Shown piece after piece: positions 1-64,000 of a DNA stretch of 64,000 nucleotides (position 1 is the stretch's first letter; every line of letters begins with the position of its first letter). The notes below the pieces were generated by a model. The model saw only the letters and a list, made by a program, of their open reading frames with translations, was not told where the DNA came from and ran no database searches. Both the position numbers and the translations under genes were made by a program. The DNA comes from a bacterium (GTDB lineage: Bacteria > Patescibacteriota > Microgenomatia > Daviesbacterales > UBA10151), in contig JAJYNN010000002.1 in NCBI GenBank assembly GCA_021786315.1, positions 334,997-398,996 on the forward strand. Direction: 5' to 3'.

Positions 1-11
1 AACTACAGGCG

Positions 12-512
12 ATGAAAGTAGCTGTTTACGCAGGAAGCTTTGATCCGCCGACAAATGGGCATATGTATATTATCGAGCGGGCGAGTGCTTTAGTCGATAA
101 TTTGATCGTAGCTATTGGCGATAATGTCGGCAAAAAGGGAAAGAATAGGTTTGAGGTTCCGGAAAGATTGGCAATGCTTCGGGAGATTACGTCTAACATG
201 CCCAATGTAGATATTACCAGCTATCCCCTTGAGTACTTAATTAACTTCGTTGAATCGGTAGATGCTCGATATATTGTTCGAGGTTTGCGAAGTGAAGATG
301 ACTTTAAAGTTGAGGCAGCTCTGGATGAATTCAATATGGGGAAGAACGGCGAAGTTACTACTTTCTTCATCCGGACACCTGACAGTATGAACCGAATCAG
401 CTCCAGCTCGGTTATGGGATTAATTGGTTATGACGGATGGGAAAACGATGTTAGATGCAGAGTTCCTGAAGCAGCTTACAACCATATAGTTGCCGCGTAT
501 AAACCCGGTTAA
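12..512 (+). CDS. coaD: phosphopantetheine adenylyltransferase
   Basis: N-terminal 'AVYAGSFDPPTNGHMYIIERA' (T/HxGH nucleotidyltransferase motif); ~160 aa; typical PPAT layout. Confidence 0.9.
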   Translation: MKVAVYAGSFDPPTNGHMYIIERASALVDNLIVAIGDNVGKKGKNRFEVPERLAMLREITSNMPNVDITSYPLEYLINFVESVDARYIVRGLRSEDDFKVEAALDEFNMGKNGEVTTFFIRTPDSMNRISSSSVMGLIGYDGWENDVRCRVPEAAYNHIVAAYKPG

Positions 513-530
513 ACCGTTATGGAAAGAATA

Positions 531-791
531 TTATTGTTTTGAAGGTTTGCCCTGGACCCTTCTTTTGCTTTTGATATCCGATTTGTTGCTTGCGACATCC
601 CCGGAACTTATTCCCGGTGTATACCCCGAATGTTCGCTGTAGCTTAAGTCGCCAGGTTCCTTGGGTGTTTCCATCCCTTTATCCTCGGTATCATCAAACA
701 TCACGTGTCCGGTTTCTTTAATGTGCCTATCCAGCTCATCCTCATCTTGAGCCTCAAAACCACAAACCGGGCATTTCCATTCTTCAGCCAT
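531..791 (-). CDS. small zinc-ribbon / C2H2-like protein
   Basis: 'CPVCGFEAQDEDELDRHIKETGH' Cys2-His2-like pair; rest low complexity. Confidence 0.35.
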   Translation of the reverse strand: MAEEWKCPVCGFEAQDEDELDRHIKETGHVMFDDTEDKGMETPKEPGDLSYSEHSGYTPGISSGDVASNKSDIKSKRRVQGKPSKQ

Positions 792-875
792 ATTTTTCTC
801 ACCTCTTTTTAGACCTTAATATTTTTGGATAAAAAGGGGATAAAGTTTTGGTAAGTAAAATGTATAATATAATTA

Positions 876-1061
876 ATGGAAATTTCCGGAAATGACCCGA
901 ATAGGGTACAACCTGTACCAATAGTTCCAAAGATTGGGGGAGAACTTCCGAAAAAACAGCCGGATACGGAAAATCAGCAATCCGGAGGAGAAAATAACAA
1001 TCCTGACGTTACTGTTCCCAAAGACCCCAATATAGGCGGTAATGTTGATATCAGTGTTTAA
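876..1061 (+). CDS. hypothetical low-complexity protein (Pro/Asn/Gly-rich)
   Basis: ORF only; TATAAT-like upstream; could be spurious. Confidence 0.2.
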   Translation: MEISGNDPNRVQPVPIVPKIGGELPKKQPDTENQQSGGENNNPDVTVPKDPNIGGNVDISV

Positions 1062-1130
1062 GCTTTTAGGTATGTCTTTAGGATTTAATACACGCGCCTG
1101 ACTTTTATCTTACCCAAGATCTCTATACTG

Positions 1131-1547
1131 GTGTCTTACAGGAATATCCGAGAAATTATGCCAGGTAACGATTCCCAAAACCAAGCCCCGCCGGCCCATT
1201 ATTACGGGGATATAGTCAGGATATGTTTTGTCACCGGGGCCCTTTTGATGCTTGTTACCCTGCCCTTTTTTGTGTCCCGTCTCCAATTGCCCTTATTCGG
1301 TTCGATTGTCTTTATTATTGTCCTTATTTTGTTTGCCGGGGCAACCACCCCCAAACAGCTATGGACGGTACTTTTGGATTGGATTATTTCTCTGACCGCG
1401 GTAATCATTTTTGAATATTACGCGGTGGCGACATATATAGGTAATTCCTTGTTTGACTGGTTTGTTTGGGTCAACCAACTTTTGGCAATTATCTTTTTTA
1501 TCGCCCTCTATTTTGCCACCAAAACCCTCCGGGCGTTTCTGATTTGA
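1131..1547 (+). CDS. hypothetical integral membrane protein
   Basis: 3-4 hydrophobic helices; no recognisable motif. Confidence 0.4.
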   Translation: MSYRNIREIMPGNDSQNQAPPAHYYGDIVRICFVTGALLMLVTLPFFVSRLQLPLFGSIVFIIVLILFAGATTPKQLWTVLLDWIISLTAVIIFEYYAVATYIGNSLFDWFVWVNQLLAIIFFIALYFATKTLRAFLI

Positions 1548-1562
1548 GATTTCTAGCAACTA

Positions 1563-2681
1563 TTATTTAAAGAGGTTTTCGGCATTTTGATAGGCATATT
1601 TTTCCTGGATATCTTTTGGCAGCCTACCTGTAAAAGCCCGGGCAAATTCCTCAAACAGCCGGGAAGTTTTCTCGCTGTAATGCCAGCCGACAAAGCGGTC
1701 GGTTCCCCAGCTAAAGCGGGTGGGGTATTTTTCCATCAGCGGTTTCCATAACCTTATTTCATCATTGAGGTTTTTATCAAAATCCTGTGTAAACATCTTG
1801 TCAAACTCGTCTTCCGTGGCAGTGACAAACTTCCCCTGGTAGGCATAAAGGGTGGCGGAATCAACGGAAAAGTAAATATTCGGATAAGTCGCCATCAGTT
1901 TATCCAGGCCATCCATACCAACCATGTCGCTGGCGGTCTGGTAGCCGTGAAGCATCATTTTGACATTAGGAAAAGCCTTGGCCGCGTTGGCCGTGTTTTG
2001 CAGTTGGTTATCACCCGGGTGGAACATCACCGGGAGGTGGTATTTGTCGGCTACCTTAAAAATGGCCATCATGTCCGGATCGTCGGGCTTGCCGCCGGTT
2101 GCATACAGGGCGATTTCCCCGATTCCGTCAAAAATGCCCGGATTGACTGCAAGGATAGCGTCAACTGCTGAGGCGCTAAAACCTTGGGGCTCCAAAAAGA
2201 GATGTAACCTATTGCCGGTCTGCTGCTTTAAAACCGGGGCATTGACCATTTTTTTGTGATAAAAAACATCCGGAAGAAAAGGGAAAGTGGAGGAAGTGTA
2301 GAAGGCGACCGCGCTCTCCGTCTGCTCCTCGTCAAAATGGCAGAGTATTTGTTCGACAGTTACATCTTTTTCCATTATCGGCAGGGGAATACCCATCATT
2401 TTTTGTGTCGGTCCAACGGGGGGCAAGGGCAAATGAAAATGGTCATCGAAAAACGGACCCGTGTAATACGGTCCGTCATTAAATTGGGGAGTAAAAGTCC
2501 GGCCGCAGGTTTTGCGGCCTGTCAAGTTTTCCGTATACGTTTTTGGTGTTTGTGAGACCACGGCCACAGCCGCTATCGCCAATATGACAAGAATTATGGG
2601 AATAATTAAAAGGATTTTGATAAAACCACGCTGATTACCGGGCATTAATTTTACTATCCCACAAGTCTTTGAGGGTTGCAA
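1563..2681 (-). CDS. membrane-anchored TIM-barrel metal-dependent hydrolase-like protein (amidohydrolase-2-like)
   Basis: N-terminal TM helix; 'HLPVMFHPGD', 'MLHGYQ', C-terminal 'FSWGTDRF' resembling Amidohydro_2 GxD(W/F)P end motif; weak. Confidence 0.35.
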   Translation of the reverse strand: MQPSKTCGIVKLMPGNQRGFIKILLIIPIILVILAIAAVAVVSQTPKTYTENLTGRKTCGRTFTPQFNDGPYYTGPFFDDHFHLPLPPVGPTQKMMGIPLPIMEKDVTVEQILCHFDEEQTESAVAFYTSSTFPFLPDVFYHKKMVNAPVLKQQTGNRLHLFLEPQGFSASAVDAILAVNPGIFDGIGEIALYATGGKPDDPDMMAIFKVADKYHLPVMFHPGDNQLQNTANAAKAFPNVKMMLHGYQTASDMVGMDGLDKLMATYPNIYFSVDSATLYAYQGKFVTATEDEFDKMFTQDFDKNLNDEIRLWKPLMEKYPTRFSWGTDRFVGWHYSEKTSRLFEEFARAFTGRLPKDIQEKYAYQNAENLFK

Positions 2682-2732
2682 GACTGCGGAAATGAGCTTC
2701 TAAATTAGGCAAGGAATTGCTAATATATTTCT

Positions 2733-3164
2733 ATGACCACCAACTTCAAAGCCAAGTTAGGCAGTACTTTAGGCTCAATACTGTCCGTTCTAAGCGCCGG
2801 TGGCGGCACTACCACTTCTGTCTGCCAGGCGACTTGCGTTGTGGCTCCGGCGGCTACGCCCTTTTTGGGGATATCACTGCTTTTTACCCCCTTAGTCTTT
2901 TTTACCCACTATCGGATATTGATTTGGTTGGCGGCCTTTCTCCTCTTTTTGCTGATGTTGGGGCTGACTTATTTTAAAAAGGTCCGCTCTAAAGCAGATT
3001 ACGGCCTGACTTGGCTAAACAGCGGATTGCTAATAATTAGCTTTCCCTTTTTCCAAAGTTTAAAATTGGAAACCTTTCTACACTGGTTGGGCGGAGCCGC
3101 AGTAGCAGTTGGCGTAGCATTGTTAATCAGCCGCTTTGTACCAGCTTTTTCTCGGCGAGCTTAG
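2733..3164 (+). CDS. hypothetical membrane protein with CxxxC motif
   Basis: 'CQATCVV' followed by hydrophobic helices. Confidence 0.35.
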   Translation: MTTNFKAKLGSTLGSILSVLSAGGGTTTSVCQATCVVAPAATPFLGISLLFTPLVFFTHYRILIWLAAFLLFLLMLGLTYFKKVRSKADYGLTWLNSGLLIISFPFFQSLKLETFLHWLGGAAVAVGVALLISRFVPAFSRRA

Positions 3165-3224
3165 ATGACACCCCTGCTGTATCGTTTGACATTTGTCCCG
3201 TACTGTTAAAATAATTGATATACC

Positions 3225-3881
3225 ATGCTTGTACCCCCATTCCATTACCAGCTGAATAAATTAGTCCGCAGTTACATTGCCTCGGAGGTGTTAATTTGGT
3301 CGGCCTGGAACAGCGCCATGTCCATCATCGCCGTTTTTGCCACCAACAAGATTAAGGGAGGGGATGTGGCCATTGCCGCCACGGCTTTAAGCGTCCATTT
3401 AATGGTCCGGATGGGGGTGGAACTTTTTGCCGGTAAAGTTTTGTCTAATACCAATGAAACCAAAAAATTAGCGGTGGTGATTGCCGGAATATTCCTCATC
3501 AGCATAGCCTTTATCGGGTTTTCCTTTACCAGGTCAACTGCTCCTTTCTTTCTTTTTTACGCCTTGGCAGGGGTGGGGTTGGGAATTGCTGCCCCTTTAA
3601 AGAATTCACTTTTTGCGACCCACTTGGACAAAAACCGGGAAGCAATGGAGTGGGGAATTTATGATGCCTTAACTTTCATGGGCATGGCCGCTTCTTCGGC
3701 TATCGGAGGGGTGATTGCTAAGACTTACGGGTTTCAGATCCTGTTTTTGGTAGCAGCAGTAGTGAATTTAGGGGGAATTTTGCCTTATTACCTCTATGCT
3801 AAAAGGCGGCTGGATAAACTCATCCACAAGGACAAAGACCAGATGATCATCGAGAATTTGAATGAATTGGAAGAGGCTTAA
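3225..3881 (+). CDS. hypothetical polytopic membrane protein (transporter-like)
   Basis: 6 predicted TM helices, Gly-rich helices. Confidence 0.4.
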   Translation: MLVPPFHYQLNKLVRSYIASEVLIWSAWNSAMSIIAVFATNKIKGGDVAIAATALSVHLMVRMGVELFAGKVLSNTNETKKLAVVIAGIFLISIAFIGFSFTRSTAPFFLFYALAGVGLGIAAPLKNSLFATHLDKNREAMEWGIYDALTFMGMAASSAIGGVIAKTYGFQILFLVAAVVNLGGILPYYLYAKRRLDKLIHKDKDQMIIENLNELEEA

Positions 3882-5065
3882 ACCATATCCAGCACCAGGC
3901 CGCCCCAGGTAAAATTCTCCGCTCCCTGACCCTCCCCGGTTAGGGGGTTAAAATGTTCCCGAAATCCGGATTTTTGGATCAAGGTCAGGGAAGATTCCTT
4001 GATCTCCCTGGCAATGTCCTTAAAGCCGTAATTCTGTAAGCCTTTGTAGATAAACCAATTGGTTCCGATCCATATTGGTCCTCTCCAAAAGCCGTCAGGG
4101 TTAAAAGATGGTTCGTCCAGGGAAGTTGTCGGTACCGGGTAGGGGGTCCGGAACTCTTTTTTATTGAGCAGGTGGCTTTCAACTAGGGTTTTGGCTTCCT
4201 GAGGGCTTAAAATATTGGCAAACAGCGGAGCAAAAATAGCCCAGGTCTTAACCTTAATTTTTTGATAATTTTTCCCGTAAGTGGACCAGAATATTCCGTC
4301 TTCAAACATCAGTTTCCTCATGGCCCCCGAAATATTTTCCGCTTTTTCGGCAAAATAGACAGCATCGTGCGGGTGCCCGACTTTTTTGGCCAGCTCAGAG
4401 AGAAGTTTGAGGTTTGTCACCATAATGCAGTTAAAAGGCACGTCTTTGACCCAGAAAAAGTTCCGCATACAAAAAGGGGCATCGAAGTTACAGCTGATGT
4501 TCTGCTTTACCAGCTCAAACCTCCTTTTAGTGTTTTCTTCCAGTGTTTGTTTGGGTGGTAGGCCTAAAGGTTTATCAAAGCGGGGGGAGTTGTCTTCACC
4601 CGACTCATCCGGGTTCATAATGCCGATAAGGTGTTTTTCATGGGGATCACGTTCAGTTAGCAGGTACCTGTAAAAATGGTACAGGCCGGGGTAGACGGAT
4701 TTTACAAACTGTAAATCCTTATCTTTCTGGAAAATTTCCCAGACGGAATAAGCAATCATTGGGGGTTGGGTGAGGGTGCTGGTGCCGTTTTTACCCCATT
4801 TGATCAGGGGAAATTTGGTTTTATTGGGGTGGTTCCAATAAATCATATGGGGGATCATGCCGTTATCAAACTGTTTGGCAATCAGGGAAAAAATTTCCCG
4901 TTTGGCGCTGCTGCTGCTGAAGTGGTTTAGGATAACGGCATGGAAACAGGAATCCCAAAACCACTGGTAAGGATAAGAGACGGGAGAGGGGACGGTGTAC
5001 TGGAATTTTCCTCTGTGTCGGCGGTTTTTTAAAAGTACCTGCTGGCAGGCAATTGGCAAATTCAT
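3878..5065 (-). CDS. six-hairpin (alpha/alpha-toroid) glycoside hydrolase, GH63-like
   Basis: 'YPYQWFWDSCF' and C-terminal 'GFWRGPIWIGTNWFIYKGL' (WRGP[IV]W signature of GH63 / processing alpha-glucosidase-like enzymes). Confidence 0.55.
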   Translation of the reverse strand: MNLPIACQQVLLKNRRHRGKFQYTVPSPVSYPYQWFWDSCFHAVILNHFSSSSAKREIFSLIAKQFDNGMIPHMIYWNHPNKTKFPLIKWGKNGTSTLTQPPMIAYSVWEIFQKDKDLQFVKSVYPGLYHFYRYLLTERDPHEKHLIGIMNPDESGEDNSPRFDKPLGLPPKQTLEENTKRRFELVKQNISCNFDAPFCMRNFFWVKDVPFNCIMVTNLKLLSELAKKVGHPHDAVYFAEKAENISGAMRKLMFEDGIFWSTYGKNYQKIKVKTWAIFAPLFANILSPQEAKTLVESHLLNKKEFRTPYPVPTTSLDEPSFNPDGFWRGPIWIGTNWFIYKGLQNYGFKDIAREIKESSLTLIQKSGFREHFNPLTGEGQGAENFTWGGLVLDMV

Positions 5066-5178
5066 CTAACTTTATTATACATATTGACAAACAAGGCGCT
5101 TAATATACTATGAGAATAGTTAGCCAAAACGACTGGCTTTTAAGCACATTGTTTCTGCCCGAAGCAGCATAAAGCAAT

Positions 5179-6735
5179 GTGCTTGTTGTTTGGAAAAATA
5201 TCTTTATGGATATAACGGGAGGCAATTTAGGATTTAACGGTCACCATCAGGCAACAAAGGCTTTTACTTGTGATGAAGTTTTTTTAAAACATATCGATCC
5301 CCAAACCGGAGAGGTTGAAGTATCAAGTCCGGTAATAAAATTAAATGATTATTTATCCATTACGCCACCGGAGGATAGGCTCCGCTTATTAGGACTGGCA
5401 AATTCCCTAAAAGGAAGGAAGATCTCTTTTGTTAACGCCACCGCCGCGGGCGGGGGTGTTGCCATTATGCGCACCGCGCAAAGATTTTTACTGAAAGAAT
5501 TGGGGGTTGATGTCCGTTGGTTTGTTACTGAACCCAATGAGGAAGCTTTTAAGATTACTAAAGGTTGTTTCCATAACGTTTTTCAGGGAGTGGCGGATAA
5601 TTGGCTGACCGATGCGGATATGGAAATTTACCGGCAATGGACCGGCCATAATGCCCAAAGAATGGAAGCCGAGCTGGCAAAATCGGATATAGTGGTAATT
5701 GACGATCCGCAACCTTCAGGTTTGATTCCGCATATCAAAAAAATAAACCCGAACGTGAAGATTATTTTCCGCAACCATATTCATAGTTTGGGTAATCTAA
5801 TGGGCAAAAAAGGCACTGTCCAAAACCATTCCTGGCAATTTCTCTGGAAAAATGGAATCTCCCGGGCTGATTTATACGTTTATCACCCGGTGGAAGACTT
5901 TATACCGGCCAATGTGGCACCGGAAAAAACCGTGCTTATGCCTCCTTCGACAGATCCTTTAGACGGATTAAACAGGAATTTAACGGATGAAGAGATTCGC
6001 CGGGGGTTGGAATTTATCAACGAAAAGCTGGAGTTAAACGGCCATCAAAACCCTATTGACCTAGGCCGCCGTTACATTACCCAGATTGCCCGATTTGACC
6101 CCTCTAAAGGAATTCCTGACGTCCTGGAAGCTTACAGTTTATTTTATAAGAAAATGACGGAAAACGGTTTTACTAAAGCATCTATCCCCCAGTTGGTTAT
6201 AGCCGGCAACGGTTCAGTTGATGACCCGGACGGGATACCTGTTTTGGAAGACACGATGAAAAAACGGGAACATAGATATAAGGATATTGCTGATGATATT
6301 AAAGTGGTAAGAATTCCCCATAACGACCAGGCGCTTAATGCTTTACTTAGGGCAAGCTTCATTGTTTTACAGTTGTCTACCCGGGAAGGATTTGAATTTA
6401 AGGTGACCGAGGCAATCATGAAAGGCAAACCGGTTATCGCGTCAGAGGTGGGAGGCATTCCTCTTCAGATTATTCCTGGCGAGTCCGGTTATGTGGTCAA
6501 ACCGGGAGATACCCGGCAAGTGGCGGAACACCTGTTTTCTCTGGTCACTCAACCGGAAATGTATCGCCGTCTAAGTACAGGTGCTTTAAGACTTGCCTCC
6601 GCCAAAAATTACGAGTTTACAACTGTTCCCAATCTTATCAACTGGCTATGGCTGTTTAGGGAGCTTCTGGAAAATCCGGACTTTAAAGGCAACAGACAAA
6701 ATGTAAAGGACTTGGTTGACGGCGGCCGTTTATAA
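5179..6735 (+). CDS. GT4 glycosyltransferase, trehalose glycosyltransferring synthase (TreT)-like
   Basis: 'VNATAAGGGVA', 'RWFV', 'DDPQPSGLI', 'ARFDPSKGIPDVLEAY', 'REGFEFKVTEAIMKGKPVIASEVGGIPLQIIPGESGYVV' match the TreT/GT4 pattern from memory; true start may be an internal Met. Confidence 0.6.
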   Translation: MLVVWKNIFMDITGGNLGFNGHHQATKAFTCDEVFLKHIDPQTGEVEVSSPVIKLNDYLSITPPEDRLRLLGLANSLKGRKISFVNATAAGGGVAIMRTAQRFLLKELGVDVRWFVTEPNEEAFKITKGCFHNVFQGVADNWLTDADMEIYRQWTGHNAQRMEAELAKSDIVVIDDPQPSGLIPHIKKINPNVKIIFRNHIHSLGNLMGKKGTVQNHSWQFLWKNGISRADLYVYHPVEDFIPANVAPEKTVLMPPSTDPLDGLNRNLTDEEIRRGLEFINEKLELNGHQNPIDLGRRYITQIARFDPSKGIPDVLEAYSLFYKKMTENGFTKASIPQLVIAGNGSVDDPDGIPVLEDTMKKREHRYKDIADDIKVVRIPHNDQALNALLRASFIVLQLSTREGFEFKVTEAIMKGKPVIASEVGGIPLQIIPGESGYVVKPGDTRQVAEHLFSLVTQPEMYRRLSTGALRLASAKNYEFTTVPNLINWLWLFRELLENPDFKGNRQNVKDLVDGGRL

Positions 6736-6756
6736 AACTTTTTTTACATTTATCCT

Positions 6757-6972
6757 TTACTTTTTGGATTTTTTCCCGGATAGGGTAAAGGCATGATATG
6801 CCAGGCACCAGGGAATCAAAACTCCGAAGATACTGACCCACATCGGCACTGTCCATTCATTTATGACTACCGTCCAGCCTTGGAAAAGGCGGATCAGGTG
6901 CACAAGCCCGACAACAGCAAAAATGAGTCCGGTAATTTGCAGGTATGATTTTAGAGATAACATCTTTCTCAC
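6757..6972 (-). CDS. small membrane protein
   Basis: 71 aa, two hydrophobic helices. Confidence 0.3.
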   Translation of the reverse strand: MRKMLSLKSYLQITGLIFAVVGLVHLIRLFQGWTVVINEWTVPMWVSIFGVLIPWCLAYHAFTLSGKKSKK

Positions 6973-7105
6973 CCCCCCAATTTAAATATTCCACAAGTCT
7001 TGAATAGGGTCAAGCCGGATACTACTTATCAGAGAAACTTAAAGGTGGAAAGTGGTGTGTGGTTAGATCTTGTCAACTTTTTAAAAAAGTGCGACAGTAA
7101 AGTTA

Positions 7106-8350
7106 ATGGTTTGGAAGAGGTTTTTAAGCTGGAAGATAATTCTTGTCCCCATTGGAATTTTTGCCGTTATTTTCGCGGTGAAGGCTGCAGGCCATGCTTT
7201 TGATCGCTACCGCTACTCAAAGGAAGTAGGTAATAAAACTATTTTTCAATATGGTGAGCTGCCTGCTTGCGGGGATAAAAAGGAGTTTTTTACGGTCTCA
7301 CCGGTCAAGGATGGTCTTTACAGCAACATTGTGCCTTTAGGAAATTTTGGCGCCACGGGTGGCCATGTTATTCCCACCAAACACATTTACTTTATTGCCA
7401 AGGACCCCGACCACCAGCCTCTGACCGATATTTATGCACCAGGGGATTTGCACATCACCACCATTGAGCAGTGGCATAATTTGACTAAAAATCTTACGGA
7501 ATACTTTGTTTATACTTCTCCTTGTCAGGACATAGAGGTTAATTTTTATCATTTTAATGAACTTAGCCCAAAACTTATGGAAGCTTTTAATAAAAAAACC
7601 AGTTGTGATTGGCAGCGTTCCGAACAAACAGGGAATACTTCTTATCAGCATTGCGGGAAAGTTCTCCATGGGGTGACGGTTGCGGCGGGGGAAGTTTTAG
7701 GCAAGGCTACCCCGGCTAACAAAGGCGGCATTAGACAATTTTTTGATTTTGAAATGTCCGACCACCGGACACAGGCTCTAGCCTTTGCCAACCCCAAGCG
7801 TTTTGAAGGCGGCTTTGATTTTAAACATATTGTTTGTCCCCTGGATTACTTTACTCCTGCTCTCAAGCAGAAGTTCTTTTCCCAAATAGCCGATTATTAT
7901 AACCCGAATCTAAAGAGGACTGCCCGGCCTTTATGTGGCGAATATATGCAGGATGTACCGGGAACAGCCCAGGGAGTCTGGTTTAAAAATAATTCCGATA
8001 CGGCTGATAACGGAGAAAATTCTGCCGTGACTTTGGCCCATCATAATGTTTTAACCCAAAAAGGAATTTTTTCTATCGGCACCCAAGCTATGGGCACAAT
8101 CGAAGCGGGGGAGTACCCGTTTGTTCCACAGCTTTCCGGCCTAATAAACCGTGATTTCAAGGATGTTACCGCTGACGGAAAAACTTATTGCTTTGAGCCT
8201 ACCGGTTTGACCGGCACCTACAACTATCCTTTTCGGATCATTTTACAGATGACCTCACCGACAAAGCTGAAGATTGAGGGCCAAAAGGTTCAGGGTTGCG
8301 GCTCTGGCCCCTGGAACTTTGACAATGGTGCCAGTGAGTTCGAAAGGTGA
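7106..8350 (+). CDS. hypothetical N-terminally anchored extracytoplasmic protein
   Basis: N-terminal TM helix then 390-aa soluble domain with several Cys; no known motif. Confidence 0.45.
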   Translation: MVWKRFLSWKIILVPIGIFAVIFAVKAAGHAFDRYRYSKEVGNKTIFQYGELPACGDKKEFFTVSPVKDGLYSNIVPLGNFGATGGHVIPTKHIYFIAKDPDHQPLTDIYAPGDLHITTIEQWHNLTKNLTEYFVYTSPCQDIEVNFYHFNELSPKLMEAFNKKTSCDWQRSEQTGNTSYQHCGKVLHGVTVAAGEVLGKATPANKGGIRQFFDFEMSDHRTQALAFANPKRFEGGFDFKHIVCPLDYFTPALKQKFFSQIADYYNPNLKRTARPLCGEYMQDVPGTAQGVWFKNNSDTADNGENSAVTLAHHNVLTQKGIFSIGTQAMGTIEAGEYPFVPQLSGLINRDFKDVTADGKTYCFEPTGLTGTYNYPFRIILQMTSPTKLKIEGQKVQGCGSGPWNFDNGASEFER

Positions 8351-10758
8351 CCATTTGGTGCTTTCGAGGATGTTAGCTTTTTTTGTAAATCTTTCATTAA
8401 CTCACTAATTTGCATCCAGAAAAATGCCCAAACCCAGGCAATGATAATCCAGATTAAGGGAACCTTGGCGGGCATCAAAAATCCGGTTAGGGCAAAAATG
8501 GTGGCAATGCCTTGGGTTAGGGAAGTGGCCCAAATCACTTCCTTGCTGGGCAAAAACTTCCACCATCTTTCTTTGGTATGGGCTACATAAATTAACATAT
8601 GGCCGGAAACTGTTAGTTTCAAAAAGTAAATCGTTTGGATAAGGTTCCAATTAAGGTGCAGCAAATTGTTCATAATAAAAAACAACAACAGGCTGTTTAG
8701 GATACCGACTGAGCCAAAAAGGGAGCTTAAGATAAAACGCTGGCGGACATTAATTTTTGCCGGGCGGGTGGCGATTTTGACCTTGTCAAAAGCCAAAGAG
8801 ATGATCGGGATATCGTTTAATAGGGCAATGATGATAATTTGTAAGGGGGTTAAGGGGTAAGTCCGGTAGAGGAGCCCCAAAATGGCAATGGTGACTATCA
8901 GCCGGTAGCTTTCGGAGATCCGGTAGAGGGAGTAGGTATAAAGCCTTTCAAAAATTTTCCGGCTTTCAAGTATGGCATCACGGATAACGCTGATGCCTTC
9001 CGAAAGCAGGACAATGTCGGCTGTGGCCTTCAAAGCTGATACGGCATTTTTGACGGCAATTCCCACACTGGCTGCCTTTAAGGCCGGTAAATCATTGATC
9101 CCGTCGCCGTTGGCGGCAACGGTAAAGAATTTTTTCGCCGCCTGCACCAGTTTTAATTTATCGTCCGGTAATATTTCGGCAAAGGCTCCTGTTTGGGCGT
9201 AAAATTCCGGTGGCAAATTATCCCAATTTAGCTTGTCCAGCTCCTCTTTGGTAACAATCTTCCCGTCGTCCAGCTCAAGCTGCAAAGCTACTTGGGAAGC
9301 GATAGCCCGGTTGTCACCGGTTAACATAGTGACACCAATCCCGCTCTTTTCCAAAAACTGGATAACCGACTTGGCATCCTCGCGCAAAGTGTCGGATAAG
9401 GCCAACAGCCCGACAATTTTCATCTTTTGTTCTTTTGCGGTATGGGAGATGGCTACAGCAATAGTCCGGTAACCGCTTTTGGCTAAGGTCTCCACTTCCC
9501 GGTTAAACTTTTCGCCGGTTTTTTTATCAAGGTCACACAACTTTTCAATAACTTGGGGAGCGCCGGAAGAGACAACCAGCTTTTCTTTTCCGGACTGGAT
9601 GGTGATGGTATTGCGTTTTCTTTCGGAATCGGCAGGGATAAAATCGATTTTGGAAAATACCGGCGGTGAAATCTGCAACGCCCGGACTTTTTCTAAAACA
9701 GCCTGGTTAATAGAGTTGGTCTCATCCGACGCTGCAGGGATGGCGGCATACTTTAAAACGTCGTTGTGGGTAAACCCGTCGTAAGCGTAGATATCAGCGA
9801 TGGTGATCTTATTTTGGGTGAGGGTTCCGGTTTTATCGGTTAACAGCAAGTTAACATTGGATAAATCTTCCAGGGCGGAAAGCCGGCGGACCACCACGTC
9901 CTTTTTGGCCAGGTTTAACACCCCAAACTCAATGATTAAAGTCATGACTGTGGGCAGGCTGATGGGGATGCCGGCAATGACCAAACTTAAATCCAGGGTT
10001 AAAAGCTCCAGCAGGGAAACTTTTTGGAGGATAAAGATGCCGCTTAAAATTACCACTGCAATAGCGCTCAGGATGGTCAGGAATTTAGAAATGCTTAAAA
10101 TATCTTTTTCCAGCAGGCTTTCCCGCCTCACTCTCTCCACGGAAAAAATGGTTTTGCCAAAGTTGGTATTTTTGCCGGTGGCGGTAATTTTAATGGTGGC
10201 AAGACCGGTGATTAAAAAGGATCCGGAAAAAACCTGGTCATGCAACACTTTATCTTTAGGGAGGGACTCCCCGGTTAAGGCAGCTTCATTTATGGTAACG
10301 TGGCTGGCTTCCAAAATTTCCCCGTCTGCCGGAACGACCTCACCGGAAGAAAGCTGGATAATATCGCCCGGAACAATCAGCCGGGAGTCGATTGAATGCC
10401 AGGCGTTATCCCGGAAAACCTTAATTTTTTGGGCCAGGTGTTCGTTTAATTTCTTAATGGCATTGTCGGCCTTGTTTTCCTGCCATAAAGAGATACCAAT
10501 ATTTAAAAGCAGTAAAAAGAGGATAAAGAAAAAATCAAAAGTTTTTTGGGTGGCCAAAGATAAAATGGCAGCAGCAAGAAGCATTAAGGAAATAGGGGAA
10601 ACTGTTTTTTGTATGAGCTTGCTTAAGATAGAAGTCTGCTTTTCCGGAATCTCGTTTGGACCGCTAGTCTGAAGCTGCTTTTCTGCCTCTTCCGATGTTA
10701 GGCCGGTAAACTTCATACTATACAGTATATACCGGTTTGAGGCAGTTGATTCAAGCAC
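8290..10758 (-). CDS. P-type ATPase, type III (plasma-membrane H+/Mg2+-ATPase-like)
   Basis: 'DKTGTLT' phosphorylation motif, 'GDGINDLPALKAASVGIAV', TM4 'IPISLPTV' (IIIA-like, no CPC); alternative start at 10716 (MKFTG...); 3' end overlaps the convergent gene by 61 nt. Confidence 0.9.
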   Translation of the reverse strand: MLESTASNRYILYSMKFTGLTSEEAEKQLQTSGPNEIPEKQTSILSKLIQKTVSPISLMLLAAAILSLATQKTFDFFFILFLLLLNIGISLWQENKADNAIKKLNEHLAQKIKVFRDNAWHSIDSRLIVPGDIIQLSSGEVVPADGEILEASHVTINEAALTGESLPKDKVLHDQVFSGSFLITGLATIKITATGKNTNFGKTIFSVERVRRESLLEKDILSISKFLTILSAIAVVILSGIFILQKVSLLELLTLDLSLVIAGIPISLPTVMTLIIEFGVLNLAKKDVVVRRLSALEDLSNVNLLLTDKTGTLTQNKITIADIYAYDGFTHNDVLKYAAIPAASDETNSINQAVLEKVRALQISPPVFSKIDFIPADSERKRNTITIQSGKEKLVVSSGAPQVIEKLCDLDKKTGEKFNREVETLAKSGYRTIAVAISHTAKEQKMKIVGLLALSDTLREDAKSVIQFLEKSGIGVTMLTGDNRAIASQVALQLELDDGKIVTKEELDKLNWDNLPPEFYAQTGAFAEILPDDKLKLVQAAKKFFTVAANGDGINDLPALKAASVGIAVKNAVSALKATADIVLLSEGISVIRDAILESRKIFERLYTYSLYRISESYRLIVTIAILGLLYRTYPLTPLQIIIIALLNDIPIISLAFDKVKIATRPAKINVRQRFILSSLFGSVGILNSLLLFFIMNNLLHLNWNLIQTIYFLKLTVSGHMLIYVAHTKERWWKFLPSKEVIWATSLTQGIATIFALTGFLMPAKVPLIWIIIAWVWAFFWMQISELMKDLQKKLTSSKAPNGHLSNSLAPLSKFQGPEPQP

Positions 10759-10798
10759 CTTTTACTGCTAATATATCCCTACTAGGGGGATTCAATTA

Positions 10799-11335
10799 GT
10801 GAAAAAGGCGCTTCTAACCTTTTCTTTTATTGCTACTTTCTTATTACTTTTCTCAACACCTGCTTTTGCCCAGATGGGGCCGGGGATGATGGGTTGGGAT
10901 AATGACAGCAACTCTTCTGCATCAGCTCAAGGTAGCGACGAATCCCAAAACCTAAGCAAGGTCATTCAGGATATTGCTAAATCCCAAGGGGCAACTTCAG
11001 AAAACAAGATTGATTGCCAAAAGGTCAGTGATGACCAGCTGGAAAAATTGGGGGATGCCTGGATGGATGTCCGGCACCCGGATGAAAATGTCCACCAGGC
11101 CATGGACCAGATGATGGGCGGGGAGGGATCGGCAAGTTTAAAGCAGGCCCATATCAGGATGGGGCAAAATTATCTGGGGTGTTATAGCCAAAATTGGGGA
11201 AGCAGTGGGGGAAGAGGCTATACCTCCATGATGGGTTGGAGGTTTGGTGTCTTTGGCCCGTTATTTGGCGTAGTAGCTCTGGTTGATTCTGCTCTTTTAG
11301 GAATACTTTTGTTACAAAAGGTCCGCCGCAAATAA
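10799..11335 (+). CDS. secreted Met/His-rich protein with C-terminal hydrophobic segment (possible Cu/metal-binding)
   Basis: signal peptide 'MKKALLTFSFIATFLLLFSTPAFA'; repeated MMGW/MxxMM/H motifs; C-terminal TM. Confidence 0.45.
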   Translation: MKKALLTFSFIATFLLLFSTPAFAQMGPGMMGWDNDSNSSASAQGSDESQNLSKVIQDIAKSQGATSENKIDCQKVSDDQLEKLGDAWMDVRHPDENVHQAMDQMMGGEGSASLKQAHIRMGQNYLGCYSQNWGSSGGRGYTSMMGWRFGVFGPLFGVVALVDSALLGILLLQKVRRK

Positions 11336-11419
11336 TTTTATAAGAAACGGATCTTAACTTCTTATTGCCTATTTATTATTTTCCTATTATAGACCCCTCT
11401 TATACTTAGCAGGTTTAAG

Positions 11420-11965
11420 ATGAATACTCAGTTTGAAGGGCTGAAAGAGATGATGGCCCACCAGCAAGGTGACGCCTTCAATGATGCCTTGGAACTTTTA
11501 AAAAGCCTGGATCCGAGTGTGGAAACGATGGTGGGGGACTATATTATTACCCTGGCGTTTGAAAAAGCGGCGGGATGGTATATATATGAGCCTAACGGAG
11601 AGTTGAGGTGGGTGGTGCCGGAGGAGAAGGATAACCTGCATTTGGAGGTGATTGTCCAAGATGCAAACGACCTGAGGTTCCTGCCTTATTTGGAGGTCAG
11701 TGTCAAACTTTTCGATAAAAATAAAGAGTTGGTTGGGGAAAAGGAACAGGAGTTTATCTGGCATCCGATGATTTGGCACTATGCCGAAAATTGGCAAATC
11801 CCCGGCCCAGGGGAGTATTTTGCCGAAATTACAGTGAAAGAACCGACTTTTAGGAGGCACGACCAGCTTCGGGGACAGCGTTATATGATGGATGCGACTA
11901 TTAAACTGGAGCCTTTTGAAATTCCTAAATCAGTAATTGGCCAGAAACCTCTTGGACCGGAGTAG
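11420..11965 (+). CDS. P19/Tpd-like (Fe2+ transport, PF10634-like) protein lacking a signal peptide
   Basis: pattern 'EPNGELRWVVPEE..LHLEV..LPYLEVSVKL..IWHPMIWHYAENW..GEYFAEITV' resembles the P19 cupredoxin-like family from memory; no N-terminal hydrophobic segment. Confidence 0.4.
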   Translation: MNTQFEGLKEMMAHQQGDAFNDALELLKSLDPSVETMVGDYIITLAFEKAAGWYIYEPNGELRWVVPEEKDNLHLEVIVQDANDLRFLPYLEVSVKLFDKNKELVGEKEQEFIWHPMIWHYAENWQIPGPGEYFAEITVKEPTFRRHDQLRGQRYMMDATIKLEPFEIPKSVIGQKPLGPE

Positions 11966-12082
11966 TTTAAAAGTTTAAAAACTTTTTTCCCCTTAACTAT
12001 TCAAATTAAATTCCTGAATTAAAATATCTTCGACTTGCAGACTATCTTGTAAAAGTTATATTGTGAGATAGGGGGTGAGAAA

Positions 12083-12376
12083 GTGATGAAAAAACTTTTA
12101 ATCGGAGTATCAGCAACAGCGATGTTTGGTGTTATGGCAATTCCGGCATTGGCAGCAGGCAACTCAACTCCGGGTCTAGACCGTTATCTTAATAACTTGG
12201 GCCGTCAACAGGCAACTGAAGTCGGAGCCCAATGCGGAACCGGTGCAGGTTCCGGGTCTTTCGGATATTTTGGAAAAGATAAAAATATGGGGATTAAATC
12301 TGATCCCAATGATCCGGGTGCAAACGGCTACCAAACAGGGATAAACAACAGCTCTGTTTGTGGAAACAGGCCATAG
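12083..12376 (+). CDS. small secreted protein
   Basis: signal peptide ...AIPALAAG; 97 aa, Gly/Asn-rich, 2 Cys; followed by a terminator. Confidence 0.4.
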   Translation: MMKKLLIGVSATAMFGVMAIPALAAGNSTPGLDRYLNNLGRQQATEVGAQCGTGAGSGSFGYFGKDKNMGIKSDPNDPGANGYQTGINNSSVCGNRP

Positions 12377-12400
12377 TTGGTATTCGGTTTTTAAATAAAA

Positions 12401-12440
12401 GGCAGCCTGCTGAGTTTTCTCAACAGGCTGCCTTCTTATC
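12401..12440 (+). terminator. rho-independent terminator candidate
   Basis: perfect 9-bp stem GGCAGCCTG/CAGGCTGCC with 14-nt loop, then T-rich tail. Confidence 0.45.
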
Positions 12441-12491
12441 TGGATTAAATTCCCATAAAGAAGTAAAATCAGCAAGAATAATGCACAATGT

Positions 12492-13253
12492 ATGTTTAAT
12501 AGGTATAGAGAATTAAGAGAAAAGAGAGATAATCTTAACCAGATTTTAAAGCGGGAAATTGGCTTAGATTTTACATCCACTCTAATTCTTATATTTTTCG
12601 TTTTTGGAACAGTAGTTATATTTGCAGGATATTTTGTTGGTCTAATTAAAACGAATGATTTTATTTCAGCTTTCATACTTTGGTTTACAGCGGTAGTAAT
12701 CTTGGACTATACGAAAGAAACACATGATTTGAAGGCGAACTCGGACAGGACTTTGAAGGAAATAAGAAAGCAGAATGAACATATTGAAAACCAGCTCAGG
12801 ATTGAACAAGAACCTTATTTAGTTATAAAGGATCATATTGTTATCGCAGGTAGCGACCCAGGTCGTCTACATATCATCATGTTTAAAAATATAGGAAGAG
12901 GTGCGGCTTTAAATGTGCTTGCAACTACAGACCCCGAAGGAAAAATCTCGATAATCGAAGCATCAAATCCGCATTCAGTGGACTTAGGTCCAGGAGAGGT
13001 GAATAACGGTTGGGCAATCGACGAAAACCAGGTTATTAAAGGTTTAAAAGAACAGGGTGTAAGCATTGAAGATTCTGTTGTCCTAGGGATTCCTGATGAG
13101 AGTTCCTTAAGAGAAAGTGAAAAATTCAAAGCTGACTTTTATATATTTCTTTGGTATCAGGACCAACTAGGTAAGAAGTACAAAACTGTGACAAAAATCC
13201 GCCATTCAGGAGCGTTCTTTAAGGTGATGGAGAACAGGCGAGAAAATATTTAA
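12492..13253 (+). CDS. hypothetical membrane protein (2 TM helices plus soluble C-terminal domain)
   Basis: ORF with two hydrophobic helices; no known motif. Confidence 0.4.
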   Translation: MFNRYRELREKRDNLNQILKREIGLDFTSTLILIFFVFGTVVIFAGYFVGLIKTNDFISAFILWFTAVVILDYTKETHDLKANSDRTLKEIRKQNEHIENQLRIEQEPYLVIKDHIVIAGSDPGRLHIIMFKNIGRGAALNVLATTDPEGKISIIEASNPHSVDLGPGEVNNGWAIDENQVIKGLKEQGVSIEDSVVLGIPDESSLRESEKFKADFYIFLWYQDQLGKKYKTVTKIRHSGAFFKVMENRRENI

Positions 13254-13337
13254 AAGCTGGAATTGTTGGGTTGGGGGAATTTGCAGGATTCTTACTTGAA
13301 CCAGAAGCTTAATTGGAATATAATAGTCCCATAAACG

Positions 13338-13371
13338 CCTCACCTAGTGCGAAAGCCCGGTGAGGTTTTTT
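13338..13371 (+). terminator. rho-independent terminator
   Basis: stem CCTCACC/GGTGAGG plus TTTTTT. Confidence 0.5.
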
Positions 13372-13387
13372 GTGGCATAATATACTC

Positions 13388-13972
13388 ATGTCAAATTGCA
13401 TTTTATTTATTGACGGTGAGAACTTTCTTCATAAAGTAGAAGAAGTTTTAAGTGGAACGAGAAAATCTGGAGTAAAGGAACAGTTAGGGAATATTAATCT
13501 CGATCAACTATTTGAGCTTCCATTAAAAGGTCTAAAAGTTAGCAGAAAGGTATTTTATGCTGCTAAACTACACTCCCATCCGGAAACTCAGAAGAAATCT
13601 GAAGAGCTGATAAAACTTCAGAGAAAACTCCGGAATAATCTTGTAAAACAGGGTTTTGAGTTTGTTATTGCCGGGAATGTTCGAGCACAGAAAGTCGGGC
13701 AGAGAGTAGTTTTTAGGGAGAAAGGTGTGGATGTGAGGATCGCAGTTGATATGGTGTCGTTTGCTTGCGATAAAAAATTGGATACTGTTATTCTTTGTAG
13801 CTCAGATTCAGATTTGCAGCCTGCCATATCTGAGGTTAAAAGAAGAAACGCAGAAGTGATCTACTTAGGTTTTGAGAATAATCCTAACAAGGGTTTGGCT
13901 TATACAACAGACAGAACGATTCTGCTTAGAAATTCGGAGATTATTGAAGCGTGCGGAGGTAAAAAGAAATGA
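13388..13972 (+). CDS. NYN-domain (LabA-like) ribonuclease-family protein
   Basis: 'ILFIDGENF', 'RIAVDMVSFAC..DTVILCSSDSDLQP'; the ORF track starts at a TTG (13370) inside the terminator T-tract, so the first ATG (13388) is preferred. Confidence 0.65.
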   Translation: MSNCILFIDGENFLHKVEEVLSGTRKSGVKEQLGNINLDQLFELPLKGLKVSRKVFYAAKLHSHPETQKKSEELIKLQRKLRNNLVKQGFEFVIAGNVRAQKVGQRVVFREKGVDVRIAVDMVSFACDKKLDTVILCSSDSDLQPAISEVKRRNAEVIYLGFENNPNKGLAYTTDRTILLRNSEIIEACGGKKK

Positions 13973-15066
13973 GCTTAAAAGTAGGAATAGTTGGGTTGCC
14001 GAATGTAGGGAAGTCCACTTTATTTAATGCCCTTTTGAAAAAGAGGGTGGCTTTGTCTGCCAATTATCCTTTTGCTACCATTGAACCCAATGTGGGGGTG
14101 GTGGCGGTGCCGGATAACCGTTTGAATGAGTTGGCAGAACTTGTCAAAGACGAGGAAAAGATGGAAAACTTGCCGCCTTTGGTTCCGGCGGTGGTGGAGT
14201 TTGTGGACATTGCCGGGTTGGTCAAAGGCGCGTCCGGGGGAGCAGGTTTAGGCAACCAATTTTTGTCCCATATCCGGGAAGTGGACGCGATTGTCCACGT
14301 TGTCCGGGATTTTGAGAATGGGGATATAGTTCGCGAGGGTTCCGTTTCCCCTGATGAGGATAAATTAACCATTGAAACTGAGCTGGCTTTGGCGGATTTA
14401 CAGGTTATTGAAAAGTTGGTAGCTGCCCAGGAAAAAGAGGTCCGGGGGGCCAAGGACCCTTTGGAAGGGTTAAAGCTGGATATCCTAAAAAAGATCAAGG
14501 AAAACTTAGAGGCCGGAAAAGTGTTGGGCCATTATGAGATTGGAGATGAACGCCTAAAGCATTGGTTTGCCGGATTGCCGCTTTTAACCACAAAGCCAAT
14601 GTTGTATGTGCACAATGTCTCCGAGGAAGATTTAAGATTTAAGAATGAAGAATTAAGAATTGAGGAAAATGTGGTGGTAATTTCCGCCAAAGTGGAGGAG
14701 GAGCTGGCCGAGTATTCGGAAGAGGAGAGAAAAGAGTATCTGAAGGAGTTGGGGATAGAGGAAACAGGTTTGGAGAGGTTAATTAAAAAGGCCTATGAAG
14801 TTTTGGGGCTGATCTCATTTCTCACCGCCGGTAAAAAAGAAGTCCGGGCCTGGACCGTTAAAAAAGGCAGCAAGGCCCCGCAAGCTGCGGGGGTAATCCA
14901 TACCGATTTTGAAAAAGGTTTTATCCGGGCCCAAGTTATCCCTTACGAAAAGTTAATTGAAGCCGGATCCTACGCTGTGGCCAAACAAAAAGGGCTAATC
15001 AGGACTGAAGGGAAGGATTACATTATGCAGGATGGGGATGTTGTTGAATTTTTGGTAAGCAGTTAA
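13969..15066 (+). CDS. ychF: ribosome-binding ATPase YchF
   Basis: 'VGIVGLPNVGKSTLFNALL' G1 motif, YchF-type TGS C-terminus; 365 aa. Confidence 0.95.
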   Translation: MSLKVGIVGLPNVGKSTLFNALLKKRVALSANYPFATIEPNVGVVAVPDNRLNELAELVKDEEKMENLPPLVPAVVEFVDIAGLVKGASGGAGLGNQFLSHIREVDAIVHVVRDFENGDIVREGSVSPDEDKLTIETELALADLQVIEKLVAAQEKEVRGAKDPLEGLKLDILKKIKENLEAGKVLGHYEIGDERLKHWFAGLPLLTTKPMLYVHNVSEEDLRFKNEELRIEENVVVISAKVEEELAEYSEEERKEYLKELGIEETGLERLIKKAYEVLGLISFLTAGKKEVRAWTVKKGSKAPQAAGVIHTDFEKGFIRAQVIPYEKLIEAGSYAVAKQKGLIRTEGKDYIMQDGDVVEFLVSS

Positions 15067-15467
15067 CCTTGGGGAAAAGCCAGGCCAAACCGCCGGGCTC
15101 TATCACGGGCATCAATAAGAAGCTCTTTAGCGCGTTCCTCATCAGTAAGGTCATTAAGCCTGTGTATTTCTTGGACCATGAACCCTGAAGCCTGTATTTG
15201 GTCTATCCCGAAAAACGTAGTGGGGAATACTCCTGTTGGCCGCACTGGATATGTCATACTCAAAGTTCGGCGGTTAATATAGCTCTGCCAATCTGCATCT
15301 GTGGCTTGTCCTGATAAAATTCTTATAATTTCTGTTTCATCACTTTCAGTTGCCTGGCCCTGAAGAACTTTGCGTAACTTGCCTAAACTGTTCCCGATTC
15401 TACTTCGGAAGGCGGCAAACCCTGCTTCTTTATGAACTGTAGTTGGTATTGTTTGAGCTTCAATCAT
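15063..15467 (-). CDS. hypothetical protein
   Basis: 134-aa ORF convergent with ychF; no motif. Confidence 0.35.
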   Translation of the reverse strand: MIEAQTIPTTVHKEAGFAAFRSRIGNSLGKLRKVLQGQATESDETEIIRILSGQATDADWQSYINRRTLSMTYPVRPTGVFPTTFFGIDQIQASGFMVQEIHRLNDLTDEERAKELLIDARDRARRFGLAFPQG

Positions 15468-15588
15468 AAGAGTATATTACTTAATTAGCACATCCTTTTT
15501 CTAAGATCAAGATGTTGAAATAATTTCAGGCCCAAATAACGGATTGATTTAAGAAATTTTCCACACTATATTATAGGGTACCTTAGAT

Positions 15589-16299
15589 ATGGAAAAGTTA
15601 AAGTTTGAAACCAGGAAACACTTTTTTCGGCGGGATGAACTCCCGTCTCCGCTTTCTGAGGCCGCTGAGAATGTAGGCCGGGTGATGGTTGATGGTTATA
15701 GGATGGGTACTTGTTTTGTTGCCAGTTTAGATGACAGGAAATTTTTGGTGTCAGCCCTGCACTGTTTTTTAGAGAGACAGAATAAAGCCCTTACTGAAGG
15801 CTGGGCTGTTTTTCCTTCAGGAGACAACTTTCTTGTTAAGCCTCAATGGGTATTACCGCCTCCGTCAACTGCACCCGATCTGGATTTATTGGTTTCTGAA
15901 GTTAAGAGAACCGGGTCAATCAGACCATTCCGATTATCTGAATCGCACCTTCCAATGATAGGCCAAAGGGTAACTTTATTAGGATATCCGCTGAGCCATT
16001 TGTATTCACCGGAAGCAGAAAACGGAGCTGTGGCGTCGTTTGGGGTAATCGATGATCTAACTCCTTCGGTCACATCCGGTGATGATATCTGGATGTATGT
16101 TAAGGTGGAAAACGGAAGCAGCGGATCGCCCGTTTTAGATGAAAACAATAAAGTTTTAGGTGTTTTAGTCCATACAGTTGAGCCGGGAAGGGGTGGAGTT
16201 AACCAATCAGCCAATATTAGAAGAAAATCTCAAAAGATGAACTATGTTTCGGTGGCGACATCCTTAAACATCCTGAGCACAATAAAAGATTTTGGTTGA
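15589..16299 (+). CDS. trypsin-like (S1/chymotrypsin fold) serine peptidase, no signal peptide
   Basis: catalytic-triad context 'SALHCF' ... 'GSSGSPVLDENNKVLGV'. Confidence 0.55.
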   Translation: MEKLKFETRKHFFRRDELPSPLSEAAENVGRVMVDGYRMGTCFVASLDDRKFLVSALHCFLERQNKALTEGWAVFPSGDNFLVKPQWVLPPPSTAPDLDLLVSEVKRTGSIRPFRLSESHLPMIGQRVTLLGYPLSHLYSPEAENGAVASFGVIDDLTPSVTSGDDIWMYVKVENGSSGSPVLDENNKVLGVLVHTVEPGRGGVNQSANIRRKSQKMNYVSVATSLNILSTIKDFG

Positions 16300-16363
16300 A
16301 CCTTGCCTCTACTATTGAATTTCCCGGCCTTACCTAGTACAATTCTTAAGTTCTTAGGTACAA

Positions 16364-16633
16364 ATGAATAAATACGCTTTAACTTTAATTTTAAAACCTG
16401 ACCTGGAAGAGAAGGCCCGCAAGGAGCTTTTGGATTCCGTGGCCAAGAAATTCGGCAAGCTGGAAAAGGAAGAGCTTTGGGGAGTCCGGGATATGGCTTA
16501 TACAATCCAAAAGCAAAGCAAGGGATACTATGCCCATTACTTTTTTGAGGCTGAACCTCAAACCGCCCGTTCTATTGACAAAGATTTAAAAATAGAAGAA
16601 GATATTTTACGTCACCTACTGGTGCGGGTATAA
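16364..16633 (+). CDS. rpsF: 30S ribosomal protein S6
   Basis: 'MNKYALTLILKPDLEE' S6 N-terminus; 89 aa. Confidence 0.9.
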   Translation: MNKYALTLILKPDLEEKARKELLDSVAKKFGKLEKEELWGVRDMAYTIQKQSKGYYAHYFFEAEPQTARSIDKDLKIEEDILRHLLVRV

Positions 16634-16705
16634 GTCTAAATTTTAAAGCTCAAATTTTTAAATAAGTTTTAAAATTTAAAATTAAAAATTTAAAATTGTT
16701 GATAT

Positions 16706-17224
16706 ATGGCAAGTAGATCTTGGAATAGAGTTGAACTGATCGGAAACCTCACACGAGACCCTGAAATCCGTTATATCCCTTCGGGAACCGCTGTCGCCAC
16801 TTTCGGCATCGCCACCAACCGCGTTTATGTTACCGAGGGCGAAAGAAAAGAAGAGGTTGATTTCCACCGCATTGTTGCCTGGGGCAAGTTAGCCGAGCTT
16901 TGCAGCCAGCTTTTAAAGAAGGGCTCCCGGGTGTTTGTCTCCGGACGCTTACAATACCGTGAGTGGGAAACCCAGGACGGGCAAAAGAAGCGTGATGCGG
17001 AAATTGTTATGGAAGATATGATCCAGCTGACCCCAAAGAGCGGCAGTTATGGCGCTGATGAGGCGGAAGATATTGTTGAACGCAAAGAAGCTCCTGTAGA
17101 GAGTGCCCCGGCAAAAGCTGCGGAACCGGAAAAGGTTGAAGAGAAGGCTGAAGAAGAGCCTGCACCCGCCCCCAAGGCTGACGAGAAGCTGAGTGAAGAA
17201 GATATCCAGGACTTGCCATTTTAG
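16706..17224 (+). CDS. ssb: single-stranded DNA-binding protein
   Basis: OB-fold N-terminus 'RVELIGNLTRDPEIRY.PSGTAVA.F.IA'; acidic linker and C-terminal 'DIQDLPF' tail. Confidence 0.9.
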   Translation: MASRSWNRVELIGNLTRDPEIRYIPSGTAVATFGIATNRVYVTEGERKEEVDFHRIVAWGKLAELCSQLLKKGSRVFVSGRLQYREWETQDGQKKRDAEIVMEDMIQLTPKSGSYGADEAEDIVERKEAPVESAPAKAAEPEKVEEKAEEEPAPAPKADEKLSEEDIQDLPF

Positions 17225-17243
17225 TTTTTACAAACTCTTCCCT

Positions 17244-17271
17244 TGTCAAGCGTGTTCAAAGCTAGTATAAT
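17244..17271 (+). promoter_or_regulatory. sigma70-like promoter for rpsR (TTGTCA-17 bp-TATAAT)
   Basis: -35-like TTGTCA at 17244-17249, 17-bp spacer, TATAAT at 17266-17271. Confidence 0.45.
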
Positions 17272-17347
17272 CCTTAAGTTAGGTTCTAGTCGCTAGAGTC
17301 TTGAGTCTAGACTCTTGATTCTATGCCGCTAGTCACTAATAAGAAAT

Positions 17348-17701
17348 ATGGCAGTTGTCAGAAAAGTTACACCTAAAAATATTACACCCAAAGCCCAAGA
17401 GGCCGAAGATGTAGAAAAAGTCGAGGAAGCGCCGGTTGAGGCAGCGGAAGTTGCTGAAGAAAAGGGTGCCGAGGGCGGTAAAAGAACCGCAACAGTCACC
17501 AAAAAGGCCTGCTTCTTCCATAAAAGTGAGTCTGAACCCGTGTACTGGGACGCCACGGCCCTAAGAAAATTCATGAATGACCGCGGTAGGATTCAACCGC
17601 GCCAGAGGACCGGTAATTGCGCCAAGCACCAAAGAAGGCTTTCCCAGGCCATTAAGCGCGCCCGTTTTTTGGCCCTTCTTCCATATTCTGCCGGAATCTA
17701 A
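17348..17701 (+). CDS. rpsR: 30S ribosomal protein S18 with ~50-aa acidic/Lys-rich N-terminal extension
   Basis: 'YWDATALRKF.NDRGRIQPRQRTGNCAKHQRRL..AIKRAR.LALLPY'. Confidence 0.9.
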   Translation: MAVVRKVTPKNITPKAQEAEDVEKVEEAPVEAAEVAEEKGAEGGKRTATVTKKACFFHKSESEPVYWDATALRKFMNDRGRIQPRQRTGNCAKHQRRLSQAIKRARFLALLPYSAGI

Positions 17702-17734
17702 TCTAAGACCCCTTTTCGTGTTAATATATACCCA

Positions 17735-18340
17735 ATGCCCAAAGTCAGAAGCCTGTCGGAGTTTTTTCCGGGGCTGGAAAACATTCCGATTGAAAACATA
17801 ATTACCCATATCGGCGGTAAAGTTAACCCGACACTTTTGGGAAATAACCTTTGTAATCGTATTATTTATTCCCAAACTGTTCCCACAAATAATGCTGAGC
17901 TGGTGATGGATCTGGCCATTTTAAAAGAGGCTTTAAAAATGCATCCCGGGGAGTATTACAACCAAAACAACCGGAGCATCCTCATACCGCAAGAGTTTTT
18001 GGAACGTTTTCCCGATATTCCGGCAACAGTTCGGGTTTTTATTGATATTTTTGCGGCTCCGGGAATTACCTTTATCTTTTTGAAGGGTGTAGAGTCTAAC
18101 CCTAAAAGTTTAGGGACAGTACTTATCCCCAGTTACACCAAAGACTCGGCAGTTTCCCTGACCCTAGCGGACAAGACTTATGAAATTAAGGCCGGCGAAA
18201 TTAAGATTATCCCGGCTCCGACTTTGCGGGCTGATATTAAATTCTCTTCTAAAAATGCCGCGCTTCTGGGCAAACATGAGTTAACTACCGAGGTTGTTGG
18301 TGGTGAATTTGGTATAGCTGTTGATATGCAAAAAGCATGA
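17735..18340 (+). CDS. hypothetical protein
   Basis: 201 aa, tightly linked to next gene (4-nt overlap). Confidence 0.4.
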   Translation: MPKVRSLSEFFPGLENIPIENIITHIGGKVNPTLLGNNLCNRIIYSQTVPTNNAELVMDLAILKEALKMHPGEYYNQNNRSILIPQEFLERFPDIPATVRVFIDIFAAPGITFIFLKGVESNPKSLGTVLIPSYTKDSAVSLTLADKTYEIKAGEIKIIPAPTLRADIKFSSKNAALLGKHELTTEVVGGEFGIAVDMQKA

Positions 18341-19476
18341 ACAAAATATCAATTACTAACAGGGTCAGGGTTTTGGAAAATGTTGTTATTCACGTTAAGC
18401 GGAGCGTGCCCGTTTCCGGAGGGAAGATTTTGGTGCATATTGGGGATGAGGTTTCCCCTTGGGATATTTTAGGCGAAGGGCAATCGACAACCGGTTTTAG
18501 GGTCTTCCACCTGGCCCAGGAATTAAAAGTTAGTCCAAAGGATGTAATAAAGTTTCTAAAACGCCAAGTCGGGCACAATATTTACAGCGGGGAACTTTTG
18601 GCCGAAAAGCCCGGAACTTGGGGATTTGGTAAAAAAACTATCCTGGCCCCGGTTGACGGAATTGTTGATTTTTATGATGAACACAACGGGGATTTACGGC
18701 TCAAACTTTTGCCCAGGCTTTTAAAGACAGCCAGTGGGGTGTTTGGAATCGTCGATAAAGTGGACGTCACCCGTGGAGAGGTGACTCTCAGGACTATGGC
18801 TAGCGTAGTTTATGGAATCTTTGGTTCCGGGAAAGAGAGGGAAGGGGTAATCAAAGTTTTAGGGAACCCCGGGGAATTAGTAGGTACGAGACACCTGACG
18901 GCTGATTTTACGGGCAAGATTATGGTGGGAGGCGGACTTATTATGAAAGAAGCTTTGGAAAAGGCCCGGGCTATTGGAGTTGCGGGGATCATTAGCGGCG
19001 GGGTTAATGCGGAGGATTATAAGGCAACTGCGGGAGGTGAGTGGTTTCCGGTGAGGAAGCGGTGGTCGGATATTGGTTTGACTTTAATTATCACTGAGGG
19101 TTACGGTGCAGTTCCGGTTGGGGAGGATATCTTCACTATTTTGAAAAGGTTTGACGGTAAGTATGCCTTAGTGGACGGTAACCAAGCCAAAATCATATTG
19201 CCAAGTTTCTCTGAGAACTGTATGATAGATATTCGTAAAGTGAAGCTGCCGATGGGAACGGAGGTAGAGCCAAGTTCTTTGCAAAAGACCACGGAACTTA
19301 ATATTGGTCTTGCGGTAAGAATTGTCTCTCCGACATTTCTTGGGGTTCAGGGTGTGGTTGAAGCGGTAGACAACACGCCCACCAAGCTTCCTTCCGGGAT
19401 TAATACCTTCCTGGTCACGGTTGAGACTAAAAACCAGAAGTTAAGAGTCCCTTTTGAGAATCTAGAGGTTATTTAA
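18337..19476 (+). CDS. hypothetical protein
   Basis: 379 aa; overlaps neighbours' start/stop codons (operon-like). Confidence 0.4.
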   Translation: MNKISITNRVRVLENVVIHVKRSVPVSGGKILVHIGDEVSPWDILGEGQSTTGFRVFHLAQELKVSPKDVIKFLKRQVGHNIYSGELLAEKPGTWGFGKKTILAPVDGIVDFYDEHNGDLRLKLLPRLLKTASGVFGIVDKVDVTRGEVTLRTMASVVYGIFGSGKEREGVIKVLGNPGELVGTRHLTADFTGKIMVGGGLIMKEALEKARAIGVAGIISGGVNAEDYKATAGGEWFPVRKRWSDIGLTLIITEGYGAVPVGEDIFTILKRFDGKYALVDGNQAKIILPSFSENCMIDIRKVKLPMGTEVEPSSLQKTTELNIGLAVRIVSPTFLGVQGVVEAVDNTPTKLPSGINTFLVTVETKNQKLRVPFENLEVI

Positions 19477-20726
19477 TGAATAAACTTTCGTCTATTTTCC
19501 GGAATTTGAGCGTTGGTTTTGTTGCAATTGTTATTTTAGCTTTTGTTTTAGGGTGGCAGGCGGGACACCGGGACTACCAGGTATCCGTAAAAAACTACAA
19601 GCCCTCTTTTAAAGTCACCAACCAGCTTCCTTCCGACCAATCCCAAAATATCGACTTCAAGCTTTTCTGGGAAACCTGGAACTTGGTGTCCTCCAAATAT
19701 ATCGATAAAAAAGCTTTAGACCCTCAGAAACTCTATTTTGGGGCGATTCAGGGAATGGTGGCGGCAATCGGCGATCCTTATACGGTTTTCTTGCCCCCGC
19801 AAGCCCAAAAAGCAACCAAAGAGCAGTTAGGCGGGTCGTTTGAGGGGGTTGGTATCCAGTTGGGGTACAACAAGGATAAGAGGCTGGTGGTTATGGCGCC
19901 GCTGAAAAATACTCCTGCAGACAAAGCCGGAGTCAAGGCCGGGGATTTGATTCTCCAAATTAACGGCAAGGATACAACTAACCTCTCACTACCTGAAGCG
20001 GTCAACCAAATCCGTGGCCCCAAAGGCACAATCGTTGACCTTTTAATGTTTCGGGAAAATGACGGTAAGCCCTGGGATGTAAAACTGATCCGGGATACGA
20101 TCATCGTTAAAAGTGTGGAATATGAAGCCAAGACTACCCCTGCCGGCAAAAAGATTGCTTACATCAGCATTTCCAGTTTCGGGGAAAAGACCCGGGATGA
20201 GTGGGACGAGGCTGTAAGCCAGGCATTATCTGATGCCCCCCAGGGAGTAGTTGTTGATGTCCGGAACAACCCCGGAGGGTACCTGGATGCGGCAGTTTAT
20301 ATTGCTTCGGAGTTTATCGGTAGCGGTAATGTAGTACTACAGGAAGATGCTTTGGGAAACCGGCAGGAACAACCGGTAGTCAGGGAGGGCAAGATGTTGA
20401 AATTGCCTTTGGTGGTGTTAATTAATAAAGGCTCAGCTTCGGCCTCGGAGATCTTATCCGGGGCGATCCAGGACCACAAACGGGGCAAGCTGGTCGGAGA
20501 GCAATCGTTCGGTAAAGGAACTATCCAAACCACGGAGGACTTGGACCAGGGTACGGGTATCCATATCACTACGGCCAAGTGGCTGACTCCCGACGGCAGG
20601 TGGATCCACACAATAGGGCTGACACCGGATGTTAAGGTAGAGATCACTGCTGACATGAAACTTAGCCCGGGTGAGGACCCCCAGCTTCAAAAAGCGCTTG
20701 AGTTGTTTGACAAAGGTGAGATATAA
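19476..20726 (+). CDS. ctpA: C-terminal processing (tail-specific) peptidase, S41 family, with PDZ domain
   Basis: N-terminal TM; PDZ 'GVKAGDLILQINGKDT'; S41 'INKGSASASEILSGAIQDHKRGKLVGEQSFGKG'. Confidence 0.85.
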   Translation: MNKLSSIFRNLSVGFVAIVILAFVLGWQAGHRDYQVSVKNYKPSFKVTNQLPSDQSQNIDFKLFWETWNLVSSKYIDKKALDPQKLYFGAIQGMVAAIGDPYTVFLPPQAQKATKEQLGGSFEGVGIQLGYNKDKRLVVMAPLKNTPADKAGVKAGDLILQINGKDTTNLSLPEAVNQIRGPKGTIVDLLMFRENDGKPWDVKLIRDTIIVKSVEYEAKTTPAGKKIAYISISSFGEKTRDEWDEAVSQALSDAPQGVVVDVRNNPGGYLDAAVYIASEFIGSGNVVLQEDALGNRQEQPVVREGKMLKLPLVVLINKGSASASEILSGAIQDHKRGKLVGEQSFGKGTIQTTEDLDQGTGIHITTAKWLTPDGRWIHTIGLTPDVKVEITADMKLSPGEDPQLQKALELFDKGEI

Positions 20727-20737
20727 TTGCAAAAGAA

Positions 20738-21865
20738 ATGGACCAAAGACTGCCAAAGTTCTTTCCCAACCTTTCCACTTTACTGATAGTTATTATAGTT
20801 GGCGCTTTAGTGGGGGTAGGCACCTATCAGCTTTCCGTTCGGGGATATTTACCAATTAAAAATCTTCCCCAAGTTTCCGTCCCCGAACAAAGGACCCAAA
20901 CTATCCTTTCCGAAGAAAATGCGGTGATTAAGGTTGTAGATAAGGCTTCCCCGTCAGTGGTGGCAATTGGAGCCACCCAAAAAGTTTTTGACCCTTTTGA
21001 CCCCTTTGCTGCCCCGCAAAACCAAAGCAGCACTATTGGGACCGGTTTTATTGTTTCAGATAAAGGGATTATTGTTACCAATAAGCACGTTGTTGCTGAT
21101 CCCAACACCCGGTACACGGTTATTACCCGTGACGGGAAGAAATACGAGATCAGGAAAATTTACCGCGACCCGGTCTTGGATTTGGCTATTGTCCAAATAG
21201 ACGGGGGAGGATTACCGACAGTAGATATGGGGGATTCTTCCAAATTGAAAGTTGGACAGACTGTAGTGGCTATCGGTAATGCATTGGGAAGGTTTACCAA
21301 TACTGTTACCACCGGTATTGTTTCCGGGCTTGGCAGAAGCGTAACAGCGGGGGATCCTTATTCCGGGTCGGCAGAGAGTTTAGATGATTTGGTCCAAACA
21401 GATGCTGCCATTAACCCGGGCAATTCCGGAGGGCCGCTTCTAAATTCTGCCGGACAGGTTATTGGGGTCAATGTGGCGACCACCGAAGGCGCCCAAAACA
21501 TTGGTTTTGCCGTACCGATTAACTCTGTTAAAAAGATTGTCGATGAATTTATCCAGAGAGGATCGGTTTCCCGGCCTTTCTTAGGGGTCAGGTATAAATT
21601 CGTGGCTAAAGATTTGGCTATTTTAAATGATGTTCCCCAGGGGGATTATGTCCAGGATGTCTTAAAAGATTCGGCGGCAGATAAGGCAGGACTCAAAGAC
21701 GGGGACATCATTACTAAGGTTGACGGGCAAGTGGTGAATTCAGACTCAACAATCTCTGGAATTATTCAGAATAAGAAAATTGGGGATACTTTAAATTTGA
21801 GTGTGTGGAATGACGGAAAAGAAAGACAGCTGACAGCTACTTTGCAGGAGCTTCCTAACCAATAA
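20738..21865 (+). CDS. htrA: HtrA/DegP-family serine protease (trypsin domain plus PDZ)
   Basis: 'GTGFIVSDKGIIVTNKHVV', 'INPGNSGGPLLNSAGQVIGVN'; C-terminal PDZ. Confidence 0.85.
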   Translation: MDQRLPKFFPNLSTLLIVIIVGALVGVGTYQLSVRGYLPIKNLPQVSVPEQRTQTILSEENAVIKVVDKASPSVVAIGATQKVFDPFDPFAAPQNQSSTIGTGFIVSDKGIIVTNKHVVADPNTRYTVITRDGKKYEIRKIYRDPVLDLAIVQIDGGGLPTVDMGDSSKLKVGQTVVAIGNALGRFTNTVTTGIVSGLGRSVTAGDPYSGSAESLDDLVQTDAAINPGNSGGPLLNSAGQVIGVNVATTEGAQNIGFAVPINSVKKIVDEFIQRGSVSRPFLGVRYKFVAKDLAILNDVPQGDYVQDVLKDSAADKAGLKDGDIITKVDGQVVNSDSTISGIIQNKKIGDTLNLSVWNDGKERQLTATLQELPNQ

Positions 21866-21895
21866 ATTGCCGGGATTTTAGGCAATTATCCCACG

Positions 21896-22255
21896 ATGCT
21901 AGACAATGAAGAACTCATGCACAGAATTCACCAGGTCGGACAGAAAATTAGTGATGCAGCGACTTTAGAAGAGCTTTATTATTTTCAGGATGGCAATGCC
22001 CCGAAGGAGTGGATTAATTTAATGACTGCAGGTTTGTCCCAAACAGAGAAGGCTTTAATCAAGACTAATCTGGGCGTTATACGGAAAGCATTCCGGGTTG
22101 ATTTACCTTTAGGGTGGTTTCGGGAATTGGGCGTGGAGGGGTTGATGGATTTGCGGATTAACCGGCTGACACTGGCGGGGGCCAGGTTTTTTACCCGCAG
22201 TTTTCAAAAAGGAGAGTGGCCTGTTGAAGAAAAGGAACGACTAACTGACCGTTAA
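21896..22255 (+). CDS. hypothetical protein
   Basis: 119 aa; no motif. Confidence 0.35.
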   Translation: MLDNEELMHRIHQVGQKISDAATLEELYYFQDGNAPKEWINLMTAGLSQTEKALIKTNLGVIRKAFRVDLPLGWFRELGVEGLMDLRINRLTLAGARFFTRSFQKGEWPVEEKERLTDR

Positions 22256-22927
22256 GATCCTTTGTAAGTGAGCCAGATCTTTTTTGACTTCCACCGAGGC
22301 ATTGGGAAAATATTTTTGGGCCTCGAAGGCTGCCAGTTCTCCGTGGGTGTAATCAATTTCCCCTAGGATTAGTTTTGGTTTTAAACCTCTTTCGTTGATT
22401 TGGGTAAACAATTTTCTGTAAAGCTCAAAGCCGTCTTCACCGCCATCCAAAGCCACATGTGGTTCGAAGTCCTTAACGGAGGAATCCAGGTAATTGATCC
22501 TTTCTGTGGGGATGTAGGGAAGGTTGGTAACAATAATCAGATTTTCAGAATGTCGGAGTGTCGGAATATCAGATAGGAGGTTGCTGTGAATAAAAGTGAT
22601 TTTGTTTTCTACTCCGTGGAATTTGGCATTTTGCCTGGCCACATCCAAAGCTTTTTCGGAAACATCGGTGGCAATAACCTTAACATTGGGGGCATTTTTA
22701 GCCAGGGAAATGGCAATATTTCCTGTCCCAGTTCCAATATCCAATACAGTGACCTGATTTTGGGATTTGGCAAAATCCAAGACAGCGTCCACCAAAAGTT
22801 CCGTTTCCGGGCGGGGGATTAAGGCATCAGGAGTAACCTTGAATCTTAATTTATAGAACTCAACAAAACCTTTTATGTATTGATCAGGTTTAGAATTTTT
22901 ATCTGGCATATAATTTTCAATTAACAA
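22241..22927 (-). CDS. prmC: release-factor glutamine N5-methyltransferase (PrmC/HemK family), short form
   Basis: SAM motif 'VLDIGTGTGNIAISLA', 'TNLPYIP' (NPPY-like); immediately downstream of prfA. Confidence 0.75.
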   Translation of the reverse strand: MLIENYMPDKNSKPDQYIKGFVEFYKLRFKVTPDALIPRPETELLVDAVLDFAKSQNQVTVLDIGTGTGNIAISLAKNAPNVKVIATDVSEKALDVARQNAKFHGVENKITFIHSNLLSDIPTLRHSENLIIVTNLPYIPTERINYLDSSVKDFEPHVALDGGEDGFELYRKLFTQINERGLKPKLILGEIDYTHGELAAFEAQKYFPNASVEVKKDLAHLQRILTVS

Positions 22928-23025
22928 GTACCAATTTACAATGAATTTTCAAAAACTCAATGACCAAAAGTTTAAAAGTTTGAACATTGTAATTTATTTG
23001 AAAATTGTAAATTTAAAATTGGAAA

Positions 23026-23964
23026 TTATTTTTCTTGGTCTGCCTCCTGCAAGGCCTTAAAAACCGGTTCCATGCCGCCTTCCATAATAGTTTCCAGGTT
23101 GTACCAGGACTTGCCGATCCGGTGGTCCGTTAGCCGATTTTGGGGAAAATTATAAGTCCTGATTTTTTCGCTGCGGTCACCCATGCCGACCATACTCTTT
23201 CTGGCATCAGTAATCGAGCCAAACCTCTCCCGTTCCTCAATTTCCCAAAGTTTGGCCCGAAGGAGGGCCATGGCGTTTTCCCGGTTTTGCAACTGTGACC
23301 GTTCTGTCTGGCAGGTTACCACAATACCTGTAGGGATATGTTTTAACCTCACTGCAGTATTAACTTTATTGACATTTTGGCCTCCGGCCCCGCCAGACCG
23401 AAAAGCCTCAAACTCCACATCAGCCGGGTTGATATAGACCTCAGCTTCCGGGATTTGGGGAAGCACGGCTACGGTCGCAGTAGAAGTATGGACCCTTCCC
23501 TGGGATTCGGTTTCCGGAACCCTTTGCACCCGGTGGACACCGGATTCATACCTTAAGGCGCTAAAAGCGCCCTTGCCGGTAAACTTCATGGTGATCTCCT
23601 TAATCTGGCCGATTTTGCCCTCAGAACGGTCCAATTCCTCCATTTTCCAGCCCTGGTTGGCCGCATAGCGGGTGTACATCCGGAGTAAATCCCCGGCAAA
23701 AAGCCCGGCTTCATCACCGCCGGCAGCTGATCTTATTTCCATGATGGCAATATTGGGATTGATGTCAGAGTCGTCTGATGAATCTGATTCATCAGACGTA
23801 TCCATCGAGGTTGCAGCTGATTCCTGTAACTCTATCTTTTGCTGTTCCAGATCAGCAATTTCTGCTTTGGCCAGTTCGGCCAAGGTCGGGTCAGCAAGCA
23901 TCCCTTTTGCCTCCTCGATCTTTTTATCAATTTCGGCAATTTGTTGCTCAAGATAATCGTTCAT
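23026..23964 (-). CDS. prfA: peptide chain release factor 1, with acidic Ser/Asp-rich insertion
   Basis: GGQ motif '[27 protein letters not shown]', RF1-type '[17 protein letters not shown]' (PET in place of PAT/PVT). Confidence 0.9.
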
Positions 23965-24014
23965 ATGAGTATTATACCTCCCTCGTTAGGCAAAGACCGG
24001 GGAGTGGCGAGTAT

Positions 24015-24341
24015 CTAAGAAGCGGCGTTCTTTCGGGCGGCAAGAAGCAGGTCTTTCAAGGATGGTTTATCGCCTTTTTCGGTTTTAACTTTAGCCGCCC
24101 GGGCCTCCATGATTTTAGCCCTTTCAGCTTGTTTTTCCTGGGCAATCTGTTGTTTCTTGCCGAATTTTTCAACCTGGCCTTGGGTATCGACAAACTTTTG
24201 CTGTCCGGTAAAGAAAGGATGGCAGGCAGCGCAAATTTCCACCCGGATATTTTCCTGGGTGGAACCGGTGGTGAAGGCGTTCCCGCAAACACAGGTTACC
24301 TTGGCGTTTTTGTAATATGTAGGATGAACATTAGCTTTCAT
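24015..24341 (-). CDS. rpmE: 50S ribosomal protein L31 with Lys-rich C-terminal extension
   Basis: '[15 protein letters not shown]...[10 protein letters not shown]' Zn-ribbon L31. Confidence 0.9.
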
Positions 24342-24504
24342 AACCCGAGCATTATACCAAGAATAGATTGATCCTACAACCCTGCCTTTGTGAAGATAAT
24401 AATTTTCAAATATTTAAGCATTGAGAATTTATTGTAAATTTAAAATTGTAAATTGGAAATTTTAGTGCCGGTGGGCCTTAAGACTGTTAGGTCGCAAGGC
24501 GCAT

Positions 24505-25443
24505 TTAGTGTCTGTGCGCCTTATGGTATTTATGGGACTCTTTGGCCAGGGTGGTCCAGTAGGACCCCAGGCCGACAAGGATCGCCCCAATAATGAAGGT
24601 AAACCGCATCTGTTCACCCAGGATTGCCACCCCAAGAGTAATGGCTACCAGGGGCTCCAGATATTGGAACAGGTCGGCCTTAACTATTCCCAACTTCGAG
24701 AGTCCCCACTCAAAAAGGAAGTAAGCCGAGACGGAGGAGGCGATAGCGCTAAACAGCAGGCCGAAAAGCCCGATATACGTGACCTGGTGCACCCAGCCGG
24801 GATTTTTCAGGTATTCCGTTAAGGCGGGTACGGCAAAGGATAAAATTCCCACCAAAAAGATCATGGATGTCACGGTCAAAGTGGAATATTTTTGCAGCAG
24901 GCCTTTGGAAAGGCCGGCACCCGCTACCCAGGCGGCGGAGGCCAGGATAATTAAAATATTACCGATTAAGGCATTGGAGATGGGCTGTAAACCCAGGGCA
25001 AAATAGGGCACCCCAATGACTAATATTGCCCCAATTAACCCTAAAACGATCCCGATTAAGTTCACGGTATAGATCTTTTCCCTTAAAAACCACCAGCCGG
25101 CCAAAACCGAGAGCATCGGGATAACCATGGTTAGAACTGAGGCGGAGGTGACAGTGGTCCTTTGCATCCCGGTGTAAAAGAGGCCAATGTTCAGGGTAAC
25201 CATGAAAATGCCGACGGCAAAAAGTTTGGGCAGGTCTTCCCGGGCAAGCTTTGACTTTTTCTTCTCGGTTAAGATAAAAGGAAGAAGGAAGAGGATAGCC
25301 AGGATAAAACGCAGGAAAGCCAAAGACATCGGCGGAAATTCCTGCAGGGCCAGCTTGGCTACGACAAAGTTAATCCCCCAAATGGTGTGGGCCAGGACAA
25401 TGGCAAAATACGGCCAACTCTTTTTGAAGACATCGGATGCCAT
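24505..25443 (-). CDS. EamA/DMT-superfamily transporter
   Basis: 10 TM helices, duplicated EamA-like halves. Confidence 0.7.
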   Translation of the reverse strand: MASDVFKKSWPYFAIVLAHTIWGINFVVAKLALQEFPPMSLAFLRFILAILFLLPFILTEKKKSKLAREDLPKLFAVGIFMVTLNIGLFYTGMQRTTVTSASVLTMVIPMLSVLAGWWFLREKIYTVNLIGIVLGLIGAILVIGVPYFALGLQPISNALIGNILIILASAAWVAGAGLSKGLLQKYSTLTVTSMIFLVGILSFAVPALTEYLKNPGWVHQVTYIGLFGLLFSAIASSVSAYFLFEWGLSKLGIVKADLFQYLEPLVAITLGVAILGEQMRFTFIIGAILVGLGSYWTTLAKESHKYHKAHRH

Positions 25444-25472
25444 AATGTGAATTAAGAGTTATGAATTCAGAA

Positions 25473-25838
25473 TTAAGAATTATTCTTAGATTTTCTGATA
25501 ATCGTAACCAGTATTCTTATTATTTCATCATTCTCTTTGAGAAGTAAACCGAGCTCTTTTGAGTTAGTCAGTTTTGCCCTGGAAATTAAAGTTAACCAAT
25601 AATAAGTTTCCCTTGCCTCTTTTAATGCAACATTTAAAGAGTGGGTGAAGTCTTTTTTAGAGTGGGCACTTTGAGCTTCTTGAACATTAGCTCCGATTGA
25701 TGTTCCAGATCTGACAATTTGGGAAGCAATTGCATAACCAGCAGGTGTTTTAGGAAGGCTATTGACTAAGACGATAACTTCAATTGCAAACTCGATTGTT
25801 CTATCTGTGATATCAATTCTTAATTCATTATTCTGCAT
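25473..25838 (-). CDS. four-helix-bundle protein (23S rRNA IVS protein family, TIGR02436-like), free-standing
   Basis: 'IVRSGTSIGANVQEAQSAHSKKDFTHSLNVALKEARETYYWL'; 5' end overlaps hisS stop by 11 nt; AAGAATT repeats at both ends. Confidence 0.8.
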   Translation of the reverse strand: MQNNELRIDITDRTIEFAIEVIVLVNSLPKTPAGYAIASQIVRSGTSIGANVQEAQSAHSKKDFTHSLNVALKEARETYYWLTLISRAKLTNSKELGLLLKENDEIIRILVTIIRKSKNNS

Positions 25839-27030
25839 TCTGAATTCGATTTATCGCTTCATCAAGGGTGGCAGTTTGCTGGGTTTTGTTACTGAGGTCT
25901 TTTAAGGTAGCGGCGCCGTTTTCGGCTTCCTCCGGACCGATAATCACTACATAAGGTATCCCTTTTTGGTCGGCATACTTTAATTGTTTTTCCAGCCTGG
26001 TTTCAGGATCAAGCCAGATTTCCGAGTTTATCTTTTTTGAGCGAAGGGCTTCTAATACCTCAAGAGAATTATTGGCGAGCGCTGGGGAAAAGACGGTCAC
26101 TAAAACCTTGGCGGAAGATTTGAGGTTGGGAAGCAGTCCTTGGGATTCCAAAACTTCAACTGTCCGGTCAAACCCTAAGCCAAAACCTACGGCGGGGTAA
26201 TCAGTACCTGAGAAACTGCCGATCATCTTATCCCACCGACCGCCGCTGCAGATTGAGCCGGTGCTTCCCTCGGCAACAGTCTCAAAGATCATCCCTGTGT
26301 AATAATCCAAACCCCGGGCGAGGGTCGGCTCGTATTTCACTTTATTGGTATCTGCTCCCAGCTTTTCTAAAAGTTCAACAATTTGTTTGAGATTTTCGCT
26401 CATGGGGGTTTCCTGAAGTTTCTTTAAAGCTACTTTGGCATCCTCTTCGGCCATGCCTTTTTGGACCATCTCCGCCAAAACTTCGCTTTCACCGATCTTT
26501 TCCAGCTTATCAATGGCAGAAACGTATTTTTTGTCTAAACCCTCAAAATTTGCCCGGTCATTAACTTTAATGGTGACATTTAGTCCTAAGTTTTGGTAGA
26601 TGCCGAGAACCAAATTGAGAATTTCCGCATCAGCCAGGGGGGAGGAGGAACCGACAATATCGGCATCGCATTGCAAAAATTCCCTGTATCGGCCCCTTTG
26701 GGTATTTTCACCGCGGAAAACCGATTGGATTTGGTACCTTTTGAATGGTTTGGGAAGTTCGGGGTATTGAGCAATGACTCGGGCTAAAGGGACAGTTTGG
26801 TCATACCTTAAAGCTACCTCATCACCGCCTTTGGTTTGAAACTCATAAATCAGCTTTTCCTCCTCGCCGTATTTACCCTTTAAGACTTCGGCAAATTCCA
26901 AAGACGGGGTTTCCAGAGGCTCAAAGCCTAAAAGGCGGAAAGACTCCTTAATTTTGCCCAGCACATACTCCCGGGCGTTAGCCTGGTCTGGTAAGAGATC
27001 CCGGAAACCTTTTGGTGTAGCTGTTTTCAT
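25828..27030 (-). CDS. hisS: histidine--tRNA ligase
   Basis: class II aaRS HisRS pattern 'KGFRDLLP', 'RYDQTVPLAR', 'FRGENTQRGRYREFLQCD', C-terminal anticodon-binding domain. Confidence 0.9.
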   Translation of the reverse strand: MKTATPKGFRDLLPDQANAREYVLGKIKESFRLLGFEPLETPSLEFAEVLKGKYGEEEKLIYEFQTKGGDEVALRYDQTVPLARVIAQYPELPKPFKRYQIQSVFRGENTQRGRYREFLQCDADIVGSSSPLADAEILNLVLGIYQNLGLNVTIKVNDRANFEGLDKKYVSAIDKLEKIGESEVLAEMVQKGMAEEDAKVALKKLQETPMSENLKQIVELLEKLGADTNKVKYEPTLARGLDYYTGMIFETVAEGSTGSICSGGRWDKMIGSFSGTDYPAVGFGLGFDRTVEVLESQGLLPNLKSSAKVLVTVFSPALANNSLEVLEALRSKKINSEIWLDPETRLEKQLKYADQKGIPYVVIIGPEEAENGAATLKDLSNKTQQTATLDEAINRIQNAE

Positions 27031-27278
27031 CCTCTAGCTATTATCGCACAGGGTGTATCTGATTTACAATTATGGCCTATAATTTAGAGTTTTCGAGAAT
27101 TTAGAGGCTTTTTAAAAAGACTCATAATAAGTTGATTTTGAGGCAAAAAAGTTGTAGTATTGAACTGCAAAAAGGGCAAGCGGGGGTTGTTCACAACCCG
27201 AAGCGTGTTTAATTTGCTTACTTATATTTGCACATTAAATAATTTACAGATTTTAGGTTAGAAGGAGAAGGACTTGGG

Positions 27279-27665
27279 ATGAAAACTTGGAAAGTTGCTT
27301 TGGTGTTGGCGCTTATGTGGCTGGTGGCCGGAATTGTTCAATGGCAGGAAACTGGTATGTCCATGATTTTGGATATCCTCCTGATCATTGGGGCAGCAGT
27401 AGGGTTAATCTACATCCTGGTTAATGTAACAATGATGGCCTATTCCATTATGGAGAAGCCGAGAGGCTTTGTCGACTTGTCCCAAATGTTCTATCTGGCT
27501 TGTGGGGTAGTGGTGTCAGCGGTTGTTTTTACCTATGGTTTTGCAGTGATCCACAGCCGTGTGGGTTTAGGAGGCGAGATGGGTATTGATATTGCATTGG
27601 CCATCATTATTCTGGCTGGTGAATTTCATAACCGGCGGACACAGTCACTTCAGGAAGAAGGTTAA
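27279..27665 (+). CDS. hypothetical membrane protein
   Basis: strong SD AGGAGAAGGA; 4 TM helices. Confidence 0.45.
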   Translation: MKTWKVALVLALMWLVAGIVQWQETGMSMILDILLIIGAAVGLIYILVNVTMMAYSIMEKPRGFVDLSQMFYLACGVVVSAVVFTYGFAVIHSRVGLGGEMGIDIALAIIILAGEFHNRRTQSLQEEG

Positions 27666-27769
27666 GGAGGAGTCTGTAAATGAAATGGTAGTGATCAAGG
27701 AAAGCTAGTGTTGAGGCTAGTGGGGAGGATGCAAAGGCGCGTCCAACCGGCCGGCAACGATGCTGGTCT

Positions 27770-27802
27770 TTTTTCTTTCAGCCGGAGGCCTAAAAACCCT
27801 CC
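27770..27802 (+). terminator. rho-independent terminator
   Basis: stem AGCCGGAGG/CCTCCGGCT plus TTTTT; preceded by a second GC hairpin plus T-tract (27730-27767). Confidence 0.55.
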
Positions 27803-27869
27803 GGCTTTTTCGTGGAAAACCCCAATTCTTGCCAAAATAAAACTTTCCGTTGTATATTAAATAAACTCT

Positions 27870-28616
27870 ATGTCCTCAAACATCGACTACGCAATTATTC
27901 TTGCCGGCGGAAAGGGAGAGAGACTTCGGCCTCATACTGACAATAAGCCCAAACCAATGGTGGAGGTGGGAGGCAAACCAATCATTGTTTACCAATTGGA
28001 AAGACTTCAAAGTGTGGGGGTTAAGGAGGTAGTTATTGCTTGTAGCTATAAATGGGAGGCGATTAAGGAATATTTAGGAAACGGGGAGAAACTGGGGATG
28101 AAAATTAGTTATTCGGTGGAAACTGAGCCTTTAGGACGGGGCGGGGGTATCAAAAAAGCGATGCAATTTTTGCCGGACAATTGGGAGGATGCTTTAGTTT
28201 TAAACGGGGATATTCTTTCAAATTCCAGCTTAGAGGATCTAGTAGCCCAGCATTACGATAAAAAGGCCTTAGTTACCCTCACTGTTGTTCCCCTAAAGAG
28301 CCCTTACGGAATTGTTGAATTTAATGAAAATAACGAGGTTCTGGGTTTTCGGGAGAAACCCATTTTGCCGCACTGGATCAACGCCGGAATGTATGTCTTT
28401 TCAAAAGAGATAGAACCGCTTTTACCGGAGGTGGGGGACCATGAGACGGAAACATTCCCTAAGCTGCCGAAAGAAAAGTTCCTGGTTTTTCAAAGCGAGG
28501 ATTATTGGAGGGGAGTGGATACAGTTAAAGACTTAACCGAGGCTGAAAAAGAGGTTGTGGAGATTTTTGGCCAGCCTTCAGTTTCTGGTGGTATTGGTTT
28601 TACTCTTACTGCCTGA
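27870..28616 (+). CDS. sugar-phosphate nucleotidyltransferase (NTP_transferase family, e.g. mannose-1-P guanylyl- / glucose-1-P thymidylyltransferase-like)
   Basis: 'AIILAGGKGERLRPHTDNKPKPMVEVGGKPII' signature. Confidence 0.75.
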   Translation: MSSNIDYAIILAGGKGERLRPHTDNKPKPMVEVGGKPIIVYQLERLQSVGVKEVVIACSYKWEAIKEYLGNGEKLGMKISYSVETEPLGRGGGIKKAMQFLPDNWEDALVLNGDILSNSSLEDLVAQHYDKKALVTLTVVPLKSPYGIVEFNENNEVLGFREKPILPHWINAGMYVFSKEIEPLLPEVGDHETETFPKLPKEKFLVFQSEDYWRGVDTVKDLTEAEKEVVEIFGQPSVSGGIGFTLTA

Positions 28617-29396
28617 AACTTTTGGAGTGGCGGAAGGTGTAGCAACTTTGGCTGATGGTGTTGCCGTATTGGGTTTAAAGTTTGAGGTATAGGGCAGGAT
28701 ATAGATAAATTCAGCGTCAATTACCCCGCTTTTGGGGCTGACCCCGGCCACAATAATCGGTTTATTTTGTTTGACATCTGCAAATGAGGCTGTCTGGCTT
28801 TTGGCGGTTTTAAAGAGTGTCCCGGTGCCGACATTGATGGTGATACTCTGGTTTTCTTTGGTGGTTATCGTGAGAGTGCTGTCTTCAAGCGAGGTAATTT
28901 CCCCAAACACCGTTTTTCTTTCTTCCTCTTTAGGGGCGGTAAATTTAATGATTTTCTTGGCTGTTAAAACCGAGGTTTCGTCAACATCACCTAAAGCCAC
29001 GATATAGTCATCAACTACCAGGTCTTTAGAAGATTTACTCTTACCCGTTGATTTAACCAAGTTGACGTATTGGGTGTAGTCGTTGATATTGATTAGCCTT
29101 GTCCCTTTATCGGTGGCAATAGTAATTGCATCTTTGGAGACGGATTTAATAACCCCCACATAGGCCTTGTTTTGCAGTTCCTTAGTGACCTCGGATTTTA
29201 ACTTGGCTGCCCGGGAGGCAACCTCGTCCTGCAAAGCCTTAAGCTTGGCCTTTAAGTCCGGGCTGGAGGTGGCGATAGAGGTAGGTTCGGCCGCCCTGAT
29301 GGGCAGAATTAAGAATATAGAATTAAGAATTAAGAATGAAAGTAAAATCGCTATAAAATTCATTATTCTAAATTCAGAATTCCTAATTTTTTTCAT
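28578..29396 (-). CDS. hypothetical secreted protein
   Basis: N-terminal signal/anchor; Lys/Thr-rich; 5' end built on AAGAATT repeats. Confidence 0.4.
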   Translation of the reverse strand: MKKIRNSEFRIMNFIAILLSFLILNSIFLILPIRAAEPTSIATSSPDLKAKLKALQDEVASRAAKLKSEVTKELQNKAYVGVIKSVSKDAITIATDKGTRLININDYTQYVNLVKSTGKSKSSKDLVVDDYIVALGDVDETSVLTAKKIIKFTAPKEEERKTVFGEITSLEDSTLTITTKENQSITINVGTGTLFKTAKSQTASFADVKQNKPIIVAGVSPKSGVIDAEFIYILPYTSNFKPNTATPSAKVATPSATPKVSGSKSKTNTTRN

Positions 29397-29812
29397 ATTT
29401 TCTCCGTTGAATAATATACTATCCGGCTGTCGGTTTTACTGTTTCCCAGGTCGTCAAAAGCGGTAGTTGTCAGGTTGTTGACACCGGTTTCCAAATGCAG
29501 TGTTGTGGAAAAGTTGCCGTCGGAATTTGCCTCAAGTGAAGTGTACTCGTGGTTTAAGTCCAAAATTATTACGGCATTAGGGCTGGTTTTTCCTGAGATT
29601 AAAACACTGCTTTCAAAGCTGATGGAGTTGTCATCCGGGTTAGTAAGATCCAAGGTCAAGCTCACCGGTTCCCGGGTTACCGGTCCTTTATCCAAAAGCC
29701 CGGCTTGTTGGTTAGGATGTTGGTATTGAACGTTGAGGATGTAGTGCAGGCCTCCGGCAAAACCCAACCCCAAGACCACGATCGCAATTACTGCAATTAC
29801 AAAAACCCGCAT
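29393..29812 (-). CDS. hypothetical N-terminally anchored protein
   Basis: TM helix then 110-aa domain. Confidence 0.35.
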   Translation of the reverse strand: MRVFVIAVIAIVVLGLGFAGGLHYILNVQYQHPNQQAGLLDKGPVTREPVSLTLDLTNPDDNSISFESSVLISGKTSPNAVIILDLNHEYTSLEANSDGNFSTTLHLETGVNNLTTTAFDDLGNSKTDSRIVYYSTEKI

Positions 29813-29863
29813 TGCAGTTTTATATATTAAAGTTATATTGTTAGGCGGTCAAGTTTTATGTTA

Positions 29864-29945
29864 GTATCGGATAGTCGGAATATCGGCGTATCAGCATGTC
29901 GGAATATCTGACACACTGAAACTCTGATATACTGACACTCTGAAC
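29864..29945. repeat. degenerate period-8 tandem array (about 10 octamers; first half ..TCGGA, second half ..CTGA: imperfect palindrome)
   Basis: GTATCGGA TAGTCGGA ATATCGGC GTATCAGC ATGTCGGA ATATCTGA CACACTGA AACTCTGA TATACTGA CACTCTGA directly upstream of the MBL-fold gene. Confidence 0.55.
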
Positions 29946-29946
29946 T

Positions 29947-30588
29947 ATGGATATTTATTGGTACGGACAATCATGTTTCAAGATTAAAGGTAAAACTGCG
30001 TCGGTAGTTATTGATCCTTTTGACCCGGAAAAATTTGGGCTCAAATTACCTAAGGAATTGGAAGGACAGGTAGTTTTGGCTACCCATCAGCATCCTGACC
30101 ACAACAACGCGAATGCTGTTTCCGGTAATCCATTGATAATCGAAGGGCCGGGGGAATACGAGATCTCGGGTGTTAGTGTGGTGGGGGTACGGACCAACCA
30201 TGATGCCAGCGGGGGGACGGAGCGGGGGAAAAATACTCTTTATCACATTACCATGGACGGAATTGATATTGTTCATGTCGGCGATCTGGGGCATGTTTTG
30301 GCTGAGGAACAGACAAGTGAAATTGATAATGTGGATATTTTAATGATTCCTGTGGGAGGCAATTACACCATTGATTCTGAAACTGCCGCGAAAGTTGTAG
30401 CCCAATTGGAACCAAAAATTATTATCCCCATGCATTACAAGATTCCGGGTTTGACTGCCGAAGTTGAAGGTGTTGAGCCGTTCTTAAAAGAAATGGGAGC
30501 AGAAAATGTTCAACCACAACCCAAACTAACCATCACCAAGGATAAATTACCGGAAGAACCTGCCGTTATACTGCTCAGTAAAGTCTAG
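29947..30588 (+). CDS. MBL-fold metal-dependent hydrolase (UPF0173-like)
   Basis: 'LATHQHPDHNN' HxHxDH motif; 213 aa. Confidence 0.8.
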   Translation: MDIYWYGQSCFKIKGKTASVVIDPFDPEKFGLKLPKELEGQVVLATHQHPDHNNANAVSGNPLIIEGPGEYEISGVSVVGVRTNHDASGGTERGKNTLYHITMDGIDIVHVGDLGHVLAEEQTSEIDNVDILMIPVGGNYTIDSETAAKVVAQLEPKIIIPMHYKIPGLTAEVEGVEPFLKEMGAENVQPQPKLTITKDKLPEEPAVILLSKV

Positions 30589-30655
30589 ATTTAAGATTTA
30601 AGAATATAGATTTAAGAATGAGAACTCCTAAATCCTAAATCTTAATTCCTAAATC
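30589..30655. repeat. AGATTTAAGAAT / AAGAATT-family composite repeat (direct units followed by inverted units)
   Basis: 'agatttaagatttaagaatatagatttaagaat...aatcctaaatcttaattcctaaatct'. Confidence 0.5.
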
Positions 30656-30670
30656 TCTGTTGGAACTAAT

Positions 30671-32032
30671 ATGGCACAATCAACCGCAAAACTTCCGCCG
30701 CAAAATATTGAAGCTGAACAATCACTTCTGGGTGCATTACTCATTGATAAGGATGCCATTGTCCGCATTGCTGAAGCCTTAAGTCCAACCCACTTTTACC
30801 GCACTGAACAGCACGGGAAGATCTATGAGTCGATCATCGACCTGTACGAAAAAAGGGAACCGATTGATTTGGTTACCGTCACGGAAAAGCTCAAACAAAA
30901 AGAAGCGCTGGATTTGGTTGGGGGGCCGGCGTACCTTGCGACCCTGGTTAATACTGTTCCGACAGCGGCTCACGTTGAACACTACGCCCGGATTATCAAA
31001 GAACATGCGGTAAGAAGAGCCTTAATTTCCCAGGCTACAAAGTTAGTTGATATGGCCTATGATGAGGGTACTCCGGTGGGGGATATCCTGGAAAATGCCG
31101 AGGCCGGGATCTTTGCGGTTTCCCAGGCCAATGTCAAAAAGGATTTTGTGCCTTTGAAGGACTTGCTGACGGTGTCTTTTGACCGGCTGGATGAGTTGCA
31201 AAAGACTTCCGGAAAGCTTCGGGGAGTACCGACGGGTTATCGGGATTTGGACAATAAATTAGCCGGGTTCCAGGATTCCAACTTAATTATTTTTGCTGCC
31301 CGCCCGGGTCAGGGGAAAACCTCCTTTGTTTTAAATGTGGCCCAATATGCGGCGGTGAAGATGGGAATTCCGGTGGGGATTTTCTCTTTGGAAATGTCTC
31401 AGGAAGAGTTAGTGGACAGGATCATTGTGGCTCAGGCGGATATTGATGCCTGGAAGCTGAAAACCGGAAAGCTGGATGATGCTGACTTTGACCGGATTTC
31501 CCGGGCTTATGGAGAGTTGGCCGAGGCACCCTTGTTTATTGATGACACTCCGGGTATGTCTTTGGCGGAAATCCGGACCAAGGCCAGAAGGCTGCAGATG
31601 GAACACGGGTTAAGGATGATCGTGGTGGATTATTTGCAGCTTATTAAAGGCCGGGGAATTGAAAACCGGGTGCAGGAGGTTTCGGAAATTTCCCAGGGAT
31701 TAAAGAACCTGGCCCGTGAGCTGAAAGTTCCGGTTTTGGCGGTTTCCCAGCTTTCCCGGGCAGTGGAACAAAGGGGAACCAGGAAGCCGCAACTGGCGGA
31801 TTTGCGCGAATCCGGAGCCATTGAGCAGGATGCGGACGTGGTGATGTTTATTTACCGGGAGGATCCGGAAAATATGAAGGATACCACCTTGGCGATTGAA
31901 AAGCACCGGAACGGTTCCACCGGGGAGATTAAGTTAATGTTTGTGCCGGAAAGGATGAAGTTTTACGGAATGGAAAGAAGCCGGAGCAAACCGGTAGACA
32001 AGGAGGAAGGGGCCAAAACTGCCGCAGCGTGA
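30671..32032 (+). CDS. dnaB: replicative DNA helicase DnaB
   Basis: N-terminal DnaB domain plus Walker A 'ARPGQGKTSFVLN', 'DYLQLI'; 453 aa. Confidence 0.95.
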   Translation: MAQSTAKLPPQNIEAEQSLLGALLIDKDAIVRIAEALSPTHFYRTEQHGKIYESIIDLYEKREPIDLVTVTEKLKQKEALDLVGGPAYLATLVNTVPTAAHVEHYARIIKEHAVRRALISQATKLVDMAYDEGTPVGDILENAEAGIFAVSQANVKKDFVPLKDLLTVSFDRLDELQKTSGKLRGVPTGYRDLDNKLAGFQDSNLIIFAARPGQGKTSFVLNVAQYAAVKMGIPVGIFSLEMSQEELVDRIIVAQADIDAWKLKTGKLDDADFDRISRAYGELAEAPLFIDDTPGMSLAEIRTKARRLQMEHGLRMIVVDYLQLIKGRGIENRVQEVSEISQGLKNLARELKVPVLAVSQLSRAVEQRGTRKPQLADLRESGAIEQDADVVMFIYREDPENMKDTTLAIEKHRNGSTGEIKLMFVPERMKFYGMERSRSKPVDKEEGAKTAAA

Positions 32033-32259
32033 AGAAGCTTAAGTTAGGGAAGTACCAGCATTATAAGGGGGGAATGTATGAAGTTTTGGGGGTGGTACAC
32101 CATAGTGAAAGCCTGGAGGAGCTAGTCCTTTATAAGCAGCTTTACGTTTCTAATTTTCCCATTGGAACACTTTGGGTCCGGCCTCTAAAGATGTTTTTAG
32201 AAAGTGTGGAGCTAGACGGTAAAAAGGTCCCCCGGTTTAAGTATTTAGGAGAACAGTAA
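32029..32259 (+). CDS. DUF1653-like small protein
   Basis: 'KYQHYKGGMYEVLGVVHHSE..LVLYKQLY'. Confidence 0.6.
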   Translation: MKKLKLGKYQHYKGGMYEVLGVVHHSESLEELVLYKQLYVSNFPIGTLWVRPLKMFLESVELDGKKVPRFKYLGEQ

Positions 32260-32708
32260 TGCCTGAACTTAAAAAAGATTGTGGTCTTTGCTATATTCCG
32301 GAAAAATACCGCGATCTCACCATTGCTGAATTTGATCTTTGGAAGTGTAACTTACATGAAAGCCAGGTTTATCCCGGAAGAAGCTTAATTATTTTAAAGA
32401 GACATGTAGAGGATATTTTTGATATCACAAGGGAGGAGAAGCGGGAGTTAGAAGTGATTATTAGAGGTTTTAAGAGGGCTGTGGGGGAAGTGTTTTGCAC
32501 AGATATGTTTAACTATGCGGCTTTAGGGAATACGGTAAGGCATGCGCATTTACATTTTATCCCACGCTATTCTCATCCACTTGAATACGGCGGGGTTATT
32601 TTTGAGGATAGGAATCAGGGACAAAACTATGCCCCTTATGACAAGAACTTCCTGGTTCCCAAACCTGTTTTATTGGGGATTAGGGACTTGATTAGAGATA
32701 GGTTGTAG
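32259..32708 (+). CDS. HIT-family (histidine triad) nucleotide hydrolase/transferase-like protein
   Basis: 'HAHLHFIPRY' HxHxHxx motif. Confidence 0.6.
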   Translation: MPELKKDCGLCYIPEKYRDLTIAEFDLWKCNLHESQVYPGRSLIILKRHVEDIFDITREEKRELEVIIRGFKRAVGEVFCTDMFNYAALGNTVRHAHLHFIPRYSHPLEYGGVIFEDRNQGQNYAPYDKNFLVPKPVLLGIRDLIRDRL

Positions 32709-33320
32709 AAAACTTATTACATCTTCATCGGAGATTTGGGGGAAGTCGTCGTAGTAGGCTCCAACTGCCCCGGTAAAATTTTTTGGCGCATCCAGGGTAA
32801 TTACTTCATCGGCTTGGGTTTTAAGCTGTTCCACGACCTCAAAAGGGGCGACAGGAACAGCGACCACAGTTTTTCTGGCTCCCTGGTTTTGCAATTCATG
32901 GACTGCAGCCGAAATTGTCATCCCGGTGGCGATCCCGTCGTCAACAATCACGGCAATTTTCTCCTCGGCGGAAATGGGGTTTCTGCCATCCAAATAAAGT
33001 TGGTGACGTCTTTCAATTTCCCGGCGTTCGTCTTCAATTTCCTTTTCCAACCAGTATTGGTTTGCGTATTGGGCTCCTTCCTCGGAACACATCAGGTGTC
33101 CGGATTCGGAAATGGCGCAAACTGCAAACTCAGGGTTGGCCGGATGGCCGATTTTACGGACAAGAACCAAATCGAGTGGTAGGTGAAGCGCATTGGCCAC
33201 CTCGGCTCCGATAGCTACTCCTCCCCGGGGGATGGCGTAAATGACGGCGTCTTGGTCTTTGTATTTTATTAAGGCCTGGGCCAGCATTTTCCCGGCCTCA
33301 ACCCTGTCTTTAAACCTCAC
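32670..33320 (-). CDS. phosphoribosyltransferase-domain protein
   Basis: PRPP-binding 'VIVDDGIATGMTISAAV'. Confidence 0.6.
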   Translation of the reverse strand: MRFKDRVEAGKMLAQALIKYKDQDAVIYAIPRGGVAIGAEVANALHLPLDLVLVRKIGHPANPEFAVCAISESGHLMCSEEGAQYANQYWLEKEIEDERREIERRHQLYLDGRNPISAEEKIAVIVDDGIATGMTISAAVHELQNQGARKTVVAVPVAPFEVVEQLKTQADEVITLDAPKNFTGAVGAYYDDFPQISDEDVISFLQPISNQVPNPQ

Positions 33321-33439
33321 TGGTTAAGGATAAAACATGGAAAATTTTGGGGCAATAAAGAGGATTACACAGTTAGGTGTGTTTCAAGGTGACGCCTTAT
33401 GAACTGCAGAAAGTTCATGACAAGTAGGTTTGCTTAAGG

Positions 33440-33445
33440 TATAAT
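33440..33445 (+). promoter_or_regulatory. -10 element (TATAAT) for tRNA-Leu
   Basis: TATAAT 9 bp upstream of the tRNA 5' end. Confidence 0.35.
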
Positions 33446-33454
33446 TACCTTCAT

Positions 33455-33536
33455 GCCGAAGTGGCGGAATGGTATACGCGGTGGTCTCAAAAACCACTAG
33501 TCGCAAGGCTGTGTGGGTTCGACTCCCACCTTCGGC
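33455..33536 (+). tRNA. tRNA-Leu (class II, long variable arm; anticodon most likely CAA)
   Basis: acceptor GCCGAAG/CTTCGGC, D-arm 'GTGGCGGAATGGTATACGCG' typical of tRNA-Leu, T-arm GTGGGTTCGACTCCCAC; CCA not encoded; anticodon stem irregular. Confidence 0.75.
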
Positions 33537-33671
33537 ACAGTGAGGGTACAATTCCGACGTTAGTCGGAACAGGATCTTTGCCGTAGGCAAAGTAGCCCTA
33601 CTCCCTCTCTCGGCACTTTTTCATGGTCTCTGCTTGCCAAAGTAAGAGTGCCCTTGTAAAATACACAGCGT

Positions 33672-34232
33672 ATGATTAATGCCAGCGAACTTCGAAATGG
33701 GATGGTTTTTCAGGATGAAAACCAAATCCTGCAGGTGGTAAATTATGAGCACATCAAGATGGGCCGGGGTTCCGGTACCATCAAAGTTAAGGTTAAAAAC
33801 CTAAAAACCGGTTCCGTAACCGAGAAATCCTTTATTACCGGAGCCAGGGTGGAAGAGGCCAACGTGGAGAAGAAAAAGGCCCAGTTCCTTTACCAGGATG
33901 GGGAAGAGTACTACTTTATGGATTCCGTTTCCTTTGAGCAATTCCCGCTTTCCAAGGATGTTTTGGGGGACCAGGCCAAGTTTTTGCAAGACGGTTTGGA
34001 AGTGCAGCTCATTGTCAACGGTGACCAGGCTTTGGGGCTGGAACTTCCCAACAGCTTGGTTTATGAAGTTATTGAAACCGGCCCGGGGGAGAAGGGGAAT
34101 ACGGTTTCCAACGTTTATAAAGACGCCAAAGTGGATAACGGCTTAATTATTAAAGTCCCGATGTTTATGAAGATTGGGGATAAGGTTAAAGTTGATACCC
34201 GCACCGGCCAATATGTGGAACGGGTGAAATAA
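33672..34232 (+). CDS. efp: elongation factor P
   Basis: 'GMVFQDENQILQVVNYEHIKMGRGSGTIKVKVKNLKTG' KOW-like N-terminus; 186 aa. Confidence 0.95.
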   Translation: MINASELRNGMVFQDENQILQVVNYEHIKMGRGSGTIKVKVKNLKTGSVTEKSFITGARVEEANVEKKKAQFLYQDGEEYYFMDSVSFEQFPLSKDVLGDQAKFLQDGLEVQLIVNGDQALGLELPNSLVYEVIETGPGEKGNTVSNVYKDAKVDNGLIIKVPMFMKIGDKVKVDTRTGQYVERVK

Positions 34233-34331
34233 TTCTCAATTTTAAATTTTAAATTTCCAATGAATTTTCAAGGCATTAATGTTTAAAAATTAGAAATTTA
34301 ACCCTGAACCTGATATAGTTATCACTAAAGT

Positions 34332-35282
34332 ATGCATCCTGTTTTAATCTCCATAGGTTCGCTGTCTGTCTCTTCTTTTGGATTTTTCCTTATGGCAGCC
34401 TTTTTGTCGGCGGCTTTTGTGGCCTGGAGGCTGGCCAAAACTTATGACCTGAATGAAGAAAGGGTTTTGGATTTGGTAATCCTCACATTTTTAGGGGGGA
34501 TCTTGGGGGCGAGAATTTTCTTTGTGGCTACCCATTGGAGCTTGTTTGCGGATATCGGCAAGGCTGTCCTTTTAAACCGCTACCCTGGACTTTCATTTTG
34601 GGGCGGAATTTTCGGAGGGATCATAGCTTTAAGGGTTTTTGCCTCACGCACCAAACTTAACCTTTGGCAGATAGCGGATTTTGCCGTTGTCGGCCTGGCT
34701 TTAGGCTTGGTGTTTGGCGATCTGGGGTGTTTCTTTGGGGGATGCGGATACGGAGCGGTTTCGGATTTGCCGGTTGCCACCGCCGTTGTCGGTTTGGTCG
34801 GTAAAAGGTTCCCGGTTTCCGCCCTGGAAAGCATCTTGTTTCTCTTCCTCTTCTTCTCCCTTTGGAAACAGGCTGTCAGGTTCCATTTTGGGGGGAAAAT
34901 CGCTTCGGTGGGCTTGGTAGCGCTGGGGGTGGTTAAATTTGTCACGGAGTATTTTCGCGGTGATTCCCAGCCTTTGCCGTTTATCCGGTTTTTGGCCTGG
35001 GGGCACCTTTTCTCAATTGCACTCACTATTTTGGGGATCGCCCTTTTTTACAGGCTCTCTAAAAGAGATATTAGAGGAGATTTAACTTTACTGCGGATGT
35101 TTGTCACTTCGGCTAAAAAGAGGGAAATAATACTTTCAAAGATTTCCAAAAGTTGGTATAATCATAGAGTTGGTTTGAGGTTGCATCTGGGTAAGGTCAG
35201 AACAGGTTTGCAATCACTGCCAAAGGCAGTCCGGAGGAAATTAAATGTTAAACCTACACCGTCCAAACTTAGTCAAGATTAA
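34332..35282 (+). CDS. lgt: prolipoprotein diacylglyceryl transferase with C-terminal basic extension
   Basis: typical Lgt N-terminus 'ISIGSLSVSSFGFF...LDLVILTFLGGILGARIFF', 'FWGGIFGGIIA'. Confidence 0.85.
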   Translation: MHPVLISIGSLSVSSFGFFLMAAFLSAAFVAWRLAKTYDLNEERVLDLVILTFLGGILGARIFFVATHWSLFADIGKAVLLNRYPGLSFWGGIFGGIIALRVFASRTKLNLWQIADFAVVGLALGLVFGDLGCFFGGCGYGAVSDLPVATAVVGLVGKRFPVSALESILFLFLFFSLWKQAVRFHFGGKIASVGLVALGVVKFVTEYFRGDSQPLPFIRFLAWGHLFSIALTILGIALFYRLSKRDIRGDLTLLRMFVTSAKKREIILSKISKSWYNHRVGLRLHLGKVRTGLQSLPKAVRRKLNVKPTPSKLSQD

Positions 35283-35607
35283 AAATATACTTCTGAGACA
35301 GCAAAAACAAGTTGCTGAGCAATTAAAATCCATCGAAAAAGAGGATCCCGTTACGGCATCCAATTTGGTACCTGAAGCTTCGGAATCCGGCACAGAGAGC
35401 TGGTTGGCGGAGGCCCACGGGAAATTCACGACTTTAAAAAAGGATTTGATCTCGCTTTCCGGTGGAATTACCAAATCGTTAGCGAAGTTAAAGAGGGGAA
35501 CCTATGGTAAATGTGAAAAATGCGGTAAGGAAATTGAAGCTGCCAGGCTCGAAGCCATGCCGACTGCGAATTTTTGTTTGGCTTGTTCCAAAAAATCCCC
35601 GAAGTAA
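35245..35607 (+). CDS. DksA/TraR-family C4 zinc-finger protein
   Basis: 'GKCEKCGKEIEAARLEAMPTANFCLACS'; overlaps lgt 3' end by 38 nt. Confidence 0.6.
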   Translation: MLNLHRPNLVKIKNILLRQQKQVAEQLKSIEKEDPVTASNLVPEASESGTESWLAEAHGKFTTLKKDLISLSGGITKSLAKLKRGTYGKCEKCGKEIEAARLEAMPTANFCLACSKKSPK

Positions 35608-35628
35608 TTTTGACAATTATCCCACTTA

Positions 35629-36057
35629 ATGCTATACCAAATGGGTAGTCCCAAATCTATGGCTGATAAAAATTATCCCGGCAGAATTTTAGTAATTGAT
35701 GACGATAAGGATATCCAGGATATCTACACTGAATTTTTAACCCAGGCAGGGTACCAGGTGGACAACGCCCATGACGGCCAGGAAGGGCTGACCAAAATTC
35801 TTCAGGGTGGCTATGATTTAATCCTTTTGGATATCATGATGCCCAAAATTGACGGCTTAGGGCTGCTTAAAAAGCTAAAGGAAAATCCTCCCCAAAATGT
35901 CTACAATGGCCCTATTATTGTCTTGTCAGCCTTAGACCAGGACTACATTATTACCCAGGCCTTAAATTTAGGCGCCAAAGGATATCTCAAAAAATCCGGG
36001 ATGACCCCAGACCAGGCTTTAAATAAAATTTCTGAATTTTTACAGAAATCCGCGTAA
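35629..36057 (+). CDS. response-regulator receiver domain protein (CheY-like, stand-alone)
   Basis: 'ILVIDDDKDI', 'DLILLDIMMPKIDGL', conserved K; paralog of 42974..43366. Confidence 0.75.
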   Translation: MLYQMGSPKSMADKNYPGRILVIDDDKDIQDIYTEFLTQAGYQVDNAHDGQEGLTKILQGGYDLILLDIMMPKIDGLGLLKKLKENPPQNVYNGPIIVLSALDQDYIITQALNLGAKGYLKKSGMTPDQALNKISEFLQKSA

Positions 36058-36111
36058 TATATTTTGTTTCTTGCAAAACCTCTTTTCTTAAAAATATACT
36101 AGTTTGTAGCT

Positions 36112-36609
36112 ATGAATATTTATGTTGTTTCCGGAAAGGGAGTAGGTAAGACTCAGCTTTCAGCATTTGATGCAGCTTTAAAGGATGCGGGAGTCCACAA
36201 CTACAACCTAATTTGCTTATCCTCAATCATTCCTCCTCATTCTAATATCATAGTTTCAGAAAGATATAACACCCCAGAAGATGAGTATGGGCATAAACTG
36301 TATGTAGTAAGAGCCACTATTAGTAGTGGCAAAGTGGGTGAATCGCTTGCTGCCGGAGTTGGCTGGTATCGGCCTGAGGGCGACGGAAGAGGCTTATTTG
36401 TGGAACATGAAACCTGTGGAGAGGGGGAAGAGACAGTCAAAAAAAAGGTGGAACAGGATATTAAGAACTCTTTGATGGACCTCTGCGGTTTTAGGGGGAT
36501 CGAATTTGATGAATCCAGGTTACATATGCTTGTAACATCAGCTACCGTAACAGAGCAACCAGCCTCTGCCCTGGTTATTGCCGTTTACCAGGCTAAAGGT
36601 TGGGATTAG
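36112..36609 (+). CDS. pdaD: pyruvoyl-dependent arginine decarboxylase (PdaD-like)
   Basis: 165 aa; 'NLICLSSIIPP' Ser-Ser self-cleavage context, PdaD-like overall pattern. Confidence 0.55.
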   Translation: MNIYVVSGKGVGKTQLSAFDAALKDAGVHNYNLICLSSIIPPHSNIIVSERYNTPEDEYGHKLYVVRATISSGKVGESLAAGVGWYRPEGDGRGLFVEHETCGEGEETVKKKVEQDIKNSLMDLCGFRGIEFDESRLHMLVTSATVTEQPASALVIAVYQAKGWD

Positions 36610-36713
36610 ACTAGACTTCGATTAGCTTCAGGAACTATCACAATTCCAGAAACCGCAAAAAAGCCCTCATTATTGAAGGCCTTTTGCTTTGTACCTTAAT
36701 TTGTACAAATTAA

Positions 36714-37040
36714 TTATTTCTGCCAGGGCAGATGGGCATTGGGTTTGCTGAAAAGCCAAGCATCAGCCAAAGCAATAAATACTCCTCCGATCAAAGCAGC
36801 CCAAAGATTAGCGCCTGCTAAACTAGCTTCCCAGGGGAGGGTCAAACCTCCTTTACCTGAAGCCAAACCAAACATGTACAAGGCAAAGACCACATTAATT
36901 GCTGCGTAAATCACGTTAACCGAAGGCGAAGACACTTTACCGAAAGGGGTCATGTGACTTTGCCCGGTAATACCTTTTACTAAATGGGGAATAGCGTTCC
37001 ATGCAAACAAACCTGCCAGAAAGTACCATAATAAAGCCAT
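36714..37040 (-). CDS. hypothetical membrane protein
   Basis: 108 aa, 3 TM helices. Confidence 0.4.
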   Translation of the reverse strand: MALLWYFLAGLFAWNAIPHLVKGITGQSHMTPFGKVSSPSVNVIYAAINVVFALYMFGLASGKGGLTLPWEASLAGANLWAALIGGVFIALADAWLFSKPNAHLPWQK

Positions 37041-37179
37041 ATTCTCACCCCCTTTTTAAGTGATATCTATAAATAATAGTGGTCATAAATTAAGATAATT
37101 GTCAATGTTGTGTAGGATGTGAGCTTAATTATAGGAAAAATGGACAAGGGGCATAAGATATGCTACAATAGCCTATAGC

Positions 37180-38403
37180 ATGGAAACAATAGGTGATTAT
37201 GTTCATGAATGGGGTGGAAAACAGGCTTACCCCTGTCGAACCACTATTGACGATGAAACCTTCCGCGACGGGAGTCAGGCCTCTTATGTGCTGCAGCCCA
37301 CACTGGAAGAGAAGCAAACTGCGCTGCATATCATGGATGAGATTGGTATTGAGCATGCGGATATTGGTTTCCCCAGAAATGGTGAAACCGAGCTTGCTGA
37401 TGTGGTTGGGCTGGTCAGATACAAGCAGCGGAATGGTTTGAAAATTCAGTTAAGTTGTGCGGGAAGGACATTGGAAGAGGATGTCCAGTCTATTATTCAG
37501 GCTTCAGAAGCGGGGGGAGAGGCACTAAGGGCGGATCTTTTTATTGGGTCATCTGAGATCAGAAAACTGGCGGAAGATTGGGATTTAGTCAACCAGATGA
37601 TCCCTAATGTCAGAAAAAGTGTCACTTTGGCCGTAAAGGCGGGTTTGCCGGTGATGTTTGTAACTGAGGATACAACCAGGGCACATCCGGAAACTCTCCG
37701 TATACTTTATTCTGAGGCTATTAACTGTGGCGCGACTAGGATTTGTGTAGCGGATACTGTAGGGTATGCTACTCCACATAAAACTGCTGCTTTATTGGAG
37801 TTTACTAAAAAGGAGATCATCAAAGGCCAGGATATTAAGGTGGATTGGCATGGACACCGGGATCAGGGTTTAGCTTTAGCTAATGCGATAGCAGCTTTGA
37901 CTGCCGGTGTGGATTGTATTCACGCCACTGCCGGAGGGGTCGGAGAAAGGGCGGGTAATTTAGAGATGCATCTTCTCTTAAACTACCTCGTCCGCGAAAA
38001 TATTAATAACTATAATCTGAATCTACTTACTGAGTACTCTCAGTTTATGTCTAAAATTACCGGGGTTTCTATCCCGGTAAATGAGCCTTTAGTTGGGGAA
38101 GGTTCACTGGAGACTGCTTCCGGTGTCCACGCAGCGGCCATTCTAAACGCCCAAAAACACGGGCGTCCGGATTTGGCTGGAATTGTCTATTTTCCTTTTG
38201 ATCCGACAACGATTGGGCGCCGCATGGATATTAAAATCTCCCGCAAAAGCGGTCGGGCAAATGCCGTTCTGGTTTTAAAGGAGATGTTTAACGATGGCAC
38301 CGAAGATGAGGTTCAGGCTCTTTTGGCCGCCGCCCAAACAAGCAACCATTCTTTGTCTGACCAGGAAATCCGTTCAATTGCCAGAAGAGCTAAGAAATCT
38401 TAA
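37180..38403 (+). CDS. HMGL-like family synthase (2-isopropylmalate / homocitrate / citramalate synthase-like), short form
   Basis: 'DETFRDGSQ', 'VDWHGHRDQGLALANAIAALTAGVDCIHATAGGVGERAGN'; lacks the LeuA C-terminal regulatory domain. Confidence 0.75.
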   Translation: METIGDYVHEWGGKQAYPCRTTIDDETFRDGSQASYVLQPTLEEKQTALHIMDEIGIEHADIGFPRNGETELADVVGLVRYKQRNGLKIQLSCAGRTLEEDVQSIIQASEAGGEALRADLFIGSSEIRKLAEDWDLVNQMIPNVRKSVTLAVKAGLPVMFVTEDTTRAHPETLRILYSEAINCGATRICVADTVGYATPHKTAALLEFTKKEIIKGQDIKVDWHGHRDQGLALANAIAALTAGVDCIHATAGGVGERAGNLEMHLLLNYLVRENINNYNLNLLTEYSQFMSKITGVSIPVNEPLVGEGSLETASGVHAAAILNAQKHGRPDLAGIVYFPFDPTTIGRRMDIKISRKSGRANAVLVLKEMFNDGTEDEVQALLAAAQTSNHSLSDQEIRSIARRAKKS

Positions 38404-40346
38404 AGGTCTTTCGGAGAGCTTATTCGCCCCCGGATTGCGCTGGCAGCTACTACCTCGACATTGGCCAAAAAGGTGTTTCCCTTACCCATCCGTCCATAAA
38501 AGTTACGGTTAGTATCAGAAATAGTGACCTGATTCTCATTGGTTGAAGATCCGGGCCCGGCATTCATACAAGCTCCGCATCCCGGCATTAGTATCCTGGC
38601 TCCGCTTTGTTCAAAGATGTCAAAAAGGCCCAAACTTTTGGCTGTTTGATAAACAGCCCGGGAGTTGGCCTGGACATAAAGCTGGACATTACCGTCAACC
38701 CGTCGCCCATTTAAAATGGCTGCAGCTTTCTGGAGATCCTCTAAGTTGCCTCCGGTGCAGGAACCAATATAGGCAATATCAACAGGGACGCTGTTTTTGA
38801 CCCAGGATAAAGGTACGCCTCTTTGGGGATCGCCGGGCATGGCTACCATTGGCTCCAGCTTATTTAAATCAATATCTATCACATCGGCATACTGGGCGTT
38901 GCGGTCGCTTCGGACAAGTATGCGGGAAATTTCTTCCCGGGATAGTTTGTTTCGCCGTGCCAGGTGGCTAATAGTTTGTTCATTAGGCTCAATGATACCG
39001 GTGTAGGCGTTGCCTTCAATAGACATATTAGTTAAAACAGCCTGCTCGTCAAAGGGAATATCAGAAAGGGCAATTCCTCCAAACTCAAAAACCCGTCCGC
39101 TTCCCAGCCCCGAATCACGCAGCTTGGGCATAGCCAAGATATGCAGTATTAAATCCTTGGCGGTTACCCCGGCAGGCATTCTTCCGGCAATGTTGAACCT
39201 AATTGTTTCCGGGACAACCACGGCGATATCCCCAGTGGCCAATGAGGCCGCAAATTCCGAGGCGCCTTTACCGATAGCAAGCGCGCCTAAAGCTCCCAGA
39301 GTACAGGTGTGAGAGTCGTTCCCTACAATAACTTCACCGGGAAAAACATCATGTTTATGGAGCATCACCGAATGACAGATGCCTTCGACACCCTTATGCG
39401 GATCGTATCGGTAAACTTGGGCTTCTGAAAGGCTGGCAAAGTCATTTTGTAGCTGACGGAAAAATTGACTGGTAGAGTCATTCTCTAAAAGAGCCAGATG
39501 GTCTTCAAAAAAGGTAAAATTTTGTGGGTTGCGGATCCGGTAATCTTCTCCGAATTCTTTCCTCAAAGCGCCGATCCAAAGAGGGGATTGCAGCTCATAG
39601 CCATAACCATGATTGATTTGAATAAAGGCAGTTTGGCCGGGTTGCACATAATCAATACCGGCGGTTTCCTGGCTTTCGGGTTGCTGGACCACATGCCGGG
39701 CAATGATCTTTTCCACCATGGTCATTGGCCGCGCAACAGCACTTTCGGTAGAGAAGCGGGTTTTCCCTTCCAGCCTGGCTTGGGAGAAACCTAATAAACC
39801 TTTATGAAGAAGAATTTCTTTTTGCAAAGGATTTAAGCCGGAGATTAGCTGGTCAAAAGGAATCGGTTCCCGGTTCAGGAATCTTCTTCTGAGTTCCGGA
39901 TGATGGCCGTTAATAGTCATAATCCCATAGTTTTGACAATTTTCATAAAAAATACGTTCAAAACCAGAGGCGAGGACAAATTTAATGCCGCAGGCATCCA
40001 GGGCTAGAGGGGCATGTTCCCGGGAAGAGCCTCTCCCAAAAGATTTTCCGGCAACTACGGCTTCAAACCCGGCTTCCCGCATCTCACCCCGCCGAATTAC
40101 CTGGCTGGTTAATCCTGTAAGAAGATGGTCTCCCAGTTCCTGAGGGGTTCTGGAGGAGTAACAGGCAGCACTGGGGATAATATTATCGGTAGAAATAAAA
40201 TCAATTAAATCACCTTCATCGACATGGGTTAAAACGGATCCTTCCAGCTGGTGCCGGATTAAGTTGGGGTCTTTTGTAAGGAACAGAACTTTTCCCTGAA
40301 GTTTTATGGCTTCATTTTGGGAACCAATTTGTTTTTCCATGTTCAT
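38400..40346 (-). CDS. aconitase-family hydro-lyase, fused LeuD-like (N-terminal) and LeuC-like (C-terminal) domains (3-isopropylmalate dehydratase / homoaconitase-like)
   Basis: N-terminal 'FGRGSSREHAPLAL' (LeuD), 'GNDSHTCTLGALGALAIGKG', 'GSCTGGNLEDL', 'PGCGACMN' Fe-S ligands (LeuC). Confidence 0.8.
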   Translation of the reverse strand: MNMEKQIGSQNEAIKLQGKVLFLTKDPNLIRHQLEGSVLTHVDEGDLIDFISTDNIIPSAACYSSRTPQELGDHLLTGLTSQVIRRGEMREAGFEAVVAGKSFGRGSSREHAPLALDACGIKFVLASGFERIFYENCQNYGIMTINGHHPELRRRFLNREPIPFDQLISGLNPLQKEILLHKGLLGFSQARLEGKTRFSTESAVARPMTMVEKIIARHVVQQPESQETAGIDYVQPGQTAFIQINHGYGYELQSPLWIGALRKEFGEDYRIRNPQNFTFFEDHLALLENDSTSQFFRQLQNDFASLSEAQVYRYDPHKGVEGICHSVMLHKHDVFPGEVIVGNDSHTCTLGALGALAIGKGASEFAASLATGDIAVVVPETIRFNIAGRMPAGVTAKDLILHILAMPKLRDSGLGSGRVFEFGGIALSDIPFDEQAVLTNMSIEGNAYTGIIEPNEQTISHLARRNKLSREEISRILVRSDRNAQYADVIDIDLNKLEPMVAMPGDPQRGVPLSWVKNSVPVDIAYIGSCTGGNLEDLQKAAAILNGRRVDGNVQLYVQANSRAVYQTAKSLGLFDIFEQSGARILMPGCGACMNAGPGSSTNENQVTISDTNRNFYGRMGKGNTFLANVEVVAASAIRGRISSPKDL

Positions 40347-40415
40347 ACCCTATAATTATACTACTAAGGCTTTGAAATTTCAAATACTATATGCTATAAT
40401 TAATGGTAGTCAAAA

Positions 40416-41291
40416 ATGTTAACTGAACGCAAGAGTTATGAAATACCTCTGCCGGTTAAGTCAGAGGCTATGTTGCTTGATGTTAAAAACCCTCACGATT
40501 TAAGAGTGGCAGCCAGGTTAATGGCTGAAGGCGAGGCAATTATTATGCCGATATGTGGAGTTATGGGATTTGTTTGTGACGCTACCCAGGATCGAGGATG
40601 TGACCAGATCTTTGACCTTAAGGACCGTGATCGTAAACAACAACTCATTACTGCCGGAAGCCAGCTAACCAGGAGCCGCTTAATTGATTACCATAAATTA
40701 AATTCTTCCTGGGAAGGGTTTGACTTCGCCGGTATTTATGATATCCCTACCTTTGTTATCTTTCCTGCACAGGCTGGATTGCCAAGAATATTTATTAAGC
40801 CTGATCTTGAAGATCAGCAAACCGATACGGTGGCTGTTTGGTGGGCGAACTATTACTCAGGGATTAAGAGATTAGAGTCTTTTCTTCAGGAAATACGGCC
40901 TGATGCCTTTATTGGGGGTTCTTCCTGTAACCGCTCCCATCATGAAAGCATTACCAAAAGCGACCAGGCTTTTCGGGAATTTGGTAGAGGAAATGATCGG
41001 GTGGCAGCTATAGTTGTGGACAGTGCCTACGATCGGGGAGAGGGTTTAATTAACGGTTCCCATACCATGCTGCATGTTAGTGGAGACAAGATTAAACCGT
41101 TCCGCCCGGGGAGCGTGCATACTGATAGCTTCAGGACTATTTTAGGAGAACGGTTGGAAGTTCCTGCAGATTTTGAGGATTTACCTTCAGCAGCTCTTTT
41201 GGATGTTGCTCAAATTAGAAAGAACCGCCACTATCTCCGTCCGGAAACATTTTCCCAAAGAATTTTCCGTTTATTCCGGGTAACTGCATAA
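40416..41291 (+). CDS. divergent YrdC/Sua5-family domain protein (possible threonylcarbamoyl-AMP synthase)
   Basis: 'IIMPICGVMGFVCDATQDRGCDQIFDLKDRDRKQ' resembles YrdC 'PTDTVYGLGCD..KGR'; weak. Confidence 0.4.
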   Translation: MLTERKSYEIPLPVKSEAMLLDVKNPHDLRVAARLMAEGEAIIMPICGVMGFVCDATQDRGCDQIFDLKDRDRKQQLITAGSQLTRSRLIDYHKLNSSWEGFDFAGIYDIPTFVIFPAQAGLPRIFIKPDLEDQQTDTVAVWWANYYSGIKRLESFLQEIRPDAFIGGSSCNRSHHESITKSDQAFREFGRGNDRVAAIVVDSAYDRGEGLINGSHTMLHVSGDKIKPFRPGSVHTDSFRTILGERLEVPADFEDLPSAALLDVAQIRKNRHYLRPETFSQRIFRLFRVTA

Positions 41292-41364
41292 TTTAGAGAA
41301 AATTCCCCGGCCGCAATTATCTTACTGAAACTAATAACTAAAAACTGTTATACTTGAATTTAGA

Positions 41365-42852
41365 ATGTCTATCCTCGATATTCTGATTTTTGTGCTGACT
41401 GTCCTGGTTTTGGGAGGACTGTTCTACTACTCGTACAGCCGTAAAGTTGCGGCGACAATTAACACCTCTCATTTGGAAGCGCTTTGGGAAGTGGAGAAAT
41501 TAATTCTCAGCACCCTTAATTTCGAGGAGGTAGCTGAAAAAGTTACTAATGTGATTCTAACTGAGTTAGGTTATATGAAACTGGGTTATCAAATTGTGGT
41601 TTTGGCTTTGCTGGATGAGAAGAGGCAGAAATTAAAAAGAGTGGCCATTTCCCATACCGAGAGTGCCCAGAGGTTTATAGACAGCACCCCGGTTCCGTTC
41701 CAGCAAATAGAGATTTCTACTGATGAGGCTTCAAATATCGCGATTGCAGCCTTGATCGAGAATAAAACCAAGTTTACCAATAAGGTGGCGGATGTTTTGT
41801 ATCCGGTAATCGATGAAAGGTTTGTTGAGGGGTTGCAAAACGAATTAGGAATTAAAACCAGTATGGTGGTGCCGATTGTGCTTGGAAGGGAAGCGATTGG
41901 GGTGCTGATTTTTTCCGCTACTAAGGATGCTGCTAAAATTAGCGAACGGGAGAAGTTAATTATCAGGAGTTTTACCCAGGCCGTAGGTATTTCTATCCAA
42001 AATGCCCGTTTGTTTACTTCCTTAGCTTCAACTACCGATCAGTTAAGAAAGGCCAATATCAAACTTCAGGAATTGGATAAGCTCAAGGATGATTTTGTAT
42101 CTGTTGCTTCCCATGAACTGCGGACCCCGATGACGGCAATTCGTTCTTATACCTGGATGGCCTTAAATAGATCGGATGTGCCTTTATCCGACAAACTAAA
42201 AAGATATTTAAGCCGAACCTTAATTTCCACCGAAAGATTGATTAACTTAGTTAACGATATGTTGAATGTTTCCCGTATTGAGGCGGGAAGGATTGAGATT
42301 CGGCCGAAAGGCTTTGACATGATTGCTTTGGCTAACGATGTATTGGCTGAAGTTTCGGCCAAAGCGGCAGAGAAGGCTTTGAAGGTCCAGGTGGTTCCGT
42401 CCCAAATCCCCCAAGTCTTTGCCGATCCGGATAAAGTGCACCAGGTGCTTTTGAACTTGGTAGGCAACGCCATGAAATTTACGCCAAATGAAGGTTCAAT
42501 CACCATCAGTTTCTTTACTGACGGCAAGGTGGTAGAGACAGGTGTCAAAGATACCGGAACAGGCATTTCTCCCGAAGACCAGGCCAGGCTGTTTAAGAAG
42601 TTTGGAAGGTTGGACAACTCCTATGTGGCGGCAGCCACCACCGGAGGCACCGGTTTGGGGCTCTTTATTTCCAAGAGTTTAATTGATTTAATGCACGGCA
42701 AGATTTGGGCAACTTCGGAAGGCATGGGTAAAGGGGCAACTTTTGCCTTCTCTTTACCAATCGCCACCCCGGAACTTTTGGCGGAAGCGGAAAAGTATGT
42801 CCAAAAAGCTTCCGGAGGCGAGGCCAAGGGCTTGGAACCGGTAGCAATTTAG
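41365..42852 (+). CDS. sensor histidine kinase with N-terminal TM and GAF domain
   Basis: H-box 'ASHELRTPMTAIRSY', 'GTGLGLFISKSLIDLMHGKIWA' HATPase_c. Confidence 0.8.
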   Translation: MSILDILIFVLTVLVLGGLFYYSYSRKVAATINTSHLEALWEVEKLILSTLNFEEVAEKVTNVILTELGYMKLGYQIVVLALLDEKRQKLKRVAISHTESAQRFIDSTPVPFQQIEISTDEASNIAIAALIENKTKFTNKVADVLYPVIDERFVEGLQNELGIKTSMVVPIVLGREAIGVLIFSATKDAAKISEREKLIIRSFTQAVGISIQNARLFTSLASTTDQLRKANIKLQELDKLKDDFVSVASHELRTPMTAIRSYTWMALNRSDVPLSDKLKRYLSRTLISTERLINLVNDMLNVSRIEAGRIEIRPKGFDMIALANDVLAEVSAKAAEKALKVQVVPSQIPQVFADPDKVHQVLLNLVGNAMKFTPNEGSITISFFTDGKVVETGVKDTGTGISPEDQARLFKKFGRLDNSYVAAATTGGTGLGLFISKSLIDLMHGKIWATSEGMGKGATFAFSLPIATPELLAEAEKYVQKASGGEAKGLEPVAI

Positions 42853-42952
42853 AGGAGTCAGAGGAGTCAAACGAGCCAGATGGGTCAGAGGTTTAAGACA
42901 TTTGACTCTTTTGACTCAGGACGACAAAGTCGACCTCGACTCTTTTGACTCA
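42852..42952 (+). promoter_or_regulatory. GAGTCA/TGACTC direct and inverted repeat cluster upstream of a response regulator
   Basis: GAGGAGTCA x2 then TTGACTC x3 plus CGACTC; candidate operator/promoter. Confidence 0.3.
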
Positions 42953-42973
42953 TTTATGATATAAATAATAGCA

Positions 42974-43366
42974 ATGGATAATTCAAAAATTCGCATTTTA
43001 ATTGTTGAAGATGACCAGTTCCTCCGGGATTTTTACCAGGAGCTTTTAACTTCTGAGGGTTATGCAGTGGATGTAGCGGCGGATGGGGAAGTGGCTTTAA
43101 CAAAAATGCGCCAGGGCGGCTGGAACCTGGTTTTGTTGGATATCATGCTTCCCAAAAAAGACGGCTTAAATATTTTAAGGGACCTGAAAGTCCAGGGCCC
43201 GGCTGCTCCCAATGGCCCGATTGTAATGCTGACTAACTTAGGGAATGACACTATTATCAACCAGGCCTTTTCCATGGGGGCTACCGGATATTTAATTAAA
43301 TCTGCCTTAAATCCGGATGAAGTTTTGACTGAGATTCACAGCTTCCTCCAAAAAGCCAATGGTTAA
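42974..43366 (+). CDS. response-regulator receiver domain protein (stand-alone)
   Basis: 'ILIVEDDQF', 'NLVLLDIMLPKKDGL'; paralog of 35629..36057. Confidence 0.75.
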   Translation: MDNSKIRILIVEDDQFLRDFYQELLTSEGYAVDVAADGEVALTKMRQGGWNLVLLDIMLPKKDGLNILRDLKVQGPAAPNGPIVMLTNLGNDTIINQAFSMGATGYLIKSALNPDEVLTEIHSFLQKANG

Positions 43367-44132
43367 AGTCATCTTTGAAGCCCCTTCCTTCCTGGTTTTA
43401 GATAAACCCCCGGGACTTGTTACCACTTCCTCTGAAACCCAGAAAGAGCCTTCCCTGGAGGATATTTTAAAGTCGGAATTTAGGATTAATGTTGATCGCG
43501 GAGGCATAGTTCACCGGTTAGACAAGGATACATCCGGGCTTTTGGTGGTGGCCAAAACCCAAGGTGCTTTGGAAAACCTGCAGGCCCAATTTAAAAACCG
43601 GGAAGTCAAAAAACAATATCTGGCTTTGGTTCACGGGGCCATTACTGAAGCGGGAAAAGTGGAGGTACCCATTGGCAGGAATCCCGGAGACCGGGAAAAA
43701 TTTGTGGCGGACCCAAATGTTCCTAATGCCCGGGAGGCGGTGACACTGTATGAACCGGTGCAAAATTTTCAATTTTCAATTTTCAATTTTCAATCAATCT
43801 TCAATGATTTAAATAAAATTCAAACAAGAAAGTTGGAAAGATCTCAGTATGGAATTTTTACGCTGCTCCGTTGCTATCCTCAAACTGGACGGACGCACCA
43901 AATTAGGGTACATTTAAAATACATCGGATTTCCCATCGTGGGGGACGGGAAATACGGTGGCCGGAAAACGGGCAGGTTAGACCACAGGTGGTGTCCCAGG
44001 CAGTTTCTACACGCTGCCAAGTTAGAGTTTAATGACCCCCAGACTGGAGAAAGATTGAGCTTTGAAAGTGAGCTGCCCGAGGATCTGCAGCAAGTTTTGA
44101 AGCTCCTGCAAGGTGACGCCTTGCACGAGTAA
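43359..44132 (+). CDS. RluA-family pseudouridine synthase carrying an in-frame repeat-derived insertion
   Basis: 'GIVHRLDKDTSGLLVVAKT', 'TGRTHQIRVHL'; insertion 'QNFQFSIFNFQSIFND' encoded by (CAATTTT)x4. Confidence 0.8.
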   Translation: MVKVIFEAPSFLVLDKPPGLVTTSSETQKEPSLEDILKSEFRINVDRGGIVHRLDKDTSGLLVVAKTQGALENLQAQFKNREVKKQYLALVHGAITEAGKVEVPIGRNPGDREKFVADPNVPNAREAVTLYEPVQNFQFSIFNFQSIFNDLNKIQTRKLERSQYGIFTLLRCYPQTGRTHQIRVHLKYIGFPIVGDGKYGGRKTGRLDHRWCPRQFLHAAKLEFNDPQTGERLSFESELPEDLQQVLKLLQGDALHE

Positions 44133-45852
44133 TATGAGCGGATCAAATGCTTTATTTTTACAACTGGCGGCGGTTTTAGGCCTGGCGGCTGCGGCCGGCA
44201 TGATCACCAAAGTCTTACGTCTGCCCCTGGTGGTGGCCTATCTTTTAACAGGGGTTATTCTCTCGCTTTTGCCCGTTTTTAATATCACCAGTTTTCAAAA
44301 CTTAAGTTTCTTGCCGGATATCGGCATTGCCTTTGTTTTATTTTTTGTGGGTATGGAATTGGATCTACAGGAGATCAGGGCTTTGGGGAAGCCTATTTTA
44401 GTTGGAGCTTTGGGGCAGATTTTAATTGCCTTTTTAACCGGTTTTTACCTATCCACCTTATTCGGTTTCCCGTCCCAGGAAAGCTTTTATCTAGGGGTGG
44501 GGCTTTCCTTTTCCTCCACCATTGTGGTGGTCAAGCTGCTGTTGGAAAAAAGGGACTTGGGCTCGCTTTACGGCAAGCTTTCCTTGGGGATCCTTTTAAT
44601 TGAGGATTTAGTGGCCATCACCATTCTTATGGCCATGACCATACAAAGCTCAGTTTTTCACTTAGGGTTAACAGAAAGCCTGCCTCTTCTAATGTTGATA
44701 GGTAAAGGTATCCTGCTTTTAGGGCTCTCTTTAGGCTTGTCCCGTTATGTTTTAGCTAAGGTTTTTGAAGCCGTTGCCCATTCAGCTGAGCTTTTGTTTC
44801 TTTCATCTTTAGCCTGGTGCTTTATCTTTATCGCTGTCTCACTTGTTTTGGGTTTTTCGGTAGTGATTGGGGCGTTTTTGGCAGGGGTAGCTTTGGCTAA
44901 TTCTCCCTTCCACTTTGAGATTCAGGGGAAAGTCAAACCCTTGCGGGACTTTTTCACCACCCTCTTTTTTGTCTACCTGGGGTCGAAGGTGGTATTTACC
45001 GATGTCGGTTCAATCTGGCCGCTGATTTTGGCCTTTACTGCCTATGCCATGTTGATTAAGCCGGTGGTTTTCCTGCTTATTTTGGGTTGCTTTGGCTTCA
45101 GGAAACACACCATTTTCCAGACAGCCATTAACTTATCCCAGATCTCGGAATTTTCTTTGATTATCATGGTGGTGGGGACTAGGGTGGGGGTGGTTTCCCA
45201 GCCGGCTTTGACCGCGATGGCTTTAACCGGGGTGATTTCCATTATTGCCTCTTCCATCATGATTTCTTATTCCCGGCAAATTTACCGGTACCTTTTACCG
45301 TTCGTTGGTTTCTTTGAACACCGCAGCTTTACCCATCAAACTGAGGACAAAAAGAACGGGAAAGAAATGGAGGACCATGTGATTTTAATCGGCGCCCACC
45401 GGATTGGCGGGGAAGTGTTGAAGTTTTTAAAGCGGGCCAGTATTCCTTTCCTGGTTTTGGATTTTAACCCGGAAGTGGTCCAGAGATTAACCGATGAAAG
45501 GGCCCATGCTTTGTATGGTGATGTGGGAGACCCGGAAATTTTGGAATTTTTGAATCTGGAAAAGGCCAAGCTGGTAATTTCAACAGCGGACAATATCGAT
45601 GATAATTTAGTTTTGGTGGCAGAGTTAAAGAGAAGAAAGGTCAAAGCGGTGACGATGATCCGGGCTTCCTCAGTAACTGATGCTGAACTGCTTTATAAAG
45701 AAGGTGTGGATTATGTAATTTTACCGGAGATTGTTTCCGGGGACTTTGTCTCGGAAGTTTTGCAAAGCCACTGGCCGAATATGAGCTATTTCCGTAACCG
45801 GACAGATGTCGAGCTGCGCAAACTTTCCCGTTCCCACCTGGCCTTTGGGTAA
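44113..45852 (+). CDS. CPA2 cation:proton antiporter with C-terminal RCK/TrkA-N domain (KefB/KefC-like)
   Basis: 12-13 TM Na_H exchanger region then 'HVILIGAHRIGGEVLKFL' Rossmann. Confidence 0.8.
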   Translation: MTPCTSNMSGSNALFLQLAAVLGLAAAAGMITKVLRLPLVVAYLLTGVILSLLPVFNITSFQNLSFLPDIGIAFVLFFVGMELDLQEIRALGKPILVGALGQILIAFLTGFYLSTLFGFPSQESFYLGVGLSFSSTIVVVKLLLEKRDLGSLYGKLSLGILLIEDLVAITILMAMTIQSSVFHLGLTESLPLLMLIGKGILLLGLSLGLSRYVLAKVFEAVAHSAELLFLSSLAWCFIFIAVSLVLGFSVVIGAFLAGVALANSPFHFEIQGKVKPLRDFFTTLFFVYLGSKVVFTDVGSIWPLILAFTAYAMLIKPVVFLLILGCFGFRKHTIFQTAINLSQISEFSLIIMVVGTRVGVVSQPALTAMALTGVISIIASSIMISYSRQIYRYLLPFVGFFEHRSFTHQTEDKKNGKEMEDHVILIGAHRIGGEVLKFLKRASIPFLVLDFNPEVVQRLTDERAHALYGDVGDPEILEFLNLEKAKLVISTADNIDDNLVLVAELKRRKVKAVTMIRASSVTDAELLYKEGVDYVILPEIVSGDFVSEVLQSHWPNMSYFRNRTDVELRKLSRSHLAFG

Positions 45853-45861
45853 AGGCTTGAT

Positions 45862-46053
45862 TTGATCCTAAGATTTTCTTACACTGGATATATGGGGAAG
45901 GTAAAGAAAAACGTCCTGGTTTTTGCCCTGGGTGTTTCGGGTTTATTGCTCACGTTGGCTGGTTTGGGATTAATTCAACTAAGTTCCCCATTAATCCTTT
46001 ATTCTGGTATTGGGCTTTTGGCGCTTACAGCTTTAATGTACTTTTTTGGCTAA
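45862..46053 (+). CDS. small membrane protein
   Basis: 63 aa, 2 TM. Confidence 0.3.
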   Translation: MILRFSYTGYMGKVKKNVLVFALGVSGLLLTLAGLGLIQLSSPLILYSGIGLLALTALMYFFG

Positions 46054-46074
46054 AAAGGAGGTGTTTTTTAAAAC

Positions 46075-46209
46075 ATGGGTTCTTTTGGAGGTTATTTTAA
46101 AGGCGAACAAAAAAAGAAGAAAAAAGGACAGGAGAAGGGATCATCTTCCGGGTATGCCCCGGTTTTTACTCCACCCAAAATTATTGAGAAAGGCAAGAAA
46201 GACCGTTAA
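46075..46209 (+). CDS. small Lys-rich protein (44 aa), not in ORF track
   Basis: strong SD AAAGGAGGTG 12 nt upstream; 'MGSFGGYFKGEQKKKKKGQEKGSSSGYAPVFTPPKIIEKGKKDR'. Confidence 0.35.
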   Translation: MGSFGGYFKGEQKKKKKGQEKGSSSGYAPVFTPPKIIEKGKKDR

Positions 46210-46224
46210 GGCCTAAAAGTTGTT

Positions 46225-47361
46225 ATGAGATCTGCCCATGGTAAGAAGTCCTTAAAGTCTAAAGTTGGTTGGAAAAAGGTTCAGAGCCAGGGCAGGATGG
46301 CCAGGCAGGTCCGTTTAGGTGTAGTTGCTTTAGCTTTTCTCCTGACGCTTATTTTGGTGGGTAAAACTATCGCCTTTTTGGGCAGCCTTTCCCGCCCTTA
46401 TTCGCCGGATGGTGTGGCTGCGGAGAGACAGGTTAACTGGAGCGCCCCGGAAACATTAAACTTAGCAGTCAAGTACAACGATATCTATCTTTTGTCGTTA
46501 AATCCCCAAAGTGACCAGCTGACAATTTTTAAGGTGCCGTCTGAAGCTTATGTTAATGCTTCTTTTGGCTTTGGCAGCTGGCCGATAAGAAGCATTTATG
46601 GGTTGGGGCAGGGTGAAAACCCTCCCATGGGAGCAAAGCTTTTAGAAACTACGTTAAGCAGCGTTTTGGGTGTAAGTGTTGACGGGTATTTAATCTTGCC
46701 TGATGATAAGGCAGGGAATTTGGAAAATCTGACTGTCAAAATAAAGCAGAATCCCTTGACGTTTATGGGTCTGCTCCGGAAAAGTAAAACAGACCTCTCT
46801 TTAAGTGAGTATTGGAATTTTTGGTGGTCATTAAAGAAAGTCCGGACGGACAAGATAGAAACGGTTGATTTAGGGGATAGCGGTATAGCTAAAACTAATG
46901 TTTTAGCTGACGGCAGTAAGGTTTATTCTCTGGACCAATACAAGCTCGATGCGGTAATCCAAAAGCAGCTGGAAGATTTAAATTTAAGGAAAGAGAGCCT
47001 TTCTGTCGGTGTATTTAATGCCACCGACCACCAGGGTTTAGCTGAAAAGGCTGCCAGGATTGTGACTAATATGGGAGGCAGGGTGATCTTTACCACCAAC
47101 CTGTCGACTTCCCTGGAAAATAGTTTTGTGGTAGAACGACACCAAGCGAACAAAGGAAAGCTGTCCTACACCACATCCCGCCTCACCAAGATCTTTACCT
47201 CATCGGCTTGCAGTAAAGGCGGAAGTATTTTTAGCTTTAAGTCCCAAGGGAAAGAGCCTGTCTGCTCACCCAAAGACCTGACTTTGAGCCCGAGCACGGC
47301 TGATGTAAACATTATCTTAGGAGAAGATTACTACTTAAGGTATAATAAGGGCAGAGAATAG
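46225..47361 (+). CDS. LytR-CpsA-Psr (LCP) family protein with LytR_C-like C-terminal domain
   Basis: N-terminal TM; 'DIYLLSLNPQSDQLTIFKVPSEAYV' LCP-like; C-terminal 'SVGVFNATDHQGLAEKAARIV' LytR_C-like. Confidence 0.5.
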   Translation: MRSAHGKKSLKSKVGWKKVQSQGRMARQVRLGVVALAFLLTLILVGKTIAFLGSLSRPYSPDGVAAERQVNWSAPETLNLAVKYNDIYLLSLNPQSDQLTIFKVPSEAYVNASFGFGSWPIRSIYGLGQGENPPMGAKLLETTLSSVLGVSVDGYLILPDDKAGNLENLTVKIKQNPLTFMGLLRKSKTDLSLSEYWNFWWSLKKVRTDKIETVDLGDSGIAKTNVLADGSKVYSLDQYKLDAVIQKQLEDLNLRKESLSVGVFNATDHQGLAEKAARIVTNMGGRVIFTTNLSTSLENSFVVERHQANKGKLSYTTSRLTKIFTSSACSKGGSIFSFKSQGKEPVCSPKDLTLSPSTADVNIILGEDYYLRYNKGRE

Positions 47362-47437
47362 TCTAATTTTCAATTTACAATTTTCAATTTTCAAATTTTG
47401 AAAATTGGATCATTAAAAATTCATTGTAAATTGTTAC
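47362..47437. repeat. AT-rich intergenic element (AATTTTCAATT ... ATTGTAAATT family) with 11-bp A/T palindrome
   Basis: 'taattttcaatttacaattttcaattttcaaattttgaaaattgg...cattgtaaattg'. Confidence 0.5.
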
Positions 47438-48199
47438 TTGGTAATTGAAAATTTTCTATTTATGCTTATTTGGATTGCGCTTTTTTTAATTGTTTTGGCA
47501 ATTTCTTTGGTTTTGGCAATTCAGTCAATGGCTGACTACGAAACCCGCCCGGCACACTTTAGCACTCCCTACACCTTGTTTTTGGTTACAAAAGAAAAAG
47601 AGCTGAATCAGGATATACTACAAGACCTACACCGGAGTTTGCTGCAAAAGGGGTTCATTTTGTCGCTGGAAAGGCTATTTCGCGGGGGTAGGCGGGCTTT
47701 GGTGTTATATGGGCCATCGGCAATTTTAAAACCCTTAAGTGGGCGTCTGGGGCTTATCGAACTGGAGGATTACAGCAAAAGGGAAATCAAACCCGGACAA
47801 GGTGTTGTTGCCTGGGAAGTTGGGAGAAAGGCACAGGATGATAAGCTGGTTGTGGGAAATATTTTTCAAAACATACCGGAATTTACGGAGGAGGAAGAAT
47901 TTTGGTGGCAGGTTGTGACCCAACCCACTAAAGATTCCTTTAAATCAATTATCCGGGCGGTAGTTTTAGCAGTGGATCAGCGGCGGGCTTCGGCCTTGCA
48001 AAACGAACTTCTGCAAATTGGCAAAGATAAGGGGCTATCTTTGCTTCCTCAAGCCTATTCCACGCCCCAAATGGTCAAACTGTACCAAGACAGAAGTATA
48101 CCGGTGAACTTTTTTTCTAAAGGGCCCAAAGGGGTAATTTTAAACTTGCAGCCTGATGAGCTTCAGTCCCTGCTTTCTTCCTCGTCGGTTTCAACCTGA
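47438..48199 (+). CDS. hypothetical N-terminally anchored protein
   Basis: TM helix then 220 aa; no motif. Confidence 0.4.
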   Translation: MVIENFLFMLIWIALFLIVLAISLVLAIQSMADYETRPAHFSTPYTLFLVTKEKELNQDILQDLHRSLLQKGFILSLERLFRGGRRALVLYGPSAILKPLSGRLGLIELEDYSKREIKPGQGVVAWEVGRKAQDDKLVVGNIFQNIPEFTEEEEFWWQVVTQPTKDSFKSIIRAVVLAVDQRRASALQNELLQIGKDKGLSLLPQAYSTPQMVKLYQDRSIPVNFFSKGPKGVILNLQPDELQSLLSSSSVST

Positions 48200-48948
48200 A
48201 AATCGTCGTCCATCATCTCTTCCGGAGAGACTACAAAATGGTCGGTAGCAGTGTAGGTAACAGTATCCCCCCGGTCTTCCAGGAAAGAAGCCTGGTTGCG
48301 GAACCTGGCAGAGCGGAAAACTTCCCGGATTAAAATGGAAACGCTGTTGGTTTTGATGGTCTTAATGATTGCCTGGTATTTGTTGCCGCCGTTCATTAAG
48401 CGGATCAGGTGGTGGGAGAGATCGTCAGGCAGGACCCCTAAATATTCGCCGAATGTATCAACTGCGGCCACAGCGTGATTTTTAATCACTAAATTAACTA
48501 ACATTCCGGCAGAAAGTAGGGAAAGCTTCTGGGGTTCAGCGACTTTGAGTAAGGTAACCAGGCGGGTTTTCCCTGGTTCCTCAATAAAAAGATCGCTGTC
48601 TATTTGACCATAACAAGGCTGGGGGGTCATTTGAACCTTGGCCCCTTTTTTGGCAAAGGTTTTGATCCTTTTTAAAAACTTGGCAGCAATTTGGTTGTAG
48701 GCATCACATTCCAAGGCCAGTTCAAAGTATTTTTGGGATTGTTTTAACTCGCCCAGCTCAAAATAAGCCCGGCCTAAGCGGTTTAAAGCCTCAACGTTTT
48801 TCGGTTCCAAATCAATGATTTGTTGGTTTAATTTCAGGGCTTCTTCCCAGTTTGCGGAGAGGGCGGCGGAGATTGCGGCTTGGGTCAGTTGTACAGAGGA
48901 GTCATCCATCAGAAAAGGAGTATATTTGAAATCTGTATTGCTTGTCAA
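48163..48948 (-). CDS. TPR-repeat protein with uncharacterised C-terminal domain
   Basis: N-terminal TPR-like repeats 'ALKLNQQIIDLEPKNVEALNRLGRAYFELGELKQSQKYFELA'. Confidence 0.5.
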   Translation of the reverse strand: MTSNTDFKYTPFLMDDSSVQLTQAAISAALSANWEEALKLNQQIIDLEPKNVEALNRLGRAYFELGELKQSQKYFELALECDAYNQIAAKFLKRIKTFAKKGAKVQMTPQPCYGQIDSDLFIEEPGKTRLVTLLKVAEPQKLSLLSAGMLVNLVIKNHAVAAVDTFGEYLGVLPDDLSHHLIRLMNGGNKYQAIIKTIKTNSVSILIREVFRSARFRNQASFLEDRGDTVTYTATDHFVVSPEEMMDDDFQVETDEEESRD

Positions 48949-49088
48949 TCTATCAAGTTGGGGAATTTAAAAGGGTACAAGAAAGGCGCCGTGGGGTAGG
49001 GAAAGAATTTGCGACTAAAATCGCGCATAAACTGCGATGCAGTCACAATTCTCTCTTTATATTACCTTAGGCGCCTCTCTTGCACTGG

Positions 49089-49454
49089 TTAGCCCTGGAT
49101 TTTTCTTTTCCGGAGGTTATAACTCGGTATTTGCTTGCTCTGGTTGCCTTGGTAGTTTGGTGCCGTTGCCAAGATGACAAGACAGCTTGCGATGATAAAG
49201 CAGTTCCTGATCAGCTCGCCATCCGGTCTTCCCATTACTGTGGAAAACAGGAAAATTAAGCCGACACTCAAAAGGATACTTGCGAGGACTACCTGGACAA
49301 GGCATATCAGATAATACATGAAACCAGGTGGTATAGGAACTTGTCTCCAGTAATACCTCCAGTTTTGGTTCCAGCGTATTGCAATAATACTGCATCCGAT
49401 TGCCGATATCCCGAATAGAAAGGTGACCAAAACGCTGTCGAACGGATTCATCAT
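49089..49454 (-). CDS. hypothetical membrane protein
   Basis: 121 aa, 3 TM. Confidence 0.4.
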   Translation of the reverse strand: MMNPFDSVLVTFLFGISAIGCSIIAIRWNQNWRYYWRQVPIPPGFMYYLICLVQVVLASILLSVGLIFLFSTVMGRPDGELIRNCFIIASCLVILATAPNYQGNQSKQIPSYNLRKRKIQG

Positions 49455-49743
49455 TTTGCCTCCTTAGGGCTAAAATTTATTAGCTTTACTCAAGCAAAGC
49501 CTGGTCAAAAACAAGATTCTTAATTCTTAAATCCTAAATCTTAATTCTTGTGCCCAACCAGGCTCTGCCTGAGGTAAAAAAGTTAATCCACAAACTATTA
49601 AAGTGCAAGGGTTCCTTTAGACTTTTTAGGTCCTCGGGAATGGAATAATTATAGCAGGAAAGCCTTGAAATATCAAACTATGGGATACTTATATGCCTCC
49701 ATAGCTTGAAAAAGTAGCCTTCAAGAGATATCATCATAAAGTT

Positions 49744-50499
49744 ATGTCAGGGCACAGTAAGTGGTCGCAAATTAAAAGACAAAAAGGTATGGCTGACGTT
49801 AAGCGTGGGGCAACTTTTACTAAATTGGCCAATGCCATTACTATTGCTGCCCGTTTAGGTGGTTCCGGTGATCCCAATTCCAGCCCCAGGCTTCGTATGG
49901 CTGTTGAGGCTGCCCGTCAGGTAAACATGCCCAAAGATAACGTTCAGCGGGCCATAGATCGTGGTTTAGGAAAGCTTCCCGGACAAGTCTTGGAAGAGGT
50001 GGCTTATGAGGGATTTGGCCCAGGTAAAGTGGCCTATCTTATTGAGGGTGTCACTGACAACCGTTTACGGACTAACCAGGAAGTAAAGAACCTTTTTGAC
50101 CGGGCCGGCGGGGCTTTGGGTGGACCGGGCAGTACCGCCTATATGTTTGACCGGAAAGGGGAGATCAAAGTAAAAACTAGGGGTGGCAATAAGGATGATG
50201 AATTACTGGAGCTCATTGATCTTGGGGCAGACGATGTGGAGGACTTTGAAGAGGATAATATACAAAAGTATTTAGTATATACAGAAGGCTCAGAATTAAA
50301 TACTATGGGTACAAAAATTACTCAGGCTGGGTTTGAAATAGAGGAGCAGGATTTAACCTATAAACCGAACATGGTGACAGAAGTAAAAGATGCCAATGTA
50401 GCGCAAAAGGTAATGGAGTTTACGGAAAAATTAGAAGATTTGGATGATGTCCAAAAGGTATATGCAAATTTTGATATACCTGATGAGATGGTGGAATAA
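49744..50499 (+). CDS. yebC: YebC/PmpR-family DNA-binding regulator
   Basis: 'MSGHSKWSQIKRQKG..D.KRG..F.KL...I..AAR.GG.DP..N..L'. Confidence 0.9.
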   Translation: MSGHSKWSQIKRQKGMADVKRGATFTKLANAITIAARLGGSGDPNSSPRLRMAVEAARQVNMPKDNVQRAIDRGLGKLPGQVLEEVAYEGFGPGKVAYLIEGVTDNRLRTNQEVKNLFDRAGGALGGPGSTAYMFDRKGEIKVKTRGGNKDDELLELIDLGADDVEDFEEDNIQKYLVYTEGSELNTMGTKITQAGFEIEEQDLTYKPNMVTEVKDANVAQKVMEFTEKLEDLDDVQKVYANFDIPDEMVE

Positions 50500-50596
50500 T
50501 TTTCAATTTTTAATTCTTAATTTTCAATAAATTTTTAATGTTTAAATTTTAAAAATTAGAAATTCACTGTAAATTGGAAATTTTAAATTAGAAATT
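50500..50596. repeat. AT-rich intergenic element (AATTTTCAATT ... CACTGTAAATTGGAAATT family)
   Basis: shares sub-motifs with 22928-23025, 24372-24470, 34233-34331, 47362-47437. Confidence 0.5.
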
Positions 50597-51148
50597 ATGA
50601 TTATATTAGGCATTGATCCAGGAACAGCCACAACCGGATATGGACTTATCAAAGTACCTGATGATTTGTTAGGAAGGAAGTTTGACTATGATTTGGAACT
50701 TGTAGACTATGGTTTTATCTCCACGCCCAAAGATACCTTAATGGAAAAAAGATTGGTGATGTTACACCACGATTTGGAAAAGCTCTTGGACCAATTTAAG
50801 CCTGATTTGATTGTCATTGAGATGTTATTTTTTGGTTCCAATACCCGGACAGCGATTGCTGTCGGGCAGGCGAGGGGAGTGATGATGCTTTCTGCCGGGA
50901 TGAGAAATATCCCGATCCATGAATATACCGGGCCACAGGTAAAGTTGATGATTGCCGGATCAGGCAGGGCAGACAAGAAACAGGTCCACGAAGGTGTCCG
51001 GAAATTTTTGGGTAAAAGCGGTAAAAAGACCCGGGAGCTGGTCCAGCCGATGGTGGGAGGCGCCAGAAGGAATAAGAAGTTTTCTGATGATGCCACCGAT
51101 GCCCTTGCCATTGCTATCACTCATGTCTTAAAGTTAGCAGCAGCATAA
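50597..51148 (+). CDS. ruvC: crossover junction endodeoxyribonuclease RuvC
   Basis: 'IILGIDPGTATTGYGLI', 'IVIEMLFF', 'DATDALAIAITH'. Confidence 0.9.
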   Translation: MIILGIDPGTATTGYGLIKVPDDLLGRKFDYDLELVDYGFISTPKDTLMEKRLVMLHHDLEKLLDQFKPDLIVIEMLFFGSNTRTAIAVGQARGVMMLSAGMRNIPIHEYTGPQVKLMIAGSGRADKKQVHEGVRKFLGKSGKKTRELVQPMVGGARRNKKFSDDATDALAIAITHVLKLAAA

Positions 51149-51152
51149 AAGA

Positions 51153-51968
51153 ATGAAGGCTTTATCAGTCAAATTAAAAGTTTTTGGGGTTTCGGCAGAA
51201 TTAACCAAACGCCAAAAGATTATTGTTGCCTCGGGTATCCTTTCTCTTGGGTTATTGTCCACTCAATTGGTGCCGTTTTATCTGGCTTACCGGTTTATTG
51301 CGGGCTTGACGGTTGCCGCTTATCTGCTTTCCCTTTGGGCTTTGTGGGAGGGAATGGACAGGAGAAAGGCGGTAATTTTGATGATCTTGCCGACTTTGTT
51401 TACCCTGGCCGTTGCCAGCTATTATTTTTTGTTGCCGGTCCGCTGGTTAACCAGAATTCCGGTGGCGACACTTTTCGGGCTGACTTTTTATACATTGCTT
51501 TTGTCCCAAAATGTCTTTAATGTGGCTTCCACCAGGACCATTCCTTTGTACAGGGTGGCCTCAACCACAGTTTTTATTTTAACTTTAATTACTTCATTTC
51601 TATTGTTTAATGTCATGTTTTCTTTGAACCTGTTTTTCCTCTGGAACGGGGTAGCGGTCTTTATCTTAACTTTTCCGCTGATTTTACAGGTTCTTTGGAC
51701 AATTGATATGGAAGCTGTTTCGAGCGTAATTTTAATGTATAGTTTGAGCCTATCTTTGGTAGTGGCGGAGATTGGGGTGGCCCTGTCTTTTTGGCCGCTT
51801 TCTAAGTCTATGGCTTCCTTAATGCTATCCACGGCCATTTATACAACCTTGGGAATTGGATCTGATGCCTTAAAGGAACGGCTGAGTAGAGGAGTGGTCT
51901 GGGAATATTTAGGCTGGGGAGCGGTGATCTTCCTTGTAGCTTTACTCGGCACTTCCTGGACGGGGTAG
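51153..51968 (+). CDS. hypothetical polytopic membrane protein
   Basis: 7-8 TM helices. Confidence 0.45.
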   Translation: MKALSVKLKVFGVSAELTKRQKIIVASGILSLGLLSTQLVPFYLAYRFIAGLTVAAYLLSLWALWEGMDRRKAVILMILPTLFTLAVASYYFLLPVRWLTRIPVATLFGLTFYTLLLSQNVFNVASTRTIPLYRVASTTVFILTLITSFLLFNVMFSLNLFFLWNGVAVFILTFPLILQVLWTIDMEAVSSVILMYSLSLSLVVAEIGVALSFWPLSKSMASLMLSTAIYTTLGIGSDALKERLSRGVVWEYLGWGAVIFLVALLGTSWTG

Positions 51969-51974
51969 ACCCGA

Positions 51975-53299
51975 GTATCGGAATATCGGAGTATCAGAAT
52001 GTCAAAAGATTCCGACACTCCGAAACGCAGATATTCTGACACGCTGAATAAAAAGGGGAGAATAGTGTGTTGGAAAGCCCCAAATGAAGATGCAAAAAGT
52101 TGTTTGCCTTTATAGCATCTTCTCGCAGTACGCTTCGCGTACAATTGGAAGTATTCACCATAAAAAAGTGAATACTTCATACGATAGAGGAGGTAGAGAG
52201 GCGAAAACTATGGGACATTGTTTGATATAGTTGATATAGTTTGATATAGTTGCTAGCCTCGAATGTGGATAACTATAAGACATATCAGAGTATCAGAATA
52301 TCGGAACATCAGTGTGTCGGGAGACCAGAACATCAGATGATCAGAGTGTAGAGAACGAGAGAATACACTACTCTGGGGAGGCTACGACAAGATATATTTT
52401 TACCATTCTTACAAGACGACTGCTAACTTCTGTTTACACGCGTGAAAAATTAGGGATCTCCTTTGAAAGAGAGGAGAGCTCCCGTTACTTTATAAAAATA
52501 CGCACAAATTAGAACACGAAGCTGTGAGTTTGCCTCTACTTCAAGATAGATCCAGCCTCACACCCCGCTAAACAGAAGCCCTACTCAATTACTATGTCGC
52601 ACAATGTATCTTATGCGACGTCATGGATGCCTGTAACCAGGGGGAGACCCACCGGTCGCCAAAGCGACCGAATTTATAATTTTCAATTAACAATTTTAAA
52701 TTCTTTATTTTGTACCTATTTTAAATACTTTCCTATCGAAAAATTTTTCTTAATTCTTAACTCTTAATTCATAATTCTCGTTTTTTAGGTTTAGGGCTTT
52801 GGGACAAGCTAATCTGGGATGATGAAGTGTACATCCTCCCCCCGTTTCGACCGTTTTAGGGGCCTTCTAGAGCCTCGTGCGTAAATAGCCAGAGTGCCAG
52901 AGTTTCGGCGTATCAGAGTGTCGGAAAAGACATTAATAAACCCAGGTCTTATGCAAAGCGTTTAATCTTTTGGATAAAATTCGATATTCTTCTAATAAAT
53001 TGTTGGCTTCTACAGAAAAATTTTCATCAATCATTGATAAGGCTCTTAGATGAGTAATTATTTCGTCACTGGAACCAATAGCTATCAATAGATATCTTCT
53101 AAATTCCTTTTGTGAATTACGCTTAGCGAAGCCTTCAGCCTGTGGTAGCTTATTAGCTAATTCGTATAACTCCTTTAGTAACCTTAGTGATTCTTGGTAA
53201 ACCACTAAGTCTGTTACATCCTTAATTTCCATCAATTTTATCTTATTCACGAGTCCTTTTCCGGTTAACCGACATTCCGATACTCCGATATTCTGATAC
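51975..53299. mobile_element. cassette bounded by inverted 29-bp octamer-array ends (27/29 identity), containing a repeat-rich non-coding kb and a four-helix-bundle gene
   Basis: left 51975-52003 GTATCGGAATATCGGAGTATCAGAATGTC; right 53271-53299 is its reverse complement with 2 mismatches. Confidence 0.35.
52933..53232 (-). CDS. four-helix-bundle protein (23S rRNA IVS protein family), free-standing
   Basis: 'MEIKDVTDLVVYQESLRLLKELYELANKLPQAEGFAKRNSQKEFRRYLLIAIGSSDEIITHL'; the ORF track's 5' extension to 53556 is considered spurious. Confidence 0.7.
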   Translation of the reverse strand: MEIKDVTDLVVYQESLRLLKELYELANKLPQAEGFAKRNSQKEFRRYLLIAIGSSDEIITHLRALSMIDENFSVEANNLLEEYRILSKRLNALHKTWVY

Positions 53300-53368
53300 G
53301 TCGCACAATATTTATCCTCTTTCGAGGCTATTCGACTACCTTTTAATCTATGATAGTATGAAATAGAG

Positions 53369-54844
53369 ATGGCTTTGTTTGGAAATAAATTTAAGGTAAA
53401 GGATCTAGTTTCCCTCACTCTCCTACTCTTGTTAATGGCTGCTATTCCTTTGGGGGTGAAATTAATTGAACAACAACAGATATTAAAAGGAAGGGCATCC
53501 TCGAATCTGGATAGTTGTGTCAATAAATTAATCTTTGGGTTTAATGGCCCGGTCAATAATAAAATTAGAGAGCTTTTTACCAGCCCTTCACTTAATTTTA
53601 TTCCAGTTGCTTGGAAGGATATCCAGCCAAATCAAAGTTCTGCTTACGATTTTTCCAAAGTTGATAAATTAATAAATGACACCATTGCCGAAGGCCGGAC
53701 TCCAACTATTAAGTTTTGTGATGGTGATTGTTTCCCTGATTGGGCCAGGCAAATGGACACCGCTCCCGAGAGAACTTATTGCTGTAGTACTGATTATGTG
53801 TGCCGAGTATTAAAGGAAGATACCGGTACTGCAAACGCCTTTTCCGATGTGGTTAAAGCGATGGTGAACCGCTATAAAGATAAGGTGCATTATTGGGATT
53901 ATGGTATTGAGCCAAATTGCCGGGGTTACAACCCACAAAAATATACCGGTTTGCTGAAAAACTTTGCCAACTCTGTTAGGTCACAGGATTCAGGAGCTGT
54001 TATTGTCGGAGGACATTTGGCGGGAGCCAACATCGACTATCTGCGGGCGATGTATGCCGCCGGGGCTAAACCGTATTTTGACCGGCTCTCCGTTGACCCT
54101 TATGGTGAGCCGTTGGACTTTAATGCCTTGGAAGTTGCCCATAATTATATGGTTAGTCAAGGAGATGGCAATAAAAAGATCTGGTTGGGTGAATGGGGTT
54201 TGGCGACTAACAATGATGAGACAAAACAAGCAGATCAAGTCCAGATAGGCCTAAATTATTTGGCAAATCAATCTTGGATTGAAGCTGCTTTTTATCACAA
54301 TTTTGAATGTGAGCTTTGGACTAGCACTTGTTCCCCCGGAACTCCCGGTTACTTAGGCTTTGGTTTAACTAAAAGTGATGGCAGCGTGAAGCTTGCCTAC
54401 AATACCTTTAAGCATGCGGTGAGTGCTTGTATGGCTGCAACCCCTACGGCTCAGCCTTCCCCTATTGCCAGCCCGACAACTTCCGCTTCTCCGACCGGAA
54501 CCATATCCCCTGTGCCGACGGTTTCCTGGGCTCAAAGTACCCCAACCCCAATTTCTTCATCCCAGGGTAATAATTCCGGTAGAGCTACCTCCACCTCTAC
54601 TCCATCTTATAAGAGGAACTTGTCCAAAGCCTTCCCTACCCCGACTCCCCTGCCTACCTTGTCTCAGGAAACCCTCAAGTTTGACTATAACGGTGATAAT
54701 AAAGTTAATAGTTTTGATGTTGGTTTGTTTATCCAAGGATGGCTGAAGAATGATGCTTCCGGAATTGTTAAATTTGACGCCAACGGCGATGGCATTATTA
54801 ACTCACTGGATTATTCCCTTTTGGTCAAGAGTGTTAATCCTTAA
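53369..54844 (+). CDS. N-terminally anchored GH5-like (clan GH-A TIM-barrel) glycoside hydrolase with Pro/Thr linker and C-terminal dockerin module
   Basis: 'WDYGIEPN' (NEP-like acid/base), 'IWLGEWGLA' (nucleophile context); dockerin Ca-loops 'DYNGDNKVNSFD' and 'DANGDGIINSLD'. Confidence 0.6.
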   Translation: MALFGNKFKVKDLVSLTLLLLLMAAIPLGVKLIEQQQILKGRASSNLDSCVNKLIFGFNGPVNNKIRELFTSPSLNFIPVAWKDIQPNQSSAYDFSKVDKLINDTIAEGRTPTIKFCDGDCFPDWARQMDTAPERTYCCSTDYVCRVLKEDTGTANAFSDVVKAMVNRYKDKVHYWDYGIEPNCRGYNPQKYTGLLKNFANSVRSQDSGAVIVGGHLAGANIDYLRAMYAAGAKPYFDRLSVDPYGEPLDFNALEVAHNYMVSQGDGNKKIWLGEWGLATNNDETKQADQVQIGLNYLANQSWIEAAFYHNFECELWTSTCSPGTPGYLGFGLTKSDGSVKLAYNTFKHAVSACMAATPTAQPSPIASPTTSASPTGTISPVPTVSWAQSTPTPISSSQGNNSGRATSTSTPSYKRNLSKAFPTPTPLPTLSQETLKFDYNGDNKVNSFDVGLFIQGWLKNDASGIVKFDANGDGIINSLDYSLLVKSVNP

Positions 54845-54889
54845 GGTTTCACTTGACAACCTTTATATATATGGTCTACGCTAAATTCA

Positions 54890-55177
54890 GTGGATCCTGA
54901 CATGAACCAATTTGATTCGATTAAAGAGCAAACCAGTAAAAGGAAAAATGTTTTAACTGCCTTAATGGTTGTAGCGGCAATTCTAATAATTCCCTTCGGA
55001 GTAAAGCTTATCCAGCAACAACAGGAATTAAAGTCAAAAGCGGCTAATGATTCCATTCAGTTTGCCGGTGATAGTGTCAAGTGTGATACGGCCGGTAAAT
55101 GTACCACCACTTCCAAGACAGTCCAGGTCCAGTTGCGTTCGCCGCTTGGACCGCCGGCCAAACTACCGCAGCATTAA
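54890..55177 (+). CDS. small N-terminally anchored protein sharing the 'P[LF]GVKLI[EQ]QQQ' motif with the preceding gene
   Basis: TM 'LTALMVVAAILIIPFGVKLIQQQQELKSK'; same frame as the next gene, separated by a single TAA. Confidence 0.4.
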   Translation: MDPDMNQFDSIKEQTSKRKNVLTALMVVAAILIIPFGVKLIQQQQELKSKAANDSIQFAGDSVKCDTAGKCTTTSKTVQVQLRSPLGPPAKLPQH

Positions 55178-55180
55178 AAT

Positions 55181-57148
55181 ATGGAATATCTTAAAAAAGC
55201 CTACATTTTAATAATTCCACTTTCCCTCTCCTTATTTTTATTTGTAGCCTTTTTCGTTAGCCCGGTAAAAAGTTATGCTTGTACTCCTGGTGAAAGTGAG
55301 GTTTGTCCTAGCATAAAGCAATGTACTAGTGGCCCTCATCAGGGAGAAGCTTGTGCATCCGGGCACAAATATTGTACAAATTTAAACCCTGCAACTGGTG
55401 AATATGATAACGATGTAACACCTTATTGGACCGATTGTGTGCAGGAGGTAGATAATTGTGGTACACAGTGTACTTCGGCTACAGTTTCTCCGACAGGTTC
55501 GACTGGTAATTGTAGCGGTAATGCCAATACTAAATGTGGATCAATCCCTTGGAGCACTGTAAGCTCAGAGCTGAAAAGTGCTGGTTATGGCGGGCCGTTT
55601 GATTGTAGTCAAACAGAGCTGGATAGTTACAATGGGGTTAAGGTTTGTGAAGGAACAAGTCCTACTGGAAGCCAAAATGGTTCGTGCCCTTTGAGCGGAT
55701 ATAGTGTTGATAACGCTTTGGCTACCTGTATTGCGAGTAAGGACAGCAGCCTGCCGGGAAGTATTAAGAAGTTAGGTAGTGACAACGGTCAGGATTGGAG
55801 TGGCTGCTCAAACCAGCAATTAATTGCCAAGTGGTGTACGGATATTAATTCCAGCGGTTGTAACGATTACAAAAACGGTGCTTGCGCTTCCGGGCCGACT
55901 GCCACACCCACTGTGGCGGTTGCAACTACTGAGTACAGAATTTCTGAAACCCGGTTTGGCCGAAGCGACAGTGGAACCGGTTCCCCTCAATGGGTTGCCT
56001 ATAATAGTGATGACGGTTCTGAACCGATAACCGTTCCTTATACTTTTACCAATGGTAATCCCGGTGATACTTTAACCCTTTGGGTGCAATTTAAGGACAA
56101 TAAGGGCGATGTAACTGAGCCTAAACCTTACTCTATTAAATATATCGGCCCTGACCCAAAGATTACCAGCGCTAGTTGTACCTTTGACCCATCCGGCCAG
56201 GGAACCTTGGTAACTTTGACCGGATCTAATTTCAATACCCACGACGAACAAGGCACGGGCGGTGTTAAGATTAACGGCCAGCAGGCGGATATTATCTCTT
56301 GGGGCGAGGATACTCCGGGTATTACTCCTACAGGTGCTGTTTCTCCCACTATGTCGGTTACACCTACAACTTCCGTATCCCCAACTGCCAGGCCGGGTGG
56401 GACTGTCTGTGCCCAGGTTATAACTTCGGCAAAAAATGCTACCGGGACTGAGTGTAAAGATTTTCCAACCCCTTGTGATGTTCCGGCGGGATGGGTGGTT
56501 GTCAACAGCTGTTCGGGCGGCTCAACTGTTTTGGGTGAAAGCGTTACCAGATCAAAGGTTGTGGCTAAAATCAAAGACCAGCTTCCCGGAAATGCCAGGG
56601 TTCCGCTTTTGCTGACCATGGATGACGGCCGGGCTGTCACGGCTACCTGTAGCATAAACACCACCACTGTCTCATTCCAGGCAAAAATTGGCTGCCGCAC
56701 CTCCGGTGACTATGCCGAAAACGGTGTCAACATTAATATCATGGAGGACATCCGTGGCGCTAAACCTTTGGTCAGGCAAAAGGTCAATATTGACGCTGCA
56801 GGAAATCTTCCCTCTGATTTTGCTCCGGTGCTGGAAGTTGGTAAGAAATACAAAATGTTAATTAAAGCCCCCAATACTCCAACCCGCAGAATTGAGTTTA
56901 CCCCCTCACTAGGATCGAATATTTTGTCTGACGTCAGTATGGATGTTGGTGATATTGCCCCGGCTGGACATGCTGACGGTAAGATCAACGCTTTGGATAA
57001 GTCTGAGCTTGCCAGAGAGTTTTCCGCAGGCTGTAGCACCACAACTGCCAAAGCGGGAGACTTTAACCAGGATGGTTGTGTCAATGCCTTGGACTGGTCT
57101 TGTATGAGGGAAAATATTAATAAGGAGGACGAGGACACAATCCAGTAA
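55181..57148 (+). CDS. secreted Cys-rich protein with Pro/Thr linkers and C-terminal dockerin-like module
   Basis: signal peptide; >30 Cys in N-terminal 230 aa; 'GHADGKINALD' and 'DFNQDGCVNALD' Ca-binding loops. Confidence 0.55.
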   Translation: MEYLKKAYILIIPLSLSLFLFVAFFVSPVKSYACTPGESEVCPSIKQCTSGPHQGEACASGHKYCTNLNPATGEYDNDVTPYWTDCVQEVDNCGTQCTSATVSPTGSTGNCSGNANTKCGSIPWSTVSSELKSAGYGGPFDCSQTELDSYNGVKVCEGTSPTGSQNGSCPLSGYSVDNALATCIASKDSSLPGSIKKLGSDNGQDWSGCSNQQLIAKWCTDINSSGCNDYKNGACASGPTATPTVAVATTEYRISETRFGRSDSGTGSPQWVAYNSDDGSEPITVPYTFTNGNPGDTLTLWVQFKDNKGDVTEPKPYSIKYIGPDPKITSASCTFDPSGQGTLVTLTGSNFNTHDEQGTGGVKINGQQADIISWGEDTPGITPTGAVSPTMSVTPTTSVSPTARPGGTVCAQVITSAKNATGTECKDFPTPCDVPAGWVVVNSCSGGSTVLGESVTRSKVVAKIKDQLPGNARVPLLLTMDDGRAVTATCSINTTTVSFQAKIGCRTSGDYAENGVNINIMEDIRGAKPLVRQKVNIDAAGNLPSDFAPVLEVGKKYKMLIKAPNTPTRRIEFTPSLGSNILSDVSMDVGDIAPAGHADGKINALDKSELAREFSAGCSTTTAKAGDFNQDGCVNALDWSCMRENINKEDEDTIQ

Positions 57149-57194
57149 ACCGGGAGTTGTAGACAAGCAATCTTGGTTATGTTTAGATAAATAT

Positions 57195-57803
57195 ATGGAG
57201 CAAACACAGGGAATAATCAGTAAACTAGCTACCAGAAGAAACATTGTTACCGTGATTGTGGTTATTTTGGTGGCTGAGATAGCTTGGGGCGTTTGGACTT
57301 TAACCAAACCCACCAAACAAGGGTCCACCGAGCGGGGTTTGGTGTCTGAAGCCAAAGCCTCTTCTGCCTCCGTCTTTTTACAGACCCCTAAGTCCAGCTA
57401 CACTATTGGGGAAAAAGTGGTTGTAACCATCAGCATCTCCTCTACCCGCCACACCGATGGAACGGATTTAATCATTAAATATGATCCGAAGGTATTGGCG
57501 ATGGATCCTGCTGTAACTAAAGCCCCGGTGGCTGTCGGCAAGATTTATACTGAGTACCCAATAAATACCGTGGATGAAAAAGCCGGGAAAATTACTGTTT
57601 CCGGAATTACTTCTGCTCCGTCCGGAGTAGTCCCGCAAGGGGTTTTTGGAACTGTCACATTCGTGGCTAAAGCTTCCGGAAAAACAAAAATCGCTTTGGA
57701 CTTTACTCCCGGAAGCACCTCAGATTCCAATGTTGTGGAATCAAAAACAGCCCTGGATGTCCTTGATGGGGTGAAAGACGTCGACCTGACAATCGTGCCA
57801 TGA
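57195..57803 (+). CDS. N-terminally membrane-anchored single-cohesin protein
   Basis: TM 'IVTVIVVILVAEIAWGVWTL'; cohesin-like 'GEKVVVTISISS...DLIIKYDPKVL', 'GKITVSGITSAPSGVVPQGVFGTVTFVAKASGKTKIALDF'. Confidence 0.55.
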   Translation: MEQTQGIISKLATRRNIVTVIVVILVAEIAWGVWTLTKPTKQGSTERGLVSEAKASSASVFLQTPKSSYTIGEKVVVTISISSTRHTDGTDLIIKYDPKVLAMDPAVTKAPVAVGKIYTEYPINTVDEKAGKITVSGITSAPSGVVPQGVFGTVTFVAKASGKTKIALDFTPGSTSDSNVVESKTALDVLDGVKDVDLTIVP

Positions 57804-58540
57804 AAAGATTATTGACCCGCTGCCTTTTGTCTGTAGCCGCTTTGGCGACCATATCCTTTTCTGCCGCTCCTGCATTTGCTACCGGAGCGACACTTTCGTT
57901 GTCCCCCAGTACCGGAACCTTTAATAAAGGCTGCGGCTTTACACTTTCAATTAATTTAGACACCGGTGGCGCCCAAACAGACGGCACCGACGCTATTTTA
58001 TTCTATGACCCTACCCGTTTTACCGCTAATGCCATTCACAGCGGAACAATTTATGCAGATTACCCGGGCAATAATATCGATGCCACAAATGGAAAGATTA
58101 CTGTTTCCGGATTGTCTTCTGTAAGCAGCGCTTTTTCAGGGGCAGGGACGTTGGCGACAATAGACTTTGCGGTAGCAGATGATGCTCCGGCCGGCACCAG
58201 CCAGATTAAGTTTGATTTTGACCCCGCTGATAAAACCAAAACTACCGATTCCAATGTTGTGGAAAGAGGGACGGTTACAGATATCTTAAACCAAGTGGTA
58301 GACGGTAACTACACTATTGGTACCGGGGCCTGCGGCACCACCAATTCAGGGACAACAACGACAACTACGAATAATACAGCCACCGGTTCCGGTGTTTGGA
58401 CTAAGACACCTGTTGGCGGGCCTCTCCCGACCAAAACTCCGGTTCTTCCCCAATCCGGGAACATTTCTCCGACGGTTTTAGTGGCCGTCGTTGGCAGCGC
58501 TTTGACTATTTTAGGCATCTTAGGTCTCGCGATACTTTAA
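57800..58540 (+). CDS. secreted single-cohesin protein with Thr-rich stalk and C-terminal LPQSG plus hydrophobic anchor
   Basis: signal peptide; cohesin-like 'GCGFTLSINLD...DAILFYDPTRF', 'GKITVSGLSSVSSAFSGAGTLATIDFAV'; 'LPQSGN' then TM, no basic tail. Confidence 0.55.
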   Translation: MKRLLTRCLLSVAALATISFSAAPAFATGATLSLSPSTGTFNKGCGFTLSINLDTGGAQTDGTDAILFYDPTRFTANAIHSGTIYADYPGNNIDATNGKITVSGLSSVSSAFSGAGTLATIDFAVADDAPAGTSQIKFDFDPADKTKTTDSNVVERGTVTDILNQVVDGNYTIGTGACGTTNSGTTTTTTNNTATGSGVWTKTPVGGPLPTKTPVLPQSGNISPTVLVAVVGSALTILGILGLAIL

Positions 58541-58541
58541 T

Positions 58542-59459
58542 ATGGCTCTCTCTGCTCTTGTCACCGATTTCCTGGAATACCTGGAGGTAGAACGTCATGC
58601 CTCCCAAAAAACGATCGAAAATTACGACCACTACCTTAAAAGGTTTGTCGAGTTTGCCGGGGATATTGATCCGAGGGCAATCAATTTGGCCTTGATCCGT
58701 AAGTTTAGGCTGCACTTAAACCGCTGGATTGATCCTAAAACCAAGAAGCCCTTAAAAAGGGTGACCCAAAATTATTTCATGATTGCTCTCCGGGCATTCT
58801 TAAAATATCTCGCCCGCCAGGACGTAGATACTTTATCTCCGGAAAAGGTGGAGCTGGGAGAAACCGATGCCGCTCCGATCAAAGTTTTGGATGAGGAAGC
58901 CTTAAAGAGACTATTAGAGGCGCCGGATGTTTTGGACAAGTCCGGGCTTCGGGATAAAGCCCTTTTGGAAACGCTGTTTTCTACCGGCCTGCGGGTTTCC
59001 GAGTTGGCTTCTTTAAATAAGGACACTGTAAACCTCGACAGAAAAGAATTTTCAGTGGTCGGGAAAGGTTCCAAGGAACGGATTGTCTTTTTGTCTGACG
59101 ATGCAGCCAAATGGCTTGACCAGTACCTTAAAAGCCGCAAGGACCCCTATAAACCGCTGTTTATCCGCTATCAGGGAGCAGATGACCCGGCGGATAATGG
59201 GGAAAATATGCGGCTTACTTCCCGCTCGATCCAAAGGATTGTGGAAAAATATGTTAAAGGTGTGGGACTTCCGGTAAAAGCCACTCCCCATACTTTGCGC
59301 CATAGCTTTGCTACGGATTTGTTAATCAATGGAGCCGATATCCGTTCGGTGCAGGAAATGCTGGGCCACTCCAACATAGCCACCACCCAAATTTATACCC
59401 ATATCACGAATAAGCACCTCAAGGATGTCCACAAAAGTTTTCATTCTGGAAATAAATAA
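58542..59459 (+). CDS. tyrosine recombinase, XerC/XerD family
   Basis: 'HTLRHSFATDLLINGADIRSVQEMLGHSNIATTQIYTH' (R..HxxR...Y catalytic residues). Confidence 0.85.
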   Translation: MALSALVTDFLEYLEVERHASQKTIENYDHYLKRFVEFAGDIDPRAINLALIRKFRLHLNRWIDPKTKKPLKRVTQNYFMIALRAFLKYLARQDVDTLSPEKVELGETDAAPIKVLDEEALKRLLEAPDVLDKSGLRDKALLETLFSTGLRVSELASLNKDTVNLDRKEFSVVGKGSKERIVFLSDDAAKWLDQYLKSRKDPYKPLFIRYQGADDPADNGENMRLTSRSIQRIVEKYVKGVGLPVKATPHTLRHSFATDLLINGADIRSVQEMLGHSNIATTQIYTHITNKHLKDVHKSFHSGNK

Positions 59460-59489
59460 GGGATATGGTGTATGTAGTAAGGGGTATGG

Positions 59490-59864
59490 ATGGAAAATCA
59501 GAAAATAAAGTCTTTTACTGAGCTTAACGCCTGGCAAGAGGGCCATCAATTAGTTTTAGCAATATATCGTTTAAGTAAATCATTTCCTCAAGAAGAGAAA
59601 TTTGGATTAACAGATCAAATAAGGAGGGCATCTGTTTCTATAACTTCTAACTTAGCCGAGGGTTTTTCGAGATTAGGCAGAAAAGAGAAGTTACAGTTTT
59701 ATCGCATGTCTTTGGGTTCCTTAACTGAATTACAAAATCAACTGATTATTGCAAGGGACTTAGAATACGTGACTTTTGAAGAATTCAGGAAAATAGAAGA
59801 CTTATCTGTGGTAGTTAGTAAATTATTAAATGGTTTACTTAAATCTCTTTCCCGTAATACATAA
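59490..59864 (+). CDS. four-helix-bundle protein (23S rRNA IVS protein family), free-standing
   Basis: 'LNAWQEGHQLVLAIYRLSKSFPQEEKFGLTDQIRRASVSITSNLAEGFSR'. Confidence 0.8.
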   Translation: MENQKIKSFTELNAWQEGHQLVLAIYRLSKSFPQEEKFGLTDQIRRASVSITSNLAEGFSRLGRKEKLQFYRMSLGSLTELQNQLIIARDLEYVTFEEFRKIEDLSVVVSKLLNGLLKSLSRNT

Positions 59865-59867
59865 TAC

Positions 59868-60713
59868 TTACCCCTTACCCCATAAACTTTTCAGTAATTC
59901 CACATTATTCTTATCCGGTCCTTGTCCTGCCTCCCCTGGGATTTCCAGGATAAAGGGTACATTTTGTAGTTTGGGATGGTTTATTAAAGCCCGGAAACCT
60001 TCCAGTCCGATATAACCTTGGCCGATATTCTCGTGCCTGTCTTTTTTGCTTCCCAGCTCTGTTTTGGAATCATTGGCATGGATGGCCACCAATTTTTCTA
60101 CCCCAATTTCCCGGTTTATCACCTCTACCCACTCCTCTACTTTCTCTTTTGTTCTTAAATCATATCCTGAGGCAAAAGCATGCTGGGTATCCAAACAAAC
60201 CTTTAGCCTGGGATTGTTGACTGCCTTGATAATTTGCCCAAGTTCCTCAAGGGTATCCCCTATTAAATTCCCTGCTCCGGCCGAATTTTCCAGGATCAAA
60301 TTAGCCTCACCGGTTTGGCTCAAAATAGCTTTGATGGCTTGGACAACCTGGCCTATTGCCTGCTCCTGGGTAGTGCCTTTATATGACCCAATATGGAAAA
60401 TAGTTCCCCCTATTCCCAACTTTTCCGCCGTCTTTTGGGAATAAATGAGCCAATTGACGGATTTTTGTAGGTGCTCCTGGTTAGGTGTAGCCAAGCTGAC
60501 AAGGTAAACTGCGTGGATAAAGTTAGGGCCGATCCCTGATTCTTGGGCTTTAGCCCGGTATTTTTGAATTTCCTCTTCCGGATGGCTTATTTGAACCCAT
60601 TGCTGAGGCGGGGTGATAAATATTTGGGTGCATTCTGCTCCCAGCTCTTCTGCCCGGTTAAAACTTAGATCCAGTGATCCGGCAGCTGAAACATGAGCAC
60701 CCACCTTTGGCAT
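59868..60713 (-). CDS. nfo: endonuclease IV (AP endonuclease family 2)
   Basis: 'GAHVSAAGSLDLSFNRAEELG', His/Glu metal-site pattern; 281 aa. Confidence 0.9.
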   Translation of the reverse strand: MPKVGAHVSAAGSLDLSFNRAEELGAECTQIFITPPQQWVQISHPEEEIQKYRAKAQESGIGPNFIHAVYLVSLATPNQEHLQKSVNWLIYSQKTAEKLGIGGTIFHIGSYKGTTQEQAIGQVVQAIKAILSQTGEANLILENSAGAGNLIGDTLEELGQIIKAVNNPRLKVCLDTQHAFASGYDLRTKEKVEEWVEVINREIGVEKLVAIHANDSKTELGSKKDRHENIGQGYIGLEGFRALINHPKLQNVPFILEIPGEAGQGPDKNNVELLKSLWGKG

Positions 60714-60919
60714 TAGAGCAAAACTTTTCCTGCCCAGCCGTAGTATTGGAAGTCAGAGATAAATCCCGGAAGCTGGATAGGCCAGGTTAAGACTACTGCA
60801 TAAAATCCGGGGCTGAAGAAGGATAAGCTGGGCCAGTGATAAAAGAAGGCGTAAAGGATGGCAAAAATTAGCCCGATGACAAAGTATATAATGGCAAACG
60901 TTGGCAGTTTTTTTGTCAT
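60713..60919 (-). CDS. small membrane protein
   Basis: 'MTKKLPTFAIIYFVIGLIFAILYAFF'; the ORF track's longer form overlaps gyrA. Confidence 0.3.
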   Translation of the reverse strand: MTKKLPTFAIIYFVIGLIFAILYAFFYHWPSLSFFSPGFYAVVLTWPIQLPGFISDFQYYGWAGKVLL

Positions 60920-60920
60920 T

Positions 60921-63470
60921 TTAATTACTGTCCTCTTTTTCCTTCTCAACCACGGAGGCGGCGACAACCCTTTCGCCATCCCTCACTCTCATCAAGATAA
61001 CACCTTGGGTTTGCCGTTGTAAAGTCGGAACATCTTTGACCATTATCTTAATAAGCTGGCCTTTGTTAGAGGTCATTACCAGTGTACTTCCGTCGGAGCC
61101 GACTATTTGGGCGGTAACGATTGACCCGGTTTTAGAAGTGACTTGGGCAGCTTTGACTCCCATGCCGCCTCTTCCCTGCCTGCTCCAATTGGAGACTAAT
61201 GTCCTTTTGCCTAAGCCGTTGGCCATCACCGCTAAAAGTTGGTCAGATTTGGGGTCGCCGATCTTATTTAAGGAAACTACCTCATCCCCCTTGGAAAGTT
61301 TAATGCCTCTTACCCCCGAAGTATCTCGGTGGGTTGGTCGGACATCTTTTTCGGTGAACCTGATTGATTGTCCTTGCTCTGAAACGATGATTAAATCATC
61401 ATCACCGCTTGTGGGGCAGACCCAGCACAAAGTATCCCCTTTATCCAGGTTGATTGAGATCAGGCCGTTTTTGCGGATCGAAGCATACTCTTCGATGGCG
61501 GTTTTCTTGACGTTGCCTTCCTTGGTGCACATAAAGAGGTATTTGGCGGTTTCCTTTTTCTGCCTGGTGGTCAAAACTGCGGTAATCTTTTCGCCTTGAT
61601 CGATATTAATCAGGTTGACGATGGCTTGGCCTTTGGCAATCCGGGAGGCTTCGGGGATTTCCCAAACTTTGAGCTGGAAAACCCGGCCCCGGTCGGTGAA
61701 AAAGAGGATATTGTCTAAAGTCATGGTGTAAAAGATATGGCTGACTGCATCTTCTTCCTTGGTGGTAATGCCGGAAACACCCTTGCCCCCGCGGTTTTGG
61801 ACCCTAAAGGTTGAAGGAGCTTGTCTTTTGATATAGCCCCCCTCAGTAATGGTGACAATGGTATTCTCATCAGCAATTAAGTCCTCTTCGTTAAACTCCC
61901 CTACTTTCTGCTTGTAGACCCGGGTTTTTCTTTCGTCCCCGTATCTTTCTTTAATTTTTACCAGCTCATCCTTGATAACTTTCAGTATCTTTTCCGGATG
62001 GGCCAATAAGTCCTCAAGGTAAGCAATAGTTTCCCGGACCATCTTTAACTCATCCTCAATTTTTTGCCTTTCCAGGGCAGCCAGACGTCTAAGTTGCATA
62101 TCCAAGATAGCCAGGGATTGAATCTCGCTTAACTTGAATTTAGCCATCAGGTTAGTTTTCGCCTCATCAGCATCCTTACTCTTTTTAATGGTTTCGATCA
62201 CCGCATCGATATTGTCAACGGCGATTTTTAAGCCTTCCAAAATATGTTCCCGGGCCCGGGCTTCTTTAAGCTCAAATTCGGAGCGTCTTCGAATAACGAC
62301 CTGACGGTGGGAGATAAATTCCTCCAGGATGTGCTTTAAGGTGAGAAGTTTTGGTACCCCGTCCACCAAAGCGACCATATTAACATTAAAGACCGATTGC
62401 ATGGCGGTATGCTTATACAAATTATTAAGCAGGGATTGGGGTTTGGCGTCGCGCTTGAGCTCAATGACGATCCGCATTCCCCGTCTGTCGGATTCATCGC
62501 GTAAATCGGCAATTCCTTCTATCTTTTTCTCCTTGTGCAGCTCGGCAATCCGGGTAATTAAGTTAGCTTTATTAACTTGATACGGAATTTCAGTGACGAT
62601 GATATCGAACCGCCCGCTTTTGGTTTCCTCGATCTCGGCCTTGGCCCGCATGACGATTCTCCCCTTGCCGGTAGCGTAAGCGTTCATGATTTCTGATTGG
62701 TCGTAAATAGAACCACCGGTTGGGAAATCCGGGCCTTTGACGAATTGGACAAGTTCTTCGACGGTAGCATCAGAGCTAAATTTTTCAGAGGAATCAGTTT
62801 TTTCTGATTCACTGGTTAACAGATTTTCTGATAGATCCGATTTTCTGGTCTTCTGGTTTTCTGATTTGCTGGGGTGGTCAATCATGTAAATCAACGCACT
62901 GGTTAATTCCCCCAGGTTGTGGGTCGGGATTTGGGTGGCCATGCCGACGGCAATACCGGCGGCGCCGTTAAGAAGCAGGTTAGGGATGACTGAAGGTAAA
63001 AGTGTTGGTTCCTGGGTTGTTCCGGAATAATTATCGATGAAATCAACAGTATCCTTGTGGATATCCCGCAGGAGTTCATCAGCGATGGCGGAAAGCCTGG
63101 CTTCGGTATAACGCATAGCAGCCGGCGGATCGCCGTCTACTGAACCGAAGTTTCCCTGGCCGTCGATTAACATGTAACGCATGGAAAAGTCCTGGGCCAT
63201 CCGGACCATGGCTTCATAAACCGGAACATCGCCGTGGGGGTGGAAATTTTTTAAAACCTCTCCCACAACTGCGGCTGATTTTTGGTAGCGGGCGGTATGG
63301 TGCAGGCCGGATTGCTGCATGGCGTAGATGATTCTCCGCTGCACCGGTTTTAAGCCGTCGCGGACATCAGGAAGGGCCCGGGAAACAATAACCGACATGG
63401 CGTAGTCCAAATAGGACTTCTTCATTTCTTCTACAATTGGGGCTGGTTCTATCTTACCTATATTACTCAT
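60921..63470 (-). CDS. gyrA: DNA gyrase subunit A, with ~40-aa Ser/Glu/Lys-rich insertion
   Basis: '[25 protein letters not shown]', active-site Tyr region, C-terminal beta-pinwheel repeats. Confidence 0.95.
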
Positions 63471-63607
63471 AAATTACTCATATCTAGGGGCTACTTTGGT
63501 CATTAAAAATTGCCCTTTTGGGCATACTCATTATGTCATCTTTAAGATAAAATAGCAACCCTTATAAGCTCAATTCTGAGGCTAATTTTAAGGCTAAATG
63601 GGATAAT

Positions 63608-64000
63608 TTATTCGACTTGGGATGGATAGATAACGATGGCTCGGTGAGTCCAGTCTTCATTAAACTTTTCAACTGGAACTGGGTAAGCTTTGCCACCGTT
63701 TCCTTCTGAGTTAACCCAGGGATCATTTAAGATATAGTTTCCATTTTCTTTGCCCTTGATGACTACTAAGTGAGTAGCGGAAGTTTTAGCATAAGTGGGT
63801 CTCATGGAAGCAATAACTGGAATCTCTTGATCGATAAGTTGGTCGATTGCCTCTTTGATCCCCTTTTCCCTGGCTGTTTGGAAAATTTGAGTAAATTTTT
63901 CAATTTCTTCCTGAGTAGCTCCTTCCCTAGCTAAAATTGGACCAACTTTAGCTAAGTCCTCATCTTTTAGGAAATCAAAATTGATCCGAAAGCCGTGAAG
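63608..64000 (-). CDS. hypothetical protein with C39-like papain-fold peptidase C-terminal pattern; 5' end outside window
   Basis: open to the window edge; 'THLVVIKGKENGNYILNDPW' resembles the C39-like 'H.vVv.GYd...y..DP' pattern. Confidence 0.35.
   Translation of the reverse strand, partial: LHGFRINFDFLKDEDLAKVGPILAREGATQEEIEKFTQIFQTAREKGIKEAIDQLIDQEIPVIASMRPTYAKTSATHLVVIKGKENGNYILNDPWVNSEGNGGKAYPVPVEKFNEDWTHRAIVIYPSQVE

Follow-up and report, generated by a model that had tools for sequence, protein, structure and literature searches.

The gene cluster at 53369..58540 (+) of the window (the whole stretch of DNA analysed, 64 kb) is likely to encode a non-cellulosomal cohesin-dockerin module for cell-surface display in Candidatus Daviesbacteria (Microgenomates, CPR). 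The four consecutive, co-directional ORFs of the original prediction were found on the same strand at the coordinates it had given, and all four products match Pfam families above the cut-offs (Dockerin_1, PF00404, 22.9 bits; Cohesin, PF00963, 24.1 bits). Two of the matches are to Dockerin_1 and two to Cohesin, corroborating a genuine cohesin-dockerin system of two anchored cohesins and two exported dockerin-bearing proteins. None of the three outcomes named in advance as refuting the prediction was seen: the HMMs do match, cohesin 2 is modelled with a cohesin fold, and homologs conserve the Asp/Asn residues of the Ca loops. A fifth gene, at 54890/54902..55177, had been missed, and each of the five products begins with a signal or TM segment. 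Little is understood of the ways in which uncultured CPR/Patescibacteria, Saccharibacteria aside, attach to and feed on their partners, and the module bears on that gap. The features are:

53369..54844 (+): accessory cargo 1, an exported clan GH-A, GH39/PslG-like glycoside hydrolase of 491 aa
Cargo 1, aa 1-43: leader, with a TM segment at 12-30 and GVKLIEQQQILKGRA
Cargo 1, aa ~50-355: (beta/alpha)8 barrel, putative acid/base E181 (GIEPN) and putative nucleophile E275 (GEWG)
Cargo 1, aa 357-433: Pro/Thr/Ser linker
54680..54838 (+), aa 438-490 of cargo 1: DocA, a canonical two-loop dockerin (Pfam Dockerin_1)
54902..55177 (+): leader-only mini-protein, 91 aa (95 aa if the GTG at 54890 is the start)
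55181..57148 (+): core cargo 2, 655 aa, Pfam Dockerin_1 above cut-off and a weak TIG match
Cargo 2, aa 1-33: signal peptide
Cargo 2, aa 34-208: hypervariable, Cys-rich head with 14 Cys
55805..56941, aa 209-587 of cargo 2: conserved, beta-rich core with a TIG/IPT module
56942..57145, aa 588-655 of cargo 2: DocB, an atypical X-dockerin-like module, first loop GDIAPAGHADGKINALD, second loop DFNQDGCVNALD
57195..57803 (+): cohesin 1, 202 aa, Pfam Cohesin above cut-off
Cohesin 1, aa ~17-35: N-terminal TM anchor with a near-invariant Glu28
Cohesin 1, aa ~57-202: single cohesin module
57800..58540 (+): cohesin 2, 246 aa, Pfam Cohesin above cut-off
Cohesin 2, aa 1-27: signal peptide
Cohesin 2, aa 28-178: cohesin module with invariant C45 and C178
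Cohesin 2, aa 179-215: Thr/Pro-rich stalk
58445..58459 (+): LPQSG motif of cohesin 2
Cohesin 2, C-terminus: TM helix with a conserved glycine zipper, ending ...GILGLAIL without a basic tail
58542..59459 (+): XerC/XerD-like tyrosine recombinase gene (xerC), by Pfam domains

Domain composition of the cluster proteins

The Pfam search assigned cohesin 1 (E 1.5e-6, 28.9 bits) and cohesin 2 (E 4.8e-9, 37.0 bits) to the Cohesin family, and the two proteins share 34% identity. For cohesin 1, predicted to be a TM-anchored cohesin, the family profile matched 24 PDB chains that are all cohesins (best ScaB 3l8q, 1.1e-8, and 5g5d_A, 1.1e-7), and these sequence matches point to a type II-like module; its family counts 418 representatives at E<=1e-10, mostly of ~200 aa. 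The PDB was a poor guide to cohesin 2 by sequence, with no match for the single sequence and 4ums alone (E 0.022) for the profile, so structure prediction was needed. The AF2 model (pLDDT >90 over aa 30-150) folds as the expected nine-stranded (jelly-roll) cohesin beta-sandwich, all 48 of the 48 top Foldseek matches in the PDB being cohesins, the best of them the type I CaCohA2 (TM 0.70-0.75).

The remaining parts foreseen for cohesin 2, namely signal peptide, stalk, LPQSG, hydrophobic anchor and missing basic tail, are all present. Its homologs form >800 clusters at 55-75% identity, and LPxxG is degenerate among them, being absent from 42 of 120. NCBIfam returned no LPXTG-anchor match for cohesin 2, and the ORF scan of the 64 kb window no sortase gene; sortases are reported to be near-ubiquitous in Microgenomates (PMC6744442). 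Since the motif is degenerate, the basic tail is lacking and the TM helix is conserved, cleavage by a sortase is no more likely than retention of the protein through its TM helix.

In cargo 1 the Dockerin_1 match covers aa 438-490 (E 8e-10, 39.2 bits). The duplicated 12-residue Ca-binding loop reported at its C-terminus was recovered in both halves (DYNGDNKVNSFD at 54683 and DANGDGIINSLD at 54776), each canonical, and the Ca-ligand positions 1, 3, 5, 9 and 12 are conserved in the homologs P0002, P0003, P0014 and P0015. The AF2 model of the enzyme is a confident clan-A barrel, structurally nearest to GH39/PslG, and it carries the features of clan GH-A: in the (beta/alpha)8 barrel, strand 4 is followed by the acid/base Glu and strand 7 by the nucleophile Glu. 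Both E181 and E275 are invariant in the alignment of homologs, and Ile stands where an Asn canonically precedes the acid/base residue. The clan GH-A part of the earlier assignment stands and the GH5 part does not, as the Pfam GH5 score (17.1 bits) is below the 23.5-bit cut-off; no Pfam GH39 match was obtained either. Compared with PslG of Pseudomonas aeruginosa and other GH39 proteins, cargo 1 has 16-18% identity, lacks the GH39 C-terminal beta-sandwich, shows G[I/L]EPN in its family instead of the canonical NEPN, is rich in Cys and has a leader and a dockerin in addition.

The dockerin of cargo 2 is less regular. Pfam places Dockerin_1 at aa 599-646 (E 3.6e-6, 27.5 bits), and 27 of the 30 PDB matches of the corresponding profile (A5) are dockerins. 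Of the second dockerin-like loop pair announced for this protein, the second loop (DFNQDGCVNALD at 57059) is canonical and invariant in homologs; the first (AGHADGKINALD) retains ligand positions 5, 9 and 12 only, plus an upstream invariant Asp, and without two canonical Ca ligands it makes cargo 2 a two-loop dockerin only in part. The profile of DocB with the preceding X region crosses the X-Doc junction only with the type II X-dockerins 5k39_B, 2b59_B and 4u3s_B, the only chains in which the alignments reach ~40 residues upstream of the dockerin (E 1.6e-5 to 2.4e-3). The alignment of cargo 2 homologs (A3) showed a conserved C-terminus and a variable head. The protein has 28 cysteines, not the more than 30 claimed.

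The N-terminal TM segment for which cargo 1 had been called membrane-anchored does exist; it forms part of a leader motif conserved on most cargo of such loci, in which KSRA lies 14-16 residues past the hydrophobic core, farther away than signal peptidase I sites typically are. AF2 modelled the leader of cargo 1 as a single long helix (aa 10-43). If the leader does stay uncleaved, the geometry would be awkward for display in cis. The missed gene consists of a TM helix, GVKLIQQQQELKSKA and a ~45-aa segment ending LRSPLGPP, and its sequence identifies it as a free-standing copy of the leader that relatives carry fused to cargo. The fused form occurs in a 920-aa protein of locus L004 and free-standing forms in loci L003, L007, L010 and L011; the regex census of the motif was clearly under-sensitive and its counts are lower bounds only. 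A TAA stop parts the mini-protein from the ORF of cargo 2, 3 nt downstream in the same frame. Readthrough or recoding at this junction was considered and rejected, the stop being a plain TAA and the two ORFs lying in different frames in L003.

Conservation of the locus and candidate pairs

The census of 62 Daviesbacteria/Microgenomates species genomes, in which the denominators differ per feature, revealed that the conserved unit is a triad of cargo 2 and the two cohesins, located at the same place in the chromosome, with xerC close behind. The core of cargo 2 is immediately 5' of cohesin 1 in all 46 loci and DocB is upstream of it in 45 of 46, and cohesin 1 directly precedes cohesin 2 in 50 of 53. 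The start of cohesin 2 overlaps the stop of cohesin 1 by 4 nt, an overlap kept in 41 of 50 species. Practically every related species has the large X-dockerin protein together with both cohesins. By contrast, the glycosidase is an occasional add-on, its core and DocA each being found in 2 of 33 loci, and its homologs are often without a dockerin; these counts do not support a system dedicated to docking a glycosidase. Identity across loci falls from 66% for cohesin 2, about that of RuvC, to 44% for DocB and 40% for cohesin 1, and the head of cargo 2 was undetectable in 59 of the 62 loci in the conservation comparison. One CPR lineage thus has a small, nearly universal and syntenic module with conserved anchors, a hypervariable ligand head and occasional enzymes. 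Because cohesin 2 is universal and canonical dockerins are rare at the locus, its usual ligands are unseen, and may be encoded elsewhere in the genome or not exist.

We propose that the two cohesins act as translationally coupled, single-cohesin, membrane-anchored sockets, cohesin 1 tethered by its N-terminal TM helix and cohesin 2 held on its Thr/Pro stalk by the C-terminal LPxxG/TM anchor, into which exported proteins would plug via C-terminal Ca-binding dockerins. Cargo 2, with its fast-evolving Cys-rich head, Ig-like/TIG stalk and X-dockerin-like tail, would be the constant ligand; it is probably the type II-like partner of cohesin 1 and an adhesin or recognition protein. In this genome cargo 1, a putative retaining GH39/PslG-like glycosidase, probably pairs with cohesin 2 in a type I-like manner, which would put polysaccharide cleavage at the cell surface. 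Two orthogonal pairs, X-dockerin/cohesin 1 and DocA/cohesin 2, are suggested by distance correlations and PDB matches. The distances of DocB correlate with those of cohesin 1 at r 0.61 (partial 0.56) and with those of cohesin 2 at r 0.30 (partial 0.12), mirror-tree values that may reflect shared local history or similar rates instead of contact. The cohesins partnering 5k39_B, 2b59_B and 4u3s_B are among the profile matches of cohesin 1. The best PDB dockerin match of DocA, at a weak E of 0.02-0.06, is CaDoc0917, and the cohesin it pairs with, CaCohA2, is the one that cohesin 2 resembles most in structure. The module gives a concrete hypothesis for CPR attachment, open to in vitro tests that require no culture, and protein engineers may find new orthogonal cohesin-dockerin pairs in the cluster.

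Known systems and alternative readings

Nearest to the module among known systems stand ScaE of Ruminococcus flavefaciens and Sca2 of the R. bromii amylosome, single-cohesin anchors attached by sortase, which share with cohesin 2 the order signal peptide, one cohesin, Thr/Pro linker, LPxxG-type motif and hydrophobic segment. ScaE binds X-dockerin proteins, and the structures that matched cohesin 2 include the ScaE and ScaG cohesins (2zf9, 4n2o). Among anchors of the ScaE/Sca2 type, Sca2 is a general anchor for non-cellulase dockerin proteins (PMC4611034). Cohesin 2 differs from both in that its best structural matches are type I and not type III, its family has a degenerate LPxxG, a tail without basic residues and a TM helix conserved in sequence, and it is translationally coupled to a second, N-terminally anchored cohesin; the host here is a CPR bacterium (~0.94 Mb contig). 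The type II pairs of Clostridium (Acetivibrio) thermocellum (CipA X-Doc/SdbA) and A. cellulolyticus (ScaA X-Doc/ScaB) resemble cargo 2 in having a beta-rich module directly before the dockerin, and its first loop, GDIAPxGxxDGKINxxD, recalls GDMAIGGTQDGAINLED of ScaA. However, sequence similarity is low, the anchor here is a TM helix and not SLH domains, and in this genome cargo 2, having no cohesins, does not qualify as a scaffoldin. Use of cohesins and dockerins outside plant cell-wall degradation is also seen in Archaeoglobus fulgidus (2xdh) and in the glycosidase/toxin complexes of Clostridium perfringens (2jh2, 2w1n, 2vo8), all of which Foldseek matched to cohesin 2; there, soluble enzymes are joined to one another, whereas here two anchored monovalent cohesins and one constant ligand form a conserved operon.

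Cohesin and dockerin genes are already known in Microgenomates, and some database homologs are named as cohesin or dockerin type I domain-containing, so the novelty originally claimed was overstated; NCBIfam assigned none of the five cluster proteins to a family, and the cluster look-up gave no database name for the proteins of the window itself. Cohesin and dockerin proteins expressed by a Microgenomates MAG have been interpreted as a cellulosome (10.1101/2021.08.21.457207), and a Saccharibacterium has an essential dockerin protein (PMC10633639). A minimal cellulosome, in which anchored cohesins organise glycoside hydrolases for nutrition on plant or environmental polysaccharides, agrees with that published reading, with the dockerin-bearing clan-A glycosidase at the head of the cluster, with the two dockerin enzymes of locus L003 and with further dockerin-bearing GH5-like enzymes that have the same leader (P0014, P0015, P0040). 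We nevertheless consider it improbable, and the "mini-cellulosome" of the original prediction was not borne out. Both cohesin proteins are monovalent, no CBM was found by Pfam, and neither a sortase nor an additional cohesin or dockerin gene appeared among the 40 further ORFs of >=150 aa scanned in the 64 kb window, which has no dockerin-type loops besides the cluster's own. The single enzyme is GH39-like, without assignment to GH5, GH9 or GH48 or any other cellulase family. Multi-cohesin proteins are present in other organisms only; relatives encode them, along with adaptors carrying both cohesin and dockerin. The rarity of the enzyme core and of canonical dockerins at the locus, the lack of a dockerin in most GH homologs and the universal presence of a non-enzymatic X-dockerin protein all argue against it as well. 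Cohesin or dockerin matches in CPR genomes are not per se evidence of cellulosomes or of cellulose degradation.

Display on the cell's own surface has also to be weighed against adhesion in trans, in which cargo tethered by an uncleaved TM leader would offer its dockerins to the cohesins of sibling cells, giving aggregation or biofilm. The leader on most cargo, its distant KSRA and its modelled long helix fit this idea, but cargo 2 of the window has an ordinary signal peptide with the leader as a separate mini-ORF, and a hypervariable head suits self-self adhesion poorly, making it an unlikely account. Even less probable is a purely structural role in the envelope, for instance as a heterodimeric membrane stalk, with the dockerins as Ca-binding stabilisers only. 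Cohesin 2 is indeed conserved like housekeeping proteins, the near-invariant Glu in the TM helix of cohesin 1 and the glycine zipper in that of cohesin 2 suggest TM-TM pairing, and the PDB holds non-cellulosomal cohesin-like modules without known partners (2jh2, 2xdh). Against it speak the near-constant linkage of a dockerin protein to the cohesin pair, the correlated divergence of DocB and cohesin 1, and the adaptors of relatives.

Recombinase linkage and neighbourhood

The xerC gene starts 1 nt past the stop codon of cohesin 2 and lies immediately 3' of it in 53 of 60 loci of the census (median gap 8 nt), and it is probably co-transcribed with the cohesin genes. A second integrase is frequent upstream of the locus. 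A broader possibility, which we regard as speculative and somewhat unlikely, is that the triad is the conserved host- or substrate-recognition organelle of Daviesbacteria, its constant sockets evolving at housekeeping rates and its exchangeable receptor-binding head under diversifying selection, and that further dockerin-tagged effectors can join the locus, such as a GH39-like enzyme directed against a host surface glycan. On this reading, the tight coupling to xerC and the upstream integrase could reflect recombinase-assisted cassette exchange at the site.

A search for structured RNA in the 1.4 kb without genes that precede the cluster (Rfam, gathering and E-value modes) gave nothing credible, and the promoter/terminator scan was uninformative, since its counts did not exceed those of shuffled sequence. 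Genes resembling bAvd flank the cluster on both sides and suggested a diversity-generating retroelement acting on it; this was rejected, as no template/variable repeat pair was found in 51900-60000 and no reverse transcriptase was seen in the window.

Cohesin and dockerin modules of the cluster

ORF calling in the window placed five tightly packed ORFs in one direction, followed by a recombinase gene:

53369..54844, 491-aa enzyme, a GH39/PslG-like clan GH-A glycosidase with a canonical C-terminal dockerin (DocA)
54902..55177, 91-aa mini-protein (95 aa from GTG 54890)
55181..57148, 655-aa cargo 2, with a Cys-rich head, a TIG/IPT core and an atypical X-dockerin-like tail (DocB; X-Doc with the X module); starts 3 nt past the stop of the mini-protein ORF
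57195..57803, 202-aa cohesin 1
57800..58540, 246-aa cohesin 2; overlaps cohesin 1 by 4 nt
58542..59459, XerC/XerD-like recombinase; starts 1 nt past the cohesin 2 stop

The four ORFs of the original prediction are all present, but the 91-aa ORF at 54902..55177 had been overlooked. The same locus also turned up on a 942,606-bp contig and in assemblies from independent read sets. Its homologs carry the names Candidatus Daviesbacteria, Microgenomates or Patescibacteria, which makes the organism a CPR bacterium.

As predicted, both large proteins matched Pfam Dockerin_1 and both small proteins Pfam Cohesin above the curated cut-offs. Within the window, dockerin-type Ca loops are confined to this cluster, and the Ca-ligand Asp/Asn positions are kept across all dockerin-bearing homologs. 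The AlphaFold2 (AF2) model of cohesin 2, built from 30 homologs, is a confident beta-sandwich, and the top 48 PDB matches in a Foldseek search with this model were all cohesins. The closest was the type I CaCohA2 of C. acetobutylicum (TM 0.70-0.75), and a type I ScaB cohesin and a C. cellulolyticus cohesin were among the other best matches. The cohesin 1 family profile matched 24 PDB chains, 24 of 24 being cohesins, the best being type II cohesins of A. cellulolyticus ScaB (1.1e-8) and of a C. thermocellum anchoring protein (1.1e-7). The two cohesins are paralogs with 34% identity. HMM matches, cohesin fold and retained Ca ligands, the three points on which the original prediction had staked its assignment, were therefore all found. 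For cargo 2 the description needs correction: it has 28 cysteines instead of more than 30, and its dockerin-like pair is present but with a degenerate first loop.

Conservation of the locus

Gene order was compared in the neighbourhoods of enzyme homologs and of distant homologs of cohesin 2, and all agree on YebC, RuvC, DUF5656, variable cargo, cohesin 1, cohesin 2 and XerC; GyrA follows at a greater distance. When species-representative genomes were scanned with the cohesin 2 profile, 62 loci emerged, and these were surveyed with locally built HMMs in a census. The conserved unit is the triad formed by cargo 2 and both cohesins, not an enzyme display cassette.

Table. Presence of elements (assessable loci) and median identity relative to the window
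Cohesin 1 immediately 5' of cohesin 2: 50/53 loci
XerC immediately 3' of cohesin 2: 53/60 loci
Cargo 2 core immediately 5' of cohesin 1: 46/46 loci
Atypical DocB dockerin immediately 5' of cohesin 1: 45/46 loci
GH core, DUF5656-cohesin 1 interval: 2/33 loci
Canonical DocA dockerin, DUF5656-cohesin 1 interval: 2/33 loci
Extra tyrosine integrase, DUF5656-cohesin 1 interval, ahead of the cargo genes: 14/33 loci
XerC: median identity 73%
Cohesin 2 domain: median identity 66%
RuvC: median identity 65%
DocB: median identity 44%
Cohesin 1 domain: median identity 40%
Cargo 2 core: median identity 32%, partial coverage
Cargo 2 Cys-rich head: similarity not detected in 59/62 loci

Conservation thus falls steeply across the segments. 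The 4-nt overlap between the cohesin genes is present in 41 of 50 species, and the median distance between cohesin 2 and xerC is 8 nt. Since 14/33 loci carry the extra integrase and XerC lies 3' of cohesin 2, the variable cargo region often sits between two recombinase genes.

Relatives (7504..9348 in related locus L008; P0311; P0236, P0272, P0283; 5774..6379 in locus L009) also encode adaptors that combine cohesin and dockerin, proteins of up to 1522 aa with two to three cohesins plus Ig-like or CarboxypepD_reg domains, and a third, cohesin 1-like gene. What the window holds is therefore the minimal version of a wider CPR repertoire of cohesin and dockerin proteins, and the adaptors and multi-cohesin proteins indicate that hierarchical assemblies exist in this CPR group. 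Many of the locus-bearing representative MAGs (L015, L016, L018 and others) are publicly titled 'uncultured Gammaproteobacteria bacterium', apparently a placeholder or mislabel, because in sequence and synteny they agree with the loci of Daviesbacteria.

Pairing, anchoring and leader

As with its topology, substrate and biological role, we infer the binding of the module. Three independent and individually weak lines (mirror-tree, X+DocB profile and PDB matches of the GH dockerin) suggest that the module contains two orthogonal pairs: X-Doc would bind cohesin 1 in a type II-like manner, and DocA would bind cohesin 2 in a type I-like manner. We put the chance of this wiring being right at about even. 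In the mirror-tree analysis of 42 species, DocB distances correlated with those of cohesin 1 (r 0.61; 0.56 controlling for XerC and cohesin 2) and much less with those of cohesin 2 (r 0.30; 0.12 after controls). This signal may reflect shared local history instead of physical contact. In pairwise comparisons of related loci L012-L073, divergence of the adjacent xerC was nearly uncorrelated with that of DocB (r -0.02) and cohesin 1 (r 0.09), and modestly correlated with that of cohesin 2 (r 0.34); saturation, diversifying selection or exchange between lineages could each account for this in the pair of ligand and cohesin 1.

Returning to the orthogonal pairs, the X+DocB profile crosses the X-Doc junction in type II X-dockerins only (5k39_B, 2b59_B, 3kcp_A, 5g5d_B, 4wi0_B, 4u3s_B), and the cohesin 1 profile matches include the cohesin chains of those complexes or close relatives. 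The first dockerin loop of cargo 2, 'GDIAPxGxxDGKINxxD', mirrors 'GDMAIGGTQDGAINLED' of ScaA. For the GH dockerin, the best dockerin in the PDB was CaDoc0917, at weak E-values of 0.02-0.06; its crystallised partner is CaCohA2, the top structural match of cohesin 2.

Cohesin 1 has a single N-terminal TM helix (57243..57305) with a near-invariant Glu (E28), and cohesin 2 runs from a signal peptide through a TTTTTT/Pro stalk and LPQSG to a C-terminal helix (58463..58537) that closes the protein. Because LPxxG is degenerate in the cohesin 2 family (missing from 42/120 homologs), the basic tail is mostly missing and the helix is conserved in sequence, with a glycine-zipper pattern (G232, L235, G239, G242, L243), we favour reading this C-terminus as a retained TM anchor. 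Processing by sortase, as for ScaE and Sca2 (PMC4611034), is possible; sortase is reported as near-ubiquitous in Microgenomates (PMC6744442), and no sortase gene was found within the 64-kb window. E28, the glycine zipper (G232, G239, G242) and the 4-nt translational coupling suggest that both anchor helices may pair within the membrane.

A lineage-specific N-terminal leader is common to the cargo proteins; it consists of a TM helix and, after it, 'P[LF]G..L..QQ..KS[RK]A', and is often extended by a ~45-aa 'SPLGPP' segment. The 91-aa ORF (54890/54902..55177) is a free-standing copy of this leader and matched no Pfam or NCBIfam family. In locus L004 the leader is fused to cargo (e.g. 7192..9954), and free-standing mini-proteins of 85-130 aa occur in four other related loci:

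L003, 7166..7438
L007, 11384..11671
L010, 6047..6436
L011, 3904..4161

The enzyme, known systems and the rest of the window

In the AF2 model the enzyme barrel (pLDDT >90) has the clan GH-A (beta/alpha)8 fold, the Pro/Thr/Ser linker is disordered, the dockerin is folded and helical, and a GH39-type beta-sandwich is absent. The enzyme had been described as GH5-like, and the Pfam GH5 threshold was not reached. E181 and E275 are invariant among 20 homologs; in GH5/PslG-like relatives they line up with the acid/base Glu and the nucleophile Glu. The acid/base motif (aa 176-184) reads G[I/L]EPN in the close family, whereas those relatives have the canonical NEPN; the close family also keeps a number of Cys motifs (CDGDCFPDW, YCCSxDYVC, NFECELWTSTCSPG). 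Both features suggest that it forms a separate, disulfide-rich subfamily of clan A in which the substrate 2-position is recognised differently. The dockerin is absent from most close homologs; one of them, P0012, is fused to NlpC/P60 and glucosaminidase domains, a hint that the substrate is a glycan of the bacterial envelope and not plant fibre.

The label of mini-cellulosome is not supported, since scaffoldin, CBM and cellulase set are all missing from the 64 kb of the genome that the analysis covered. By analogy, the module's mode of action would match that of ScaE and Sca2, anchoring scaffoldins with one cohesin each, and that of anchoring pairs of the type II X-Doc kind. Cohesin and dockerin proteins have been mentioned in CPR before: both were reported as expressed in Cand. 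Shapirobacterales, where they were read as a cellulosome (10.1101/2021.08.21.457207), a dockerin protein is essential in a Saccharibacterium (PMC10633639), and some homologs already carry cohesin/dockerin labels in databases. Our literature search returned no paper joining 'Daviesbacteria' with 'cohesin'. What appears to be new is that the triad is conserved at a fixed position, that constant sockets carry a hypervariable head, that the pairs are putatively two and orthogonal, that cargo proteins have a leader in common and that a GH39-like enzyme occurs as an accessory.

Four-helix-bundle (bAvd / 23S_rRNA_IVP-like) genes, bracketed by inverted repeats, lie on both flanks of the cluster, within 51965..53300 and 59468..59887:

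52933..53250 (-), upstream; inverted repeats 51975-52003 with 53271-53299, 93% complementary
59490..59864 (+), downstream; inverted repeats 59468-59491 with 59864-59887

Arrays of 8-nt periodicity (GTATCAGA / ATATCGGA) surround the upstream gene, and both units look like IVS-type cassettes outside rRNA. After DUF5656 there is a gap of 0.8-1.4 kb without a called conserved protein gene (51969..53368 in the window; 2337..3683 in L003; 3349..4570 in L004), and Rfam found nothing in the window gap. Elsewhere, at 3881..6732 and 37180..40346, the gene for an MGH1-like glycoside hydrolase neighbours one for a TreT-type trehalose synthase, and the gene for an HMGL-like synthase adjoins one for an aconitase-family protein; such metabolic genes are notable in a supposedly minimal CPR genome.

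Follow-up and report, generated by a model that had tools for sequence, protein, structure and literature searches.

Proteins of the CPR (Patescibacteria) are rich in unexplained lineage-specific insertions, which hamper annotation, alignment, and structure prediction. Simple-sequence repeats within coding DNA are usually generated by slippage, and a unit whose length is not divisible by three normally leads to frameshift switching. The Rickettsia palindromic elements (RPEs) provide a precedent for insertion that is in-frame: they are found between genes and also inside unrelated housekeeping genes, whose proteins remain intact (PMC10969869). Intragenic REPs, palindromes tagged by GTAG or CGTC, are likewise found within coding regions, including those of genes for DNA synthesis and repair, often as dimers or in groups and encoding 20-30 amino acids (Di Nocera et al. 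2013; PMC3733652). In-frame insertion is established for REP, RPE, and MITE elements, and the principle is not new. Searches of the literature turned up no account of repeats lying in-frame within genes of the CPR.

The survey described here covered a 64-kb window of the genome of a Candidatus Daviesbacteria (Microgenomates/CPR), that is, the whole stretch of 64,000 nucleotides to which all coordinates refer. Its gyrA gene contains, embedded in coding sequence, a copy of a dispersed octamer repeat family specific to the genome.

The octamer array within gyrA

The coding sequence of gyrA (60921..63470, minus strand) is intact and specifies 849 amino acids. Its product matches solved GyrA chains (E = 1e-79) and Pfam families PF00521 and PF03989, and the same protein (P0001, 100% identical) appears on three contigs (NCBI, Logan, and ENA). 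Between the end of the IDHP helix and ATVEEL lies a lineage-specific insertion of 34 codons (SKSENQK...EKFSSD; 62769..62870, minus strand). Aligned with GyrA of B. subtilis (4ddq), the insertion is a pure gap of 31-34 amino acids, with query residues 1-100 corresponding to residues 103-202 of the chain and residues 132-250 to 201-319. The site falls between two helices of the solved GyrA, and the post-IDHP loop is placed between the winged-helix and tower regions.

It had been claimed that this insertion is the genome's octamer family read in-frame, and the claim holds. The family has the consensus RTRTCRGA, with variable positions that exchange only one purine for another, and distances from one TC[AG]GA core to the next that peak at 8, 16, 24, and 32 nt. 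Seven loci in the window belong to it: those in gyrA and prmC, and five between genes. On the reverse complement, 62781-62872 reads ...AAATCAGA AAACCAGA AGACCAGA AAATCGGA tc TATCAGA AAATCTGT TAACCAGT GAATCAGA..., within which the array proper occupies 65 bases (62803..62867, minus strand), comprising eight units in-frame and a single 9-nt step. To score arrays, a weight matrix of eight columns (consensus GTATCAGA) was trained on 37 units, all of them intergenic, and its matches were chained, permitting steps of 7 or 9 nt besides 8. By this measure the gyrA array reaches 39.6 bits, as compared with 39.5-65.3 bits for the intergenic arrays used in training and at most 15.7 bits for the rest of the window on both strands (gyrA, prmC, and training arrays aside).

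Is it possible that we are looking at an ordinary low-complexity peptide, a disordered loop rich in Ser, Glu, and Lys that by chance contains words like TCAGA? This is barely credible. None of 5,000 codon permutations attained the score of gyrA (maximum 19.2), nor did any of 5,000 synonymous re-codings that keep the peptide (maximum 33.9), P < 2e-4 in both cases. Since no synonymous re-coding matches the score, the signal sits in the DNA, in the choice of codons, and not in the peptide. Within the insertion the rare Ser codons TCA and TCG are over-represented. Identity of the stretch with itself is 0.58 at lag 8, 0.54 at lag 16, and 0.51 at lag 24, and about 0.25-0.30 at other lags, the value at lag 8 standing above those at lags 9 and 6; the period-8 signal has P = 0.0008 when codons are permuted and P = 0.0009 when synonymous codons are resampled for the unchanged peptide. 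The permutation and re-coding tests refute chance for prmC as well as for gyrA.

Chance is, however, the correct reading for prfA, the other of two essential genes that had been said to carry the octamer satellite; only gyrA survives from that pair. The acidic Ser/Asp/Glu linker of RF1 (23761..23812, minus strand) has cores spaced by 9, 9, and 9 nt, a lag-8 identity of 0.09 vs 0.51 at lag 9, and a chain score of 11.0, which is at background and inside both null distributions (P = 0.09 and 0.37). Ser-Asp codons alone yield TCNGA each 9 nt, and prfA was struck from the family. Far from being an octamer expansion, the linker is present, with hardly any change in length and in unrelated codons, in all of the 70 Daviesbacteria RF1s inspected, an outcome named beforehand as pointing to ancestry and not to repeat invasion.

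The gyrA array is degenerate. Its cores consist of five exact instances of TCNGA, plus two of CCAGA and one each of TCTGT and CCAGT, and position 2 of the unit is A where intergenic units have T. Strict chaining of TCNGA cores picked up the arrays between genes and in prmC and missed the array in gyrA, because of its CCAGA variants and the 1-nt phase shift, and that procedure was replaced by the weight-matrix chain. The strict core count for gyrA is 2.8 (of 5; a hand tally), equal to the maximum for shuffled sequences (2.8), and gyrA is not listed at the threshold of 3.4.

Intergenic members of the family

Non-coding DNA makes up 12% of the window and accounts for five of the seven array loci, as would fit the removal of most copies in coding DNA by purifying selection. 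Two of the five are palindromic. The first (29864..29946) has a forward half followed by an inverted half, with a -10-like box on one side and the ATG at 29947 on the other, and its RNA is predicted to fold with -37.8 kcal/mol (z = -6.4). The array, an 85-nt block, is absent from the orthologous site in the genome of a relative (L090). With the site filled in one genome and empty in the other, it follows that arrays are gained or lost as blocks. The second (51967..52050), directly after a DUF5656 gene, has fold z-scores of -4.1 (plus strand) and -5.9 (minus strand). A unidirectional array of eight units (52282..52345, plus strand; chain score 65.3) forms no hairpin (z = +1.1). The last two surround a 23S_rRNA_IVP-family gene (52933-53232, minus strand), one just downstream (52886..52925, plus strand) and the other upstream and inverted relative to it (53260..53299, minus strand).

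Inverted arrays flank a 23S_rRNA_IVP-family gene in the relative L084 also, and octamer arrays are found in L085 and L130 besides. Scans of metagenome and viral contigs with the pattern ATCRGANNATCRGANNATCRGA returned mostly unrelated perfect 8-nt microsatellites at all GC contents and are uninformative on distribution. Among their matches L116 and L130 alone resemble the octamer family, both from the sample that yielded L084. The order of units is weakly conserved from array to array (P = 0.007-0.3, values that would not survive correction for multiple testing).

It might be thought that the arrays are multi-site platforms for a factor that binds DNA or RNA, presenting RTRTCRGA every 8 nt, and that selection for regulation preserves those within gyrA and prmC. 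Exchange of purine for purine is reminiscent of a degenerate recognition site, arrays adjoin the starts and ends of genes (in one case between promoter-like box and start codon), two of them form very stable hairpins, and the inverted arrangement around the 23S_rRNA_IVP-family gene is seen in two genomes. Yet on the mRNA the array runs one way in gyrA (TCRGA) and the other way in prmC (TCYGA), and the same genes in close relatives do without arrays. No candidate binding protein was identified, and a search of Rfam with the array-rich locus gave no credible match. I regard a regulatory role as very unlikely.

The GyrA loop and its filling

A search of genome contigs with universal GyrA motifs gave, among the matches listed, loci from Daviesbacteria or Microgenomates (L003, L005), close relatives (L001, L002, L007), and, farther away, loci from Dojkabacteria and Shapirobacteria. 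The site in GyrA is occupied in 120 of 120 relatives by a hypervariable insertion of about 2-50 amino acids. In other bacteria the loop segment is 27 or 31 amino acids long in 58 of 66 (among the matches listed). Lengths of 53-109 amino acids occur, among the matches listed, in two other insertion-bearing loci of Daviesbacteria, three from other CPR (Dojkabacteria, Shapirobacteria, and Microgenomates), two titled Pseudomonadales, and one Chloroflexi. In an AlphaFold2 model of GyrA, built on a shallow alignment of 56 sequences and of poor quality overall (mean pLDDT 65), residues 205-227 fall below 50, as does much of the N-terminus. The original prediction had the octamer repeats creating the low-complexity insertion. 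The array does fill the site here, but with an insertion there in all 120 relatives, to speak of creation is too strong: the array is merely the current filling of the site in some lineages.

The gyrA genes of relatives bear arrays too, scoring 28.7 bits in L084, 28.0 in L083, and 27.3 in L082, and between the genes of L084 there are arrays whose units show matching variants, e.g. AGAxCxGA. The first four units in gyrA are common to the window and L084 (about 31 of 35 nt). The array is absent from gyrA in L086, L087, and the closest relative by GyrA (L318, 88% identity). A rough neighbour-joining tree of GyrA without the loop is star-like, with array-bearing lineages scattered among array-free ones, and is compatible both with one gain plus several losses and with several gains. 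What gyrA contains, then, is a repeat identifiable at the level of DNA, read in-frame, lying in a pure insertion, and spread patchily among relatives.

I propose that a dispersed octamer array was absorbed in-frame into a tolerant loop of GyrA, in the manner of RPEs and intragenic REPs, and I consider this the probable explanation. Array DNA would arise or land anywhere, through copying or insertion of an array that already has multiple units, with units gained or lost later. Selection would remove copies from most coding DNA, and a copy would survive in-frame only where a loop accepts any hydrophilic filler. The post-IDHP loop of GyrA, which carries a hypervariable insertion in all the Daviesbacteria and in other lineages of CPR, would be such a loop. 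On this proposal I infer an origin of the array by insertion or copying, and the inserted peptide is probably neutral, with no required function. The length of the unit also determines what kind of peptide results. Since 8 is not a multiple of 3, each unit is read in a different frame from the one before it, and all three frames are used (three copies of ATCAGAAA give IRKSENQK), and because the frame rotates the peptide is aperiodic, rich in Ser, Glu, Lys, Asn, and Gln. The forward orientation is free of stop codons in every frame and is therefore easily tolerated.

There is a rather unlikely alternative, that slippage in place amplified a seed within the loop (e.g. AAACCAGA, encoding Lys-Pro-Glu), the intergenic arrays arising independently by the same process. 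A seed did exist, as the loop starts with S-K-P-E (AGY AAA CCR GAA) in many relatives. Adjacent units ACCAGAAG and ACCAGAAA are near-identical, the order of units is poorly kept between arrays, and the window differs from L084 and L085 by an indel of 27 nt, about 3.4 extra units in the window, at one point in the array. Moreover, the RluA-like gene described below contains a perfect repeat, a recent tandem expansion in coding DNA of this very genome. But between most neighbouring gyrA units there are differences at 1-3 of the 8 positions, and Tandem Repeats Finder credits the array with 2.6 copies (score 35). Indels had been expected in units of 8 or 24 nt; the 27 nt found is a multiple of neither, and the length of the insertion has no 8-aa quantisation across the 120 relatives. 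It is too much to ask of independent slippage that it explain why gyrA fits a matrix drawn from unrelated intergenic loci. It also leaves unexplained the non-tandem palindrome at the same site of GyrA in other lineages (see below), and L318, for all its closeness, has no array.

Repeats in other loops and comparison with known systems

The other octamer array in coding DNA is in prmC (22241-22927, minus strand; Pfam methyltransferase matches), where five units with perfect cores, spaced exactly 8 nt apart (22534..22573, plus strand), encode in-frame LSDIPTLRHSENLI just before the NLPY motif. This array, outside the training set, scores 46.0 bits, a value reached by 0 of 5,000 trials of each null (P < 2e-4). 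The loop is of normal length, with no net insertion relative to HemK (4dzr). The array is absent from relatives L090 and L091, and the loop runs colinear with its array-free counterpart in L090 (LSDIPTLRHSEN vs LSDIEPLIHSTN, about 60% nucleotide identity by a manual position-by-position count), to which its peptide can still be aligned. In a PrmC homologue that is 76% identical (P0242), the loop SDAPTHRPADPL back-translates to an array with two single mismatches.

A second family consists of heptamer arrays, lying in-frame in the gene for an RluA-like synthase and in ychF. In the former it is a perfect (AATTTTC)x4.4 at 43764-43794 (100% matches by Tandem Repeats Finder), and in the latter it occupies a loop of normal length with no net insertion.

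Since the arrays of prmC and ychF lie in loops of normal length, simple insertion suits them less well than overwriting or local evolution. Variable loops already in place might receive array sequence from other arrays through gene conversion or template switching, aided by microhomology, with no need of net insertion. It is suggestive that the prmC loop is colinear with the loop of L090 and yet has five perfect cores. However, no donor array with the same order of units was found (the tests of order are weak), the substitutions between the prmC loops of the window and L090 are not above expectation for unconstrained sites, and both the gyrA array and the 85-nt intergenic block at 29864-29946 are net insertions. 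Templated overwriting is an unlikely account, and I return to in-frame absorption of arrays by tolerant loops as the preferred one.

In relatives among the Daviesbacteria that have no octamer arrays nearby, the GyrA loop holds a dispersed palindrome, CGTCATTGCGA...TCGCAATGACG, also in-frame. The palindrome lies in-frame in MurC and MurD of relatives and between genes in L089, and its signature appears, at the level of peptide, in the PrmC loops of P0252 and P0347. In the window this CGTC palindrome has only chance-level matches. With prmC, the RluA-like gene, and ychF added in the window, and GyrA, MurC, and MurD in relatives, the general idea that a genome's own short-period or dispersed repeats come to lie in-frame within housekeeping genes is borne out beyond the case from which it started.

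The arrays yielded neither element ends nor target-site duplications nor a transposase, and a search of the window by tblastn with a Y1 transposase was negative. Genes for Y1_Tnp proteins lie just downstream of gyrA in L082, L083, L087, L088, and L089, a matter of adjacency only.

One may tentatively go further, with somewhat less than even confidence. Many lineage-specific insertions in housekeeping proteins of Daviesbacteria, and perhaps of CPR, may be captured dispersed repeats, a few permissive loops (post-IDHP in GyrA, pre-NPPY in PrmC, and sites in MurC and MurD) having been recolonised independently by octamers, heptamers, and CGTC-type palindromes. If so, these reduced genomes would owe their new stretches of peptide mainly to invasion by repeats and not to gradual divergence. 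For at least some insertions in CPR proteins there is now an origin that can be checked at the level of DNA, the genome's own short-period repeats read through in tolerant loops, with the same GyrA loop taken by different repeat families in different lineages. Segments derived from repeats could be masked in phylogenomics, and their rapid evolution might make them useful as markers of strains. What was known from Rickettsia is extended to an unrelated radiation of reduced genomes, and the type of repeat is new as well, arrays in which a period of 8 nt makes reading in all three frames inevitable.

How do the octamer arrays compare with systems already described? There is a likeness to coding simple-sequence repeats (contingency loci) and to the low-complexity insertions of AT-rich genomes, for example Plasmodium, where short tandem units or low-complexity filler lie in housekeeping ORFs (PMC11260460). 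The (AATTTTC)x4.4 of the RluA-like gene fits coding simple-sequence repeats well. The gyrA array is unlike contingency loci, being degenerate, fixed in-frame in an essential gene, and matched to an intergenic family, not a codon repeat.

With intragenic REPs the arrays have in common that they are short dispersed repeats in coding regions of known proteins, but they have no GTAG or CGTC tag, no single stem-loop unit, and no RAYT-type transposase in the window. It is the CGTCATTGCGA...TCGCAATGACG element in GyrA, MurC, and MurD of relatives that looks like a member of the intragenic-REP class. Palindromy, which defines both RPE and REP, is strong in two intergenic octamer copies (z = -6.4 and -5.9) and lacking in one intergenic copy and in gyrA. 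The copy in gyrA is built of direct repeats rather than as a hairpin (fold z = -2.0, with a local stem of only 6-7 bp), and is therefore without the defining feature.

RPEs are palindromic elements of about 100-150 bp that encode a conserved peptide, whereas the arrays, in a CPR host, are built from 8-nt units, their copy in gyrA is not palindromic, and they encode no conserved peptide, the frame rotating with each unit. The two are alike in that they are dispersed, lie both between genes and in-frame within housekeeping genes, and contribute an insert that is apparently compatible with the fold and function of the protein that bears it.

Octamer arrays in gyrA and prmC

There are clear arrays in the window with TC[AG]GA cores at 8-nt intervals. 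They were scored with an 8-column weight matrix built from 37 units, taken from intergenic arrays only (consensus GTATCAGA), unit scores being chained at 8-nt steps with a penalty on steps of 7 or 9 nt. Over the 64 kb, both strands, the training arrays score 39.5-65.3 bits, only two loci outside the training set stand out, gyrA (39.6) and prmC (46.0), and no score elsewhere exceeds 15.7. Of the seven octamer loci, five are in non-coding DNA, which amounts to 12% of the window. Two intergenic arrays form strong hairpins (fold z = -6.4 and -5.9), while the gyrA copy and one intergenic array are direct. Unit order is only weakly shared between arrays.

The gyrA gene (60921-63470, minus strand) is an intact ORF of 849 aa. 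Its product is 100% identical to a protein on three contigs (NCBI, Logan, ENA; longest 942,606 nt), and such identity in independent assemblies argues against an assembly artefact. The nearest named relatives of this GyrA are Candidatus Daviesbacteria (Microgenomates/Patescibacteria). The protein has an insertion of 34 residues, coded at 62769-62870, and the reverse complement of the flagged stretch (62781-62872) reads AAATCAGA AAACCAGA AGACCAGA AAATCGGA tc TATCAGA AAATCTGT TAACCAGT GAATCAGA. Three copies of ATCAGAAA translate to IRKSENQK. A repeat at the level of codons or peptide produces peaks at multiples of 3. Self-identity here peaks instead at lags 8, 16, and 24 (0.58, 0.54, 0.51), with lags 6, 9, and 12 at background, so this is an 8-nt DNA repeat running through all three frames. 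The lag-8 signal has P ~0.0008 when the insertion's own codons are permuted and P ~0.0009 when its peptide is kept and synonymous codons are drawn according to the genome's usage. The chain score is at most 19.2 in 5,000 codon permutations and at most 33.9 in 5,000 synonymous re-codings, against 39.6 bits for the array itself, at 62803-62867, and the original prediction of an octamer repeat within gyrA is confirmed. The copy is degenerate: its units have A at position 2, where the intergenic consensus has T, three cores read CCAGA or CCAGT, and a strict-core count by itself does not separate it from noise.

The array in prmC (22241-22927, minus strand; Pfam methyltransferase hits) is cleaner, with five perfect cores at exact 8-nt spacing, in-frame, at 22534-22573. 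It encodes LSDIPTLRHSENLI, directly preceding the NLPY motif, and no permutation or synonymous re-coding (5,000 each) reaches its score. The single unit whose frame would give TGA has CGA. The loop shows no net insertion relative to HemK structures, and the array is absent at that loop from the prmC of two relatives (L090, L091). Templated overwriting of loops is a possible origin for such arrays.

A second short-period family, of heptamers (AATTTTC, AAGAATT, AGAATTA), is often found at gene boundaries and also occurs in-frame in coding DNA. A perfect (AATTTTC)x4.4 (100%) at 43764-43794 lies in an insertion of ~29 aa in an RluA-like pseudouridine synthase gene (43359-44132), AAGAWTT x5 at 14627-14661 lies in ychF (13969-15066) with no net insertion, and a third array at 29305-29337 encodes a hydrophobic N-terminal segment in an ORF at 28578-29396.

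The RF1 linker

Octamers had also been claimed for prfA, and here the claim fails. The bases quoted are present, but their cores follow one another at 9, 9, and 9 nt, identity is 0.09 at lag 8 vs 0.51 at lag 9, and the chain score of 11.0 is not significant (P = 0.09 and 0.37). Daviesbacteria RF1s (70 rows inspected of 120 aligned) have the same acidic Ser/Asp/Glu linker at near-constant length (segment 40-47 aa), encoded in L090 and L091 by codons unrelated to the window's. The linker, ~11 residues longer than in solved RF1s, is thus ancestral and conserved in composition, the outcome that the original prediction had itself named as its refutation. The RF1 gene (23026-23964) encodes only 312 aa, here and in relatives; its N-terminus is ~45-50 aa shorter than that of solved RF1s, and its Pfam PCRF match begins at profile position 43.

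What fills the GyrA loop

On the solved B. subtilis GyrA (4ddq), query residues 1-100 align with chain 103-202 and residues 132-250 with chain 201-319. The flanks are contiguous, so the stretch is a pure insertion between two helices. A poor AlphaFold2 model (mean pLDDT 65) has low confidence at 205-227. The segment from IPxHN to GPDFPT is 27 or 31 aa in 58 of 66 GyrAs of other bacteria and 53-109 aa in eight loci: two Daviesbacteria relatives, three other CPR (Dojkabacteria, Shapirobacteria, Microgenomates), two titled Pseudomonadales, and one Chloroflexi. Among 120 Daviesbacteria GyrAs (75-88% identity) the insertion ranges over ~2-50 aa of unrelated sequence between conserved flanks. Such alignments indicate an old, permissive, hypervariable loop, of which the octamer array is the present filling in some lineages and not the cause. 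The view that repeats made the insertion thus survives as regards the filler, not the site. Intein domains occur in some relatives, in a GyrA homologue (P0013, 1280 aa; PF14528, PF14890) and, as Intein_splicing, in gyrB of L089 (804-4043, 1079 aa).

Three relatives have octamer arrays in the gyrA loop (L084, 28.7 bits; L082, 27.3; L083, 28.0), and L081 has a weaker trace. The L084 copy has the same unit flavour (AGAxCxGA) as that genome's intergenic arrays. The first four units are common to the window and L084 (~31/35 nt), making the array older than their split. No array is found in or near gyrA in L318, the closest relative (88% identity), L086, or L087, and on a rough tree array-bearing lineages are scattered among array-free ones. 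The window's array exceeds that of L084 by 27 nt, ~3.4 units, and insertion lengths among relatives do not show the steps of 8 or 24 nt that had been expected of expansion by slippage; pure slippage from a seed is a possible account.

In L088 and L089, also Daviesbacteria, the loop contains a different, palindromic element, CGTCATTGCGA...GCAATC / GATTGC...TCGCAATGACG, absent from the window, with the peptide signature VIA(S/I)...KQS...IAS...RND. L089 has further copies, in-frame in MurD and a MurC-like ligase and also between genes, all within 22 kb (CGTC-tagged copies at L089 6340-6470, 9060-9190, 10595-10744, and 19680-19760; L088 10595-10705). PrmC homologues P0252 and P0347 carry the signature in the very loop that bears octamers in the window. 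Different repeats fill the GyrA loop, which thus tracks each genome's own repeat family. L318 has a small palindromic repeat of its own, TCGAACNCCCGANGTTCGA, in three intergenic copies (5017, 5739, 5784); its absence from the window, L084, and L090 points to rapid turnover of repeat families between close genomes. Directly downstream of gyrA, five relatives have a Y1 transposase gene (IS200/RAYT-like, PF01797; L082 2981-3634, L083 7064-7741, L087 12752-13399, L088 13195-13869, L089 12836-13489), missing from the window.

Gain, loss, and tolerance of arrays

An 85-nt palindromic octamer array (29864-29946) separates a -10-like box from the ATG of an MBL-fold gene. At the orthologous site in L090 (4557-4614) the array is missing and the ATG stands 6 nt past the box, hence arrays come and go as whole blocks; in L090 the mRNA would be nearly leaderless. 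A functional role of the octamer arrays as binding sites is possible.

Arrays also occur in a syntenic locus (window 51969-53300, L084 18140-19640) of RuvC, DUF5656, ~900 nt of non-coding DNA, and a small 23S_rRNA_IVP gene (Avd-like, PF05635); in both genomes inverted octamer arrays stand on either side of this last gene. Some blocks of the non-coding stretch are conserved in four lineages, and none of it matches Rfam. The region near 52 kb contains a conserved dif-like 11-6-11 palindrome (ATGTCGCACAA TGTATC TTATGCGACGT), a DnaA-box-like TGTGGATAA, a promoter-like TTGATA-17-TATAGT within a conserved (TGATATAGT)x3, and a terminator-like hairpin (jointly at 52593-52625, 52222-52250, 52266-52274, and 52653-52670). 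A GC-skew plateau starts near 52 kb. The region is a candidate recombination site or terminus, or it may encode a ~400-nt RNA.

For the octamer arrays, neither element ends nor target duplications nor a transposase could be defined. I propose that array DNA probably arises or lands widely and is kept only where it is tolerated. The forward array, free of stops in all three frames, would readily be accepted by the GyrA loop as hydrophilic filler. Units are probably also gained or lost locally. The original interpretation, repeat-derived protein filler, is retained without its prfA example, given the 9-nt period and low score there.

The literature searched holds no description of in-frame repeat-derived protein filler in CPR bacteria. 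In kind the phenomenon is known: Rickettsia palindromic elements (PMC10969869) and intragenic REPs (PMC3733652) behave like the repeats of the GyrA loop, and the L089 palindrome, in coding and intergenic DNA alike, resembles an RPE in a CPR host.
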